A DNA stretch of 63,717 nucleotides, counting the filler, from Trichosphaerium sp. ATCC 40318 (taxonomy: Eukaryota > Protista > Tubulinea), in the NCBI GenBank assembly GCA_038496445.1. It is 4 parts of 4 records of this genome, joined end to end, with 100 filler letters (N's around TTAATTAATTAA, not from the genome) between each part and the next. Parts side by side here need not be neighbours in the genome. Positions count along the whole stretch, not along the records: positions 21,634 to 40,823 come from JALMLS010000221.1; 3 more parts are not named here. One strand, written 5' to 3'. The notes beneath the pieces are model-generated. The model was not told the DNA's origin and searched no databases. It saw only the letters and a program-made list of their open reading frames with translations. The translations under genes and the position numbers were made by a program. The first letter of the stretch is position 1; each line of letters opens with the position of its first letter. Below, one piece after another: positions 1 to 63,717 of the stretch.

Positions 1-700
1 ATTGACGAGCTTGGATATCTCTTGATGAGGTGCTCATGGAATCAGTGGTTTAGCTTGGATAACATAAATACAGTCGATTAAATCGTACATCTGCCAGCAT
101 CTTGGGATATGTCACACCAGCCGATATGATGACAGCGTCACCTTCTCTGTTGGGAGAGTCGGTGGTAGCCTGTTGCATGGCGTTGTTGATGGACGTCCAA
201 TCGCTCGTGTCACTCGAGATGGCTGCGACATAGCCACTCTAAAGTTACAGTTGTGAGGCTTATCGACTTGATGCTGAGGTAATTTGGCACCTTTGAGACT
301 TTTTTGATTTTTTTCGACGGCTGACACCAGCTTGCTTTGATTTCTTGCGATGATTGTAACGTTAGCGCAGCCTTGGCGCAATCCATTGCTGTACAAAGAC
401 CTGTTGTGTCAAATTAACGAAACACGGGCGTTATTGTTGTACCAATGCCCGAAGAACCACCTGTTATAACTACGTGTGCTCCTTGAGTGTTTAAAACTTG
501 GATTTTGGAAGAAAATCGCGTAAGGGCTACATACGCCGAAGCTACTGCACAGGCGCCTACAAAGCCACAATTATCATTATGCGGTGTATTTCGTTGTTGT
601 TGAGCTACATTTCAGCGATTTTGGCCCCCAAATCCCATTGCGTGTACTGTACTTGTTAGCGTTGCAATGTTTAATTCACTGTTTGAAATGGGTACATTAT
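1..700 (-). CDS. 3-ketodihydrosphingosine reductase-like SDR (KDSR/TSC10 family); runs off window start, start codon uncertain
   Basis: Spliced translation gives GAHVVITGGSSGIG (Rossmann TGxxxGIG), ANVTIIARNQSKL and DAVIISAGVTYPKML, with a hydrophobic N-terminus. Confidence 0.75.
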
Positions 701-2229
701 TGATGTCATTCAACGCACAAAACTCAGAATAGGTTTTCAGCCCAGGCTATGTAAAATTGAACAAGAAACAGCAAGCCATAAAGGAAAAGAAAGGCGCCTG
801 TGAGGATTAAAAGAAAAGAAAAGGAAGAAAAATCTACACAACCCAGAGAAAGGCCTAAAAGCAAGCTGGCGGTACCAACGCGCCAACGCAGCTCAATCAG
901 CAAAAAAGGGAAAAGGAGCTAAACAACCAAAACCAGAAAAAAGAAGCCAAGAGGAACCAGAAGATGAAATATTCAAGGAGATATCTCTAAGCGAGGATGA
1001 ATCAGCAAGTGCAGGTCAGTCACGTGCTGTCGCTGCAGCACGTGACAAGGATGAAAAGAAGACTCATCATGATGATGACGATGCCAGCGCTGCATCAGAC
1101 GAAGATGAAAGTGACAGCGGTGAGGATGATGATGGGTCGAGTGACAGTGGTGATTCTGTGGTTTTGGCGGAATCATTACCAGCCATGGATGACGGCGAGG
1201 AAGACGCTATACGTTCAGATATCTTGCGGCTGATGCGCGGTGAGAACATCGATACTGCTGATAAGGCTAGAGCACCTGATAAACTATATCTTGAGCCATA
1301 CACAGGTATGTCTGTCTCCAACCTCAGTGCGCATTGAAAATAGTATTGTTACTAACTGTTTTTGCCAACAGAGAGCCATCCTGCCTGGATCAGACAAATA
1401 AGAGACTTTGTTATAACTGGTATCCCTCCTGAGGAGAGCGTTGCCAATGTCCGTAAGTTTATAGAGGAGCACTGTGGTGAAAAACTAAAGTATGTCCTGT
1501 GATTGTAAAAAAACCAATCATTTGATTGTTATTCCAACTCATTCATTTCTAGGAAAGCCAAGAGGCATGAAGATTGGCCTCCTACTACTGTCATGTTCTC
1601 CGTTATGACTGAAAAATCTCACAAACAGGTACGGTTGTTAGGACGTTCTTAGTAGTTATTGTAGTAACCATCCCACTGTCGTAGATTCCTATATTGAACA
1701 AGCGCAAATTTAAAGGCAACGTTATCAATGTGCGTTGAATCGGTTATGTCGTACATTGTGCTCACTTGCGAAACAATCTAGGTGTATCCTGCACTCAAGG
1801 CTGTAGATAAAAAGGTAAGTAGTAATCCTCCACTCTTGATTTATAGTTGACGTATATGGTTAGCGTACGATTGTGGCGTATACCTGCCCAAAGAAAGAAG
1901 TTAGCTTAATCGATGAACGTAAGTTATTGAACGAATCAACTAGAAACTTGGATTGTATTTTGACACAACCCTCTCTTTTAGGACTGGACAAATATGGAAC
2001 TGTAGTGTACAGCACAGTTATTCAGTATGAACAAAAGTCAATCCTTGTAGCAGAGTACAGCAGTCGTGAGGTTAGTCAAACTTAATTTAAATATTGTTGC
2101 ATTGTGGTGGTTGGCTCATTGTTTACTTAGGAAGCAGTTCTTGCGTCAAAAACCAAATACTTTCAAATAACAACGAGAAAGGGACGTGATCTCAAGATAC
2201 GTATACTACCATTCATCAAATTTAAATGA
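688..2229 (+). CDS. Nucleolar-type RNA-binding protein: Lys-rich and acidic N-terminus plus RRM-like domains
   Basis: K/E-rich then D/E/S-rich tract (DDDASAASDEDESDSGEDDDG), followed by RRM-like exons (FVITGIPPEESVANVRKFIEEHCG; LDKYGTVVYSTVIQ). Stop TGA at 2227-2229. Start uncertain. Confidence 0.55.
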
Positions 2230-2365
2230 GTAGTGAGTGTTAGAATGATTTGAAAAAAAAGACTTGGACCAAAAAAATATGTAAATAAAAAAAGTTTGGC
2301 ATTACAACTCAATTTGTCTATCTACACTACCGGTTTTGCTTGATCATCTCTTCAACCACTACCAT

Positions 2366-3541
2366 CTAAACTGCCAAACCCAAACCACGGACATATTTGA
2401 GTCCCTTTAGACAATTAGTGTTCGTGATAGCTGACTAGTAAGAGGTACCTCATCAATCTTGGTCCATAGGGTGTCTGTGCTCTTGACTTCAAACAGGATA
2501 GGTCCTTTGTACTTTAAGTCGTTAACACGTTTTACCTGTGCTGTCCAGTCTACATCTCCCTACAGATCACGTGAGCATTCTCTCCCTCAATAGTTTTTCG
2601 CACATCTGCTATCGTATCGATGGTGTCACCATTGACTGATTGCTTCAAGTGCATCATGCCAATCTAACAAGAGTAATCAACATGCCTGTTTTTGGTAAAT
2701 ACTATCTGGCCGTGTGTACCGTGTTTGCGTCTTGAATCTGTGCAGCGCGTGCCTCAGAGTCCTCTGCTTTGAATTGTGTTTTCAAGTTACATGGATCCCA
2801 ACACAGCTTGATATCTTCACAGCTGGCAGATGCAGCATTCTAAAGAGACCATTAATCTTGACGTCTTTTTTTTTTCTTTGTTTTCTGCGTACCGCTACAC
2901 GCATGTGTTTGGCAAAGTCTTGCTTGCAGTTTTCGATGACGAGGGTGGCGTCCTTGCCAGCTACTTTCCTGAGCTCTGCCAATAAAGTTTTAAGAGAAGC
3001 AGTTACACGTGCTTCATCCACCTTTTCAAAGGCAGTAGCGACGGTGTAGGTGTCGACTGAACCGGTTTATTAGCTTCGAACGTCCTTTTACTCAATGCAC
3101 TTGCCTACACGGAGGAATGGCTGCTTAAAAGCGCCTTTTGCGAGTGCTGCAGCTGTTTTACAGCCTTGTTGGAATATTTCATCGTCCGTTGACAGCCTTC
3201 AGCTTTGTAAGATGGTTGTTTTAAAGGTAAACGTACTCTCCGCTGAGAATTGGTAACGCCACAGCCAAATTGAACCCAACGTCTGGGAATTGAGTAGCAA
3301 GCTAGTGTATGACGTTAATACGCGTATGGGTTTATTGTAAAGCGGTTACTTTGCCAATTTGCTCTGGATTTGGCACGCATTTCGGGCCAGTCTCGTATGG
3401 TTCCCCAATATGCGTTTGTCTGAGTTCTATGTAATTAAAGCCTTTGCTTTGGGCTTGTTTTATTAATTCTGGAAGTGGCGTTCCTTGTTTTCTTTGAGCA
3501 GCGAAGCAGTTGCTCACTAATCCTAAAAACTGTGTTGCCAT
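2366..3541 (-). CDS. Xylose isomerase-like TIM-barrel protein (sugar phosphate isomerase/epimerase, AP endonuclease family 2 fold)
   Basis: Motifs GFNYIELRQ, LVIEN, LCWDPCN, IGMMHLKQ, GDVDW and YKGPILFE across about 6 exons. Confidence 0.75.
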
Positions 3542-3671
3542 GTGTCACCAACGATCTTGTGTTAGAATTAACAAAACGTCAATTTGTCGTCAACACATTT
3601 CGCCGTGTTGTTAGATACTATGTTGACATTTGCTTTTAATGACGATGTTGGTTGGTTATTATTATTTTAAT

Positions 3672-4961
3672 TTACAAGTTTTGGTTATTATGTCTTTCCT
3701 TGACTTCATCCCATGTCACATCAAACCGCTCTCGAAGCAACCATGGATATTGTGGTTTACCTGTAGTTGGCGATATACCTACGTTGATTATTAGTGTTTA
3801 AATTGTAAAGAACTTGAGATCTCGTTGAGCAGCAGTTGTACCCTGGTAGTGGATTGTCAAAATCGCGCCAACTTCAGGAGGGAATTTATAGTCACTTGTC
3901 TGACACCTTATGCTTATTTCACCTCCACCAGGCCTATCGGAAGTTAGCTAAACCCACGTGTATATTCTGCTATACGTACAACTCTACGAGCAAATAATTG
4001 TTTGATGTGGATGGACGAACAAGCTTCACTTCCATCTCCACTGATTTCTACAAACGTTTGTGAGCAATACAACACAAAAAACGAAAAGCAGTTTACCTTG
4101 ACTTTGAGTACTTGGGATGTCCGTCCTGGTAGGTAATACGCATACTTGTTGCGTATAACTAAGCCCTCTCCTTTTAGATAATGGTTAGCGTTGTGAGGTA
4201 CAAAAAAAGTCAAAAAGGTATTCCATACCTTTAATGGCCTCTACTTTATCGAGGTCTTTCAGTAAGTGCTCTTTGCTTTTACACTCATACTGTTCAATCA
4301 CGATTGCGTGTTTATGCTCCTTAGGGATAAGTTTCTCTCTTAACAGTTCGTAGCGTTGTGCAAAAGGTAGATGTATAGACGGCGAATCGAAAATGTGATA
4401 CACCAATTCTAGCACAAGTCAGCATGTTGCAAAAAAGTCGTGGTGCGTACGATCCCACTTCTTTTTAGCCTCTGAGCGCTGTCTAGTTATACTTGTCAAC
4501 ACCTTTTGTAGTTCTCCATAACCAGACCTGCGTATTTCAATTTAGGGGCTGTGTAAGGGTGGGATAGACGGACCATAGTTCGCCATCTAATGTCATATTT
4601 TTTGGGAAGCCTTCTATGAATTCTGGAGGCGGTATACCAAGCACTTTTCCGTTTCTAGAGATGAACTTTTCGTCCCAGTACGCTCTTATACCATCATACT
4701 TTTCAGAGATGAGCCTAACACAGAAATAGTTAGGTAACGACAACATTGTGTAAGCTCATAAGCTGAAACCGTGTACCATCCTGTTGGATCCTGTTCTTGG
4801 TCCCAATCGCAAGGTTGTTGTATAGTTTTACCTAGTAGAGTACATGTTAATGTGTTGCCTCGCTGTTGTACATCTTAGATGATTGTACCTCTTTGAAACT
4901 GATTTTCAGGAGTGAACATGACTGGCCGTGCTTTGTCTTTGTCTCCACCAAAGGCTTTTGG
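3672..4961 (-). other. Minimal ATP-dependent DNA ligase domain (adenylation + OB fold, Chlorella-virus/LigE-like)
   Basis: DPTGWLISEKYDGIRAYWD (motif I, adenylated Lys). Motifs III, IIIa, IV and V are all present in spliced exons. Confidence 0.9.
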
Positions 4962-7900
4962 TTAATTGATGGCAGCCATAAGAGTATCAGCATCATATCG
5001 CCACCATCCAGGGACAGGTATCAGTGTTATACCTATATTCGATATGATTAATCTATTGCCCTCTATGGCTGTTTGTTTTGTATTACCTTCTTTGGCACAA
5101 GCTTCTGTCTTTTGTGCATAGAATGCGTGGAAATCATATGCTGGTCTCATTTGACGCTCAGATGCAGGTAAATTAAACTCATCCTCTGTAAAACGATATC
5201 GTCAGTTGAGTTTGCTATGATACCAATGTTTTGCTTGCCTTGAAAGTCAAAGGCAATTTTTTTAGTAGGTACATAAAAGTCCAGCTTGTCGTTAAAAACA
5301 AGCGCCTTGATATCATCTGCCAGCTTCAAACATGGATGTGCGAAATCTCTTACAACCTCATCATCTGGAACAAGCGAGGAATAAGCGTTTGAAGGATTCT
5401 AGGACGAAGTACAAGTCAGTTGGGGAACGCTGTTGAACATTGAGGACGCACGTTTTGGTAAGACCAGGGTTGCTATCGAATAACAGCTCGCCTCTGACCT
5501 CCCCTTGTGGGTATACTATACTCATTGCTTGATTAAAATTATCGCGATACCGTGCAACAAGAGAATTTCCTTGATTGGCTGTAACTTGGGATTTTGTGAC
5601 ACGATACCAATCCGAAGGTCTCTCAATGCGAAACATTTTTTCCGAATCTCTTAAATAGAAAATAAATCATTCAACAACAAACATGGAATATGGTGTTTCA
5701 TACCGTATCCACTGCACTACTGTATCGATGTCATACCAAATATCAGATCGCAACGGTTTAAACATCCAGTCTTTCCAGTTGTGGTGCTCGTAAACTTGAT
5801 GTAGGACGTCAATCAAATCGCCGCCACATTGAGTAATTACAGGATCCGCTGTTGAACAATCTCGTAAGTCTTCATAGGATGAATTTCAATACGCGTACCA
5901 TAGGCCATAACATCTTTTTTCTTTACAGTATACCAATCGTCAAGTTGCTCTACACCAACTCTATCACCCACCCAATCAAAGAACTTTTTCAGTTTGGTGA
6001 GATCGCTTGGAATAGATTCATTCCTAAAGCAATCTTTTAGCTAACCCGTAACTACGAAAGCAATGGTGATTGGTCTACCTTGCTTTGAAGTAATCCCATT
6101 GTTGCTCAGGGTAGAATGCCACTAGCAAATCTAACAAATCATTGTACTCGCTAACCAAGGTATTAGTTTGATTACATGTATACAGCCTTAAGTACCTCGC
6201 AAATTTGCCACCCTTCCTGACTATACTCGCTATTGTTACATTGTACCAATCTCCTGGTATATTCTTAACACCCAGATCTTCCAATCTAATTTGCAATTGA
6301 GTAAGTTAACCAGTATTTAAACCGAAATCACCTTTGTTAACTGTTTCTTTTGTGCTCTGAATTCTTCGTCCTTTCGAGATATCTGCGCAAGTTCCTCGTC
6401 TGTAGGACCTGGGACTGATGTCAGCACAAACCCCTCAGCCTGTATACAATGAATGACATACCGAATTTTTTCAAGTCCCATTCGTAGCCATCATACACAT
6501 TCATTAACACTTCACGCAATGAGTTATTGTATAACCTATCGTATAGTAAGCAACGGGATACAATTTTTAAAACCCATACGTTAACAGCTCTCCGCCACCG
6601 TAGTTGGTTAGTGCTGCTGGAAATACGCTGTACCACTCAGACATGCCGCTGAAATTGAGGATCTTGCCTAGCTGATTGGGAGTTAGCTGCAGACTGTTTG
6701 CATAGTGTAGACCTCGTCTAGGAATATTTTCCTATTCGCCTCAATTGCAAAGTAATCCTTCTCACTCAATTTACTTGTGAGACGACGTATATTCCACTTT
6801 GTGCCAGGAAGCAACGCTGAGAACATCTTGGGAATGGAGTTATCGTACTCCCTAACAAACAATACGTAGTCAGCTTAGATGTATGTCACGTGGCTGGAAA
6901 GGGTAGTCCAATTATTCTACGCACTTGAGAAGGCCAATGGCACCCATGTTCTTAATCCTATTTGCATTGAGCCCAGCGTTGTACCAGTCTTCTGGTTCTT
7001 GTTTTATTTCAAGGTCTTCTTTCAGCTAAAAGATGACAAGGTCAAAAAAACTGATCGTGTGTGTGCATAGATCGTACACAAGCAATAAAGTTGTCTTGAT
7101 TGGCTTGAATAGTCCAAAAACCCTTCTGCCGTCTTGCTTCTATACACAAAATGTGAGTATTAAAAACACGTGATAGGTTTCGTAGTATCGTACTAATTTG
7201 CCATAGCCGCCAATTTTTATCTGGATACATTGTCTGTAATAGCTGTGGTACTCCCATTTTAAAACGTCTTGTGGACAATACATCAATAAATAGGTTTTTT
7301 TCAAAATAGTGTCTGGTGTGGTGTACTTTAAGAGATTAGAACCTCCTGCTTTCTTGAGTTGTATTCTCGAAACGTTGTACCAATCATTCAAGTCCTTCAT
7401 CTCAAGGTGCTCGCAAATCTAAGTTTCAGTTAGAACATTAAAACTACCACAAAGATATGTCCATACTCTCTCCAAGAAGGCTTCTTGGTGATCTGTCTTG
7501 TACCAGGACAACCCATCAACTCTACTCTCTAAGACACAAAAAATAAGATTTATCATGGTGAAGAAGGAAGGAACTTGCCTATGAGTTGCATGTCCCATGA
7601 GTGTTCAGGAAATGTGGCTTTGAGGGAATTCAAGAAATTGCCATCATACTTTCTACAAAAACAGACGTGACATGTCAGTAAGGAACAAAGCCTTGTGGTT
7701 ATGAGACGTGCTCAAGTAGTGGCCTGCCACCAAGTTCAACAATCTCGTCTTTTTTGACAGTAAACCATTGTTGCGGTAATTCGTCCAGACTCAATTTTTT
7801 AGCGCACTACAGCGTTTTGTCAGGCGTGTACACGCTATTAATCATGGCGCTACAAAATAATGTCAAACCTCATCTAGAAACACTCTATGATTTGTTTTAT

Positions 7901-8106
7901 CCCAAAAGCTCTTTGGGCGTTCTTTGATAACTACTGAGTTTAATATGACGTAACAAGTCCAAAAGACGTTTTTTTGGCGTTGTACCTTCGTCGTCATCGC
8001 AATAATGGCGGTTTTGACGCTTAGCTGTAATCGCTCGTTTATTTATCCCAACGATTAGTGTTTTACACGCCCTCGATGTAAACGCAGTGCGTAGCCCTTG
8101 CAGCAT
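3672..8106 (-). CDS. Putatively mitochondrion-targeted Trp-rich repeat protein (7 repeats) + PD-(D/E)XK-like nuclease + ATP-dependent DNA ligase, with an in-frame TAA at 4962-4964
   Basis: N-terminus MLQGLRTAFTSRACKTLIVGINKRAITAKRQNRHY|C. Repeats such as LEMKDLNDWYNVSRIQLKKAGGSNLLK...LQTMYPDKNWRLWQI. Nuclease LDFYVPTKKIAFDFQGKQ...GITLIPVPGWW. Ligase motifs EKYDGIR, LDGELW, YHIFDSP, EGLVIR, VLKVK and OB-fold end GKPQYPWLLRER. Confidence 0.8.
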
Positions 8107-8333
8107 GTCAGACAAGAGCGCCTTAACAGCTGAAGAGTCCCAAGCCGATTAAGGAAACTATATTTGGGTAAAGAGCGCATCGCACGCACAATCTCGAAAA
8201 CCTTACGAAGCCACTATTCTAGCACTGTCTTGTAGACACGTGCGGAGGTAGTTTAGAGTTCTGACAACCACTTAACTACCATTTTCCGTACACTTTTCTT
8301 GAGCACAAACTGTATAAAACATACGAGGTCGTC

Positions 8334-10589
8334 ATGTTAGAGTCTACTACTGTACAGCGCGTGGTTATGTTGTGTATAATAGTATGCTCGTTTGGTTTTG
8401 GCGAGGCTTGCAGAGAAGTTGATAATTTAGAGGATGTTACTACAGTACGTTTACATAATATGGTTCAGGCCAACATGTCATTTGTAGAGTGACGACTGCG
8501 TGCAAATAAGCGGCGATGAGCTTCATAATATGACTTGGGAAGGGTATAACAACATTAGGGTCGTTTGGGATGGTAACACCAGGGCACGTGATACATAAAA
8601 ACAAATGTGTTCTAATTGTTAAAATTTACAACTTGCCAGATAAATTTCGAGTCTATCACACTAACAAACTGCACAAACATTAGCATTGAAGGCTTTACAT
8701 TCAACAAACAGGCAGCACCCATAATAACCGTCAGCACTGTATGTTTCCATGGTCCCGCTGTAACATAACTTTGACGTAGACTCACACGACATCACTTTTC
8801 AAAATGGAGAAATTACTTTTAGTGAAGAAGACAACCAAATTATCATAAATACAGCCTGCACCCAAAATAATAAGGTGGACTTTCGAGAAATGAGTTTTAC
8901 AGCCGATTACTTTGACAAGATCAAAGAAGTTATTGATGTAAAAAGTGGGCGACTAATACTTGTTGATAGTACTGCCACTGGGTGCACTGACAGTATGCCG
9001 CGTAATACCTTCATGTAACCCCTTTAGAGTTTATAAGGTCAGACAAAGTGTGTGGATACGGTAACAGTTGGTACTACTCCTAAATTACATGACGCTCATT
9101 GAATCTTGTAGATAAATTTTCGTACAACTCCAACACGTGTGAATCAACCAAGATTTTTGAGTACGAGTTTTATATAGTCTAAAACAAACTTTGACGTTTT
9201 CCCTAACAGCTGTCACGATTCTGCACATTTTGTTGTGTCAAATGTTTTGATCCATGGTGACATAAAGCGGGTACCAGTTGTATTTTTGGTAACATCTAAC
9301 ATACCCAAGCGCTACACGCTGAGTGCGATACTAAAAAGATGGGAAGTTTACTCTTGAGTATGGAACATTCGGCAAAGGCACACAAGCGCTATTACTTCAA
9401 CACTAATGCACACAGATATCACCAGGATTGAGGAAGATGAAGACAAAAACGACATTGATGAGTGGACTTTCATCAACTCTTTGGTGATGACAAGCAAACA
9501 ATATGGGCCAACTGTGCTCAACGTAGAGGCTTGTTTTTTTTCAGATATTGACAATGGAGACTACCGTTTAAATGCAAAACAATCCTCAAGTATATTTGAT
9601 GGTACGTTCCTTTAAAGTACTGAGTTCCAAGACTTAAATCGCAACAGTACCAATATCGAGTCAGAGCGCCATAAACTACGACATTGGTACGCTCAATACA
9701 AATTGTAGTTTAGTAACAGTCATCGACAATAGATGGTGTCATTCGATTACCGGGTTTGGAAGATATTGGCGCATACCAGTCGGTACAAAAACAACGCTTT
9801 ATAGTCCCATTAACGTCAATTACGATAGAGACAATGCAGTCTAGATACACGACCTTCAAATGAATACTTTTGTGCTGGGGGTACGATAGAGAAACAAACG
9901 AATGCCGTTGAACCTTTTTGTTAGATGAATGGATCAAAGAAACATCTTGTGGAGGCACCCAACTCCCAGATTTTAATTGTATATGCGGTAATGCAACTTG
10001 GTCATGTGCTGGAAGTTCCTTACTTTATTTAAAAATCAGATAATTGGATTGCAGATGATCCTGTCACCATCTTAGTACCTACACTGTGGAATGGGACCTA
10101 TGTATTCAATGCCAATGTAACAATCAATGCAACTCAGACTTTTGCAGATGCCTCTGTACTCACATTTACCGGTACGTCCTATATGAAACCAATTGAGTAT
10201 TTAATTACTACACAGCATGTGCAAGTGTAACAGGCGATATCAAATTTACTGCGGATAATATAATAGATGGCGAAGCACGTGATCAAGTGAAACGTCACAC
10301 ATTGTAACTTTGATTTAGATACGGGACATATTTCTTTATAGTCAAAACTGTGTTGAAGTGACATTAACATAAAAGAAATTAACAGGGGTTGTACGACAAC
10401 AACCGGTACACCAATTGACGATAAACAAGGTACATCCTAAAATAGGATCATGTCAGTCTAAGCACTGACGTTTTAGGTCACTTTTCTGTACTGTTCTCCC
10501 TACAAGATAAATGCAACCAAGGCTCTAACAGCGGTCTATCGCCAGCTATAATAGCTCTCATTATGATCGCCATTGTGGTTCTCATCTAG
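8334..10589 (+). CDS. Secreted/membrane-anchored surface protein with possible beta-helix-like ectodomain
   Basis: Signal-like VVMLCIIVCSFGFGEA, many short exons, Cys-containing stalk and C-terminal hydrophobic SGLSPAIIALIMIAIVVLI*. Confidence 0.55.
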
Positions 10590-10790
10590 TTCTAAAAGTA
10601 GTTCTTTTTTTCCAAAACAAACAACAAATGAAAAAAGGTTTACGTAAAACTCAAAATGTCAAGAAAGATGTCTCCATAACCTTAGCAATCATGTTGATTA
10701 TCAAATAAAACGGGGGTACAAGATAATACGCGATTTTATTTACAAACAAGGTCAAAAAAAATTGTTGTTTTTCACTGGCTCATTTTTTTG

Positions 10791-13064
10791 CTATTCTCCA
10801 GTGGAGGCTGTGTCTTGCTGTAGAGCTAGAGACACTGATGCTTCAGGTTTCTGTTGACCAATCTTCCTAAAACCGAAGCCCATGGTACGCGCACCAGCGC
10901 GTGCCTTTGAACTATTGCCATTTGCGACCCTAGATCACGTGAGCATTAGTTCCACTTTCAAAAATAAAACCAGGTTTAATAACGTACTTTCTTTGCCTCG
11001 TGAAAGGATTGCGCCTCTTTTGCGCAGAGGTTCCAGGACCAGTTGAATTAATGTCCTTTTGTACTTGTTTTGATAAAAATACATCGCCACGTGGCTTCTG
11101 AGCCCTCTGAGAAACGTCGTAGCTATTCAAGTGATAGAGCGGCGCATCGTCTCCGCTTTTCTTTAGAATATTCTCGTTCAAAAATCTTGAGTCGTGTTGT
11201 TGTCGAACGACCGTATCGCCATTAGCAGATGGTGTATCTGTATTTAATTTCAATAAAAGGACTTCAACATCTAGATTCTCCAAGAGTTTAGCCCATTTCT
11301 TCTTATTCGAAACGACTGCGCTGTGTATCCAATCCAAACTCATCTTTTCTTGGTTTTCCCACTTTATCTCTGGCACCAGCTTGTATGCGTTCATAGTGTA
11401 CATGAGTGTATTATATTCAGCAACACGTTGTCGCTCTAGCAAGGATATATCGTGTTTTCTATGTTCCTGAACCTGCGCCTTTATCTCATCCAAGTCTTTC
11501 TCCAATTTCCCATAAAATCCATCAATCACGATCTAAAAATAAGCGTCAGTTTAACTTTTGACACGTGATATCAAAAGACGGTTTTAACCGATAAAAAAAA
11601 TCCAAAAAACAAACAGTTGTGGATAAATGAATGCTTGCATGCTAAAAAGCACGTGCCTTTACTTCAGAAAATCTTGTTTTCTCTTGTTCTGTCATTTTCC
11701 TTTCAATAGGTGAAGACGACTCATGCATTGCCTCAATGCTAGAGCTTTCAGAAAATTGCGCACTGTCTCCATCTTGAGACTGCGAATAGTCGCTATTTGT
11801 GAACAAGTCAGAGGGCTGTGGCCTTCTACCTCCTTTGATAGTTATCCGTTTTGTAACAGGTACAGCATCTGACTCTGTTGTTATCATAACAGCATCATCT
11901 TCACTTATTTTATCTTGTTTGGCGCTTAAAATCATTGCCAATAGACGATGTACAGATGACTCCACTGTGCCTTCCTCCGCTGCAGATGTGAACGCCCAAA
12001 ACTTAAAATTGCATTTTTTACAGTACTACAAAACAAAAGTTAATAACGACTCTACAAAAAGCAAGTACGTACAGTGTCAAGATCCTGTCTGCTTAAGACA
12101 AGATTGCCTTTATCCACTTTATTCGCAAATAAAGCTACAGGAACATTCGCAAGCGAAGAAAACTGTTCTGTAGACAAGATGAGGCGCCATTGGTCTATAA
12201 CCTACACGTATACATTGTCAATATTTGAAAAAAAAACGTGATACAAAAAAAGGAACGGTTCAACCGAGAGAGAGTGCGTACATCTACAGTTGAGACATCT
12301 GTGCAATCAAAAACCATAATGACTCCATGCACTTTATGAAAAATACTTGTATGGTGCTTGCCGTACAACTAAAGGAGATGTTTTGTGAGTATAACGGATA
12401 AAAAGCTCGAAGTTTAGATGTTTTTTTCGGTATTTCTGCAAAAGTTCAGATTTTCGGATAAAGGAATCCTAACAAGGCAAAATTTCCTCTTGTTTGGAAA
12501 GCCAATACCCTCTTCAAAATTATGGCGTAACAGCGCGTACTTCAGGTGCGGCTACATCCCAAAAAACAAGTCTGTAGTGATGATCAGTTTCTATTGTAGG
12601 GTGCTCGTATGCTTGAGAGAACGTATCAAAACCTGATATAATGCATAAGCGCTCGATTTTTGTTAAATATCGTGTTTTTCCTTGCCTATTGTTGGCTCAT
12701 ATTGTCGCGTATAGCATGAATGTATAAACCTGCGTACAACAGAGCTTTTACCCACTTTACTCCCACCAATTACCTTGGACAAAATTATTAATTTATCCCA
12801 GCTATACTCCTACGCACTGCTATTTTGATAGTGTCTTCTTCGTGAACAATGGGTGGTTCTGTCCTCTTTGGTGCTATTTCTGTAGAAGATGGCGTTATTA
12901 CAGCGAGGGAAATAGCGTGGATCGCTCGAAATTGAGAAATAAACGCGTGTTGGCTTCATGTAAGACGAAATTGTTTTTTGTTACAATTTTGGTTGTTAGG
13001 TAATACCTTGCGAAGAGAATATACTAGAGATACGCGAAAAGAACCCCTTTCGTTGATCCGACAT
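10791..13064 (-). CDS. Atypical Rab-like small GTPase with long C-terminal extension
   Basis: IKIAVIGGSKVGKSSVVRRF (G1), YEPTIGFD (G2), LVFWDVAAPE (variant G3), LFANKVD (G4), AFTSA (G5), then a ~300 aa coiled-coil/low-complexity tail. Confidence 0.75.
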
Positions 13065-13263
13065 GTTTGAAGTCTTCTGTTTAACGCTTGTTCGATGTAT
13101 TGACGCCTTCACGTCCTGTACTTCAAACAAGTCACCATGTAACGAGAAGTGTATAATGACAATTCAGCGACAAAAAGTAAAAAAATGTGACCTGAAGAGT
13201 TTTTTTTTTTTGCGCTGTTTTTTCGCTTAGTTAACAACACTTTCTTCTATATACACCGTAAGT

Positions 13264-15296
13264 ATGCGCACACGGTATTAGAGCGCGTTTTTAACTACAT
13301 TGTAGCCTACATAGCGAAGTTGAGTTTGAAAAAACAATTCAAGATGTATTTGTGTTTTTCGTTTAGTTTCGCAGTGGAACGCAGCTATTCTAGAATATCA
13401 ATGAACATTTTTCGTAAGTGCGACCTTAACTGCTTTGATAAGTATTGTCATTCGTAAAACTACGTTAACAGATTAACAACACATATACAATGGCTTGGGT
13501 AGAACAACAAAAGGTAAATAATCTTAGAAGGGAAATGTTCCCAGAGCTGTTCTGTACTGTAGCAATTTGTACTTACGAAAACTACAATCAATGACGTGTA
13601 TCTCTTTGTGCTTGTTGCGGCCGTTTACAAACTTTTGTTGCAGGATAAAGAAATGCACGCTGACTTGCGTAAACAACTCGAAGTTGTACGCGCCAAGCGT
13701 GGTTTTGACGTCGCCAAATGGGTTGATGAGAAGGTAATAACTGTTTTTTTTGAAACAGCTAATTTAACAACGCCTTACGTCACGAGAATACGTTTATCAC
13801 TGACATGTTAATAGACTGACTTGTTTAACAAATACATGAAAGATTGTGGTCTCAAAGCGTGCTGCTTATCCCTATCGTACGTTCACAGCTCACTAACTTC
13901 GCCCAATTTCCACTACGGTCGTATTTTGTGCAAAACAACACTAACTCTTTGCCAGTGGTGGTGTCGACTCCTCCGCAACCCTTGCTCTTTGTACCCACGC
14001 AAAAAGCAAAAAAGATTCTCCAATCCAACGCGTAAGTGAAATAAATGCCTTGAATGTACTAACAATACCCTTGCAGATAATTGGCGTGGCTCAACCAATC
14101 TCTTCTACGCCTCAGATTCAAAATCGCGCATTTGAAGTCGCTAAAGCACTTGGCGCTGAATGCATCACCCTTGATCAAACTGCATTACATGGACAACTCT
14201 CTCAGTACGTTACAGCGGCCGATTTGCAAGAATTCATGTTTTAAACTTTTTTATTAAATCCTGTTTTTAGACTCGTTGAAAAAGCAGTTGGCATTGAGGG
14301 AAAACCATTTGCAAGAGGTATTAATACCAGAACTCTATTTGGATTTTTTTTTTTCTCGTAGTTTCTGCTGGTGGTGTTGGTGATTTTTCCGGCTTTTTTT
14401 AAACTCAGTTTTCTTTAATTGGGTCTCTCTACCATCCCTTTTTATCGGTCTTTCGACTTACGTTATATCGTAATTTTTTAGGACAATTAAAATCTTACAT
14501 GCGCACACCATCTGCATACTATGTAGCTCAATTGATTTCTCAATCTGGTAACCCTTGTATCGTAATGTACGTCCTAATTTAAAGACAGTGTGGGAAACGT
14601 ACACGATGTTTACACGTCATTTAGGGGAACAGGTAACAAAGACGAAGATGGATACCTAGCATACTTTTGTAAAGCAGGTGTGACGTTGTTGATGTACAAC
14701 TCATCGCTGATTTGCATAAATCAGAAGTACGTAGTAATTCATGCAAACCGAACTTCTTGAAAAATTTTGTTTTTTGAGCCCCTTTTTTTTTTTGAGGGTT
14801 TGCTAATGTTGTATCCCTAGGTTTTCGCTGTTGCAGCTGTACGTATATAAGAAATTTGTAAAGAATTTCTAGTTTGATTGCTTTTTCTTTATTTCCACGT
14901 GCGAACTTGATTTTTAATGTTTTTTGTTGCAATAGTACCTTAAAGTGCCAGAATCTGTTTTGGTAGCAGCACCAAGTGCTGATTTGTGGGATGGTCAAAC
15001 TGACGAGAAGGAACTTGGATTCTCATACGATTTCATTGAACTCTACACCGGTACGTAACAAAGAACAAATATCATGCCGATTTCCACGTTTTTTTCTTGG
15101 AATGAGCGATACCGTACCTCACACTGTTTGTTTTTTAGAGTACTTGACATTCTCTGATGAAGAGAAAAAAGCTGTAAAAGATGCTTGCTGTGAAGAAGCA
15201 TGGAAAGAGTTCACCAGTAAGGGTGCTAAAGCCGATAAGGTTCATAGACAGAACGCTCATAAATTTGATTCTCCAAAGAACATTAACATTATGTAA
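13264..15296 (+). CDS. nadE: NH3-dependent NAD+ synthetase (single domain); apparent 1-nt indel near 14680
   Basis: [42 protein letters not shown] and [21 protein letters not shown]. No nitrilase/glutaminase domain upstream. Confidence 0.85.
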
Positions 15297-16246
15297 AGTA
15301 CTATACTAATAAATGTGACCATTTAATCTACCCATTAAATCTACAGAATTGACCTGGATTATCGAGAAAAATGATTATCGCTCATCGCATTTTTCAGTCC
15401 ATCGTTACTCGTAACCTAAATAATTTCAGTGGCTCATAATTGATACATGGATGCTATCAAGTGAATTACATATTTGTTGCTTGTTACAATGTACCGAATG
15501 CTCATAGCGAAGAATAAATACAGCAAAAATGTGATTGTCGACAATCTGTTTTATACAGGTCAATTCCTACAGCTACTTTCTAACCGTTATTTTATCGCTT
15601 GGATATTATCATTCCCAACGTTTGGGAAAGGGTTTAAACGTATTAAAATAACGTCTGGTCCGATTTGAATATTTGTTTTCGTTTCTATTGCAAATCCAAC
15701 ACCCTGACACGCTGCGTCATGCAATTACTTACATTTGCAACAGCACATTTGCACCATTCTACAACTTTTTACCGGCAAGCAGATTTCTTTACGCGCAGTT
15801 GTTATAAAACATGAAACGACGCTCAAAACCTGAAAAAGGAAAAAAACAGCGAGCCGGTTCGTTTCACAATTTTGTATCGTCGTTTTCTACTTTTCTTGGT
15901 CCAGGTCACCCCGTTCTTTGCGACCAAGTTCACAAACGTATATACGTTCTTAATAGTAGTGTAAAGTAGTGGCAACTAAAATAGCGTTTTGTCCAAAAAA
16001 GGAAGCGGGAAATGCAAGTACTCGTTTAGAAGCGCATGTCTCGATCCAAAACATCGCCAAAACGGTTCTCACGCCCTAAAATAACAACCACAAGGGTTTA
16101 TAAGCGTTTTTAAATGTGCATTATCCATATTTGAGTAATTATAATGGATATTTCAGTGAAGTGTATCCCACAATTTATTTCGATTGCTTTTTTAAGGGTT
16201 TATAAACAAATTTGGCAACATTAATAGACATAATAAAAAACGTATT

Positions 16247-16639
16247 ATGTATATGTTTGGTATAGTTCCAGTACTCTCCTTAGAGCAATCTTTCAACCTC
16301 TTCCTCTTCAGTGTACAACTGATATTAACTCTTCTCTACCGCTTACTCCAGGCAATTGATGAAGGTTTAATGTCATTTGATGACTTAATGAAGAGAGCGT
16401 CAGGTGTGCTTCTAAGCCAGCTGATAGTCTTCTTAGAATCTTTGGAGACTGCAGCGCCCGCGAGTCACAAGAAAAACCCCAATATATACGCAAAAAGGAA
16501 GGCTCTTAGAAAGAGACTACGCTTGGAAGGCAAGCTAGCTCCGCCAAAGAAACCATCCTTGTACCAAGTCAGACGTCGTAGCAAGCACCACACGCTGCGC
16601 CGTCAGATCTGGTATCGTTCATTGTGGATGATTGAGTGA
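16247..16639 (+). CDS. Hypothetical basic protein (probable terminal exon)
   Basis: 130-aa ORF with K/R-rich C-terminus; no recognisable domain. Confidence 0.3.
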   Translation: MYMFGIVPVLSLEQSFNLFLFSVQLILTLLYRLLQAIDEGLMSFDDLMKRASGVLLSQLIVFLESLETAAPASHKKNPNIYAKRKALRKRLRLEGKLAPPKKPSLYQVRRRSKHHTLRRQIWYRSLWMIE

Positions 16640-17107
16640 TCATTCGATTAGTGTAGCGTACTAGTCCGAGTGGAAGAAACGGTAAAACCGCGTCTTTTTT
16701 GCCTTTTTTACCAATATTTAAATTACCCACTACTAGCCATAAACAACTCATCAAGAAAAATGTTGCTAGCTGATTGTTGCTAATACGTAGCAGTCACGTG
16801 ACGATGGTTTTATTGTATTATTATTCCAAAAACAGAAGTTGTATAGGCGTGCCATTCAACGCCTCAACCAAGGTGCTGATTCGGACTATAATTCCAAGTA
16901 GCCAAGTGGTGACCAGCAGTTGTTACCATGAGTCAGGGTTCTATTCGGTGATTAATGTAAATCCAGAGTGCGACTCATTTCTTCAGTTTAGTAGAATTCG
17001 AAAACACCTAACCACTTTTTTCTTTGTCAGAGACATTCTTTCGGAAGCAAAGTCACAACAGGTCCAGTACAACTGTCAAAGTAGATAACAAGACGTAGAA
17101 GCTCGAT

Positions 17108-19362
17108 ATGATTATTCGTTCAAAGAGAAAACCAAAACCAAAGCCAGTTTCATCACCTCTTGTAGATGCAGCAGACGCTGGGGATTTAGCAAAGGTTAAA
17201 CAGCTTCTAGAGGGTGGCGAGGCGATTGAACAAGCTGATGTTGAAGTGCGGGAACAAAAAAAAAATTAAAAAAGGGGCTAAGTGTATAAAAAGGGATACA
17301 CGGCGTTAATATCAGCTGCGATAGCACCTCATAACGAAATAGTCAGTCTTTTAATTGAAAAGGGAGCAAATTGCAATGCAAGCGCAAAAGACGTACGCCT
17401 ACGTTTCTCTATTAAAAAAACCAGCCAAACAGAGCGTTTATGTGAACCATCAAACAAAGACCTTCAAAAATCCGCTTACAATCCGTTAGGGGGTTACTCC
17501 ACTCATTGCTACCGCCATGGAGGGACATATTTCAACAGCAGAACTACTCATTAAAGCAGGTGCCGAACTAGACGCCAAAAACAGCGAGGTTCGTACTCAC
17601 ACTACCCGTTTGACCCGTTTACGCCTCTCTAAATTAGGGTTACACTGCGTTGACAGCTGCGGCAGTTCAAGGTCATTTAGAATACATAAAAGCTCTTGAA
17701 AAGGCAGGCGCAGATCCTTCTGCTGTAAACAACCAGGTGAGAAATCGATTTGATAAAGTGTAGTCTTTTTTGTTGAAATTATTTTTCCGTTACGCGCGTA
17801 GTGGTCACGTATATTTACTTGTTTTTGTCGTTAGGGTAATGGTATGCTTCTTTGGGCTTGTAGGGCAAAGCATGTACCTATAATCAACTGGGCGCTATCT
17901 CTAGAGAATATTGATACCAACAAGGCGAATAGTTTTGTGAGTCTTCAAACCAAAAAAACTTTTGAAAACTCCTCTTTTTTGGTCGCCTGTCGTCCTCTTT
18001 TTTAGACTTTTTCACGTGTTATTATTTTATACGTGTTTATTGTTGTTTTTTTAAAGGAGAGACACCTCTATTATGGGCTGCATTGACAGGACTTGATGAT
18101 GTTGTCAAAAAGTTGTTGGAAAGAAAAGCTGATCCAAATGCTTGTTCGAAGAAGGTTTTTTTTTCAAATTTTTGTTCGTTTTCAAGTCACTTAGTTTCGA
18201 TAACAATATCTTAGGGCGATACACCGTTATTATGGGCTTGTCAACAAGGATCTTTGAATATTATAAAGATGCTACTAGAGCACAAAGCCAACACTGAATT
18301 GAAATCACAAAAGGTGAAAAAAACACTTTGTTTTTGTTTTTTAGTCTCTTCACGCGAGTGTTGATATTAATATATATATTAGGGTGATACAGCATTAATG
18401 CGTGCTTCTTTACATGGACAATTGGATGTTGTAAAATTATTGTTAGAGTACAAGGCTGATGTCAATACAACAAACAAACACGTATGCAAAAAAAAAACAC
18501 ACGATTATCTATTTTTTTTTTCTAAATAGTGTTACTCTTTAGGGTAATACTCCATTGATTGCTGCTGCTTTCTATGAGAGAAAAGGAGTTCTTGAGTATC
18601 TTTTACCATTATCGAATGTTAATCACGTGAGCAACCAGGTACGCACTCGATTGTTTTTTTTTTTTTTTCTGTAAGATACTCAAAAGGGACATTAAATTAA
18701 ACGTGTATTGATCTCATTTTAGGGTTACACAGCTTTAATGGCTGCTTCAACCAAGGGTTTTGCAGACATGGTACTTATCCTCCTGAAGGCTGGTGCCACT
18801 GTAGAGGACGCAGATCCAATTTACGTACGTACAAAAGGAAAAAAAAAACCAAGCAAATCAAAAAAAAAAACTTTCAAAAAATATAATCATAAATGTCACC
18901 AAAATTGTTTGATTTTTCTGCATCAATTGTCATTGCATGATTTAATTTGAATGATACACAGACAATACTTCAATTTTTTTGTGTATGTTGGTTGTAGTCT
19001 AATATTTGTTGGTTTTTGTTTAGGGTGCTACTGCTTTAATGTTGGCGTGCTTTAAAGGTCTTAAAGAATGTGTTGTTGCTATACTTGCTGCTGGAGCATC
19101 TATTGATACAAAGAATAAGTCTGGTAATACTGCTTTAATGGTAGCAACAAGCAAAGGACATTTGGAGATTATGAAGCTTCTTTTGGAGGCTGGCGCTGAT
19201 GCCGATATTGAGAATGACAAGGTACTGATAGCTCCTTCTTTTTTGGAGGGAAAAAAACCCACGTGTTTGCTTTGTGTACTCATGGTTAATGTTTAGGAAC
19301 AAACAGCTATTCAAATGACTGATAAACCAGAACTAAAGGCATTATTACATCAATGGGGTTAA
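17108..19362 (+). CDS. Ankyrin repeat protein (~12 repeats)
   Basis: Successive exons begin GYTALISAA, GVTPLIATA, GYTALTAAA, GETPLLWAA, GDTPLLWAC, GDTALMRAS, GNTPLIAAA, GYTALMAAS, GATALMLAC. Start uncertain. Confidence 0.9.
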
Positions 19363-19555
19363 AAAATGAAAAGTGTCTAATAATAAAAAATAACTTGACT
19401 CAGCAAAAAAAAAAGTTGATATTGTTGTATCATCCATTGTAATTACTCAAATATCCTCCCTTGTAGTCTGTAATTATAGTTCGTGATAAGGTAGTATGGA
19501 CAACACGTGTTCAAAATATTTTATTGCAATTATAAAAGGTGTACACCTGTATGTT

Positions 19556-20869
19556 TTAGTAACACAAATATGGCAATAGCTGCACAACCATACCAGTGTT
19601 GTACACGTTAACACTAAACTTATATGAATCACCAGCAAGATTTATTGATTGAGAAGTTTTTTCATTCACATGAAATGCTACACACTTTCTGTTCATATCA
19701 AGTGTAACACCAACAATATCACCTTTTACACAACACATAAATGATAAACAGATAAAACTTAGAGACATACCTGTTGTGAATACTGATCCTCCCTTGTTTT
19801 CACCCTTGTCTGAATAGTACACTTTACCATTAGCACCACAAATAGATGCACCACTAGCATTTTTCCCAGCGCCTGGATAGTTTTTAAGTGAAAACCCTTT
19901 GGATGGCACTACACCAATCATAATATCATTGTTGCCTCCTTTGATAATCCTTGATAGTGTTATTGTTAATAACAACTGGGTACAACTATGATCGTACTTG
20001 TAGGCAGTGTAGTGAACACCACAACAAAATTCTCCTTCAACAAGACAACTGGTATTTCCATTGGCAGTGTACTTTACAAAAGTATTGCCACCATAAACTG
20101 ACAAATTAGGGTGTTTATCCTTATCCGAAAACCGAAATGGTTGCGACTCATGCAATTCTAGCTTTTTGACACGTGATATCAATTTGCTGACCTATTCAAT
20201 TGTACTGTATCAGTGGAGAATAACAGGCAAATAGTATAGAGACTAACTGTAGTTTCAATAATCTTTTCCTTGTCTCCACTTTTAGTTAGTTTAAATGTGT
20301 ACTTTCTTGTAACATCCAACACATCAACTTCATCAACGACAATCAATAACTCGCTTCCTTCAACTTGAACTGACAACTTGAGTCCTCCCAACTAAAAGCA
20401 AACAAGTAAAACTAACAACTAAAAATCAACCATGACCCCTTTTGTACAGCAGGTATGGTTCAACCACAAATACTATTGTTTAACTGTGAACAATTGTAGC
20501 TCTTAGTGTTTGTTGTGCTTCATGCCTGAGTGAAGGCATGTGGAATGTACCGTTGGTCAATAAATTGGCTTAATAAAAACAAGGAAAGACAAATTTTTGG
20601 TAGTGGGGCTTTGAATTAAAGTCGCATTGAATGTGTAATGAGTCGATAAAAAACGTACATTTGAGGCTGCAGCTTCAAATAATTTAACAACATGAGCTAA
20701 TGTTGGGCATTTGTATTTTAAATCACCTTTTAATGCCTTGTTGCCTTGTAGAACACTCAAAGTGATTGAAATCGGATAAAGCTTGAATCTTCAGTACATC
20801 ATCTCTTATAATCTGTAATGTAATCTCAAAGCCACTTCGCTCAAATGAGAAGCTTGGGTTTTCTGCCAT
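19556..20869 (-). CDS. SPRY/B30.2 domain protein; apparent frameshift near 20750
   Basis: DIMIGVV, GDIVGVTLDMNRKCVAFHVN and YKFSVNVY are typical SPRY strands. Confidence 0.7.
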
Positions 20870-21117
20870 CTGTGATGAAGCGCTGCTGAATATATTTTGC
20901 AATAATAGATAGTCACGTGATTTCAAAAGGAACTGGAAACAAAGTGTAGGAACTGAATTGTGATGGAATAGTGGGTGCTATGGTATCATTTAAAACTCTT
21001 TTGTTGTAGCTAACAGACAACAGACAACTGAAACTAAAGTTGGGATTTGGAACTTTACAAACGTGCAATAAATAAGAATTACTGACAATTGTCTAATGAA
21101 TGCAAAAACGACTTTTA

Positions 21118-21533
21118 TTATTTCCTGGGGTCACATAAACTGGCTTTGTATCGGTTGATACGACACTTTAAATTATTAATCCCATTATGTTGTAATGCCT
21201 GAAGCTCAACGGCAAATTGCGTATCAAATTCATCTGCAAGTTTACGAACGTACGCAATCAATCCTTTACCTGTTTTCGCAGCAATCTTGAGCTCTTTCAA
21301 AAATTTCTTTTGACGTGATGAACGTGGGATAAAGCCGGCAGCACTGTCTCCTAGAATACCCATGAGCTGTTGATGGTAGACTGTAATCCGTTTTTTGTTA
21401 AGTAAGTCGTTGTCATAATAATCTTCCATTGCGCTTGCTGTTGATTGTAGGATGTGTTGTAATTCTCGGAATCCCAGTTCCTTCTTAGTACGTCTGAAAT
21501 ATTGTCGTCCCAAAGTTCCTTGAGGTTCACTTG
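21118..21533 (-). CDS. Hypothetical protein, truncated at contig edge
   Basis: 131-aa ORF next to the linker; no domain recognised. Confidence 0.3.
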
Positions 21534-21633
21534 NNNNNNNNNNNNNNNNNNNNNNNNNNNNNNNNNNNNNNNNNNNNTTAATTAATTAANNNNNNNNNNN
21601 NNNNNNNNNNNNNNNNNNNNNNNNNNNNNNNNN
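21534..21633. other. Artificial contig linker (N run with TTAATTAATTAA)
   Basis: Exactly 100 bp; the core gives stops in all six frames; the same linker occurs three times. Confidence 0.97.
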
Positions 21634-22184
21634 GCCACCTTCGTCTATCACGCTCATTTCGTATATGGTCTGAACACCTGAAAGCGTTTTAAGGTCTTCA
21701 TCTGTCACTGAATATGATCATGTACGCCTCTAAGTGCTACACCTTCATCTGTCACTTGCCTGTATCTACGATTTATGCTTTGAGGTTATTTATTTGTTCT
21801 GTAAACCACCAAGTCAATGTACTTAACAGCATTCATGACAGGAAAAGCGCAAAAAATGAGGATAACAAACGAGAAACTGCTCCGTCGACAATGTACATAA
21901 ACTGGTACACACTTTAAGAGCATGTCTCATACTTACAACACATACAGTACTTCTTGCGCTACCATGTACATCTAGAACATTTGATATAGGCTGGTAGGAC
22001 ATGCAAGAAAAAACAAGAAAACAAAAAAACCCTTCTAAATGTAAATAGATCAACATAAGTTATCAACTTGAAATAACTTGTTTTTCTTCGCTAACGTGAC
22101 AGCAACTCACCTATTCTCTTTTTGGTCAACGATTTTACTTGCACGTACTTGATAAACACAAAACACTCGTTAAAAACCATAAAA

Positions 22185-23278
22185 TGACTTATCTTGCCTG
22201 GCGTACATCTCATACCTACGTTTGGGGCAAAGCATGTGCGTTAAAACAAGAATCTAATGCCAGTAAAACCAGTTATTAATAAGTTTTATGTTCAGCTAAC
22301 GGAAGATTGGGAATACCTTCACTTGACCCGACTGTATATCCAATACAAGTAGCACCATTGCGTTTAACAACAGAAACAACGTTTAAAAAATGCGGTATGT
22401 AGTTTAAAATGTATCACGTGGCTATGTAGCCAATGTCTTTTTTCTTTTTCTTGCTTACTCGTTTTAGAGCCTTCCCATGAGTATGGTGGTTGTGCAGTTG
22501 ATATTGATAGTTGCGGGTGGGTATGGGGTTCAGTTGTAGATAAGTGCGTAATGCTTTATTGATAAGTAGCTTAAACACGTGGCATAGAGGTAAACCGGCT
22601 AGAATCGAAATTGGCGATGATACAAACAAAGTTAAAAAAGTAGTAATGGGTCACAAGATTTACGCTCTGGTAACTTTTACAGGAAGTGAGTACACTGAAA
22701 ACGCATTTACCATATTGTATAATTAACACGTATATAGATGCTTATTATTTCCATCAAAAAGAATGGAAAAGCGTTGGAGAGTACGTTGTAAAACACGTTG
22801 GTTTTTAATTGATAGGAATATTTTAGGAATCATGAAAAGTACAAAGGCGAAGTATTTACCGATTGCTGTTGCGCTTCATCTTGCACTATGTTCTTAACAG
22901 AAACAAATAAAGTCATACTGATTAGTAAATGGGCACATCCAGAGGATATTGTAAAGGAAATGCCACAGGATGACCCTGTTATACACCTAGGGCAAACTTA
23001 TGATTATCCCTTGATGGTAACTAAGAACGGTGTGTTACATGTGAACGTAGGTGAAGAACCGCACACTGACAAGTTTGTGACACAAGTATGCCACCGATTA
23101 AAGAAACATGCCCTTGTATATTAAAGAAATACATCTATAGGCATCAGGTTGTGAAGATCAATATGGTTTTGTTACCAAAGATCATAACGTATATCTCATT
23201 GGAAGAAATGGAATGAGGCAGGTATTGTGCCTTATGGAAAAATTAAAACAAACTCCAAACTATGCCAGGAATGGGTAG
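22185..23278 (+). CDS. RCC1/BLIP-II-like beta-propeller protein (divergent)
   Basis: NGRLGIP, CAVDIDSCGWVWG, CCASSCTMFLTETNKVILI and ASGCEDQYGFVTKDHNVYLIG resemble RCC1 blades. Confidence 0.5.
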
Positions 23279-25621
23279 AACAATTTTCCGTATCTGTATC
23301 TTTTAATGTTTGGATGTTATGTTTTACTTTTTTTTTCCAGTGTGGCGTTGTAGGAGGTGATGTAGTTGGAGGTAATGTTGTAGGAGGTAATGTAGTTGGC
23401 GGTGACGTTGTTGGCAGTGTTGGAGGTGCTGTAGTTGGTGGTGGTGGTTCTATTGAAAATATATATGCGTAAGTACCTGTAGTCAAAGCCTGTGCGGGAC
23501 AAACAAACCTAGATGCAGAGTAAACATTTCAAATGTCAAAATAAATCAAACTCACGTGAATGATGTACTATTGAAGCTTATATTAGATGCAGTGACAGTG
23601 AAATTAGACGATTGAAATGTAAAACCTACACAGAATTTAGAACTAACACCGTTTTAAGGAAAGAAAGCTCAGTTTGTTTGTTGAGCTAACAATGACTCCT
23701 GTATTAAAATGATTCGCTGCCAGTTAATTGGTAACCATTGGGTAAGAAAATACAGCTTAAAATAATTTTAAAATAGTTGTTGGGGCAGCATCGCTTTTGA
23801 GACATTTCGAGTTGGGAATGTTTGTGAAAAACAATATGAAACAATTTCTTTGACTGTCGGTGCTTTTTCTAAGCACAGTATAAACAAATAGAAAAAATTG
23901 TTCTGGAAATATAAGTATAGCGTCATGGATACATGATAATGAGACCGATTGAAATACAAGATGGTTCTGAGGTGAGTAAAAACGTTCTCAAATATTCTTA
24001 AAATTCCAATAAATATCTAAAAATTAAAATTCGATACGAAACTGTCTCAACGGCATGCCATGCTGTGTCCCGTTTTTTCGGGAATTGTAGTACTAATAAT
24101 GTGTCCCGTGTTTTTTGGTACGTGGACTAAAAATAGTTACCTCCTATAACTGGGTCGTCAAAAGTGCATGTAAGTATGTGAATCCCACCTAAGGATATAC
24201 TTACTGAAGCAATGTCCACTGATAAGGTAAACAATGTCGTGTCAATGTTGATATTCCAGAAGTTATTGAAGCCAAATTTTGTTATATATTCAGTAGCAGT
24301 ATCAGATACTATAAAGTTTGGGTTGTTTGGTTCATTTGACATGGAAGCAAAGTCTGTATTCCCGAAAAAGTATGTACAGCTTCCTCCATCTCCTACGCCT
24401 ACGACAAAGATTAATTGTTAGTTTTAAACGTAGTTTGTGGGTTTTTTAGTTTTAAAACATCTCAGGTCTAAAAAAATATACCAGTTTTTTTGGTATATAC
24501 CACTTTTATACCACTTTTTTATACCAGTTTTTTATGGTATATACCAAAAAAAGTGGTATATTTTGACCGAAATATACCAAAAAAAGTGGTATATTGACCA
24601 AATATACCAACAATATACCAAAAAAAACAGGTATAAAAACAGAAAATATACCACTTTTTTTCACCAGAAAAAAAAAAATATACCACTTTTTTATACCACT
24701 TTTTTAGGTATATACCACTTATATACAACTTTTTTATACCAGTTTTTCATGGTATATACCACTCTTATATACCACTTTATGCTTACTTATGGTACACCTG
24801 CAATTCCAGAAAATACACTTTATTTAATACACAGTTTGTGAGTTACAAGTTTTGGACAATGTCCACTACAGTTACATTACTATGGGCGTCTGGAAAATTC
24901 GTCCATCTCCATGAGCTTGCTGTACCTACTGTAAAAACATGCTGCGCACCTAATGAAAGTGGTCCCACCTGAATCCATCAATTACTAAGGCCTACGGAGG
25001 TCGGTTAATGTATATCAAACGAAAATAAAATAACACTTTGTCTGGTACCCACGAACGTCTGTATAATACCTGCAATATAGTTTCCTTAATGTTGGTACTG
25101 GAATCAGGTCCTGCGGTTTGAATGAGCTTGGTTTGGTTAGATTCTATGATATACTAAGGTCCCTACGCACCGTTCAATGTATGACGTCTATGATCGTTCA
25201 ACAAGAAAACCCATTACCAAAAAGCTCCTTAATGACCTTCTTGAAGCATACCATAAAAGTGGTATATACCAATAAAAAGGTGGTATATACCACATACCAT
25301 AAAAAAGTGGTATATACCACCTTATATACCATTTTTAGAAGGTCTCATTATGTGAATAAAAAGTGGTATATACCACTTCCATATACCACTTTTTTATTCA
25401 CTTAATTTCTAAAAAAAGTGGTATTTCAAAATGGTATATACCAGTTCATATACCATTTTGTTGAAAAAAGAGGTATATACCATAAAAAAACTGGTATATA
25501 CCACTTTAATTTTTAGACCTGCTTTAGTAGCGTGCGTCGTACGCCACGTACTTATTGATACTGTTCTTACTACGAATAAGCATAATACCACAGTTGTTAA
25601 TATAAAAGATGATTTACTCAT
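23232..25621 (-). CDS. Secreted protein with Pro/Thr-rich (PPTT) mucin-like tract, interrupted by a TIR element
   Basis: Signal peptide MSKSSFILTTVVLCLFVVRTVS, exon at ~24140-24415, and PPPTTAPPTLPTTSPPTTLPPTTLPPTTSPPTTP at ~23340-23450. Confidence 0.45.
24463..25521. mobile_element. Non-autonomous TIR (foldback-like) element with TATACCA/TGGTATA subterminal repeat arms
   Basis: Termini CAGGTCTAAAAA and TTTTTAGACCTG, flanked by CT on both sides (possible 2-bp TSD). Repeat arms at 24475-24790 and 25248-25505. Confidence 0.7.
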
Positions 25622-27290
25622 GTTAGTGCTTGCGCTGGTTTATTTACGATGTTATTCCAAAATTAGTTACGCTATTTGATTTGTTGTAGAAAACGAGGGA
25701 GAATTTCTTCACTAATTGGTTTGACTAGTACACAACAGGAATTTTCGAATATTACAACAAAAACCGTCTAACTAATTCAACAAAACAATAAACGAGCTAT
25801 GTTGAAGACACAAAGGCCCAAGAAGTAAACAAGTACAGTTCTTTTAGAGCGCTGGTTACTAGTAACAGATTCTTATCCAAGCGAAGGATTGCAATCCAAA
25901 AAAACACTGTATGTTGGTAGCCGTAGGGAAGAACATATTTGGTTTTTTTTGATTCTTGGTTATGAGTTTGCTGTAATGTACAGTGCGGTCATTAAATCAC
26001 TGAATACAACAGGTAATGTCTAATACAGGGTGTAAAAACAGTTGTCATAGTCATTGAGTGTTGGCGATAACCGCACAAAGAAAACACGAGTAAAAAGGCA
26101 TTTAGTCCTTATGGGCTAAAAAAAAAAGTAAAAAGCCAAGAAAGGTTCATACTTAATGCGACATTCCAAAGGATCACAAACATTCTCTTACCTCTATACT
26201 GTAAAACACTTGTCTTTATAGTGTATGTGGCAGTGTTAATAGTAGCTAGAGTGGTAAAAGAAGGCACTGCGGTATATGCTGAAACTCTAAGATTTCCATT
26301 TGAAGCATTTCATATCTCTGTGGTACAATCTGTTAGTATCGAGTACCATGTTTAATGATAATCTCAACAAAACTATATTTTGTTTGTTTCATAATCCGAG
26401 AAGAAATTGTTCTGAGTATTAGGCTTAGGTTTGGTAGCTCTACGCTTGGCGAACGTGTTGGCATGCTTTCCTGTTTGTTTGTGACGTTTTGGTTGTTTTT
26501 CTGTTATTTTCACTCTGTGCGCAAGAGAGACGTGTATTTCGGTAAGAACAGAGGTAATGGGTGCGTTACGTAGCTTGGTTGAGGCTCTAGTATTGTGTTT
26601 GCGCTGCCTGCTGTTATCCCTTACAACAGACGCACAAGGGGAAGGAACAAACTCAGACATATTTATGTATGGGTATACGAGGCGTTACAGATTTATTAGA
26701 GGAAGAGTACAATTGGGAATTATTGTACTTCATCTTGAGGTAAGGCAATGTCACTGCGTCTTGCTTTCTTGTTGGATCCTTCTTCTTTGTCTTCGCGTTT
26801 ACGTTTGGCTTCAGCGGAGAGGTTGGTGTCTTTTGGTTGAGGAGGTTGTTCTGGCGCTGGTTTCTCTTCTTTTTCTTTTTCAGTGTTCTTTTCAGGTTCG
26901 TTTTCGTTTTCTTCTTCTTGTTCTTCGTCAACTTCCATGTGGTCGTAATCAGCCCAGAGAGGATTCTTGACGTCAACCTTGTCTTCGATAACAAGGAGTC
27001 TACGAGCATGGCATCCTTGTTCAGCAGCTGTTTCGTTTGCGCTTTGTAGAAGTTAGTGGAAGGGTAGTTGAGTTGTGTTTTGGAGAGGGTTTTTTCGTAC
27101 AAGTTTTGGACTTGTTTCATCAAGCCAGTAAGGAGGTTGGTAACACGAGCAAGTTTGTCCAGTTTCTTCTGGATGGCGTTCCTGTACTTGTCGTCAAGCT
27201 TCTTCTCATCGGTGTCGCGGTGTCGGTTGTTGAAGTAATCCCATTCCTTGTCGTACGGTACAGGACAGTTCTTGTAAAGGTTGCCTACAT

Positions 27291-28322
27291 CAGTAGTAAA
27301 ATAGAAATGGGAATTTTTAAGTAATCCACCCTGTTTTCCTATGGGAAAAGTAAACGGAAAAACTCTTCCTTAATTCCCATTGAATTTATATGAAATTCTG
27401 TAAGTATTACTCATAGAATTCTTAGAATATTACTTTTGGAATTGCGTATGTATTTTATATAGAATTCTCTATGTATTCTTTATAGCATTTCTTAATGTAT
27501 TTTTTGTAGATTTCAATAAAAAATACTTTATAAATTACACAAAATATTATTTAATACTTTGGTTCAGATTTAATGCAAAGTCATTTTATTTATTGATCAT
27601 TACAAAATACAAACATCCTAAATAATACGTACAAGTTAAATACATCGTGTTTTCATAAATGAAAGAAGTAATTTGATCACATTTGGTTTTGAGAGCCTGA
27701 ACAATAATTAATGCATTTGTAAATGCTAAATTAAGAACGCGTAGGGTTTTTTGATAAATTAAGTGGAAATAAGCTTTAAAAACAACCTACTTGGAGTTAA
27801 TGCTTTAAATACATTCTTTAATGGTGTAATAAGGCTGTTGCAATGCTTTAATCATCCTAAAACAGATAAGTAAGAGATATTTATGTTTAAGTGATTTTCC
27901 AAACCACCTAAAACGTGTTCTCTGTTACTTTTTGGATTAACGCACTTTAACCTGTACCATTGGTTTTTTCACCTTTAATAATAGCATGTGGATATTGTTC
28001 GCTAGAAAAACCTATGTACCTAAGGTGTTGATGGTTTTTTGCAAATATAAAACTAAACCCTAACCCTAACTTAATTTGTACTTTCATAAACCTCAACCCT
28101 AGCCCTAACCCTAACCCTAACTAAATTAGTACATTATTTGGTGGATTTTGTACAATAATTCTGAAAATTCCGTATTTAAGGGAATATTATGGTAATCCTA
28201 TCAAAAATCCTGCCATAAAAAAAAATAAAAATAAGAATTCTTCACAAATTACCTTAAAAATCCCTAAAACAAAGGAATTTAGTGGGATTTATATCCAAAA
28301 TCCCGTTTTCATTTTACCACTG
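27291..28322. mobile_element. Non-autonomous TIR DNA transposon with 2-bp AT TSD and internal telomere-like repeats
   Basis: Imperfect TIRs CAGTAGTAAAATAGAAATGGGA and CAGTGGTAAAATGAAAACGGGA; AT duplicated at both ends; partial second copy at 59558-59771. Confidence 0.85.
28055..28122. repeat. Interstitial (CCCTAA)n telomere-like repeats inside the transposon
   Basis: AAACCCTAACCCTAAC and AACCCTAGCCCTAACCCTAACCCTAAC. Confidence 0.8.
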
Positions 28323-28863
28323 ATACATCGTGCTTGGTGTGAGGAGTTCATTCTTCATTTCTTCCTCAGTGTCGAAGGAGACGATGGCGAACCCTCTGCA
28401 TACGTCGTTGAAGTACGAGCAGGCTGGAACGATTTGTTGCTTCTTGATTCTGTCGTTGAAGGCTTCGTAGAGGTTGTCGATGGTTCTTCTTATCGAAATG
28501 CGTGGGAGGTTTCCAATCGCCAAGGTTCTGTTTCCAAGAGGGTTGGTGGTGATGACGAGGTTGATGACGCAATCTGCAACACCAAGCGGACCAGTGTTTT
28601 TGTAGGCTTGGTTCCTGCCAATGTGATCCACAAAAACCATTTTACCGTAGGAGTTCTTGATCCATGAGGCAGTGATACATCTTGCCGTGCATTCGTGGGG
28701 GAGGAGGTGGTTGGAGTGTTGTTCTTCGACGATCTCTTCGGCGGTGAGGATTGGTACGTTTTGTCCTTGTTTGTAGCCACCGTTGCGTTGTATTCTGACA
28801 ATAGCTGGGGAGACATCTGAGACTGCGAAGGCTTCAGCGTTTTCTTCGCTTCGGTAGACTAGC

Positions 28864-29793
28864 CAGGGCTGAAACTAAACAAGGCTTTGCCTTAAATATG
28901 AAGGCATTTTTTTAAAATCAGGCATTGATGGCAAAAATCAGGCATGCAAAAATGGCAATGCCTGATTTTGCAAAGGCAATGGCAGAAAAGGCAAAAATCA
29001 GGCATTGAAATAAGGCTTTTTTGGGCAATGCCTTAATTGTTGCAATGCCTTGTTTTTTTTTAGGCAATGCCTGCCCTAGTTTTTTTATGCATTGCCAGCC
29101 TTAAATTTATAGGCACCAATTAGGCATTGGTTGTGTACACATTGTACATTAAGGATACATTGGTTTAAGGTAAGTCTCCACCACACCAACACTTCCTAAA
29201 CATTTTTTTTCATTTACTACTGACGTTTTATATAGACGCCGTCACCACGCGCTTAGTATTTTATGGATTCTAACGAAACCGCCGCCATTCGAACCGCAGC
29301 ACCCAAATCCACCTACAACAGGAGTATAGGTACTTTAAACCATTTTTCCAGTCCGCGAAAATTATACCAATAATTTGTTAATTTTTTTTTTTAACTAAAG
29401 GTTTTTTTTCACATGGAGGACATTGAAGTTTTTTGTGTTTTGTGTACTGTACTTTAATAAATGAATCACTATTGTATGCCTATATAAAGCCTTGTTTTAT
29501 GAGTATATGGTGCCTGGGTTATGCCCAAAAATTGAGGGCAAAAATGCCTTATTGTTGCACTAAAAATGAGGCATTATTGGACCAACAATGCAGGCTATTT
29601 TAAGGCTAATTAGTGAACCAGTTGCTTGCTATTTGGCCCAAATATGAGGCTCCAAAGCCCAAAATTACAAGGCAATGCCTCATATTTGCTCATTTTTTTT
29701 GGCAAAAACAAGGCAATTTGATGAAAAATAAGGCTGTATTTGGTGGCAAAAAAATGGCTTTTGTAAAAAAAGCCTTATTTAGTTTCAGCCCTG
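28864..29793. mobile_element. Non-autonomous TIR DNA transposon, 4-bp TSD (TAGC), AGGCA/TGCCT subterminal repeats
   Basis: TIR CAGGGCTGAAACTAAA(C/T)AAGGCTTT at both ends; TAGC at 28860-28863 and 29794-29797. Confidence 0.9.
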
Positions 29794-30815
29794 TAGCTTG
29801 GCGAGGGTTTGAGCGTCTTCGAGATTGTGGAGGACAGCGTAGGTCATGCCAATGTACTGGATGCCGCCGGTGAATCTTACAATTTTGATGTCACCTCTGA
29901 TCGAATTGATGAAGACTTGTACTTCACATGGATCGTCCTTGTCATACATTACTACGAGAAGGGGGTAAAAGGAGCCTTTCTGCACAAATTCTTTGGTGTA
30001 GCGGTAAGTTCGAGGAGGTACGTGCGTGTCCTGGATCTTTTTCCTAAGGACTTGCGAGCGGATGACTGGGAGGTCTGTGTTGTTGGTCGTGGAGGTGATG
30101 ATCTCAACAGAGTCTTCATCATCGCTGTCTAGGCCTGGAAGGTCGAGTTGTCTTGTTGTCATGTTCGATACTTGATACAATTTGTGTGTATTGACTTTAC
30201 ATGTTTGGTATGTTGCGAGGTATTTATTCGGAGGGTTTGTGGAGGGGATGTACTGGTGGTTTACGTTTATCACGTGTTTGTAAGACTGTTTTAGAGATTT
30301 TATTTTACATTTTCGGAAAATTTGTTTATTTGGTTTTTTGTACACTTCATTGTCTTTCCGGGGTTCTTCTGAGGTGTTGTTTCCTGTTTTATTTTCTCGA
30401 GGTAAATTTTTAGTAAGGTACATAAAAAAGTAGGTAAATTTATCGGTTAAAGTTTTTTGCTTGTTTGGTTTTGCGCGGTGAGGTTGTGTAAGGATTTCTG
30501 GACGGTTCGAGGGGTTTACGTAGACGTTATGGGGTGTTACGGGGTGTTTGATATCAGAACATTCTTTAACTCTCTTTACGCTGTTTCTACCGACTGTGTG
30601 ACGTACTTGTGGGTCTTTGTAGTGTACGGGGTCTTTCGACTGAGGTTGCAGTGTTGTAGCGCTTGGAGAGCTAATGATTGTTCTTTTTGGTATCAGTGTC
30701 AGGAAGAGGTGCCTTCCGGAAAGAAAAAGAAGTTTTTTTTCTGATCTCAACGCTCTGTACACCAATTAAGCCTTTGGCAATTAAGCAAGAAGAAAACAAG
30801 TCTCAAAGTGCCAAC

Positions 30816-33271
30816 ATGGCCGCCAAGACGCAGTATGATTCTGTATCTCTCACATCAGACACTTTTGACGTAGATGAAACTGAAGCACAAACATCTGTAA
30901 GAACGTTTGCTTAAAAGTGACTGCTTTTAATTTAATTACGTAGGTTATTGTTCCTAAACCCGGTTTTTGGACAGGAAAGAAGAAATTAGTAATCATACTC
31001 ATTGTAACCATTTTAATTATTCTTGGTGGAGTTTTCGCCGTTATTTTCCTTACAGACGAAGGACCAAGTACATTAACACTGCCTTTACAAAACGATTTAC
31101 CTTTTATTTGTTTAGGACAACATCGCAATGTCATCTTTTTAGTACCAGATGGCTATGGTCCAGCGTATACTACACTTACAGTACATATGAACGGTGATAA
31201 ACCACTAGAGATGGATTCATACCTTGTGGGCACTTCACGAACTCGCTCAGCTGATAGGTACACAGCACAAAACGTAACAAGAAAAAATCTCCAAGTGTCA
31301 CCATTTTCATGAAGTTATTTACTACACCTTTTCTTTTTACGTTTCGTGTAATCTCACTTTTTTAGTCCTGTGACTGATTCAGCTGCTGGCGCAACATCTT
31401 GGGCGTGTGGACTACGTACAAACAATCACTATCTAGCTGCGACACCAGAGAATACATCTTGTGGTACGACGTGACGTTAATATAAGATCTAATATTTTAC
31501 ACAAAAATTTCTGATTCCCGTTTTCTTATTAATAAACACAAAAAGGGACTCTTATGGAAGCTGCTATGAATCAGAAGAATATGAAAGCTGGTTTCGTTGT
31601 AACGAGCGAAGTAACACATGCAACACCAGCAGCTTTTACTTCACACTCTATAAGCAGGTAAAACAGAACGACACTTATATTAATTGACTTCCGTATCTCA
31701 TTTTTTTCCTTTCTACAGATACTGGAAAGAGTTCATTGCTGGTCAACAGATTAAGAGTGGACTAGAAGTGATGTTTGGTGGTGGACGTACTGTATTCACA
31801 CAGGATAATAATACACTATGGAAAGAGGCTGAGTCTAACGGGCTTAATATTATTACAACTGCTGCAGAGCTTAGTGGTAAAAATCTTGGGATTTTTTCAT
31901 TGTCAACTATTTTACTGACGCTGAGTTCAAGGGGATGTTAAGCTGCCTGTACTCGGGTTATTTGCAGATAAACACTTGGCATTTAGTCTTGATAGGTACA
32001 TTAATTTTTTCGAACGCGTTTATTGATTGAATGCTTCAGGGAAGTCGATGATGTTGAGCCAAGTCTTGTTCAAATGACAAAAAAAGCACTTGATATTTTA
32101 AACAAAGGTATTTTCTCTCGTTCTCTTGCTCTACTTCCCTTCTAATGACATCAATGTATTATTAGATAATAAAGATGGGTTCTTTTTACTTGTTGAAGGT
32201 AGTCGTATTGATCACTGTGGTCACATAAACGATCCATGTACGATTTACTACTATGCTTAATTTTTTACTTATTGTACCTAGCATGTGCTTACCATGAAGT
32301 AAATGCTTTTGATGAGGCGTTTAAAGCAGTAATTGACTTTGCTAAAGAAGATAAAAACACTTTAGTAGTATCTGTAGCTGATCATGAGACAGGTAACGCC
32401 AAATCTCCGCTTTTCTTTTCTTTTTTTGTTCGAAATACCAATAATTACTTATACCTCTTTAGGTGGTTTGGCTCTTGGAGTAGGTGAATATAATTATGGT
32501 TTAGACTTCCTTTCACAAGTTAATCACACTTGTGAATGGTTTGTAGCGCAATTGGACGTGCGTAGAGAGGGATTTTCTCCTTTTTTTTTCTTACCTTTTT
32601 ATTGTATTTTGTTCTCATCGGTTTTTTTAGCTTGCTGCGCTTAACTCTACAGAGAATTTACAAAAGCTTGAAGAAGACATTGGAACATACACCCCAATAG
32701 ATACACTCACACCTGAAGAGGTATCTCTAATACAGAATGGACTTGCTACTTCACGTACGAGAAAAAGAGAAAAAAAAAACCTTCACAAAAAAAATCAATC
32801 CATCCTTATTAATATGTTTTTCTAATAGCGGTTGCTACTGAAGAAGCACTTGCAGCTATATTTTCAGCAAGAGGTGAAATAGGCTGGACATCACATGTAC
32901 ATACTGTACGATACAAGCAAAAAAAAAAAACAAATTATTTCTTGAAATATTAAAAAACTTGTATTACAGGGTGTAGATGTCAATGTATACGCTTATGGAC
33001 CTGATAGTGATAAATTCGCTGGTCAGCATAAGAATTATGATTTGGGTGTAATTCTTGCAAAAATATTAGGGTTTGATTATGATAAAGCTACACAGGATGT
33101 CAAGTACGTCTTTTTGACGTTGCTCTTTTATTATTATTTTTTTTTGTAGTATTCTTATGAATTATTTTTCTTACTTCTTTCTCTTTTTATAGATCGTTTG
33201 ATCCAACGAATAATTCAAGTATGGATAGTACTAAACGCGATGTTGGTTATCATTCCAATAACATTCTTTGA
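30816..33271 (+). CDS. Alkaline phosphatase (PhoA/Pho8 family), type II membrane-anchored
   Basis: N-terminal TM, then NVIFLVPDGYG, VTDSAAGATSWACG (catalytic Ser), HATPAAF, FFLLVEGSRIDHCGH, VVSVADHETGG and HTGVDV-like motif. Confidence 0.93.
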
Positions 33272-33577
33272 TAATGGGAACTACACCAAAAAAAGTCTTG
33301 ACTTTTTTTTTTGGCATTTTGGAGGGGATATCTTTTGCTGTTTACCCAGTTGTATGATTATAAAGTATTACAGTACCCTGATTTTTTGTTTGTTGGAATA
33401 TTGTATGTATGTTGCACTTTATACCAAGGACTTACCACTTCCTATCACCCAGCACAAAGAGTCAGAAATAAATTTTTGTTACTCCGAAAAATTAACTTGT
33501 TACTCACTCAAACACCCATAGCAGTGATTTTGAGGGCTTTTTTGGAATAGGCGTTGAGTGTCATAGAAACATTCACC

Positions 33578-35357
33578 TATTCAGTAGCATTGCTGTAAAT
33601 CTAGTCAACTGCCTAGAAGAAGGTAAGGGAGTAGCCTATTTACTAAGACGGCATACTTTTGTTGTGAAGTTTTACCACTCTGTTTAAAACGATTCCAATC
33701 CCAACCATACCCATCGTGTAAAAGTGATAATGCTCTAGGCCAATATTTGCGTAACCTTATTCCTCCCACAGCCTGTAAATGCAGAAGTGACACGTGATAC
33801 CTGCAAATAACGGTAAGATTTTTTGTTGAAAAAACAGCTTAGTGTTCCTTTACCATTCCGTTGGTCTGGTGATGTGTAAAGCCTCTTTGGCCTGTTCTAA
33901 GAAACTCTTTTGGTTTTCTTCACACCAATGACGTTGTGCCCCCTTCCAGTCGTATGAAGGATACAGAGCTTTCAAAGCGTTGAAAGCTCCAAAGTGTCTA
34001 AAACGGTGTGAAACAAACAGTTAAATGTTCTGGTATTAAAACTATGTAAAGTTTCTATACGGCTTACCTTTTTGCTATAGGACCGTTTTCGCGTACTATT
34101 TTGCGTAAATTACCACGTGTGTACCATCCATCTAGTGTCTTTATTTGATATTTTTCTCCGATATCATCAAGAGCCCGTCTTTGGTTTCTAGGATCATCCC
34201 AGTAGTATTTAGGCGCTTGGCTATATAAACAAAACGCATTACCCTAAATGTTTACACTAAATGCCTTACGTGAAACACTTCGTATCCCAATTGTACCGTG
34301 GATATAATGTCTCAAGACACTTTGAAAGGGAGCAACTGTAAACATTCCTTTACAAAAATCCTGTAAGCGTGAAGTTTCTTTTTTCGAACATACAATAAGC
34401 GCGTCGTATTCCTCTCAGAGACGTCTTCGACTCGAATTTTATACCAGTCATCCATTGTCTTTACATCAAGCCTCTCTCCTGAGGTATTCATGACATGTTT
34501 ATGAATTTCCACAGAGCTCCAATAGCCAGGAGCACGGTAACTAATTTAAAACTTACAGGTTTTTGCATCACAAATCACAACGTACTTGAGCCTTTGAGCA
34601 TCCCAAGGATGATTCGGGAAGGAGGAGGATAGTGCATCTAGAAGATTACAGCATTTCCTTGTTTTGTTGTCGTACCTGAGCGGGAATTACTAGACTAAGG
34701 AGGTACAAATACGTACAAAAAACTTTTAGCACCGCTCTTCATAGCATCTTTGAACGATACCCTGTACCAATCATCAAGTATTTTACAATTTAATCTCCTG
34801 CCAACCATATTAACGGCATCCTTTCTATTATCTCTATTATCCCAATGACCACGTGGAGCCTGTCTAAAACAACCTTATCAATAAACTTGCTTTGTTCTGT
34901 GTTTTTCCAAAACCACCTGAAACGTTGCTTGTCCCACGTGTATTTATTGTAAACTGAACAAATGCAACTTGAGATAGAACCGTTATAAACCCTAATAAAG
35001 TATAAAATGGTAGGCCACCTTAACAACAAGGAGAAAGAAGTGTACGTGTTTAACAATGCTCTGGCTGAAAATGATGACAGTGTTTTTTTCCCTACAGCAT
35101 ACCACTCGTCTAATTGCTTGATTTTTAGGCGTTCACCGACGTTATCAAGCTCTTTTCGCTGATTTAAGATATGGTGTTTTGATTTGCTTCTAACGCTCCA
35201 TTACTTGTTAAATTATTCAAAAAGCGCGGTAGGTGAATGATACTAACCTTTTCGCAACCACACGCATAATTCAGCGGTGAGTGTATTAGGTTTACACTGA
35301 GTAGTGCCTAACGTACTTTGCGTAGTAGTTTACAACGAGGCATACTTGTGTTGACAT
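33578..35357 (-). CDS. Trp-rich repeat protein (~5 repeats), no catalytic domain; paralogue of 3672-8106
   Basis: LKIKQLDEWYAV; PRGHWDNRDNR...LNCKILDDWYRV; PGYWSSVEIH...VKTMDDWYKI; PKYYWDDPRNQRRALDDIGEKYQIKTLDGWY. Ends GYGWDWNRFKQS. Termini approximate. Confidence 0.75.
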
Positions 35358-35396
35358 TTGGTTTATTCTAGAATTGTCTATCATCCTCAAATCACC

Positions 35397-37917
35397 ATGA
35401 TTCGCATCACGTTAGTTTGTGCTGTTCTACTTTTAGCTGTACAGGCACACAGAGTCTCATTTGAAACTGGTGCTAGAGAAAGCGAGCATTGGGAACGCGG
35501 ACGTACGTTTATATCACTAAGCAATCCATAACCAGTGTAACAGAACGTGGAAAGCCAACCGAAACGTTGGAGTTTGTTATTGCTCTGAAACAACAGAACG
35601 TACAACAACTAGAGGCCATGTTCTGGGATGTCAGCAACCCTAAATCGTCAAATTACGCTAAATACCTTACTTTGGACGAGGTTCACGCTATGCTTGCCCC
35701 AAAACCTGAGGCTGTAAGCACAGTAACTACCTGGTACATATTTTGATACTTGAAAGTGAAAACCCAAAACTTGCTTTTATGAGATGATTTTTGTTCAAAA
35801 CCAATTGTAGCGCTAAAATTTTAGCGCTGCTAACTACACAAAACAATTAGCATTAACGATCGTTTCATTTTACAGAACGCTAACAGCTTTTTTATAGGAT
35901 CAAAAACGCCGCTAATCTCGTTTCTCTTTCGCTTGAAGGTGAATACATTAAAGTGGAAATGTCTCTAGAATCTGCAGAAAGTGTATTTCAAGTAAAGTTC
36001 CATGAGTATACACACAAACGTACTCAAAAGCGTATCATAAGAGCCGTAGATACATACTCTCTACCATCAGAAGTAGCAGGTACTTACTAAAATACCATAA
36101 ACGCCAAAAAGCGTTATTATAATTTTTATCACTAAAAACGACATTTCAGAGCATGTTGATTTGGTCTTTGGTATCAAGCACTACCCAGGTATTAAGCCAC
36201 CAACACAAAAGGCTTCAAAAAGAAGCACAGAAGCATTATACGTCACACCTACTGTTATTCGTCAGCAATATAAGATTGGTGATGCTGCTGGTAAAGCTGC
36301 TAATAATTCCCAAAACGTTGCTCAATTTATTGGCCAATATTATTCCCCTGGTACGTTGTTTGCCTTTGATTCCTATTCTTCTCCATTCTGACTATTGGAA
36401 AGGTGATTTGTCTGAGTTCTTTAGCCTATTCTGGCCTAAATCTACAGGTAACACACCAAAAGTTATCGGCCCAAACAAGTCACCTGCAGGTGTTGAGGTA
36501 AACATTAGAACGGAAAAAAACCGGTTAGGCAAAAAACTCATTGAGTTCTTTGGCTTTTTTGGTTTCCACCATTGTTGTGTGAAGTTTTAATTTGTGTGTA
36601 GGCAAGTCTAGATATTCAATACATCATGAGCGTTGGCCAGGGTGTACCTACAGTATTCTGGTCTAATGAGGTACAACAAAAATTGCTTTTTTTTTTTCCA
36701 AAAAGCTAAAACATTAAAATTAGGGCAGCAACGCTAACCAAGAACCTTTCCTTACTTGGTTGTTGGCTATGGATAAGACAGCAGATGCGCCATTAGTAAA
36801 TTCAGTAAGGTAAGTATAATTTTCGCACTGTTAGTGAAGTGCTAGCGGGTTTTTGTTTTTTCTCTACATTTCTTTTTTTTAATTTTTACAGTTATGGTGA
36901 TACAGAGTCTTCGATCACTTCTCAATACGCCGACCGTGTTGAAGTAGAGTTCAAGAAACAAGGTGTCAGAGGTCTTTCAATCTTATTCGCTTCTGGAGAT
37001 TCTGGAGGTAATTTTTTTTTCTGTCGACTTGCGGACAAGGACAAGTCACGTTTTATTTCTCTTTTACTTATCTTTTGCTTTAGTCGGTGGTTCTACTATT
37101 GGATGCTCCAAGTTTGCTCCTGATTGGCCAGCTACTTCTCCTTCCATCACTGCTGTTGGTGGTAGTACACTTGGTCTTTTCTCAGTAAGAAACTTTTTCT
37201 CTCTTTCTTTGCCCTTACGGTTTTTTTGTTCTAGAGTGTTGAAACTGCAGCTGGGTTATCAAGCGGTGGATTCTCAAACTACTTTGGCCAACCTCCATAT
37301 CAATCCAAACAAGTACAGAGCTACCTAAGGTTAGTACTTTCACAACTTTTCGAGCAGTTTTCCCTTTAAATCGATTGTTATCTCACTAATTCATCTAGCG
37401 GATCAGGCAGTCTCCCAGCAAGCCACTACTATAATGCAACAGGCCGTGGATTCCCAGATGTCGCTGCGCTTGCTGAAGGCTTCGTCATTGTTTACGATCG
37501 TATCACAATGCCAGGCACGTGTTTTGTCCCTTCTGAACACACCATGTGGCTTATACTTGTCTTTAGAGGTCGCTGGAACCAGTTGTGCTTCACCTACATT
37601 CGCTGGTGTTATGTCATTGCTTAATGATTTGCGTCTTCAAGCTGGAAAACCATCCCTTGGTTTCTTGAACCCTATTCTCTACCAACTCGCTGAAGATCAC
37701 CCTGATGCTTTCTTTGATGTTACTTCAGGTAGCAACCCAGGTTGTGGTACTGAAGGATTTGAAGCAAGAAAAGGGTACGACAGAGTAAAATTTTCTTCTT
37801 TTAAAATCCAGAACTTTGTCTCTTTCGTTGATGCTTACTTTTCTTAGTTGGGATCCAGTTACTGGTCTTGGTACTCCTGTCTATGAAGCTATGGCTAAAT
37901 ACGTTCTTTCCTTGTAA
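35397..37917 (+). CDS. Sedolisin/tripeptidyl-peptidase 1-like S53 peptidase
   Basis: Signal peptide, prodomain DVSNPKSSNYAKYLT, EASLDIQY, LFASGDSG, GRGFPDVAA, GTSCASP and WDPVTGLG. Confidence 0.95.
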
Positions 37918-37994
37918 GACTTTTGTAAGAGTAAAGATCCAACAGCTTCAATACCAATTTGAGTTTACGCTTCGCACCTTGTCACTTGAGTCAT

Positions 37995-40823
37995 ATGTTT
38001 GGTTATGCTTCTTTGTACAAAATAGCCTATTTGTTCCGATTTTTTGGCTTAACAAAGTCAAAGTGTGCTGTCTGTCAGCGAAACCGTTACGTGGTGAGTG
38101 CAGTTGTGGTATAGGTCCACGTTATGGCTATAGGTGGTTTACGTTTTGAAATTCATGGCGAGCAGTGCCATTAGACAGCAATTGAGGAATACTACGCGTC
38201 AGAAGACATTATTTGCCGAAAAATCAGCGAGGGAGAGAGAATTGCTCTTAAGAGCTGGAAATGAACCTAAATCGCTTGTTATAAAGGTCAACAAATATAA
38301 GGACATAATATAATGCCATTAACAGATGAGTAGGTTGAAAAAACTGTAAATCTACGTTTTCAAGATCAATGGTACGATGTACGGTGGCAAGATATAATAT
38401 CATGTGGCGGAAAGCAACTTATAAGGTAAACAACGACCGCACAAGGTTATTTGCCATCTCAACTTATAATTTTTTGTTCTAAAGCGAATATGGCCATTCT
38501 CTAGCTCGTTTATTAGGTGGAGTATATCCTAGTGTTGCCTGGAAGCCGTGGTGCTTTGGTACACTTTTTTTTTTATTTCACGTGCAATGACATGTGCGCA
38601 TACTTAGTTTTTTTTCTGTTTTACAGAGGCGTTATTACCTGGCTATTTTGACGATATAAAGACAAGACACTATGTTGCAGATAAGGTACACAATCTTGAT
38701 ATTTCGTATAATTACAGTGGAGGAGCAATTAAAGAATTGCAAGTCAGTTGGCGTTTTTGTTTTTTGATGCCACTGGTTATTGTATATGTTACTCTTTTTA
38801 CGTTGTGATTGACGTATTTTTTGTAAGATTGCTAGAGAACTTTGTGTTAAGACAGCTTCTGATTGGTATAAACAACACCAAGCCGGTATTGAAAAAGTTG
38901 GAGGAACAAAGCTTCTGGCGTGAGTAGTATCATTACTTGAAGATTACTATTTTCGTTTGACATGTTTTTCTTTAGGTATTACGGTGGGAATATGCCAAAA
39001 ATGCTATCAGATATTTATGACTACCCATGGATTCCTTTCCGATTTGGTTAGTATTTAATCACTACTCTACAACGTATTGACAATATATCAAGAACACCTC
39101 AAAGTAGCAAAGGATCATTGGCGAGATAGTCAAAATGTTATAGATTTCATTATAGCAGTGAGTTACCTTTATATTTGTTAGTCTTGTATCAACACATAGA
39201 GTCATACTTTCTAGGCTGAGAGAGAATATAATATTAAAGAAATAAAGGATTGGTATGAAATAAAATCAGAGGCTTTTGCAAGAGCAGGTGGCAGAGGAGT
39301 AATAACGTAAGTTTTTTATGATTACTAAAATATTTTTTCTCACGTGCGTTCATAGTAATTTTTCTAATTCTATGAAATGCGTTTTATCTCATGTATATCC
39401 AGACTTTTTGTGGGTACCTTGGAAATTCAGTACGTAATAACAACTTAACGACCTTTTTTGTTATGAACTAGAAATAGTTTTTTATAAAACAGATTGCTTT
39501 TGTTGATGCTGACCATTGACGATTTCTAGATCGTGTTGGAAAATATTTTTGGCATATATCAGATCACAGGTTAATGTATATAATATATGTAAGTTAAGCT
39601 TGTTATGTGACACTCTTGCAGCAAAGAATCTTCAATTGAGCTTTTCTTGTTTCGAACACCTTTTTTTTTCTTCAAATTTCCCGTGTTTTGTTAATCTCTT
39701 CATTGCAGGTTGAAGACAAACTTGGAATAACTAAACTTGATGATTGGTATAATATTGGATTCAATGTACTCTTTAGTTATGGCGCAGCAGGACTTCTTGA
39801 GTACGACTCTTTTTCTTTTTTTCAATTTTTCAGCTTTGTTGGCTATGTTCACCGACTCTATAGCAATTTTGGATTTTCTATCTGTAAAATGTTAGCTTCT
39901 GTTTATCCAGAACACCCATGGAATTCTGATAGATTCCGAACAAAACCTGGTACGAACTAATCTTTTGTTAAAATTTTTTGCTTTCTACTTTCTTGCTACT
40001 TGTTCTTTTGTTCCTGGTTATCATTCTTTTTCAATAATAGATCGTCCTAGATTATGTTAGAACAAAACCGCGTGGGTACTGGACAAACACTGAAAATGTT
40101 AAAAGATTCCTGTTACATGCGAAGAAAGAATTAAACATTAAATCACAAAAAGAATGGGAACGTGTTTCTGTTGATAATCTAAAAGCTCTTGGTGGTAGTA
40201 GTATTATTTCTTATTGGCCTGCTTGTTTGACTGTACTATATCCTGGTAAAAAAGAGAAGCAAACAACAATTCTTGAAAATAGATCCGAAGGTGCTGAAAA
40301 GCGTGCCAACCAAAGGTACTTTTTTCTGGCTATACCTTTTCGAAAAAATCGACTGAGTGTTACTTTCGTAACAATCCTTATCACGTTTTTCATTGTATTC
40401 TATTTTGTTCGTTTTGTTTTCTCGTTTTATTCTTAAACCCACTTACACAAAAATCACAAGGTGGTTGCTTAGTTGTATTAAAAAACTGTTTCCTTCATAC
40501 GATGTATTTGAAGAGTATGCTCCAGGCCTTGACCATGTTACTTCTGCTAAAGTTACAATGGATATATTCATACCTCAAATAAAGATTGCTTTTGAATATC
40601 AAGGAGAGCAGCACTATGGAGATATACCTCAGCGATTTGGACCAGCAACCATACAAATAGCATGTGACGCGGAGAAAGTATTAAAATGCCGAAGTCATGG
40701 TAATCTATGAAACGACTTTATAAATTTGTTTTCCTTTGTTTGTGAACAATAGGGATAGTACTTAATCTCTTTAGGAATAACACTTATTCCTGTACCATAT
40801 TGGTGGGTACTTGGCGATGTAGA
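37995..40823 (+). CDS. Trp-rich repeat protein (~5 repeats) + intact PD-(D/E)XK-like nuclease; truncated at contig end
   Basis: Basic N-terminus; repeats such as LGITKLDDWYNI...LASVYPEHPWNSDRF; nuclease MDIFIPQIKIAFEYQGEQHYG...DAEKVLKCRSHGITLIPVPYWW. Confidence 0.8.
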
Positions 40824-40923
40824 NNNNNNNNNNNNNNNNNNNNNNNNNNNNNNNNNNNNNNNNNNNNTTAATTAATTAANNNNNNNNNNNNNNNNNNNNN
40901 NNNNNNNNNNNNNNNNNNNNNNN
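40824..40923. other. Artificial contig linker
   Basis: 100-bp N run with TTAATTAATTAA. Confidence 0.97.
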
Positions 40924-40993
40924 GGTGGTATTAAATCAATAGCAGCCCAAACATTTAGTTCTTTTTTTTTTTGTTTGTTTTTTTGAAATTTGT

Positions 40994-43461
<2,468 letters not shown>

Positions 43462-43584
43462 TGTGGTATTGTTTAGCTCTGGAAAGAAGATTCAAACGCT
43501 GCTTAAACGCACTTTTGTTAGACTTATGCCAAAAAGCTAACCGTTTGTTGTTTACACAACTGCCGTAACTGTATAACATAAGCA

Positions 43585-44987
43585 ATGTCTAGTACAATTC
43601 TAGTGAGCGGAGGTAGCGGTTTTATTGGCAAGCGTTTAGTTGCGTCTCTAAAGAACAAAGGACACAGGGTACACATATATGAAAGCGGACTATAACAATC
43701 AGTTAATACGAAACGTACTTACGTAACTGTTCAAATGAAATGTCACAAAAATGACCTTAAAATAGTAAAACCGCTCTATTTCTACCTTTCCAAAACAGTG
43801 AAAGTGACATTTATCATTTCCGCGTTATAAATCGTCAAAAAACAATCTCAAACGTCTTAAATACGTCATAGCGCTTAAAGGCCTTGTAGGTGCTCGTTGT
43901 ATCGCGTAGCGCCAAGAAAGGGGATGTCACATGGGAAACAGTTAACAAAGGAAAAATTCCTGATTGCGACGCAATTATCTCTCTTCAAGGTGCGGGTATT
44001 GTTGACAAGGTATGTTAATGTCCTTCGTATATAGTATAGTTATGGTTAAAAGCTTGGTTTAGAGATGGACAAAGGAGTACAAGAAGGTGTTGATAGACTC
44101 AAGAGTACAGACCACAAAAGCCTTACTGAACGCTGTCAAAAAGTCAAAAAAGAAACCCAAACATTTTATTGCAACTTCGGCTGTTTGGTGCGTAAAGTCT
44201 TTGTTCTGCCTGATGGAGTATTCATAACTATTACAAATATAGCTTCTATCCAACAGAACAAGATGAAGTATATGATGAGACATACGACGGACCACCAGCT
44301 GAGAACTTTGGAGGTTTTTATTAAATTGAAAATCACGTGCATTTGTTAATGCTTTATTAACAGGTAACATGGATTTTCAACTAGAAAATACTGCCTTGAT
44401 TACATCAAAGGATATAAATACACCACTTTCTATTGTTCGCATGGGTGTAACACTAGGTGAAGGAGGAGGTAAGTGTAAAAAGTATTTTTAGTATACCGCT
44501 AATGTTCTTTTCCTGAACAGGACCTTTTTCACTACTTCAGCTTCCTCTTGGTTTGTATGGTGGAAATATTGGTACTGGTAAACACCATGTTCCTTGGATA
44601 CACGTAGGTATGTAATTATATTGATAATTGGTAATAAGCTTACACGGTTAGATGATGCTGTGAGGGTATATGAGCATATTTTAGAAAAAGAAATCAAAGG
44701 CATTGTCAATGCTGTTGCACCAACGCTCACAACAAATAATGACATGTCAAACGCTATAGCAAAACGAGGTAAATGGACAGTACCTACACCATCAGTGATC
44801 ATGAAAGCGGTAATGGGAGAAAGTTCTATACTTGTCACAGAAGGCCAAAAGGTAAAAGTTCAAGTTGTTTTTTTTCCCTTTGATTGTATTTAATGAATTG
44901 TAGATTACGCCAAAACGATTACAGGAGACTAATTTCCCATTTTTGTACCCTACTATAGAACGTGCTATGGAGAATTTAGTAAAATAG
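43585..44987 (+). CDS. Epimerase family protein (SDR39U1/TIGR01777/YfcH-like)
   Basis: ILVSGGSGFIG, RWTKEYKKVLIDSRVQTT, GKIGTGKHHVPWIH, GIVNAVAP and LVTEGQK. Confidence 0.9.
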
Positions 44988-45404
44988 AAATTGCCTTGAT
45001 ACATAAGCTTCTGTCAACACCCTTTTTGAAATTTTATTTGTTTTTTTTTGGGTTTTCTTTATGCACCCATGAAAGTTGTACTGAAGATAGTTAAATTCTT
45101 TTAGTTTACTTAATTTCTCTACATGCTTTAATAAACAGAGCACTCGGTCCTCGTCTTTTAGCAGTTCTAAAAACAAAAGCGTGGATAGCAGTGTCGTTTT
45201 ACCAACCTCACAGCGAAACTACTATGTAAAGATGTATCGTCGTGAGCATATAATGAGCACAGTGCTTATTAGACCTTGGTTTTATATCTAAATTGGCGCA
45301 GGTACTACTTAGTCTAGCGCTCAATAGTATAGCGCCTAAGAGTATTAATTTGGTCAACCTAGATTCTTGAAGGAGTAACTTTTTTTGTGTTTTTAACTAA
45401 CAAG

Positions 45405-47793
45405 ATGCAAAGAATTGCGCTTCAACTTTTCTTTGTAGTTGTTTTTACTGCTTCCTTTGGTTACGCATGGAACGTAACAAATGGCAAATTAATGGATCCA
45501 AACGGAAATCACGTGCGCGTACAAGGCGTTTCTTTATCTTGTACAGAGTTTGACTCTCCTATTGACACCGTACGTTCTTTCCTTTTTTTTCTTTTTGTTG
45601 GTACCCTTTCGGCTCTAACTATCGTACCAGAACGCCGATGGTTCCCTTGTTTGTCCTATGATAGCCAACCGAACGGCTTCACCTTATTTAAAGGAGCTAC
45701 TCAGCTGGAACACTCAAATTATCCGTATTCCCGTAAGTTGGGCTTGTTGTTATTTTTCTTTTGTTTTTTGGTATCATTTCGTTGTTTGACGTGATTTTCG
45801 AAGGTTAACTCACAATGGTACATGTGGGATTTGGATACAGGGTATCCTGCAGGTCCTTCAGGGTGCAAGTTCGCAAGTACATGGGCGGGAAAGCCCTCAC
45901 CTTATGGTACAATACATCAGTGTACATAACAGTTTAGTTCGCTAAAGTATTTTCTTTAGGCGCTTACAGTCCTTCTGGATACAGAGATTGGATAGATGAT
46001 CATGTAAACGCAATAACAGGACTTGGTATGATAGCTATGATTGACTTACATTGGTCAGACATGGCACGTGAATGAACAGTCAATAAATCAGTGTTGATTT
46101 TCTTTTAGGAAGGCACAGCGTGTTGTGATAACGGTGCAGGCGGCTGCTATGCAGGTGAATAACTTATAACAATTCATGAGCGCGTAATTTACTTTTGAAG
46201 GGTGCCAGCAAACTATGGCAGATAGAAAGAGCGTCAAGTTTTGGGAATATGTAGCAAAGGTACAAAAAAATCTTTAGTGCAAACTGTTCATTGACTGTTA
46301 AATAGAAATACAGAAATCGTATGGATGTATGGTTTGAGTTATACAATGAACCAGCTTACTGGCTCCAAAATCGTACGATTTATCGAACTACTGTCAAGGT
46401 TTACTAAATGTTGTTTTTTAGAAGGAGGAACAAATATTCCAACTCTTATGAAAGGTGGAACAATGACAGCATCTTTCAAGGTGAGACTTTTGGATGTACG
46501 ATAATTAACATACACTAGAATGGTTGTCCTGAGTCTCCAGAGACTACTTTCACTTTTGTTGGTATGCAAGACTTATACAACGCAGTTAGAGATACGGTGA
46601 GTATTACAAGTCTTCACGAGCTCATTTTTTTAAATTTCCTTGGTCCAAAATCTCTTTTCACACGTGCTTTTTTAATGTAATTTGAATCGTTTTAAATTCT
46701 TGTGTTTAGAGCAATGCTGATAACATTGTTGTCATTGGTGGCGCTGATTTCAGGCACGCATCAGAATTCTATACGTGGTAGTACATTTATTAATAGTCGT
46801 TGATAATAGTTGGTCTGTAAATGGTATCATTGTTGAACCAAAAAAGCCAGCACCAGGAAAAGAATGGTGTCATAATCAAATATGTCAAGAAGGTTGTGGT
46901 ATTTCTCCAGGAATAGATAACATGGTAAGCTATTAATAACATACAGTCTATTCAACATGAATCTCATTAATTCCACTAGCTTGAGGGTTCACCTCGAGGA
47001 GAAGGATACCCATCACCTCTTTCTTGGTCAAACAAAACTTGGGGATTAAATGTAATTTACGCAACACATCCATACCAAGGCAAAGGTTTGTATTTAGAAA
47101 GTATGTATCAGCTTGAATCACAATAATCTAATAGGCGGCCAGAGGCCTACAAGCGGGGAGGCTTGTAGTGCTTGGGTAGACACTGCAATAAATGGAACTA
47201 GTACGTTGTGTACTGTCGAGTTACTCAGTAACTTATTTGTTTTTAAGATCAGTTGTGCTCCGAGGAATGTGGATGGGAGAAGGCTTTTGGATTCCTTACT
47301 GACTATGCTCCTGTTATAGCAACTGAAATGGGTCCATGGAGCGGTAAGTCAAGAGAAATCGTTATTGGAATTGTTGTTGACTGAGAGTGTTTTCTTGAAG
47401 GCTTTTCTTGTGATGGTTCGTATATTTCTTGTCAATTAGATTGGTTTAAAGGAAAAGGCATATCTAGCACTCCTTGGGCGTACGTAGAACTATAATACAC
47501 CAACCGAAAATAGTTTGAGAGGTCGTAGACGTGTTTTGCTTCTTTTTTAGACAAAAAAAAGTTGTTTCTGACATTATTGTGACATGCCTCAATTACCACG
47601 TGATACCCTTTCACAATTTTTTAAGACGGTTAGTTTGTGTTGACTTGACATGTTCCGTAGGTACTGGGGTAACCATGCTGCTCAATGCAATACTTTCCCT
47701 ACTCTTGTAGACGAAAACTGGAAAGCGAATGGATATGGTGATGCTGTAAAAGCGTATATGACTCAAAGTGCTCCGCCGTATTTAGCTAAATAA
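45405..47793 (+). CDS. Secreted glycoside hydrolase family 5 (cellulase-like)
   Basis: Signal peptide, IIRIP, MIDLHW, WFELYNEP (acid/base), YATHPY and VIATEMG (nucleophile). Confidence 0.88.
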
Positions 47794-47949
47794 ATACCAA
47801 TCCTCTTAACATGTGTACTAATGTTTCTGACACAAAAATTAAAGCATTTACTTGCCAATGGTTATTGGCGAGAATCCTAGCATTTGGCTATACTGAGAGG
47901 AAGTTAAGAAATACCTAACTACGCTTTATTGTGACTTTATGTTATTCCG

Positions 47950-50900
47950 AGAAGTTAAGTATTATCAATAGTCCTTTACAGTATTAGCACCTATATATTT
48001 GCCATTGAATATAATTGTATGAGCACCAGTATATGCTTTGACGCCTTCATCTGTTAATGCAACATTGCGAATAAGGTATTTCAGCATTGGCTGGAGTTCA
48101 TACTATAAAGAGGGAAGACACAGTTACTGATTCAGGTATTCTTGCTATTGCTTAAGGTATACATACACTTGATATTCCAGTTACAAATGCAACAGTTTAT
48201 TTCTGGTAGTGCCTTGGACTTACAATCAATCAGGTTATATTTCGAAATTCAGAGTAGATTTACAATTAATCATTATCGACTAATACAGACCTTCCTGCAG
48301 TTTGTTTTAAGAAATAACAATGTCATGGGTTTTTTTTATTGTTCAAAAAATCTTATCTACTTTATTGTTACGCTCTCTTCAAGACTTTTTTGAAGTTACT
48401 AATACAGGTGCAATACAAGGGCCAATTATAGCTATCCAATCATCAAAGTTTGGAGCTTGTGACGATAGACCGTCGACCTCAAGCCAACCACTTTCAAAAA
48501 AAAAGTCAGAAGCAAATCCAAAAAACCAGTCGCGGTTTCTTTGTTTAAACGCACGTGAGTGTAAATCCAGGATCACTTCCTAGCTGTCTTTCTATTACAA
48601 AAGCTCTAGAAGGTGGAGCTAAAAAGTCATATAGTCAGAACAAACAACATAGAAACGGCTGACGTACAAGATCGAGCTACAGTCAACTCAAACTCTTGAC
48701 CAGTGGAAGATACCCTATTGCGTGATTACTCGAGTTTATCACTAAGGTAAGGTCGTACTTTATAGTACCACGCGAAATACGCTCATTTGGATTCTCCACA
48801 GCTGTTGCAATGCCAGTACTTGGAACCCTTCGAACAAACCTATTTTGAAGAAAAAAAAGAGAATGAGACTGCTAAGTCGTTTTTGCATGGTATTTTAATT
48901 TGTAAGTACCTGTACGTGAAGTCTACCTCATACTTTGCGAAGTTGGAAGGATCATTTATTGGGAATCCACGAACTGTACCGAAAATACGAATAGTATCAA
49001 TACCATCGTAAGATATAAGAAGGTTGTTATCTTCACATGAAAAAACAACTTGCTACAAAAACACCGTTACATCAGCATAGAGACTTCTATTAGGATCTTA
49101 TTATGAAATATATAAGTACCATGTCTGTAGGGAATAAAGGAAGTGCATCCAATCGAAGACAGTATTCAGGTGGAGCTAATAACACGTTTAATTCTTTGAA
49201 CGAAAAAACGTGTTTCAAAAGGTGTTTCATTTGTTGCTTAGTCACAAACATAGATTGTACCTAAATCTCCTCTAGGATGATTTTCTAGTATCCATGTACC
49301 TCTGCGATTCAAATCATCACTTAAAAAAGCTGTTAGAGAACCAAGAAATCCCAGAAAAAAACCGAAAAAAAAAAGCATTTGAGAACTTTTGTGAACACGT
49401 GATATTTTCTTAAACGCGTACGCTGAAAAACGTTCAGATATTACACATTGGTCTATTTCAACAACATCAACTATTGTTGCGTTCGGACAAGTACACCTTA
49501 AATCACCTTCTCTGTTGAAACTACTAGTCAAAACGGGTACTGAATCAAAAGGTGTTGTGAATAACTCTCCTTGTAATGAGAGTTGCCCAGGTGCTATCAA
49601 TCGAAGATGGAATGTTATCGTAACATCCTCTCCATCAGCCATAGGTCCAATAGCGATCCATATTTGATCATCCGAAGGTGCATTTCCAAGCTTGATTTCT
49701 CCCTATTGGTGAAAATGAGAAGGTTTCGTTTCAGTTTTTTTTCTTGTTGGAATTTCTTCTGAGCACGTGCCTTTGAAGTGATTACAGATCCTGTTTCTAA
49801 AACAGCAATAGATGTATCGAAAGGTGGATGAAAGAAAGCAACGTCATCAACACCAAGATTAGGAACAGAAATTGGATTAAAGACGACAACCTCAACAAGC
49901 AATAGATCGCCTTTTGATACAGAAAGTAAGAAAAAAAACCGTCACGAGTTTTGATCTTAAAATAACTTACCAACTGATGGCCCTGTTGGTGCTGTATCTG
50001 ATATAACATCTGTAAATAAAAGAGCTTCGATAGTTGGTACAACACAGAATTGAGAAATCGTCACATCAACCTCTACAGTCAAAAAAAAAAACCAGTTAAT
50101 ATTTCAATAATTGATTATGTGCATTCTTGTTAACTACTCGAAGAAATTATACAGGTTTGATTTTTCAAGGCGCCATAGGTGAAGAAACTACTAAAATAAA
50201 AGTGGAAACAAGAGTCTTAGAGTGGATTACGCTAAGCGAGGTTCTGTAAGAACGAAAAGCGTAAAATCTACTCTGAGAACTGCACAGCTCCACGCAAGCA
50301 TTTTAAGGCATTTGATAGAAAATAAGAACCAGCGAAGGTGATAAAGTGTACCTGGGTCCATATCCACTCGGAACACTAATTGAGTAACGTTTCGATAAGC
50401 AGTGATGAGATTTGGTACAAACGGAATTATAACTTCCGCTATACCAGGAGCAACCATCTCTAAGCGTGTAGAACTTTGTATTAACCCTTCAGCTATTGTT
50501 GTGACATCGAAATCGAACGTTACAGCCAAATCATTAGCCCGAACAACCACCAAAAAAGCGTCTAATTAGCGCTTAGTTAATTGTCAAAAAAATTACCTAA
50601 TTGAGGCGTTTACACGTGTATTTACGTTGTCACGTGATTTTTTTCTACAAACATATACTTATTAACTGCGTACCTCCGTTATTAAATAAATCAGCGTTCA
50701 GTCCCTCAGCGTCATTAAGAGCATCACCATCAGCGCCATCGTATACAATTTCAATAGCACCTGCTGTCCTCGCGCCGTTCTCAAAGAATAGATCTCCTGT
50801 TCTCACCATAGCTGTTACGGGCCTCGTACCCATTGATGGTAATAAACGCATGTCTCGCTCTCCACCAAATATGGTTCCAACTACAGCTGTTGTTGTAACT

Positions 50901-51157
50901 TCGAATGGACCATCTGGCCTCCTTAGTCCTTTTATAAAAGTAAATTAAAACAAAAACAACTTTATTGTTGTTTTTGAAAAAAAACTATTTCCGAAGCTTC
51001 TTTGAGATCACGTGATATTATTACGCTACATCAAATACTAACCAGGTAATTCTGTATCGAGAAAATCATCTAAGATTGTATCTCGAGCGGCTATAAGGTG
51101 TAAAAACGCAACCAAACATATTATGGCCAAATTAGTGCGACATGCAGGCTTTGGCAT
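47950..51157 (-). CDS. Secreted multi-domain protein with DUF11-like Ig fold and Cys-containing C-terminus (3' end approximate)
   Basis: Signal peptide (LAIICLVAFLHLIAA), MFGGERDMRL...EIVYDGADG...GLNADL domain, and DUF11-like IWIAIGPMADGEDVTITFHLRL. Confidence 0.55.
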
Positions 51158-52761
51158 CTTGAGAGCGAGATTCTGACTTAAGGCTTCTTTTCTAAGGCGC
51201 CTTTTTTTTTGTTTCGCTTGACAGCTGATGATGTTGTGTTCTCCTGCATGTGAAGCTTCAATCTGTGTTTATCAGTTTCCTCGTTAGTGATGAGGTGGAT
51301 CAATTACACATTGCATTGTTTGTGGGTTGTATCACAGCATTAATAGTCAACGTTCTTGCTGTTGATCAAGAACGGGTGCAAAACACACTAATATAAAGAC
51401 ACTGGTGGCTTCTGAAGTTTGCTATTTTATTGGACGATAGTGGTCGAGAAGCACACAATATATTGATTACCCATTGACTTAACAGCCTCTCTTGTAACTT
51501 TAGAAAACAAAAATGCGATACTTTTCAGAGATTTTAAGTATTTCAATTATTTGTCTTTTTAAACCAAGACAAGTCTAAGTTGCTCAAGGTTAAGCAATGA
51601 CTGCAATCCAAAGTCTGTAATTGTAGTACTAATGTTTTCATGCTCTTGTTCCTCGATGATTACACCTTTGTCAGTCTATTTATTCTGCAAACCGTTTGCA
51701 ACATCAAACGTGCAGACGACACATTTTCCACAAAAAAGTGGATTCTTTGTATTCCTAGTTTTGGTGTAACACTATTCAAGTATGGGACAGCGAATACAAG
51801 CTAATATAGCACTGTTCGTTTTCGGTCGGGCCCATCGCTTCGCTCGGGGCAAGAACCCGACCTTCGCTCACAAAATGTCATCCATTGGTGGGTATGGCAG
51901 CACAGGTTAATATGTGACTAGGTACCAAAATCCACTTGAGTGGATTTTGCTTCAGATTCAGTAGAAAATCTCTTCCCTGCCACCTTTGCCACTGTGAGTT
52001 TTGAGAATTACACCAAGAAAGTTTCTAAAGTACAGATACATTACCACAACTTGCCCAAAGACCCGAATTCGCCAAGAATTACTGTGTATTCTCCGAGTTT
52101 CGCCAAAAGCTGTTTGAAGTAACCAATTACAAAAGCAAGGACTATCCAAATAAAATGTTAAATGTATTGGGAAATTACAATGTTCCGTTACCTGGGCGCC
52201 CACAACTTTATCCAACATCTCCGAAAAGTTATATTATAATATCTGCTTGTACAATCACGTGAGTGGTCGAATGACTCAAGGTTGTTTTTAGCCTCGATGT
52301 CTTTTTCGAAAGTATTACCATCATTTTTGGTATATGTTAGGCTTAGTTTTGAACAGCTTGAGCTGGCTTTTATGGCGTACTTTTTTGTTTTTAAGATCAA
52401 AAAGCCAAGTTGTTTCACCGCATGCCAACAAAAAACAACAGTAGTTAGTCATCAATCACTAAGCTAAAGTTTGTTTAACATTTTCTCATTTGCCTTTATG
52501 GCTTTGACACGTTGAGTGGCAATGAATCCAAGTACTTTGGAAAAAGGAGTCACGCAAGTATGTTTGGTGAAACGTTTTACGAAGAAATGCATAAAGTGGA
52601 TAAACATAATCCCAAACAGAAGGTTTTTGTGAACTGTGTGTTGTTTGCTTTGAAACAGATTGAATAGTTGTCGGATGGAAGCGGAAAATGATTTTACCGA
52701 CAAAGTAGTGGACATTTTTCGATCGTGGCATTGCTGAAATACCGCGTTCACCAACTTAGCA

Positions 52762-55076
52762 ATGAATCATTATCAAGTGCTTACGTTAACAATTTTGATT
52801 CTCGTAGTGTCTTCAACCAAAGCGACATACAACACGGCCAATGAAATGCCACAAGGATCGTCTTTGATCGTTAAAACAACGTATGGCCCTGTCGAAGGCT
52901 TCACTGGTACATACACAGTCTTTGTAACAACTAGAACTTATATAAGGCGTAGATTCTACAGGGGGACTTCCATACGCGTATTTTAAAGGTATTACATGAT
53001 ATACCGCAAACACGTGATATATTTTGCTAGGAATACCTTTCGCTTCGCCTCCAGTAGGATCACTACGCTTCAAGTCGCCTCAGAAGCCTCAAGAATGGAC
53101 CACAACTTTGAAGGCATCAAAGCACGTGATTTTTTTTGCGATTCCATTTTCGATATTTTCTCCAGTAACAACAACTGATCATTCTCTAACTTGTTCTTGC
53201 AACAGTTTTAAACCTCAGTGTTTACAAGATGAGCAAAAACCTGGTAAAGTATACTCAGAGGACTGCTTGTACTTGAACGTATTTGAACCAGCATCAGAAA
53301 GAGAAATGCTTCCAGTTCTCGTTTTCAGTACGTTGCTAAAGAAAAGTTTTAGGACATGTCCATGGATTATTTTGTCTAACGCTTTGCCAAGTACATGGGG
53401 GAACATTTCTCCATGCTGGTACTTCAGACTTTCCCTCAGGACAACTTGCGGCATACACCAACTCTGTGATTGTCACAATCCCGTACGTTTGTTATTCAAG
53501 CCACAAAGAGCGATTAGGATTTATTTTGGTAACAGGTATCGGCTTGGTATCTTTGGTTTTTATTTTAACAAAGACAACGCTGATCACGAGAATGTTGGGT
53601 TGTTAGATCAAGCAATGGCTATACAATGGGTTTATGATAATATTAAAAACTTCGGAGGAGATCCATCTTCAATAACTCTATTCGGAGAGTCAGCAGGAGG
53701 AATGAGCGTGTTGATGCAAGGATTAATGCCAACTGTATCAAACTTCAATACACCTTTAAGGTCAGTACAACACAGCCTTACACAAACGAGTTACTTAACA
53801 CCATTGTGTAGAGCTGTTATTGCGGAAAGTCCTGCTCCTTGGATTCTGCTAAACACTACTCAAGCAAGCTTATATGGAGAGCAAATCGCAAACATTGTTG
53901 GGTGCACAGAATACTCAACAAGGTGAGTCGAAACTTGACTTGACATGTTCCTATATCAGTAACTCTCTACAGCTGCTTGCAGAGTGTCAATGGGTCTGAT
54001 CTTGTTCAGGCTGGACATCCGACACAAAAGGCTTTACCGTATATAGGTGGTAAATCTTTGCCCAAACAACCTTTGGCCATCATTGAAAGTGGCGAATACA
54101 ACAAAATACCGTCTATTATTGGCACTAATCAGTAAGTTTCTAGGTTTACTTAACGCTTTGGATTTTGCATGTGATTTTCGAACCACTATGTTAGCATTGA
54201 GAGAACAATTCCATCCTAGCAAACCTCAAAACCAACCTAAAAAATGAACAATTCTTGGAGAAAGCTTCCAGAAAAAAAAAAGAAAAAAGAAAGAAAAGTT
54301 TGTTAGTTTATTAACTTATTGTAGGTATGAGGGCAACTTCTTTATCTACCATAGTATCGGTGCACCAAAGATATGTACGTAATACATTGTACCATTGTAA
54401 AGCTAACCATAAACACACTTCTAGTGACCTATGAAGAATACGTGGAAGTAACTGCACAAGGTTTGGGAAGACTATCTGATACCCTGGACTATAAAACAGT
54501 CCTACAATGGCACGTTCTTGTTTAATCTCATTTCTTTCGCCCCTTTCTAAACAATAGAAGGTACACTGATTATACAGAACAAGTTGGATACTGGAGAGGT
54601 TTGGCTAAGATTGTTGGTGACGGAGGTGTTCGATGTGGTGCTCATTTTGCATCGCTTAAGATTAGTTCGTATCAAGTGAACACTCATTGGCGATACTTAT
54701 TTACACGTGTACCTAAAAGTCCTGCATCATTCCTCAACGCAACACATACTTCAGAGTGTAAGTCGGTTTGAGTCTTGCTTTTTTTCTCTTCGCGCCTAAC
54801 ACGTGTTTAGTGCCGTATGTATTTCAGAATCCAGATCTTTTTTCCAATGCGACTGTATTCAATGAAGATGATGTAACGGTTGAGCATGCATTTGCTACTT
54901 TATGGAAGTCAATGTCTGCTTTGGCAAAACCTCAAGGTACCACTACATCATGGGCGAGCTATGGGACAAGCCAAAAAGTTCTTGAATTTAATGTACCTCT
55001 TCAAATGATTCCTCTGGACCAACAGTATTGGTCTTATTGCGATAACTGGCATGATACCCTGATATCATCACAATAA
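52762..55076 (+). CDS. Secreted type-B carboxylesterase
   Basis: [48 protein letters not shown] and HTSE. Confidence 0.95.
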
Positions 55077-55599
55077 CTCAGTAATAAACTGTGGCTTAAA
55101 TATTCTAAATGTTCTGTGCTGCTGAAAACTGCGTGGTGATTTGTCTAATAGTAGCGTTGACATCAAATTATGCAACTTTTTAACAAAAAAAACCACATGT
55201 GTATAATGTTTATGTATGTGGGAGTGGTCCAACTGAGAAAGTCATACTTGGGATGAGAACTTCTCCTAAATTATAGCTCAAAGTCTCCAAAAAAATAGTA
55301 GCAAACGTTCTCTCCTTCAAACATGAGATGCTTACAAACGTAGGAGTCTAAAGTGTAGTTGTTTTTACAAACGTGGATTAATGGTCTCATTAACTTTTGC
55401 TTGGACCGTTAAATATGATATTGTTTGTGATGGTATTTTGACAACTGACAGCTTGGAAATAAGCAGAAGATTGTTTCTACATTTCATAAGAGGAGGAAAC
55501 ATCAAAATAATCTATAGAGAAACAAAAAGCGAGAAAAAAATTTGAAACATACTTGGAATAAGCCAAACTCTGAATAAGTTACCAGACACTGTAGTCATA

Positions 55600-55789
55600 T
55601 GTAACGCTAAGAATTCCTATAGAACTCGGATAGAATTCGTATGGAATTACTTGAGGAACTCTCAATGAGAAGTAGAAAATATATGAAATTTCCCATAAAT
55701 TTCTATCTGTTTTCTATCAGTTATCTACTCTTAACTTGTAAATATTAATAAATTAGAACTTACATCAAAGTTACAACTGTTCCGTTACA
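55600..55789 (+). repeat. 5' LTR
   Basis: TGTAACG...CGTTACA; direct repeat of 58314-58503. Confidence 0.95.
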
Positions 55790-55975
55790 TTTGGCGACAC
55801 GATCTGATTTGATACCCTGTGGACCCTCCAATTTGGAGATCTAAACGGATAAAATACTTTTGGAGATAAATACTTAAAGGCACATATCGTTGTAGGTTCG
55901 GTTAAATAAGCCTACCTGAATAGCTACGTTCTGTATGACATTAGAGTCCCTAAGAATTCTGCAAAATTAGAAATC

Positions 55976-57070
55976 ATGAGCAGACGAGGAAATCAAGAAA
56001 ATAATCCACAGCGTAGACAGGTTCAGGCCGCTCCACAACAACCGCCACAACAACCGCCACAACAACCCGCCCCTCAACAACCAGACCCACAAACGCCTCC
56101 CGACACACCTCAGAAGTCTACACAATCAAGACAAAGTGGAACACAAATTAGTGCTTATCAAGCACGTTTGTTAAACAAATTGACACTGGCTTCAAAGGCA
56201 AAAGATGTGGTTAAGAAAAGAAGAAAACGATCAGTTACACCCTCATTTGTCAACAAATTTGAGCAAATCAAGCGAAGGACCACTCAACAATCACAGTTAT
56301 CTGAAGTAGAAAAACTGGCAGATATTTTATCAAAGCCTAAAATCCCAGATGACTTACCGTTATTCTATGGAAATGGTGATGATGCTATGGCATGGTTGAG
56401 AGCTATGATGGCGTTTTCCGAAATATATGGTTGGCAAGATGAACAATGGTATCAGGCAATCACTTCTCATCTACGAGATGGCGCACTGAATACATGGTGT
56501 TGTTTACCTCCACACCAACGTGTCAATATTGACAGTGTCATTGCAGTATTGATTGACGGCTATGCAGAAGATGAACGCCCAGACAAAGCTATGGATCGCT
56601 TTGAATCAACCAAACAAGGATCTGATACCGTACAAAACTAGTATGGCAGACTCAAAGGAAAAGCAATTGATGCCGACATGAACCCAACTACAAATCCAAA
56701 TGATAGAAATACATTCATTCGAGTATTTAGAAGAGGGCTCAACAAGAACATAAGAGATAAAATTGATCATAAATTCTATGTGGATATTGCTGACATATTG
56801 GCGGATGCTAAGAAACAAGAACAAAAATTAAAAAGTCAACAGTCACAAGTTGTTAGCGCTATAAGCTCAACACTAGAACAAGAAGATATGATTACTAAAA
56901 TGGCAGAGGCAGTGGTATTGGCACTTCAAAAATCTGGTATGACAGCTATGTATCACCCACAACACTGTACTTATTGCGGATATTCTAACCACACTGAAGA
57001 AAGATGTTATAGGAAGCACCCAAGTTTGGCTCCTAAGGGTTGGTCACCCGCTAATAGATCAAAAAACTAG
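55976..57070 (+). pseudogene. gag: Retrotransposon gag with in-frame TAG at 56639-56641
   Basis: FYGNGDDAMAWL...LRDGALNTW capsid-like region; zinc knuckle CTYCGYSNHTEERC; ORFs 55976-56641 and 56678-57070 are in the same frame. Confidence 0.85.
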
Positions 57071-57102
57071 ACTCAGGTGTTGGCTTGGGCTTAGCCAACA
57101 TT
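57060..57102 (+). promoter_or_regulatory. -1 ribosomal frameshift signal at the gag-pol junction
   Basis: Slippery A_AAA_AAC just before the gag TAG, then hairpin TGTTGGCT-N7-AGCCAACA about 8-10 nt downstream. The ORF at 57085 is in the -1 frame. Confidence 0.75.
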
Positions 57103-57930
57103 TATAAAATCATACAGCCCACTCAAACACGTGATGTTGATCCTAACCACGTGTTACTACCCAACCTCCTAAAAACAATAACCAGCTTGGCAATGGCTTT
57201 GGAAACAATCAACAAGTATTCTTATATTATTTTTGGCCAGAATGATAATTTGGATATTCGATTGAACGCTTTTATACTGGTTTTACACAGTTTTCCTTAT
57301 GAAGTTTTTCTTGGCACTGTTTTGATTACAAACCTTGGCGGAACACAAGATGCTAACAAGTCAAAATGGATAGTTCAAGGGAGGTCAGGTATCGTTGAAA
57401 TACTCTTTGTGTGCAGGCAACATCATTGGGCAAACTCTGTTTGTACTATTTTACTTGCCACATTCAATATGAGTTATTTGACAAGCAAAACGCTCCACAA
57501 CAATCGTTACCAGTGCTTCAACCAGTTTAAAACTTTGGTTGTGCTATCTATACTTATGGACAAATCCTTGGAGGAAGTCTCAGATGATTTTATGTCAATT
57601 ATTCAGCCTGATCAGCTGTATAAGCTTCCGAAACTCCTTGGTTATTTGCACGATGTCTTTGCAGTTGGAAAGAAACCTGGACATATATTAACAGTCAAGA
57701 ACAGGATCAAAGTACCTGGAGATGTCGTATCATTCCATATTACACCTTACCAAGTTTCGCTTAACGATGCAGACATAATTATTGAAGAAAACACTGAAAG
57801 CATGCTAAAGAATGGTGTCATTTGACCTTTTGAGTCAGAATGTGCGACGGTGGTGTCAGTACCAAAATCAGATGGTACTTTACGATTTTTTTTTGTGGAT
57901 TACAGAGTTATTCAAATGCCTATCCGCTAA
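57085..57930 (+). pseudogene. Degenerate pol fragment (protease region and RT N-terminus only)
   Basis: FPYEVFLG, MLKNGVI*PFES...VVSVPKSDGTLRFFFVDYR; no YxDD, RNase H or integrase. Confidence 0.75.
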
Positions 57931-58313
57931 ACATACGCGGACCAATCTTTTCAAAGATTGATCGTTCATTTTGATATTGGCTTATTTGGTTTCTATGGCA
58001 ATGATGTTGATGTTCACTTGTATAACAAGGTTGGAACTTATGAAATTAACTGCATCTCAACATTTAAAAGCTCACAACTCTTTGTTACGCTGGGTCAAAT
58101 GCAACAATTGATCACTACTTACTTATATCAAACCTCTCTAAGGGGGGAGGAATCTGGAGACATCTACCTCGGACACAATGAACATTAGACTAGGTGGATA
58201 TGTTACAAAAGAGAACTGAAAACAACATTGAAGTTTACAATTTGGACAACAACCTCATGCGATTACCTTTCCAATCAAATATTCAAGAAAACTCTCTTTC
58301 AAGGGGGGAGGAA

Positions 58314-58503
58314 TGTAACGCTAAGAATTCCTATAGAACTCGGATAGAATTCGTATGGAATTACTTGAGGAACTCTCAATGAGAAGTAGAAAATATATGA
58401 AATTTCCCATAAATTTCTATCTGTTTTCTATCAGTTATCTACTCTTAACTTGTAAATATTAATAAATTAGAACTTACATCAACGTTACAACTGTTCCGTT
58501 ACA
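58314..58503 (+). repeat. 3' LTR
   Basis: Near-identical to the 5' LTR; followed by TSD TCATA. Confidence 0.95.
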
Positions 58504-58636
58504 TCATACGAGGTTGATTACCATCAGTACCATCTATATCATTACTATATCAAGGAAGGCAAACAATCAAATAAGGAAAGTATCATTTCTAAAACGTTTT
58601 TAGAAAATAATACAAACTCGCTGTATTCACCGTTAA

Positions 58637-58736
58637 NNNNNNNNNNNNNNNNNNNNNNNNNNNNNNNNNNNNNNNNNNNNTTAATTAATTAANNNNNNNN
58701 NNNNNNNNNNNNNNNNNNNNNNNNNNNNNNNNNNNN
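58637..58736. other. Artificial contig linker
   Basis: 100-bp N run with TTAATTAATTAA. Confidence 0.97.
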
Positions 58737-58839
58737 CGTGTCAACTACCACAAAAGAGGATATGGACAAAACCAAAGGTCACGGATGTAAACAAAAAAAT
58801 GTATTAATAAATGTGGTTTTATTATTAGAACAGTTTTTA

Positions 58840-59165
58840 CACGGTATAATACACCTGGTTTTGTGGTATAATCTACCAAGTTTTAAGGTATAATATACCA
58901 GACTTTGTGGTATTATACTGTGTTTTATACCATGTTTTATGGTAGAATTATACCATATATTGCATTTTTTCAGGTGAAAAAATATGGTATAAATTCGCAC
59001 TTTTTACTGCATATTTATGGTATAATTTGGCTGTTTTATGGTATAAATCCTTTGATTTATGGTATATTATACTGGAATTTGTGGTATAAAATTGTAATCA
59101 ATGGTATAATTATACCACAAATCCATGGTATCTACCATAAAAACAGCTCGAAAATTTTAGACCTG
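58840..59165. mobile_element. Right arm of a TIR element related to 24463-25521
   Basis: GGTATA/TATACC repeat array ending in TTTTAGACCTG. Confidence 0.7.
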
Positions 59166-59557
59166 TTTGTCCTCCTCCTTTTAGTAAGCTTCATTTCTTT
59201 CATTTGTATTGTTGACGTTGACTACAGGTCCATGGTATTCTGTAAGCCATACAATTGATGTATTCGTACCAAGGTGTCTGCACACAACTGTAACGTATGT
59301 TGATTGATTATAAAGATGTTACAGTATTAACTCATTTGTTAGAGACCAAAGTCAACAGATAATGTACGTTATTGTTAAAAAAGGATATTCGTTCGTTTGT
59401 TAAATTAGTTATTAGTTACAAGAATCAGTTCTTTAAACACAATGCAACAAAAACAACAATGGATTCTTCTCTGGGACTTCTTCAAAGCACTCTTTTTACT
59501 ATGCCACCAGAAGTATTCAACAAAATAAGGAGCTATTGCGGCATTGAGTTTGATCAT

Positions 59558-59771
59558 CAGTGGTAAAATGAAAACAGGATTTTGGATATAAATCCCACTA
59601 AATTCCTTTGTTTTAGGGATTTTTAAGGTAATTTGTGAAGAATTCTTATTTTTATTTTTTTTTATGGCAGGATTTTTGATAGAATTACCATAATATTCCC
59701 TTAAATATGGAATTTTCAGAATTATTGTACAAAATCCAGCAAATAATGTTCTAATTTAGTTAGGGTTAGGG
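59558..59771. mobile_element. Truncated copy of the 27291-28322 element
   Basis: Near-identical reverse complement of ~28108-28322; preceded by AT; ends in TTAGGGTTAGGG. Confidence 0.88.
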
Positions 59772-61071
59772 TACTACTACAGAGGTGCCAAATGGTTTAG
59801 CAGATTCTGACCCTTGAGAATACCCTTCGAAAAAATAAAATACTTTTTCTTATGTAAAACACCGCCGCGATGTTGGTAGAAGCAACTAGATTTGTGTCGG
59901 TGGCATACATGCTGAGATAGCCATTTTTGGCCCTTTTTTGGCGTTTTTTTTGTCCATTTTTTGTACTTTTTTTGTCCAAACAAAGTTTGTTTGGAGGCCG
60001 CCGTTAGGCGGGCTCCAATTTCAATTTACAATATATGATTGTATGTAATTTTAGTCTGGGAACATGATGTCATCAATGTTTTTGTCATAAAAGTTCATGA
60101 TGCAAAGTTATGAATGTATTAGATGATGTTATCTTTTTTTTTAATATGTTTTTACATGTAGCCACATCTATGTGCATTATGAAAAGGGCGCTAATTTTGC
60201 GGGTGATCCTAATATTTATTGTAAATCATGATTACAATGTATATTTTGGTGGGTGGCATATATGCGATTCAAGATTTGCAAAATTCGAAAATTTTTAGTA
60301 TTTTTTTGATTTTGAATTGCTCTCCACCACACTCCTAAATACTTTTTGTATTGTAAATCATGGTTTTTAAATAGCATTTATATATGAAAGTATGAGGAGT
60401 AAGATGATATTAGAATTTTTTACTTACATGCCATTATGTATTTTTCCATTTTTGGCCTAAAATTGTTGGCTCTCTTTACATATGGCGGTAGCCACATGAC
60501 ATGTCTCTAATTTAGGCCAATTTTGCAAGCTAATTAGAAATCTTCGTGTGATTTTGATAATATAAAATATATGTAATTCGGCGAAATAATTGGGTCTATA
60601 ACTATTGATATTTGATCTTTAAAAATCACCAAAAATGTTCTTTTTTTACCTATGTTCACTAAGCCCTCCAAACCTGTACGCTGCATCATATGTTGTATTA
60701 TACCCTTACTTTATGATTATTAAACAATATCTACATGATGGAAAAAACTAGAGTGTGATTCAGCATAGTGATAGCAAATAAATATTTTTTGCCATTTTAT
60801 GGCCTACCCATTAGGGTTGCCTTGATTATGAGCCATGTATATCATCATACAAGTAGCGCTCATTATGGTATGTATACTTTTATACTTATTATCAAAAGGT
60901 GAAATGATAATCTTTTTTGCATAATTAGAGTAAAGTTACAAGGCTTTTAGAAAAAATACTAAGGTTTTTTATATAGTACTATACCAAATAACATTGTAAT
61001 ATTAAACATTTCTTTATTCTTTGGTTAATCTGACTTTCACAAACACCTCATGGGTGGTATATAATGTTTAA

Positions 61072-63420
61072 TTATTCATAATCTTCATCAGTAACATAAT
61101 GTTCTGTGAGTTTCCATGCTACAGGAGGAGTACCTGGCCATGCATCAGGTTCATCATCTGAATTAAACCCATTTTCAGTAGCATCTTTAACGACCAAACG
61201 TACTGTCCAATCATTGAAATCCCAAACATGCCAAAAATCTTGAGTGGGTTCTAACATATGCATGAACTCAAGACGCACTCTTAAAGGCCTTTTAACAAGA
61301 TGAGCATTATCTACAATCACTTCAATATCATCAGCCATTGCAAGAAACTCTTCATCAGGAGCACAATCAGGAGCCATGTATTTATTGAAACGATTTACAC
61401 AACCCCTAAAAAAAATTATCAAAACCATACACTATTCATATAACGACGACGCTCTTAGTATTTAATATAAATTAATATATAATAGCTCATTTTAAAGCTA
61501 AGAGCTACACCAACAACATATCAAAATAATAGCTATTTTCAAACGCGTAGCGTCTAGGAAATGTAACAAGAGTAAAATACAAAAATTCATACCTTATTAA
61601 TTCAGCCTCTTCACTCAAATCATAATGTATCTCAAAGGTACTTGGTCGTACATTAAAGGTTTTGGCCCAAATATGCTTGTCTTGTTCTGAAGGACCATTT
61701 TGCAAATCTGGATGTAAAGTTCCTTTGGATAGTTCAGTGATAGCTGATTTTCTACAAAAAACTTTAATAAAGTATAGAAAAAATATATTAAGTATAATCA
61801 CCTAAGATTAAGAAAACTTATGCTGTCAACACATGGAGAATATTGGACTATTTGCTCACGAATAAGAGCAAGCATTTTGTCACCTGACATAGGAGTGCCA
61901 TTAGCATTTAAAAAGAAAGATTCAACACCACGATCTTGTACTAGAACATCTCTAAACTTATACTTCCACAGTTTAAAAGAAGCATACAAGTCTTCATGAA
62001 GCTGTTGATTAAATATTAACCAGACATATTAATAAGTGAGTTTAAACAGTACCGGCAAGATAGGTTGAGTTCTGGCTACAGCCACCTTTTCTCTTCCGAG
62101 ATAAATTTGTATCTGCCCTTTTTTCGGAACATCCAAAATAACGTCTTGACATCTAACGTTACAGTAGCACTGTCTCCTTTGGCCACATCCTTTTAAAGCA
62201 AAAAAAGTGATGAGCAGTTGTTGAAAACGCCAGGCAATAGCTTTACATCTGGTTTCTTCTACAATAAACAATCAATATGTGAAACATTAAAAAAAATTTC
62301 CATTTTCTGAAACGTTTTTGCAAAGATCAGCGTTTTTCTAGGTTTGTAGGTTATGTAACAAAGCGCCGAATATCTCATTGGAAAGCTGAGGTCTTAGAGA
62401 ATTATAATCTCGAATATGAGCGTAATATATAATCTACATAGGCCACACGAAAAGAAATGGTGATATGGGTTTTGTAAAAGTAATGTTTACACTTACCTTT
62501 TTTCCTATGCCTTCCCATTACAAATTGAAGCTGCTTGCCTTCGTAACACATGTCCTCACAAACATCTTTACACACAGATGCATGTTCAGCTGGTGGCATT
62601 ATCTTACCCTTTTGATACTTTTGTGTAATGGTTTCAAAAGTACTTTTTAATTGTTCCTTTGCAACCTCCTTCAACTCTTTCATCTTTTCATTTGCTATAG
62701 AATACAAATTACGTAAAATACCAATCTTGTTTGGATCTCTAGCACTTAGCCAATGGTTGTTAGCTAAAGCCAATTTGATACAAAAAGCATAAAAACGTTT
62801 TATAAAGTTGTAAAAGTTGGATATAGTCTTGGCCTTATACTTTTTTGGCTTGTAAATGCTTTCATAAGCTTGTTGCATCATAGTTAAGTATCTACATGTA
62901 TATTATTGAGACATTACACAGGATGAAGCTTTAAACAACACGCACGTAGGGTCATACAATACTTCAGGGCCTAGTTCATAACCCAAACTATCATAAGTGG
63001 TTTTGCAAAATGCATACATACTCTTTGCCATCGACAGGTCGTTTGGAGCAGACTTGTACATGTATCTGCGAGTGCTTTTTTTGGCAAGAGCAGATTGAAG
63101 TCTATCACTGGGTACAGCCCTAAAACAGACGGATTAGAAATCAAACAAAAACCAAACATAAGAAAACATTTCGTGGATTTTTCACAAACGTTCATTAACT
63201 TAAACGTCTTGTCACGATCTTAGTAATTCGTTTAGCGTGGCGACGAATAGCGCGTTGGAAAGCCAGCATGCTGTTCTACTACCACCTCCAATATTAAGCG
63301 CGTACATGGTATAGACGCCGATCACGAAGAACATCTATAAAAGTGACACAAGAAATAAATACGTACTTCAAAGCACTAACATGAGCCATCTCCACATACA
63401 AATCTAATGCAGGCCAATCC
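61072..63420 (-). mobile_element. Intron-containing tyrosine recombinase gene (Crypton-like or other YR element); ends approximate
   Basis: Box I-like LKGCGQRRQ, FFLNANGTPMS, box II-like FLNLRKSAIT, and NVRPSTFEIHYD with the putative catalytic Tyr. Confidence 0.7.
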
Positions 63421-63556
63421 ATGGCTAATCCCTTTTGATATTTCTTATTCTTGCCAGGTCTGCCAGTGGGGCACTTTACAATTATTGAGCAAATAAGTTT
63501 TGATGCAATGGCGTTTGCTGGCAAAAGTGACGTTCTGACTTTGTTTTTTCTTAGGT

Positions 63557-63717
63557 ATGGAAAAAAAAAGAAAGAGAGCTATTAAAACTCCTCTCAAAGG
63601 AGGTCCTCCCAGAAGTTATCCAAAAGCTAAACGTAATGTTGCTCCCAACTATAAAGTTACAACTCGTCAGTCCAAACGCAGCTCCTTGAAAGTGGTGGGT
63701 AAAAGAAGACGTATGCC
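63557..63717 (+). CDS. Start or exon of a basic protein, running off the window
   Basis: Open frame MEKKRKRAIKTPLKGGPPRSYPKAKRNVAP..., divergent from the recombinase. Confidence 0.3.
   Translation, partial: MEKKRKRAIKTPLKGGPPRSYPKAKRNVAPNYKVTTRQSKRSSLKVVGKRRRM

Follow-up and report, generated by a model that had tools for sequence, protein, structure and literature searches.

The question raised by this locus is whether a single gene encodes an organellar enzyme in which a repeat array, a nuclease-like domain and a DNA ligase are joined, as proposed in the initial annotation of a "bind-cut-ligate" enzyme. The window, i.e., the whole stretch of DNA that was analysed (63,717 nucleotides, filler included), comes from Trichosphaerium sp. 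ATCC 40318 (GCA_038496445.1), and its positions 1 to 21,533 correspond to JALMLS010000372.1. The whole gene (8106..3672, minus strand) runs from the ATG at 8106 to the TAA at 3672 in a splice model with 29 exons; its 28 introns are all GT-AG and measure 38-73 nt. A basic N-terminus, seven repeats, a PD-(D/E)XK-like domain and a Lig E-type ligase are encoded in that order and in a common frame. One gene in one frame had been announced: the frame is indeed shared, the continuous ORF is not found. An in-frame TAA (4964-4962) divides a 699-aa repeat and nuclease ORF from a 274-aa ligase ORF, i.e., ORF1 (4962..8106, minus strand; 21 exons, 699 codons plus TAA), with the candidate presequence, the seven repeats and the nuclease-like domain, from ORF2 (3672..4919, minus strand; ATG at 4919, 9 exons, 274 codons plus TAA), a Lig E-type ATP-dependent DNA ligase. 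With this TAA and a 1-nt deletion, the locus as assembled encodes no single polypeptide.

Splicing was assessed with spliced RNA contigs from a sister strain, 95-99% identical to the window. Eight introns of the model are exactly matched by these contigs and a ninth is present with a shifted donor; introns 5650-5703 and 5849-5898 of ORF1 are supported, and so are 6 of the 8 ligase introns of ORF2. Two in-frame 3-nt indels separate the window from the sister-strain contigs, which argues for coding constraint. An extra 54-nt in-frame intron (GTAATA..ATATAG; 5033..5086, minus strand) was deduced from homology: when 5086..5033 is spliced out, the conserved end ...KEGITLIPVPGWW is restored, and ...TEACAKEGITLIPVPGWW then agrees with the homologues (...C...GItLv.vPYWW).

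The N-terminal 36 residues (7999..8106, minus strand) contain 8 K/R and no D/E and end in RHY|C, in agreement with the Arg-rich, acid-free N-terminus first described; heuristically, they are a candidate mitochondrial presequence. By a charge and composition heuristic, 24 of the 39 family members that look complete have basic and acid-poor leaders like that of the window. Several fused homologues also have such leaders (charge heuristic), and one ligase-only protein of the fused clade has its own. By this crude charge rule only, the N-termini of the family seem to resemble mitochondrial presequences, in line with the mitochondrion-type N-terminus first suggested. ORF2 begins MFTPENQ, and 5 of its first 30 residues are D/E. 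Translated on its own, it would yield a product that lacks a presequence and would not enter mitochondria.

Seven repeats, R1-R7, occupy residues 42-568 (5499..7931, minus strand) according to leave-one-out and family profiles. Their number is the one announced; their length is about 77 aa and not 65-70 aa. With the leave-one-out HMM, R1-R7 score 30-52 bits and shuffles at most 7 bits; the family repeat profile, which rests on 1012 units, gives them 29-67 bits. R5 is devoid of its N-terminal third, and introns recur at like positions inside the units. The family consensus is W..fW...NqR.F.....L.i...eDWY.V....i...GG..LL..Y..S....L...YPe..W. and the repeat model, predicted with confidence (pLDDT 96, pTM 0.82), shows units of 77 aa and five helices. 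The PDB fold search with the repeat model gives no match (best Z 4.3), and the best matches of a single unit to known structures are insignificant (TetR HTH, Z about 4). No PPR, TPR or FAST Pfam match was found among the family proteins searched. An alpha-solenoid of tandem 35-40-aa helix-turn-helix units, of PPR, OPR or HPR type, is not what the array shows: its units have 77 aa and five helices, with none of these Pfam matches and no significant PDB fold match. The predicted three-repeat model resembles the DUF4046 models (TM 0.63-0.66 over about 210 residues). One family member reaches PF13255 (DUF4046) at 20.1 bits, which is sub-threshold (cut-off 22.8), and there is no significant sequence match to DUF4046 for the window or for most family members. 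Judging from the models, the array would be a new helical type, distantly DUF4046-like, with no solved relative.

The array is followed by a nuclease-like domain of Vsr/RAP/DUF2726 type (residues 597-696; 4974..5365, minus strand), which scores 45 bits with the family nuclease HMM vs. mostly 72-125 bits for 85 family members. The fold was taken from the model of a homologue (P0018:240-514, pLDDT 91), to which the window domain is tied by homology. This homologous domain matches Vsr (1cw0, Z 11.0), DUF559 (3hrl, Z 10.6), I-Bth0305I (3r3p, Z 10.2), a T. gondii mitoribosome RAP protein (Z 10.0) and the RAP domain of FASTKD4 (Z 9.1). Both the assignment as nuclease-like and the analogy drawn with FASTK/RAP proteins are thus borne out through the homologue. 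DUF2726 (PF10881) is found in 12 of 56 family members (P0054: 29.6 bits vs. a cut-off of 24.7). RAP (PF08373) has no Pfam match among family members, and the window exons, taken singly, have no match in the Pfam nuclease clan. A restriction-endonuclease-like alpha/beta core of Vsr/RAP type is therefore what the model suggests for the domain.

The core motif of the window is KLDFYVP...AFDFQGKQNI, that of the family ELDxFxP...A.EYQGExHY, and the window domain ends in PVPGWW. EYQGExHY is intact in all 21 fused homologues with a readable motif; in the window it is DFQGKQNI, i.e., the invariant His is replaced by Asn and the core-motif Glu by Asp. The fuller family catalytic signature, ELD...A.EYQGExHY...D..K, is likewise not retained in the window. 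Because of these two substitutions the "cut" step first proposed is doubtful at this locus, and cutting by the window copy is unlikely.

ORF2 encodes a Lig E-type ligase in full, with a nucleotidyltransferase domain, a probable OB domain and motifs I, III, IIIa, IV, V and VI-like. A profile made from free-standing Lig E proteins matches it along its whole length with 211 bits. In the profile alignment, motif I, SEKYDGIRA, with the adenylated lysine (4681..4707, minus strand), corresponds to SEKlDGvRA; DGELW and HIFDSP are motifs III and IIIa, and EGLVIR and VLKVK (4097..4168, minus strand) are motifs IV and V. The profile, with its PF14743-bearing members, aligns through to the end of the ligase, PQYPWLLRER. 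PF01068 matches at E 0.073 in a single exon of the window and at 41.2 bits (cut-off 26.2) in P0183, the closest homologue, in which PF14743 reaches 21.2 bits, under its cut-off of 28. Exon 22 matches the Lig E structures 8u6x (E 1.9e-5), 4d05 (4.4e-5) and 6gdr (7.9e-3). The canonical leader (signal) peptide of bacterial Lig E is absent from the start of ORF2. The minimal ligase seen in frame is thus complete, and it is of Lig E type and not of the Chlorella virus type initially assigned, which is a relative. Every catalytic motif of the ligase is intact in the window, and in the sister strain this ligase is both expressed and spliced. It must be added that in one fused subclade (P0096, P0156 and P0157) the ligase lysine is lost; the ligase is therefore not the working enzyme there, which weakens the simple idea of a "ligase with an adaptor".

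Fusions of the three modules can indeed be counted in databases: at least 32 proteins carry the repeats, the nuclease domain and the Lig E ligase in that order in one continuous ORF, an architecture named here R(n)-N-L. Their sources are Arcella intermedia, Cavostelium apophysatum and MMETSP, JGI, Logan and metagenome data; one is genomic, an ORF of 1055 aa on a 10.6-kb contig, adjoining a ROCO kinase gene. These one-ORF homologues, one of them on a genomic contig, indicate that the architecture is real and evolutionarily conserved. A literature search found no paper that describes it, in agreement with the earlier statement that no characterised protein with it was known. The window gene has the order and the frame of R(n)-N-L and, with the TAA at 4964-4962, not the single ORF. 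The parent family, with repeats and nuclease, has 2486 representatives by the repeat profile (920 at E<=1e-10), and the nuclease domain stands at the end of 85 of the best 150 repeat-profile matches.

The ligase tree (quick search, midpoint root) contains 26 free-standing Lig E ligases besides the fused proteins. All 26 are on one side of a branch with 100% SH-aLRT and the window ligase is on the other, where it pairs with the fused protein P0183 (87) inside a group of fused proteins supported at 94. From these sequence comparisons, the window gene probably belongs to a eukaryotic R(n)-N-L family that is conserved but was hitherto undescribed, and descends from a fused ancestor.

The in-frame TAA (4962..4964, minus strand) lies between nuclease and ligase, 12 codons past PVPGWW, and precedes a P(D/E)xF motif; the fused homologues translate through that point. 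TAA is a stop in Trichosphaerium, since the ligase ORF also ends with TAA, at a position homologous to the C-termini of the homologues. Among the GT-AG and GC-AG introns sought over the TAA, none excises it and spares the PxWW strand of the nuclease. The linker from the TAA to the first ATG, PKAFGGDKDKARPV (4920..4961, minus strand), has 14 stop-free codons and aligns with the nuclease-ligase linker of the fused homologues, the similarity being weak (P..F only).

The 1-nt deletion concerns the junction of exons 18 and 19 (5366..5452, minus strand), where sister-strain contigs and window sequence can be compared. The sister strain has donor 5451 (53-nt intron) and one more base after 5366; this nucleotide, present in its spliced RNA contigs, is missing from the window. 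With donor 5451 the window frameshifts (...IPRLFQMMRL, then stop), and its frame is kept only by donor 5447 (GTCCTC), weaker than 5451. With the family profile, the sister-type reading of the junction is about 10-12 bits better than the window reading. The ligase RNA contig of the sister strain ends at 4921, and the contig gap 4922-5151 spans the position of the TAA.

The best explanation overall, to which we give an even chance, is that the window gene is a copy of the R(n)-N-L family with fused ancestry, whose ligase would seal organellar nicks with targeting by the repeat-nuclease part. Most likely, it would function as a nick-sealing ligase directed to an organelle, with the repeat module as its tether. 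The working enzyme would be the ligase, acting on nicks in organellar, probably mitochondrial, DNA, and the repeat array with the nuclease or pseudo-nuclease domain would be the nucleic-acid-binding and targeting module. Minimal ligases have no such module; here it would take the place of the DNA-binding domain found in larger ligases. Relatives that keep EYQGExHY intact may couple incision with sealing in short-patch repair; the bind-cut-ligate mechanism as such is hypothetical. Whether one chain is made (the TAA being an assembly or allelic artefact) or two products (real nonsense mutation or gene fission) is about evenly balanced.

Genuine fission or decay is quite plausible, somewhat short of an even chance. 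The nonsense codon and the 1-nt deletion would then be real, the repeat-nuclease gene would be dying or truncated, and the ligase, read separately from ATG 4919, would serve cytosolic or nuclear repair like other eukaryotic Lig E. Three independent lesions (TAA, 1-nt deletion, degenerate motif) fall in the repeat-nuclease part while the ligase is intact, its whole Lig E core being inside ORF2; yet the window repeats score as high as those of intact relatives, and the upstream exons are expressed and spliced, with an in-frame 3-nt indel between strains. Word depth in the sister strain is 14-19 for the ligase contigs vs. 2-9 for the upstream exons, and one ligase contig ends 2 nt upstream of the ATG; however, contigs break within the ligase mRNA too, so that the end at 4921 is weak as a transcript start, and the gap of just 42 nt from stop to ATG leaves no space for a promoter or 5'UTR outside ORF1. 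Finally, the fused clade includes a ligase-only member and the branch of the window ligase is long (1.46 vs. a median of 0.52), both of which suit fission or decay.

Conversely, the lesions may be assembly or allelic artefacts, the living organism having an intact R(n)-N-L fusion in one protein of about 990 aa; this is conceivable, with the balance tilted against it. The nesting of the window ligase among fused ligases and the uninterrupted continuation of the fused homologues at the TAA position are in its favour. The 1-nt deletion falls in a CC run, as is typical of long-read errors, and the base is present in the sister strain; the TAA, by contrast, requires a substitution, and assembly errors are more typically indels. 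The frame is identical on either side of the TAA and the linker is free of further stops, but a common frame with 14 stop-free linker codons is expected by chance in about 17% of cases, which is not significant. Moreover, one error cannot account for the degenerate nuclease motif.

It is unlikely that the family is non-organellar, i.e., that repeats and nuclease form sequence-specific selfish or defence DNA endonucleases (homing-endonuclease-like, cf. I-Bth0305I) and that the host genome, once cleaved, is resealed or repaired by the fused ligase. The fold match to I-Bth0305I cited above (Z 10.2) is in its favour, and nuclease-domain-only relatives are common in phage and giant-virus contigs, so that a mobile or defence endonuclease ancestry fits as well as an organellar one. 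Look-alike clusters of the ESM Atlas include Nucleocytoviricota, family members occur as single ORFs on very long metagenome contigs, and Cavostelium has many paralogues. Nevertheless, repeats and nuclease are combined in only 1 of 80 viral loci (L002), many eukaryotic members have presequence-like leaders, and the RAP proteins of mitoribosomes and of the FASTK group come closest as multi-domain structural analogues.

By analogy with PPR and TALE proteins, the repeats of about 77 aa might constitute a new modular nucleic-acid code, one unit per short element, and R(n)-N-L proteins might be natural programmable "find-nick-reseal" enzymes on mitochondrial DNA or RNA; we hold this to be improbable. 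If true, such enzymes would serve Amoebozoa and other protists, and the much larger repeat-nuclease family would be what stands in, functionally, for RAP/FASTK factors in lineages where RAP proteins are reported absent. Bypass of the stop, by readthrough or by an alternative splice giving a fusion without the last nuclease strand, is very improbable: in-frame GT-AG paths exist over the stop (e.g., donor 5086 or 5032 to acceptor 4955; 5015 to 4899), but such introns would measure 78-132 nt vs. 38-73 nt for all 28 introns of the model and would remove PxWW, a motif that hardly varies. Among stops, UAA is the tightest, and UAA followed by C is not known to be leaky.

The preferred reading, a fused R(n)-N-L ancestry with an organelle-directed ligase, can be compared with known systems. 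The nuclease domain, as modelled in the homologue, shares its fold with Vsr, the DUF559 protein NGO0050 (3hrl) and I-Bth0305I, and its signature in the family, D...E.QG..H...D..K, has a parallel in active sites of Vsr type; unlike these, it belongs to eukaryotic proteins and is preceded by a long repeat array, and the window copy has Asn for His and Asp for Glu. The repeats are like DUF4046 (PF13255; Bacillota, some Amoebozoa) at the level of the family repeat model (TM 0.63-0.66), DUF4046 itself being uncharacterised. FASTKD4 (9gek) and the T. gondii RAP proteins (9g6k, 9i05) offer the same succession: a presequence (a candidate one in the window gene), helical repeats and a C-terminal Vsr-like PD-(D/E)XK domain (homologue Z 9.1-10.0). 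However, the window repeats are 77-aa five-helix units and not the 35-40-aa helical hairpins of FASTK, HPR-RAP and OPR-RAP proteins, and the family matches DUF2726 and none of the Pfam RAP, FAST, PPR and OPR models. To our knowledge, no FASTK or RAP protein has a ligase. A survey of RAP proteins reported none in Amoebozoa or Excavata (PMC8190603).

Eukaryotic Lig E is known from bdelloid rotifers and Mortierella, with a role in DNA repair, and PBZ zinc fingers are the only accessory domains so far described for it (PMC10665377). The window ligase has the two-domain core of Lig E (4d05, 6gdr, 8u6x; rotifer and Mortierella enzymes), i.e., a nucleotidyltransferase domain and a probable PF14743-type OB domain, and the catalytic motifs. 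Unlike bacterial Lig E, and as in other eukaryotic Lig E, it has no signal peptide; its lineage lies outside the supported group of free-standing Lig E, and in that lineage a repeat array and a nuclease domain precede the ligase in fused proteins. Kinetoplastid k-alpha and k-beta, compared by description only, differ from the window gene in having no repeat array or nuclease module and in belonging to another lineage. Like it, they are small Lig E-related ligases: the kinetoplastid mitochondrial ligase K has been proposed as a relative of Lig E, and it provides a precedent for such an enzyme on mitochondrial DNA (PMC10665377).

On its sequence, the minus-strand locus 8106..3672 belongs, in interrupted form, to the R(n)-N-L family, i.e., of proteins combining tandem repeats (R), a Vsr/RAP-like nuclease domain (N) and a Lig E ligase (L). 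From ATG 8106 to TAA 3672, the gene consists of 29 exons and 28 introns of 38-73 nt. The exon joins were obtained by taking 29 short coding stretches as anchors and enumerating all GT-AG joins between adjacent anchors; one added intron was taken from homology. Comparisons of the spliced protein relied on local HMMER/BLAST, on homologues and on references for its exons. Contigs 95-99% identical to the gene are found in two public runs of one sample; they are spliced and thus RNA-derived, from a sister strain or species. Eight introns of the model are reproduced exactly (3779-3841, 3934-3979, 4048-4096, 4171-4228, 4715-4776, 4832-4888, 5650-5703 and 5849-5898) and a ninth is present with a shifted donor. 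The ligase of the sister strain is, from these contigs, expressed and spliced. Related sequence occurs only in these two small runs, where the contigs stop short of covering the TAA at 4964-4962.

A second multi-exon gene on the minus strand (ATG 3541, 3335-3541) starts only some 130 nt beyond the stop of the ligase; the exon pieces 3335-3541 and 2785-3066 have no Pfam match. On the plus strand, an ORF with a signal-peptide-like start opens at 8334, 228 nt from ATG 8106. The genome is very compact. The window also contains an ankyrin-repeat exon (17282-17551, plus strand; PF00023, 25.9 bits), a 208-aa ORF (19559-20182, minus strand) with a SPRY match below threshold (23 bits vs. a cut-off of 26.3), and a 177-aa stop-free stretch (804-1334, plus strand) of low complexity, rich in Lys, Glu, Asp and Ser, with no Pfam match. 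Neither Rfam nor tRNA scanning gave any match in the window.

The first 36 residues contain 8 K/R and no acidic residue and end in RHY|C, exactly the acid-free N-terminus described by the initial annotation. The seven tandem repeats announced there (R1-R7, residues 42-568) are also supported: each unit scores 30-52 bits in leave-one-out profiles vs. at most 7 bits for shuffles. Their period is about 77 aa, and not 65-70 aa as first estimated. In a predicted three-unit model (pLDDT 96, pTM 0.82), each 77-aa unit consists of five helices, and the units form a fixed array. Foldseek found no match to this model in the PDB, and the best result of exhaustive structural alignment (Z 4.3, single units on TetR-type HTH) is not significant. 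The array resembles DUF4046 models of the ESM Atlas (TM 0.63-0.66), and one family member has a PF13255 match below threshold; no mention of DUF4046 was found in the literature searched. Within the array (5650-7868, minus strand), introns fall at the same place after GGxxLL(x) in R1-R5 and before the L.i...DWY segment in R1-R5 and R7, with further ones at several unit boundaries. Introns at equivalent points of successive units suggest that the array grew by exon-set duplication.

The nuclease-like domain occupies residues 597-696. The family consensus is ELDxFIPxLxLAFEYQGEQHY...RDxxK...GIxLIxIPYWWD, with invariant Gly, His and Asp. Pfam assigns DUF2726 to 12 of 56 members and RAP to none of the 56. 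The predicted model of a Cavostelium homologue (P0018:240-514, pLDDT 91) superposes on Vsr (Z 11.0), the DUF559 protein NGO0050 (Z 10.6), I-Bth0305I (Z 10.2), a T. gondii mitoribosomal RAP protein (Z 10.0) and the RAP domain of human FASTKD4 (Z 9.1). The proposed nuclease-like fold is thus found in the family, but the motif of the window itself is degenerate: EYQGExHY is kept in 21/21 fused homologues with a readable motif and reads DFQGKQNI here. The window domain scores 45 bits against the family nuclease profile, most members scoring 72-125 bits. From this motif and this score, the domain is probably catalytically dead.

A metagenome scan and a homologous-protein search with the 73-aa nuclease exon found nothing. 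Searching PDB sequences with the nuclease exons, with exon 24 of the ligase or with the last exon yielded no useful match, and Pfam gave almost none on single window exons. Among the homologues, P0054 and P0086 have two nuclease domains, and P0016, P0025, P0030 and P0112 extend 110-520 aa beyond the nuclease at the C-terminus. In the genomic ORF of P0157 (L082 4347-7514), about 50 low-complexity Pro/Ser/Leu-rich residues lie within the nuclease domain; this insert looks like an in-frame unspliced intron.

The minimal DNA ligase of the initial annotation is, by profile and motifs, a full Lig E-type ligase. The spliced ORF2 matches a profile of free-standing Lig E proteins with PF01068 and PF14743 over its full length at 211 bits; the alignment includes motifs I, III, IIIa, IV and V as well as the C-terminal motif. 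Taken by itself, exon 22 matches three solved structures of Lig E (8u6x, 4d05 and 6gdr).

The repeats, nuclease and ligase had been read as one gene in one frame. The frame is indeed shared, but a TAA at 4964-4962, 12 codons past PVPGWW and the sole in-frame stop inside the 29-exon model, divides the gene as assembled into two ORFs: ORF1 of 699 codons, then 14 stop-free codons, then ORF2 of 274 codons from ATG 4919. A shared frame with 14 codons free of stops is expected by chance in about 17% of cases, and is therefore no proof on its own. An intron removing the TAA was rejected: every GT-AG or GC-AG option also deletes the conserved PxWW strand, and such introns would span 78-132 nt, longer than all others of the gene. 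A variant code in which TAA is sense was also rejected; there is no other in-frame stop, and the ligase ORF ends in TAA exactly where its homologues end, thus TAA is a genuine stop here.

A second lesion lies at exon 18/19. The sister strain uses donor 5451 (GTGCGT) and has an additional base following 5366, besides 3-nt insertions, both in frame, that follow 5298 and 4670. With donor 5451, the window shifts frame into a stop; only the weaker donor, 5447, keeps it in frame. The family profile is matched better by the sister-type reading than by that of the window (95.4 vs. 85.4 bits overall, 95.1 vs. 82.7 for the best domain). It follows that the window has a 1-nt deletion within a CC run, due to an error of long-read assembly or to a genuine frameshift. 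Since the gene is interrupted as assembled, annotation pipelines will give two genes or a pseudogene.

A repeat-core profile built from seven exon references was searched against 1.84 billion representatives, with 2486 matches at E<=1e-3 (representatives at 50% identity) and 920 at E<=1e-10. The best 150 of the 2486 contain 1012 repeat units (median 6 per protein, maximum 25); 85 of these 150 have the nuclease-like domain, nearly always at the extreme C-terminus, and 2 continue into a ligase. The species named as sources are the amoebozoans Cavostelium apophysatum and Nematostelium gracile and Heterolobosea sp. BB2, besides many metagenome and Logan contigs; the repeat-plus-nuclease family is rich in Amoebozoa and Heterolobosea. 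It had been envisaged that the fusion might be absent from homologues; follow-up searches gave at least 32 proteins with repeats, nuclease and ligase in one ORF. Complete ORFs are found in Arcella intermedia, several EukProt transcriptomes, one MMETSP transcript and JGI contigs. One fused ORF of 1055 aa lies on a 10.6-kb genomic contig, next to a ROCO kinase and a RING-finger gene, so the fusions cannot in general be explained by transcript chimeras.

A tree of 47 ligase domains is split by a branch with 100% SH-aLRT: all fused proteins fall on one side, and the 26 free-standing ligases found outside the fused proteins on the other. The window ligase, which is on a long branch, pairs with the fused P0183 (support 87, 39% identity) within a fused group supported at 94. 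This placement argues that it descends from a fused gene and that the stop arose later. The alignment across the junction is consistent with this: the fused homologues have in common the linker ...SL..TLh..rPDvF....IP...lmhG.eW...DPTGW.iSEKLDG, and the window tracks it across the stop (AAIN-stop-PKAF...QDPTGWLISEKYDG). Inside the fused-ligase clade, P0180 is a 294-aa ligase-only protein whose own Arg-rich leader is joined directly to the linker end; it may have arisen by natural fission, or be an isoform with an alternative first exon. In a fused subclade (P0096, P0156 and P0157; L001, L082), the motif I lysine is replaced (RRYEG, SRHLAG, SESYNG) and the nuclease motif is intact; the window shows the reverse, an intact ligase with a degenerate nuclease.

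Lig E-type ligases have no DNA-binding domain, and the repeat-plus-nuclease module may therefore be the tether and targeting device of a nick-sealing ligase. In this reading, only proteins with an intact nuclease would couple incision to sealing. The lysine loss in P0096, P0156 and P0157 is, at sequence level, evidence that each module can serve non-catalytically. Basic, acid-poor leaders of 25-60 residues are found in 24/39 complete-looking family members and in many fused ones; the kinetoplastid mitochondrial ligase K is a proposed Lig E relative (PMC10665377). Together with the leader of P0180, these features point to mitochondria as the probable destination.

Under a rival reading, the R(n)-N family (repeats and nuclease) would descend from selfish or defence endonucleases. 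On its own, the nuclease domain is indeed common in phage and giant-virus contigs, but repeats accompany the viral domain in only 1 of 80 viral loci of IMG/VR (L002, among L002-L081). The motif AxEY[QH]Gx[QHY]H[YF] occurs in 259 IMG/VR stretches encoding the nuclease domain alone, on phage and giant-virus (GVMAG) contigs.

The literature searched described neither the repeat, nor its combination with a Vsr/RAP-like domain, nor the fusion to a ligase, in line with the novelty first claimed for this architecture. If confirmed, the R(n)-N family would be a large unannotated eukaryotic family joining a repeat fold without solved relative to a RAP/Vsr-like domain, and may represent a new class of factors, organellar or mobile, that target nucleic acids. 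The R(n)-N-L protein is a candidate mitochondrial DNA ligase of these protists and, if confirmed, a natural minimal ligase with its targeting domain built in. The "half-dead" variants (ligase lysine lost in one clade, nuclease His lost in the window) are ready-made separation-of-function tests. For eukaryotic Lig E, the additions described in print are limited to PBZ fingers (PMC10665377); the repeats and nuclease of the R(n)-N-L subfamily would, if confirmed, be the first non-PBZ accessory module on a eukaryotic Lig E. Proteins that join helical repeats to a RAP domain are well known, but a RAP survey reported none in Amoebozoa or Excavata (PMC8190603). The R(n)-N family, with its RAP/Vsr-like domain, occurs in lineages for which that survey reported no RAP proteins.

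Follow-up and report, generated by a model that had tools for sequence, protein, structure and literature searches.

Arrays of nucleic-acid-recognising modules joined to enzymes, as in PPR, PUF, TALE and FASTK/RAP proteins, have explained organelle gene expression and given engineering tools. Does the protist Trichosphaerium sp. ATCC 40318 (assembly GCA_038496445.1) encode another system of this kind? The question arises from a 63,717-nucleotide stretch of its genome (filler included; the window in what follows), of which positions 21,634-40,823 come from JALMLS010000221.1. An initial annotation had described here divergent members of an expanded repeat family with interchangeable C-terminal modules, and had compared them with the P, E and DYW classes of PPR proteins. 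We analysed the genes within positions 33578-40823, where two of the three annotated paralogues lie, the third having been placed outside this piece at 3672-8106, and scanned 21634-40823 with an HMM of the repeat unit that was built from foreign homologues alone and is independent of the locus's own repeats.

Two spliced repeat paralogues flank a sedolisin gene

The homologue-built HMM recovered all repeat exons of two genes (E about 1e-4 to 1e-17) and had no further matches anywhere in 21634-40823, bearing out the annotated pair of divergent paralogues, here called gene A (minus strand) and gene B (plus strand). Both are spliced and expressed, as judged by RNA-derived contigs from runs X1 and X2, and lie one on either side of a sedolisin gene; because many short introns split both, no long open reading frame is visible in either. 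Each gene has five units, the fifth of gene A being degenerate, and one or two introns generally fall inside a unit (repeat 5 of gene B is a single exon). The first halves of the window's units are ~19-33% identical.

Gene A (33605-35267, minus strand; stop codon 33607-33605) is the repeat-only paralogue. Its proposed exons form a 5′ set (35267-35248, which is uncertain, 35195-35046, 34991-34917, 34863-34717 and 34675-34586) and a 3′ set (34540-34394, 34347-34270, 34220-34068, 33997-33854 and 33800-33605), separated by GT..AG introns of 41-70 nt that keep the reading frame; RNA-derived contigs of run X2 show introns 33998-34067 and 34221-34269 as joints. All features of the gene lie on the minus strand. 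Repeat 1 (34917-35195), which contains one intron, matches the unit HMM with E 7.6e-17 as a whole and 2.9e-11 in its best stretch, repeat 2 (34586-34863) with E 2.3e-13 in its N part and 4.6e-4 in its C part, repeat 3 (34270-34540) with E 4.6e-13 and 1.3e-5, and repeat 4 (33925-34220), the internal intron of which is RNA-supported, with E 1.4e-12. In the degenerate repeat 5 (33686-33924), the N part matches unit positions 11-38 (E 8e-4) and the C part can be aligned solely to the C parts of the window's own units. The tail (33605-33685) consists of a stub of nuclease-domain helix 1 (..TSQQKYAVLVNRLLPY..) and then the stop, the nuclease core being absent. It matches positions 7-41 of a nuclease HMM weakly (E 0.13), and this HMM found no other nuclease match for gene A and no downstream nuclease exon on the piece. 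An RNA-derived spliced contig runs unbroken over 33515-33794, i.e. through the stop codon. One paralogue thus does end without an enzyme domain, as annotated, with the helix-1 stub retained.

Gene B (38155-40823, plus strand) carries five repeats and a nuclease, and is truncated by the contig edge. We propose exons 1-8 at 38155-38277, 38334-38425, 38485-38558, 38627-38685, 38828-38919, 38976-39046, 39093-39157 and 39215-39306, and exons 9-15 at 39356-39429, 39530-39588, 39709-39800, 39864-39949, 40051-40315, 40461-40699 and 40775-40806, with frame-keeping GT..AG introns, that at 38686-38827 being RNA-supported in runs X1 and X2. Joining 40315 to 40461 rebuilds a helix found in homologues (..KRANQ|RWLLSCIKKLFP..). 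Its repeats, all on the plus strand, are repeat 1 (38334-38558, with helix 1 in exon 1; unit HMM E 1.2e-6 and 1.7e-5), repeat 2 (38627-39046, with two introns, one of them RNA-supported; E 7e-7 and 9.6e-5), repeat 3 (39093-39429; E 3.8e-7 and 2.8e-6), repeat 4 (39530-39949; E 3.9e-16) and repeat 5 (40051-40253, a single exon lacking the last Trp; E 2.8e-15 over unit positions 6-75). A likely splice donor, GTACTT, follows the last exon at 40807, and the sequence stops 17 nt past the WW codons, probably within an intron.

Basic N-termini had been noted for both genes. This is clear for gene B, which begins MASSAIRQQLRNTTRQK...; for gene A it hinges on an uncertain start, placed at the ATG at 35267 in the present model and at 35357 in an earlier reading. 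Elsewhere in the family, a composition heuristic finds a basic, acid-poor N-terminus in 56% of 59 members with a leader.

The repeat unit as a predicted five-helix module

Profile analysis of the family gives a repeat period of ~75 aa, with the module consensus P.GYW..NQR.F...L.I..DWY.V...GG..LL..Y..S...L...YPEH.W..W.F. AF2 models the unit as five helices, and pLDDT is 89 for the single unit as well as for a whole homologue; the latter has a pTM of 0.50, and the inter-unit geometry of the array is not fixed by the model. Units have a net charge of +2.2 on average, and the array of gene A one of +28. In the unit alignment, the polar NQR motif is conserved and one helix face (unit positions 43, 44, 47 and 48) is variable, which hints at the residue code that had been suggested for variable repeat positions.

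Searches for known relatives of the unit returned little. Foldseek with the single-unit model found nothing better than E 3 in PDB and BFVD, and the repeat profile had at best chance-level matches to PDB sequences (E 0.056). Alignment of the unit to 48,161 chains with VIA peaked at Z 4.5 (TetR-type HTH, Slx4 CCD, LOTUS), and we dropped an HTH assignment because this value is within noise. A Pfam scan of the raw exon pieces of both genes had no matches. The structural models confidently give the module a new small five-helix fold without a clear PDB neighbour. Since no neighbour of the unit is significant, binding of nucleic acid by the array is something that we infer.

Gene B ends in a predicted Vsr/EDxHD-type nuclease

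From its sequence and from models of its relatives, the C-terminus of gene B (40461-40806, plus strand; exons 40461-40699 and 40775-40806) is a predicted Vsr/EDxHD-type PD-(D/E)XK endonuclease with its predicted active residues intact; the final ~20-40 aa lie beyond the contig edge. A homologue-built nuclease HMM matches the two exons with E 1.2e-24 and 7.7e-5, and the domain shows the motifs ..MDIFIP.., ..AFEYQGEQHY.., ..CDAEK.. and ..GITLIPVPYWW. In the nuclease alignment, E41, G44, H47, D67 and K70 are invariant and D30 is nearly so; all of these residues (D, E, G, H, D, K) are retained in gene B, in agreement with the canonical nuclease annotated for the edge-cut paralogue. They were equated with Vsr D51/H69/D97 from the order of the motifs (PMC3239194) and not from a residue-level superposition.

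Homing-endonuclease families of PHROG match with E 3e-15 at best and E 1e-4 on the gene B exon itself, while the nuclease exon and the nuclease profile had zero matches to PDB by sequence. With the model of homologue P0154, Foldseek retrieved 3r3p_A, the catalytic domain of I-Bth0305I (prob 1.00, TMt 0.59, rmsd 3.0, 84 columns), and 1cw0_A (Vsr; prob 0.99), both as matches to its nuclease domain. DUF2726, which we take to be a member of the Pfam PD-(D/E)XK clan, matches 16 of 56 nuclease domains in a Pfam scan, and one JGI record labels a family member 'very-short-patch-repair endonuclease'. Both I-Bth0305I and Vsr act on DNA (PMC3239194).

A large, mainly protist family with alternative C-terminal cassettes

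A profile of the window's own repeats retrieved 3653 representative proteins at E<=1e-3 (counted as representative clusters), each with 3-25 units and solely named "hypothetical". Members were found in Cavostelium, Echinamoeba, Physarum, Heterolobosea BB2 and one bacterium, among others, and no fewer than 12 distinct family genes are present in one amoebozoan, Cavostelium apophysatum, so that the predicted expansion is borne out. Units of genes A and B are ~25-40% identical to foreign members over the domain length; blast segments of higher identity to the window reach 67% but span 12-36 residues, and no close match was among the members fetched. The bacterial locus is a lone gene in an uninformative neighbourhood; given this bacterial member, an organelle is not required. 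Literature on RAP, helical repeats, Vsr and amoebae yielded no description of the repeat-nuclease family, and none was found on DUF4046, the one family that the unit resembles (see below). The family is thus large, unnamed, mainly protist and without literature.

The interchangeable C-termini of the initial annotation reappear in the relatives. Among 253 members fetched from the 3653 clusters, 178 carry the nuclease. It is followed by a LigE-like ligase in 9 of these, by Pol X in one and by a DCoH domain in one, and 167 have no further C-terminal domain of at least 150 aa. Five classes can therefore be told apart, namely repeat-only, nuclease, nuclease plus LigE-like ligase, nuclease plus Pol X, and nuclease plus DCoH, the ligase and Pol X classes together making up ~4% of the fetched members. 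The ligase module matches solved minimal DNA ligases (E 5e-25) and PF01068, and the Pol X module of the single member matches PF14792 (88.5 bits) and PF10391 (55 bits). With so few ligases behind the nuclease in relatives, the ligase expected past 40823 in gene B finds no support.

A possible role in site-directed DNA processing

We propose, giving it about an even chance of being right, that the module array targets and the C-terminal cassette acts on nucleic acid, likeliest DNA, gene A being an array-only derivative. The tandem ~75-aa basic five-helix modules would form the targeting part, and the enzyme cassette would by default, as in gene B, be a Vsr/EDxHD-type endonuclease with putative metal-binding and general-base residues intact; in some relatives, Pol X or a LigE-like ATP-dependent DNA ligase follows it. 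The array would position a nick, fill and seal activity at particular DNA sites, for many members probably in the mitochondrion. Gene A, which is expressed, would have shed the nuclease while retaining the array, and is therefore probably a binding-only factor. DNA is the likeliest substrate because of the nuclease type and of the DNA ligase and Pol X partners: the similarity of the predicted nuclease to Vsr and to the DNA homing endonucleases of phages, together with fusion to a DNA ligase and a DNA polymerase, favours DNA over RNA. We infer this preference, as we do organellar location and site specificity.

Could the array instead read RNA, with the Vsr-like domain cutting or holding organellar transcripts as in RAP proteins, in analogy to PPR, OPR, HPR and FASTK factors? 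Helical repeats followed by a C-terminal Vsr-like domain are indeed the FASTK/RAP architecture (PMC5737537, PMC8190603), FASTK/RAP proteins bind RNA (PMC5737537), and many members have presequence-like N-termini. Whole-model Foldseek searches place Toxoplasma mitoribosome proteins (E 0.013) and the FAST-RAP part of FASTKD4 (9gek, E 0.42) in their top rows, but these are weak, with TM <0.2. Family members also occur in Physarum, whose mitochondrial RNA is heavily edited, and in Heterolobosea BB2. That of BB2 is heavily edited as well (PMC5421314), yet a causal tie of the family to insertional RNA editing in the two is speculative. In BB2, the editing most probably takes place during transcription (PMC5421314), and cutting or ligation is therefore not needed. 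Against RNA further stand the phage DNA homing endonucleases, to which the nuclease is closest in sequence, the fused LigE-like DNA ligase and Pol X, the unit, which is a 75-aa domain and no helical hairpin, and the failure of Pfam RAP, FAST and PPR models to match any of 56 nuclease domains or the whole proteins scanned. We regard an RNA-reading array as unlikely.

It is quite improbable, in our judgement, that the genes are selfish or recently domesticated homing-endonuclease-type elements, spread in protist nuclear genomes as (ex-)mobile nucleases with the modules in a NUMOD-like role. The nuclease motif pair does occur at no fewer than 451 viral contig loci, PHROG 'homing endonuclease' families match, Nucleocytoviricota make up 43% of an Atlas cluster that has the unit's fold, and both the high copy number in one species and the isolated bacterial copy would fit mobility. 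However, the repeats are absent from all of the best 80 viral loci, and genes A and B are normal nuclear genes, rich in introns and next to a protease of housekeeping type; neither flanking repeats nor a host intron or intein accompany them. The paralogues are, moreover, old (~19-33% identity between first halves of units within the window, ~25-40% to foreign members). A viral origin of the repeat array itself was rejected, the best 80 viral loci having the nuclease without the repeats. We consider it highly improbable that the array serves as a protein-protein scaffold or as a regulatory domain, with no part in recognising nucleic acid, next to a non-specific nuclease: the absence of a significant structural match to DNA- or RNA-binding folds and the persistence of an expressed gene A without enzyme domain would suit such a scaffold, whereas the units are basic and consistently fused to nucleic-acid enzymes, and their number (3-25) is as in sequence-reading arrays.

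A further reading, which we deem improbable, has a rigid array in which each module would use the variable face of helices 3-4 (candidate unit positions 43, 44, 47, 48, 52, 53, 56 and 57) to read a short stretch of DNA (or RNA). This would be a new, natural programmable code combined with cut, fill and seal enzymes, possibly acting on amoebozoan and heterolobosean mitochondrial genomes.

Together, the family's enzyme partners, a Vsr-type endonuclease, a minimal DNA ligase and Pol X, resemble a kit for site-directed nicking, filling and sealing of DNA. If sequence-specific, the array would be a new recognition scaffold and might give a handle on organellar DNA upkeep or processing in amoebae. 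If not, the annotation is still useful for thousands of proteins without name or literature, and labels such as PPR-like or RAP protein should be avoided for these genes.

Comparison with known systems

No well-characterised family with a function outside nucleic acids matches the repeat; the sole family resemblance is to DUF4046 (PF13255), itself an uncharacterised family of ~90 positions. By sequence, the best scores (12.5-13.4 bits, E 0.12-0.23) stay below the Pfam gathering threshold of 22.8 bits; 2 of 137 single units match (E 0.035), precomputed hits are graded 'faint', and the faint matches span positions 13-87 of the 90-position Pfam model. The AF2 model of the unit aligns with ESM-Atlas clusters over 73-90 residues (TM by query 0.66-0.73, rmsd 1.8-3.2), a comparison in which both sides are predicted models; the DUF4046-named clusters come from Discosea, Tubulinea, Bacillota and Nucleocytoviricota, and 99-100% of their members have PF13255. 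The unit thus appears remotely DUF4046-like by predicted fold, below the sequence threshold.

With I-Bth0305I and Vsr, the family nuclease shares a common fold and conserved Asp/His/Asp positions plus an extra Glu (PMC3239194). It differs from both in its core motif, E-Y-Q-G-x-Q-H, and its domain end, PYWW, and from Vsr in that the Zn site is apparently absent, on brief inspection. The targeting part consists of 3-25 modules of 75 aa and not of two NUMOD/HTH motifs, and the genes are, unlike those of EDxHD homing endonucleases, nuclear, intron-rich and located outside introns and inteins.

FASTK/RAP, OPR-RAP and HPR-RAP proteins likewise place a small C-terminal Vsr-like PD-(D/E)XK domain behind helical repeats, and they share with the family probable organellar presequences and weak whole-model Foldseek matches. 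However, RAP (PF08373), FAST_1 and FAST_2 had no match in 56 nuclease domains (E<=0.1) or in the whole proteins scanned, the repeat unit is a different one, and the family has additional cassettes, with DNA ligase or Pol X, that to our knowledge are not known from RAP proteins.

The analogy to the P, E and DYW classes of PPR proteins holds for the architecture: both are multigene families in which the number of tandem modules varies, different catalytic domains can extend the C-terminus, and N-termini are basic. It fails for the unit and, as an analogy to RNA binding, is weakened because the partner enzymes, ligase and polymerase, point to DNA. No PPR family appeared in any Pfam scan of exon pieces, whole proteins or single units, and one-module-one-base recognition would be conjecture for this family. 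Where PPR proteins string together 35-aa hairpins and may end in a deaminase, the family described here combines 75-aa, predicted five-helix units with a nuclease, a ligase or a polymerase.

Two spliced repeat genes flank a sedolisin gene

The piece of the window under study (21634-40823) is eukaryotic nuclear DNA with a GC content of ~37%, and its flagged region lacks long ORFs; reading of all frames revealed two genes fragmented by many short introns. Motif and HMM scans placed the repeat pieces of gene A, the repeat-only paralogue, on the minus strand (33.6-35.2 kb) and those of gene B, which combines repeats with a nuclease, on the plus strand (38.3-40.3 kb), with no further repeat copies elsewhere in this piece. 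As an HMM derived solely from foreign homologues re-identified every repeat exon of both genes (E = 1e-4 to 1e-17), the repeats are no chance pattern. Every search was run with single exon pieces or with homologues, exons being left unjoined, and the pieces of both genes are connected by frame-preserving GT..AG introns of 41-145 nt. Spliced contigs from four public sequencing runs over the region confirmed introns 33998-34067 and 34221-34269 of gene A and intron 38686-38827 of gene B, showing that both are expressed as spliced transcripts.

Gene A comprises four clear units and one degenerate unit, followed by a short stretch similar to the nuclease domain's first helix and terminated by a stop codon (33605-33607, minus strand). 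One contig, unbroken over 33515-33794, spans this codon, indicating that the stop is not spliced out, and the nuclease HMM found no nuclease exon downstream of the gene. 3′ of the stop, one run (X2) departed from the window across 33402-33561, with 4 bases missing at 33402, several substitutions and 8 letters in place of ~65 nt at 33449-33515; these are apparently strain or allele differences within the gene A 3′ UTR. Gene B (N-terminus: MASSAIRQQLRNTTRQK) encodes five units, followed by a 145-nt intron, whose removal restores a conserved ..QRWLL....LFP.. helix, and a two-exon nuclease domain. The latter ends with ..GITLIPVPYWW at 40806, directly followed by GTACTT, apparently a splice donor; the piece stops 17 nt on. 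The initial annotation, which had described three paralogues, was largely right: for the two that lie in this piece, the analysis confirmed the repeats, the nuclease and the form lacking it.

Between genes A and B lies a sedolisin (S53 protease) gene (35383-37957, plus strand; Pro-kumamolisin activation domain, E = 6e-19) with 13 listed splice joints, beside nine unlisted joints in the stretch, and a poly(A) end at 37957; its spliced contigs are identical across all four runs. The 5′ end of its mRNA (35383) is ~30-115 nt from the possible starts of gene A on the opposite strand (35357 or 35267), a spacing that suggests a very short bidirectional promoter. Twelve of the 13 joints are GT..AG; the remaining one (37512-37565) has non-canonical AG..TT ends in four of four runs and may reflect a shift in the alignment ('both 2') or an unusual class of intron. 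At 326 aa, an ORF at 29785-30765 (minus strand, TTG start) is the longest in the piece; it translates into a low-complexity, basic sequence without a Pfam match and is probably no real coding frame on that strand.

The repeat unit defines a large modular family

A profile built from nine N-terminal half-units of the window, run against 1.84 billion representative proteins, retrieved 3653 of them at E<=1e-3 (1505 with E<=1e-10, 170 with E<=1e-30), bearing out the proposal of a large modular family. Members contain 3-25 units each, with a spacing peak of 75 residues and the consensus vPkGYWksieNqReFlDelakkLgIksleDWYkVtkkdiiknGGsGLLkkYnnSLskLLksiYPEHpWkpWkF. Their sources include Cavostelium apophysatum (at least 12 distinct Trinity genes), Echinamoeba exundans, Physarum polycephalum, Heterolobosea sp. 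BB2, an MMETSP transcriptome, eukaryotic metagenome contigs and one bacterium, Candidatus Vecturithrix granuli. The window proteins share only ~30% identity with any fetched member. Where source records name a member, it is as "hypothetical protein" or, in one case, "very-short-patch-repair endonuclease"; the family is uncharacterised.

A single-unit model from 137 aligned units (pLDDT 88.6) comprises five helices. Sequence searching of the PDB gave no relative of the unit, and Foldseek found nothing matching in the PDB or BFVD; the best VIA hits (Z = 4.5), which are TetR-type HTH domains and the Slx4 CCD, fall inside the tool's stated noise. A shape search of the ESM Atlas retrieved DUF4046-labelled clusters from Discosea, Tubulinea, Bacillota and giant viruses (TM by query 0.66-0.73), but the sequence score against PF13255 was only 12-13 bits (cutoff 22.8); the modelled unit thus appears DUF4046-like by fold while falling outside the Pfam family. 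A literature search for DUF4046 retrieved no paper. Across 1619 units, conservation is concentrated in a hydrophobic and aromatic core and a polar N-Q-R motif, and the most variable positions map to one face of helix 3 (43, 44, 47, 48) and to helix 4 (52, 53, 56, 57). Units are basic (mean net charge +2.2; +28 for the gene A array). Full-length modelling yielded confident unit-unit junctions with a pTM of 0.50, so the overall array shape is not established.

The C-terminal nuclease and its fusion partners

The gene B exon matches the family nuclease HMM (E = 1e-24) and retains all conserved residues: E, G, H, D and K, invariant in 56 aligned domains, and the nearly invariant first D. Modelled with AF2 (pLDDT 89), homologue P0154 gave structural matches to the catalytic domain of I-Bth0305I (3r3p, prob 1.00) and to DNA-bound Vsr (1cw0, prob 0.99). 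Both enzymes cleave DNA with the help of an Asp-bound Mg ion and a His acting as base (PMC3239194). Pfam gave sub-threshold DUF2726 hits only (16 of 56 domains) and no match to RAP. In PHROGs, the domain groups with phage "homing endonuclease" families (E down to 3e-15). The motif pair EYQGxQH[YF] / P[YF]WW[DN] recurs at at least 451 viral contig loci (IMG/VR); it was joined to repeats in none of the best 80 (L004-L083; ORFs of 80-643 aa). These loci suggest common ancestry of the eukaryotic cassette, as the C-terminal enzyme part is termed here, with free-standing endonucleases of phages or giant viruses.

Among 253 fetched family proteins, 178 carry the nuclease; many of the remaining 75 appear fragmentary. 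In 11 of the 178, sequence continues past the nuclease, nine of them sharing a ligase-like module that resembles solved minimal ATP-dependent DNA ligases (6gdr, 4d05; E = 5e-25) and reaches the Pfam DNA_ligase_A_M threshold in three of the nine. The Cavostelium protein P0203 instead carries Pol X palm and fingers (88.5 and 55 bits), and P0220, from a JGI metagenome, a pterin-4a-carbinolamine dehydratase/DCoH domain, two classes absent from the initial annotation. Its three C-terminal classes are thus real in relatives, where more than three exist. The ligase it presumed beyond the edge of gene B is wrong or unproven: this class is rare (9/178), and the window holds no sign that gene B belongs to it. 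The Physarum polycephalum transcript P0208 has a different order, with nuclease (3-152) and ligase (153-438) preceding six repeats, and represents either another architecture or a transcript model that fuses two neighbouring genes of the family.

Candidate function and related systems

The strongest reading is that of modular nucleic-acid enzymes, in which the variable array would do the targeting and the cassette the cutting and, in some members, also filling or sealing. DNA is the favoured substrate, as the nearest relatives of the nuclease are DNA enzymes and the domains fused to it include a DNA ligase and a DNA polymerase. An RNA-directed role, either RAP/FASTK-like or by the initially drawn analogy to PPR proteins, is probably wrong or unproven, yet stays viable: RAP/FASTK-type proteins have the same architecture, and although all matches to the whole model are weak, mitoribosomal proteins and FASTKD4 rank first among them. 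By a composition heuristic, the N-terminus is basic and poor in acidic residues in 56% of the 59 members with a leader, as is typical of mitochondrial presequences; the gene B N-terminus is of this kind. Family members occur in Physarum (P0208), whose mitochondrial RNA is heavily edited, and in Heterolobosea sp. BB2 (P0015, P0059, P0097). BB2 mitochondrial RNA undergoes ~500 insertional edits, most likely co-transcriptionally (PMC5421314). Given this mode of editing, and a family far wider than these lineages, we take the overlap to be coincidental for now. For the nuclease domain, descent from a selfish homing endonuclease is plausible; genes A and B themselves, as ordinary spliced nuclear genes, do not fit such a reading.

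The architecture of the family is a further variant on an established theme, in which a repeat array is combined with a Vsr-like nuclease.
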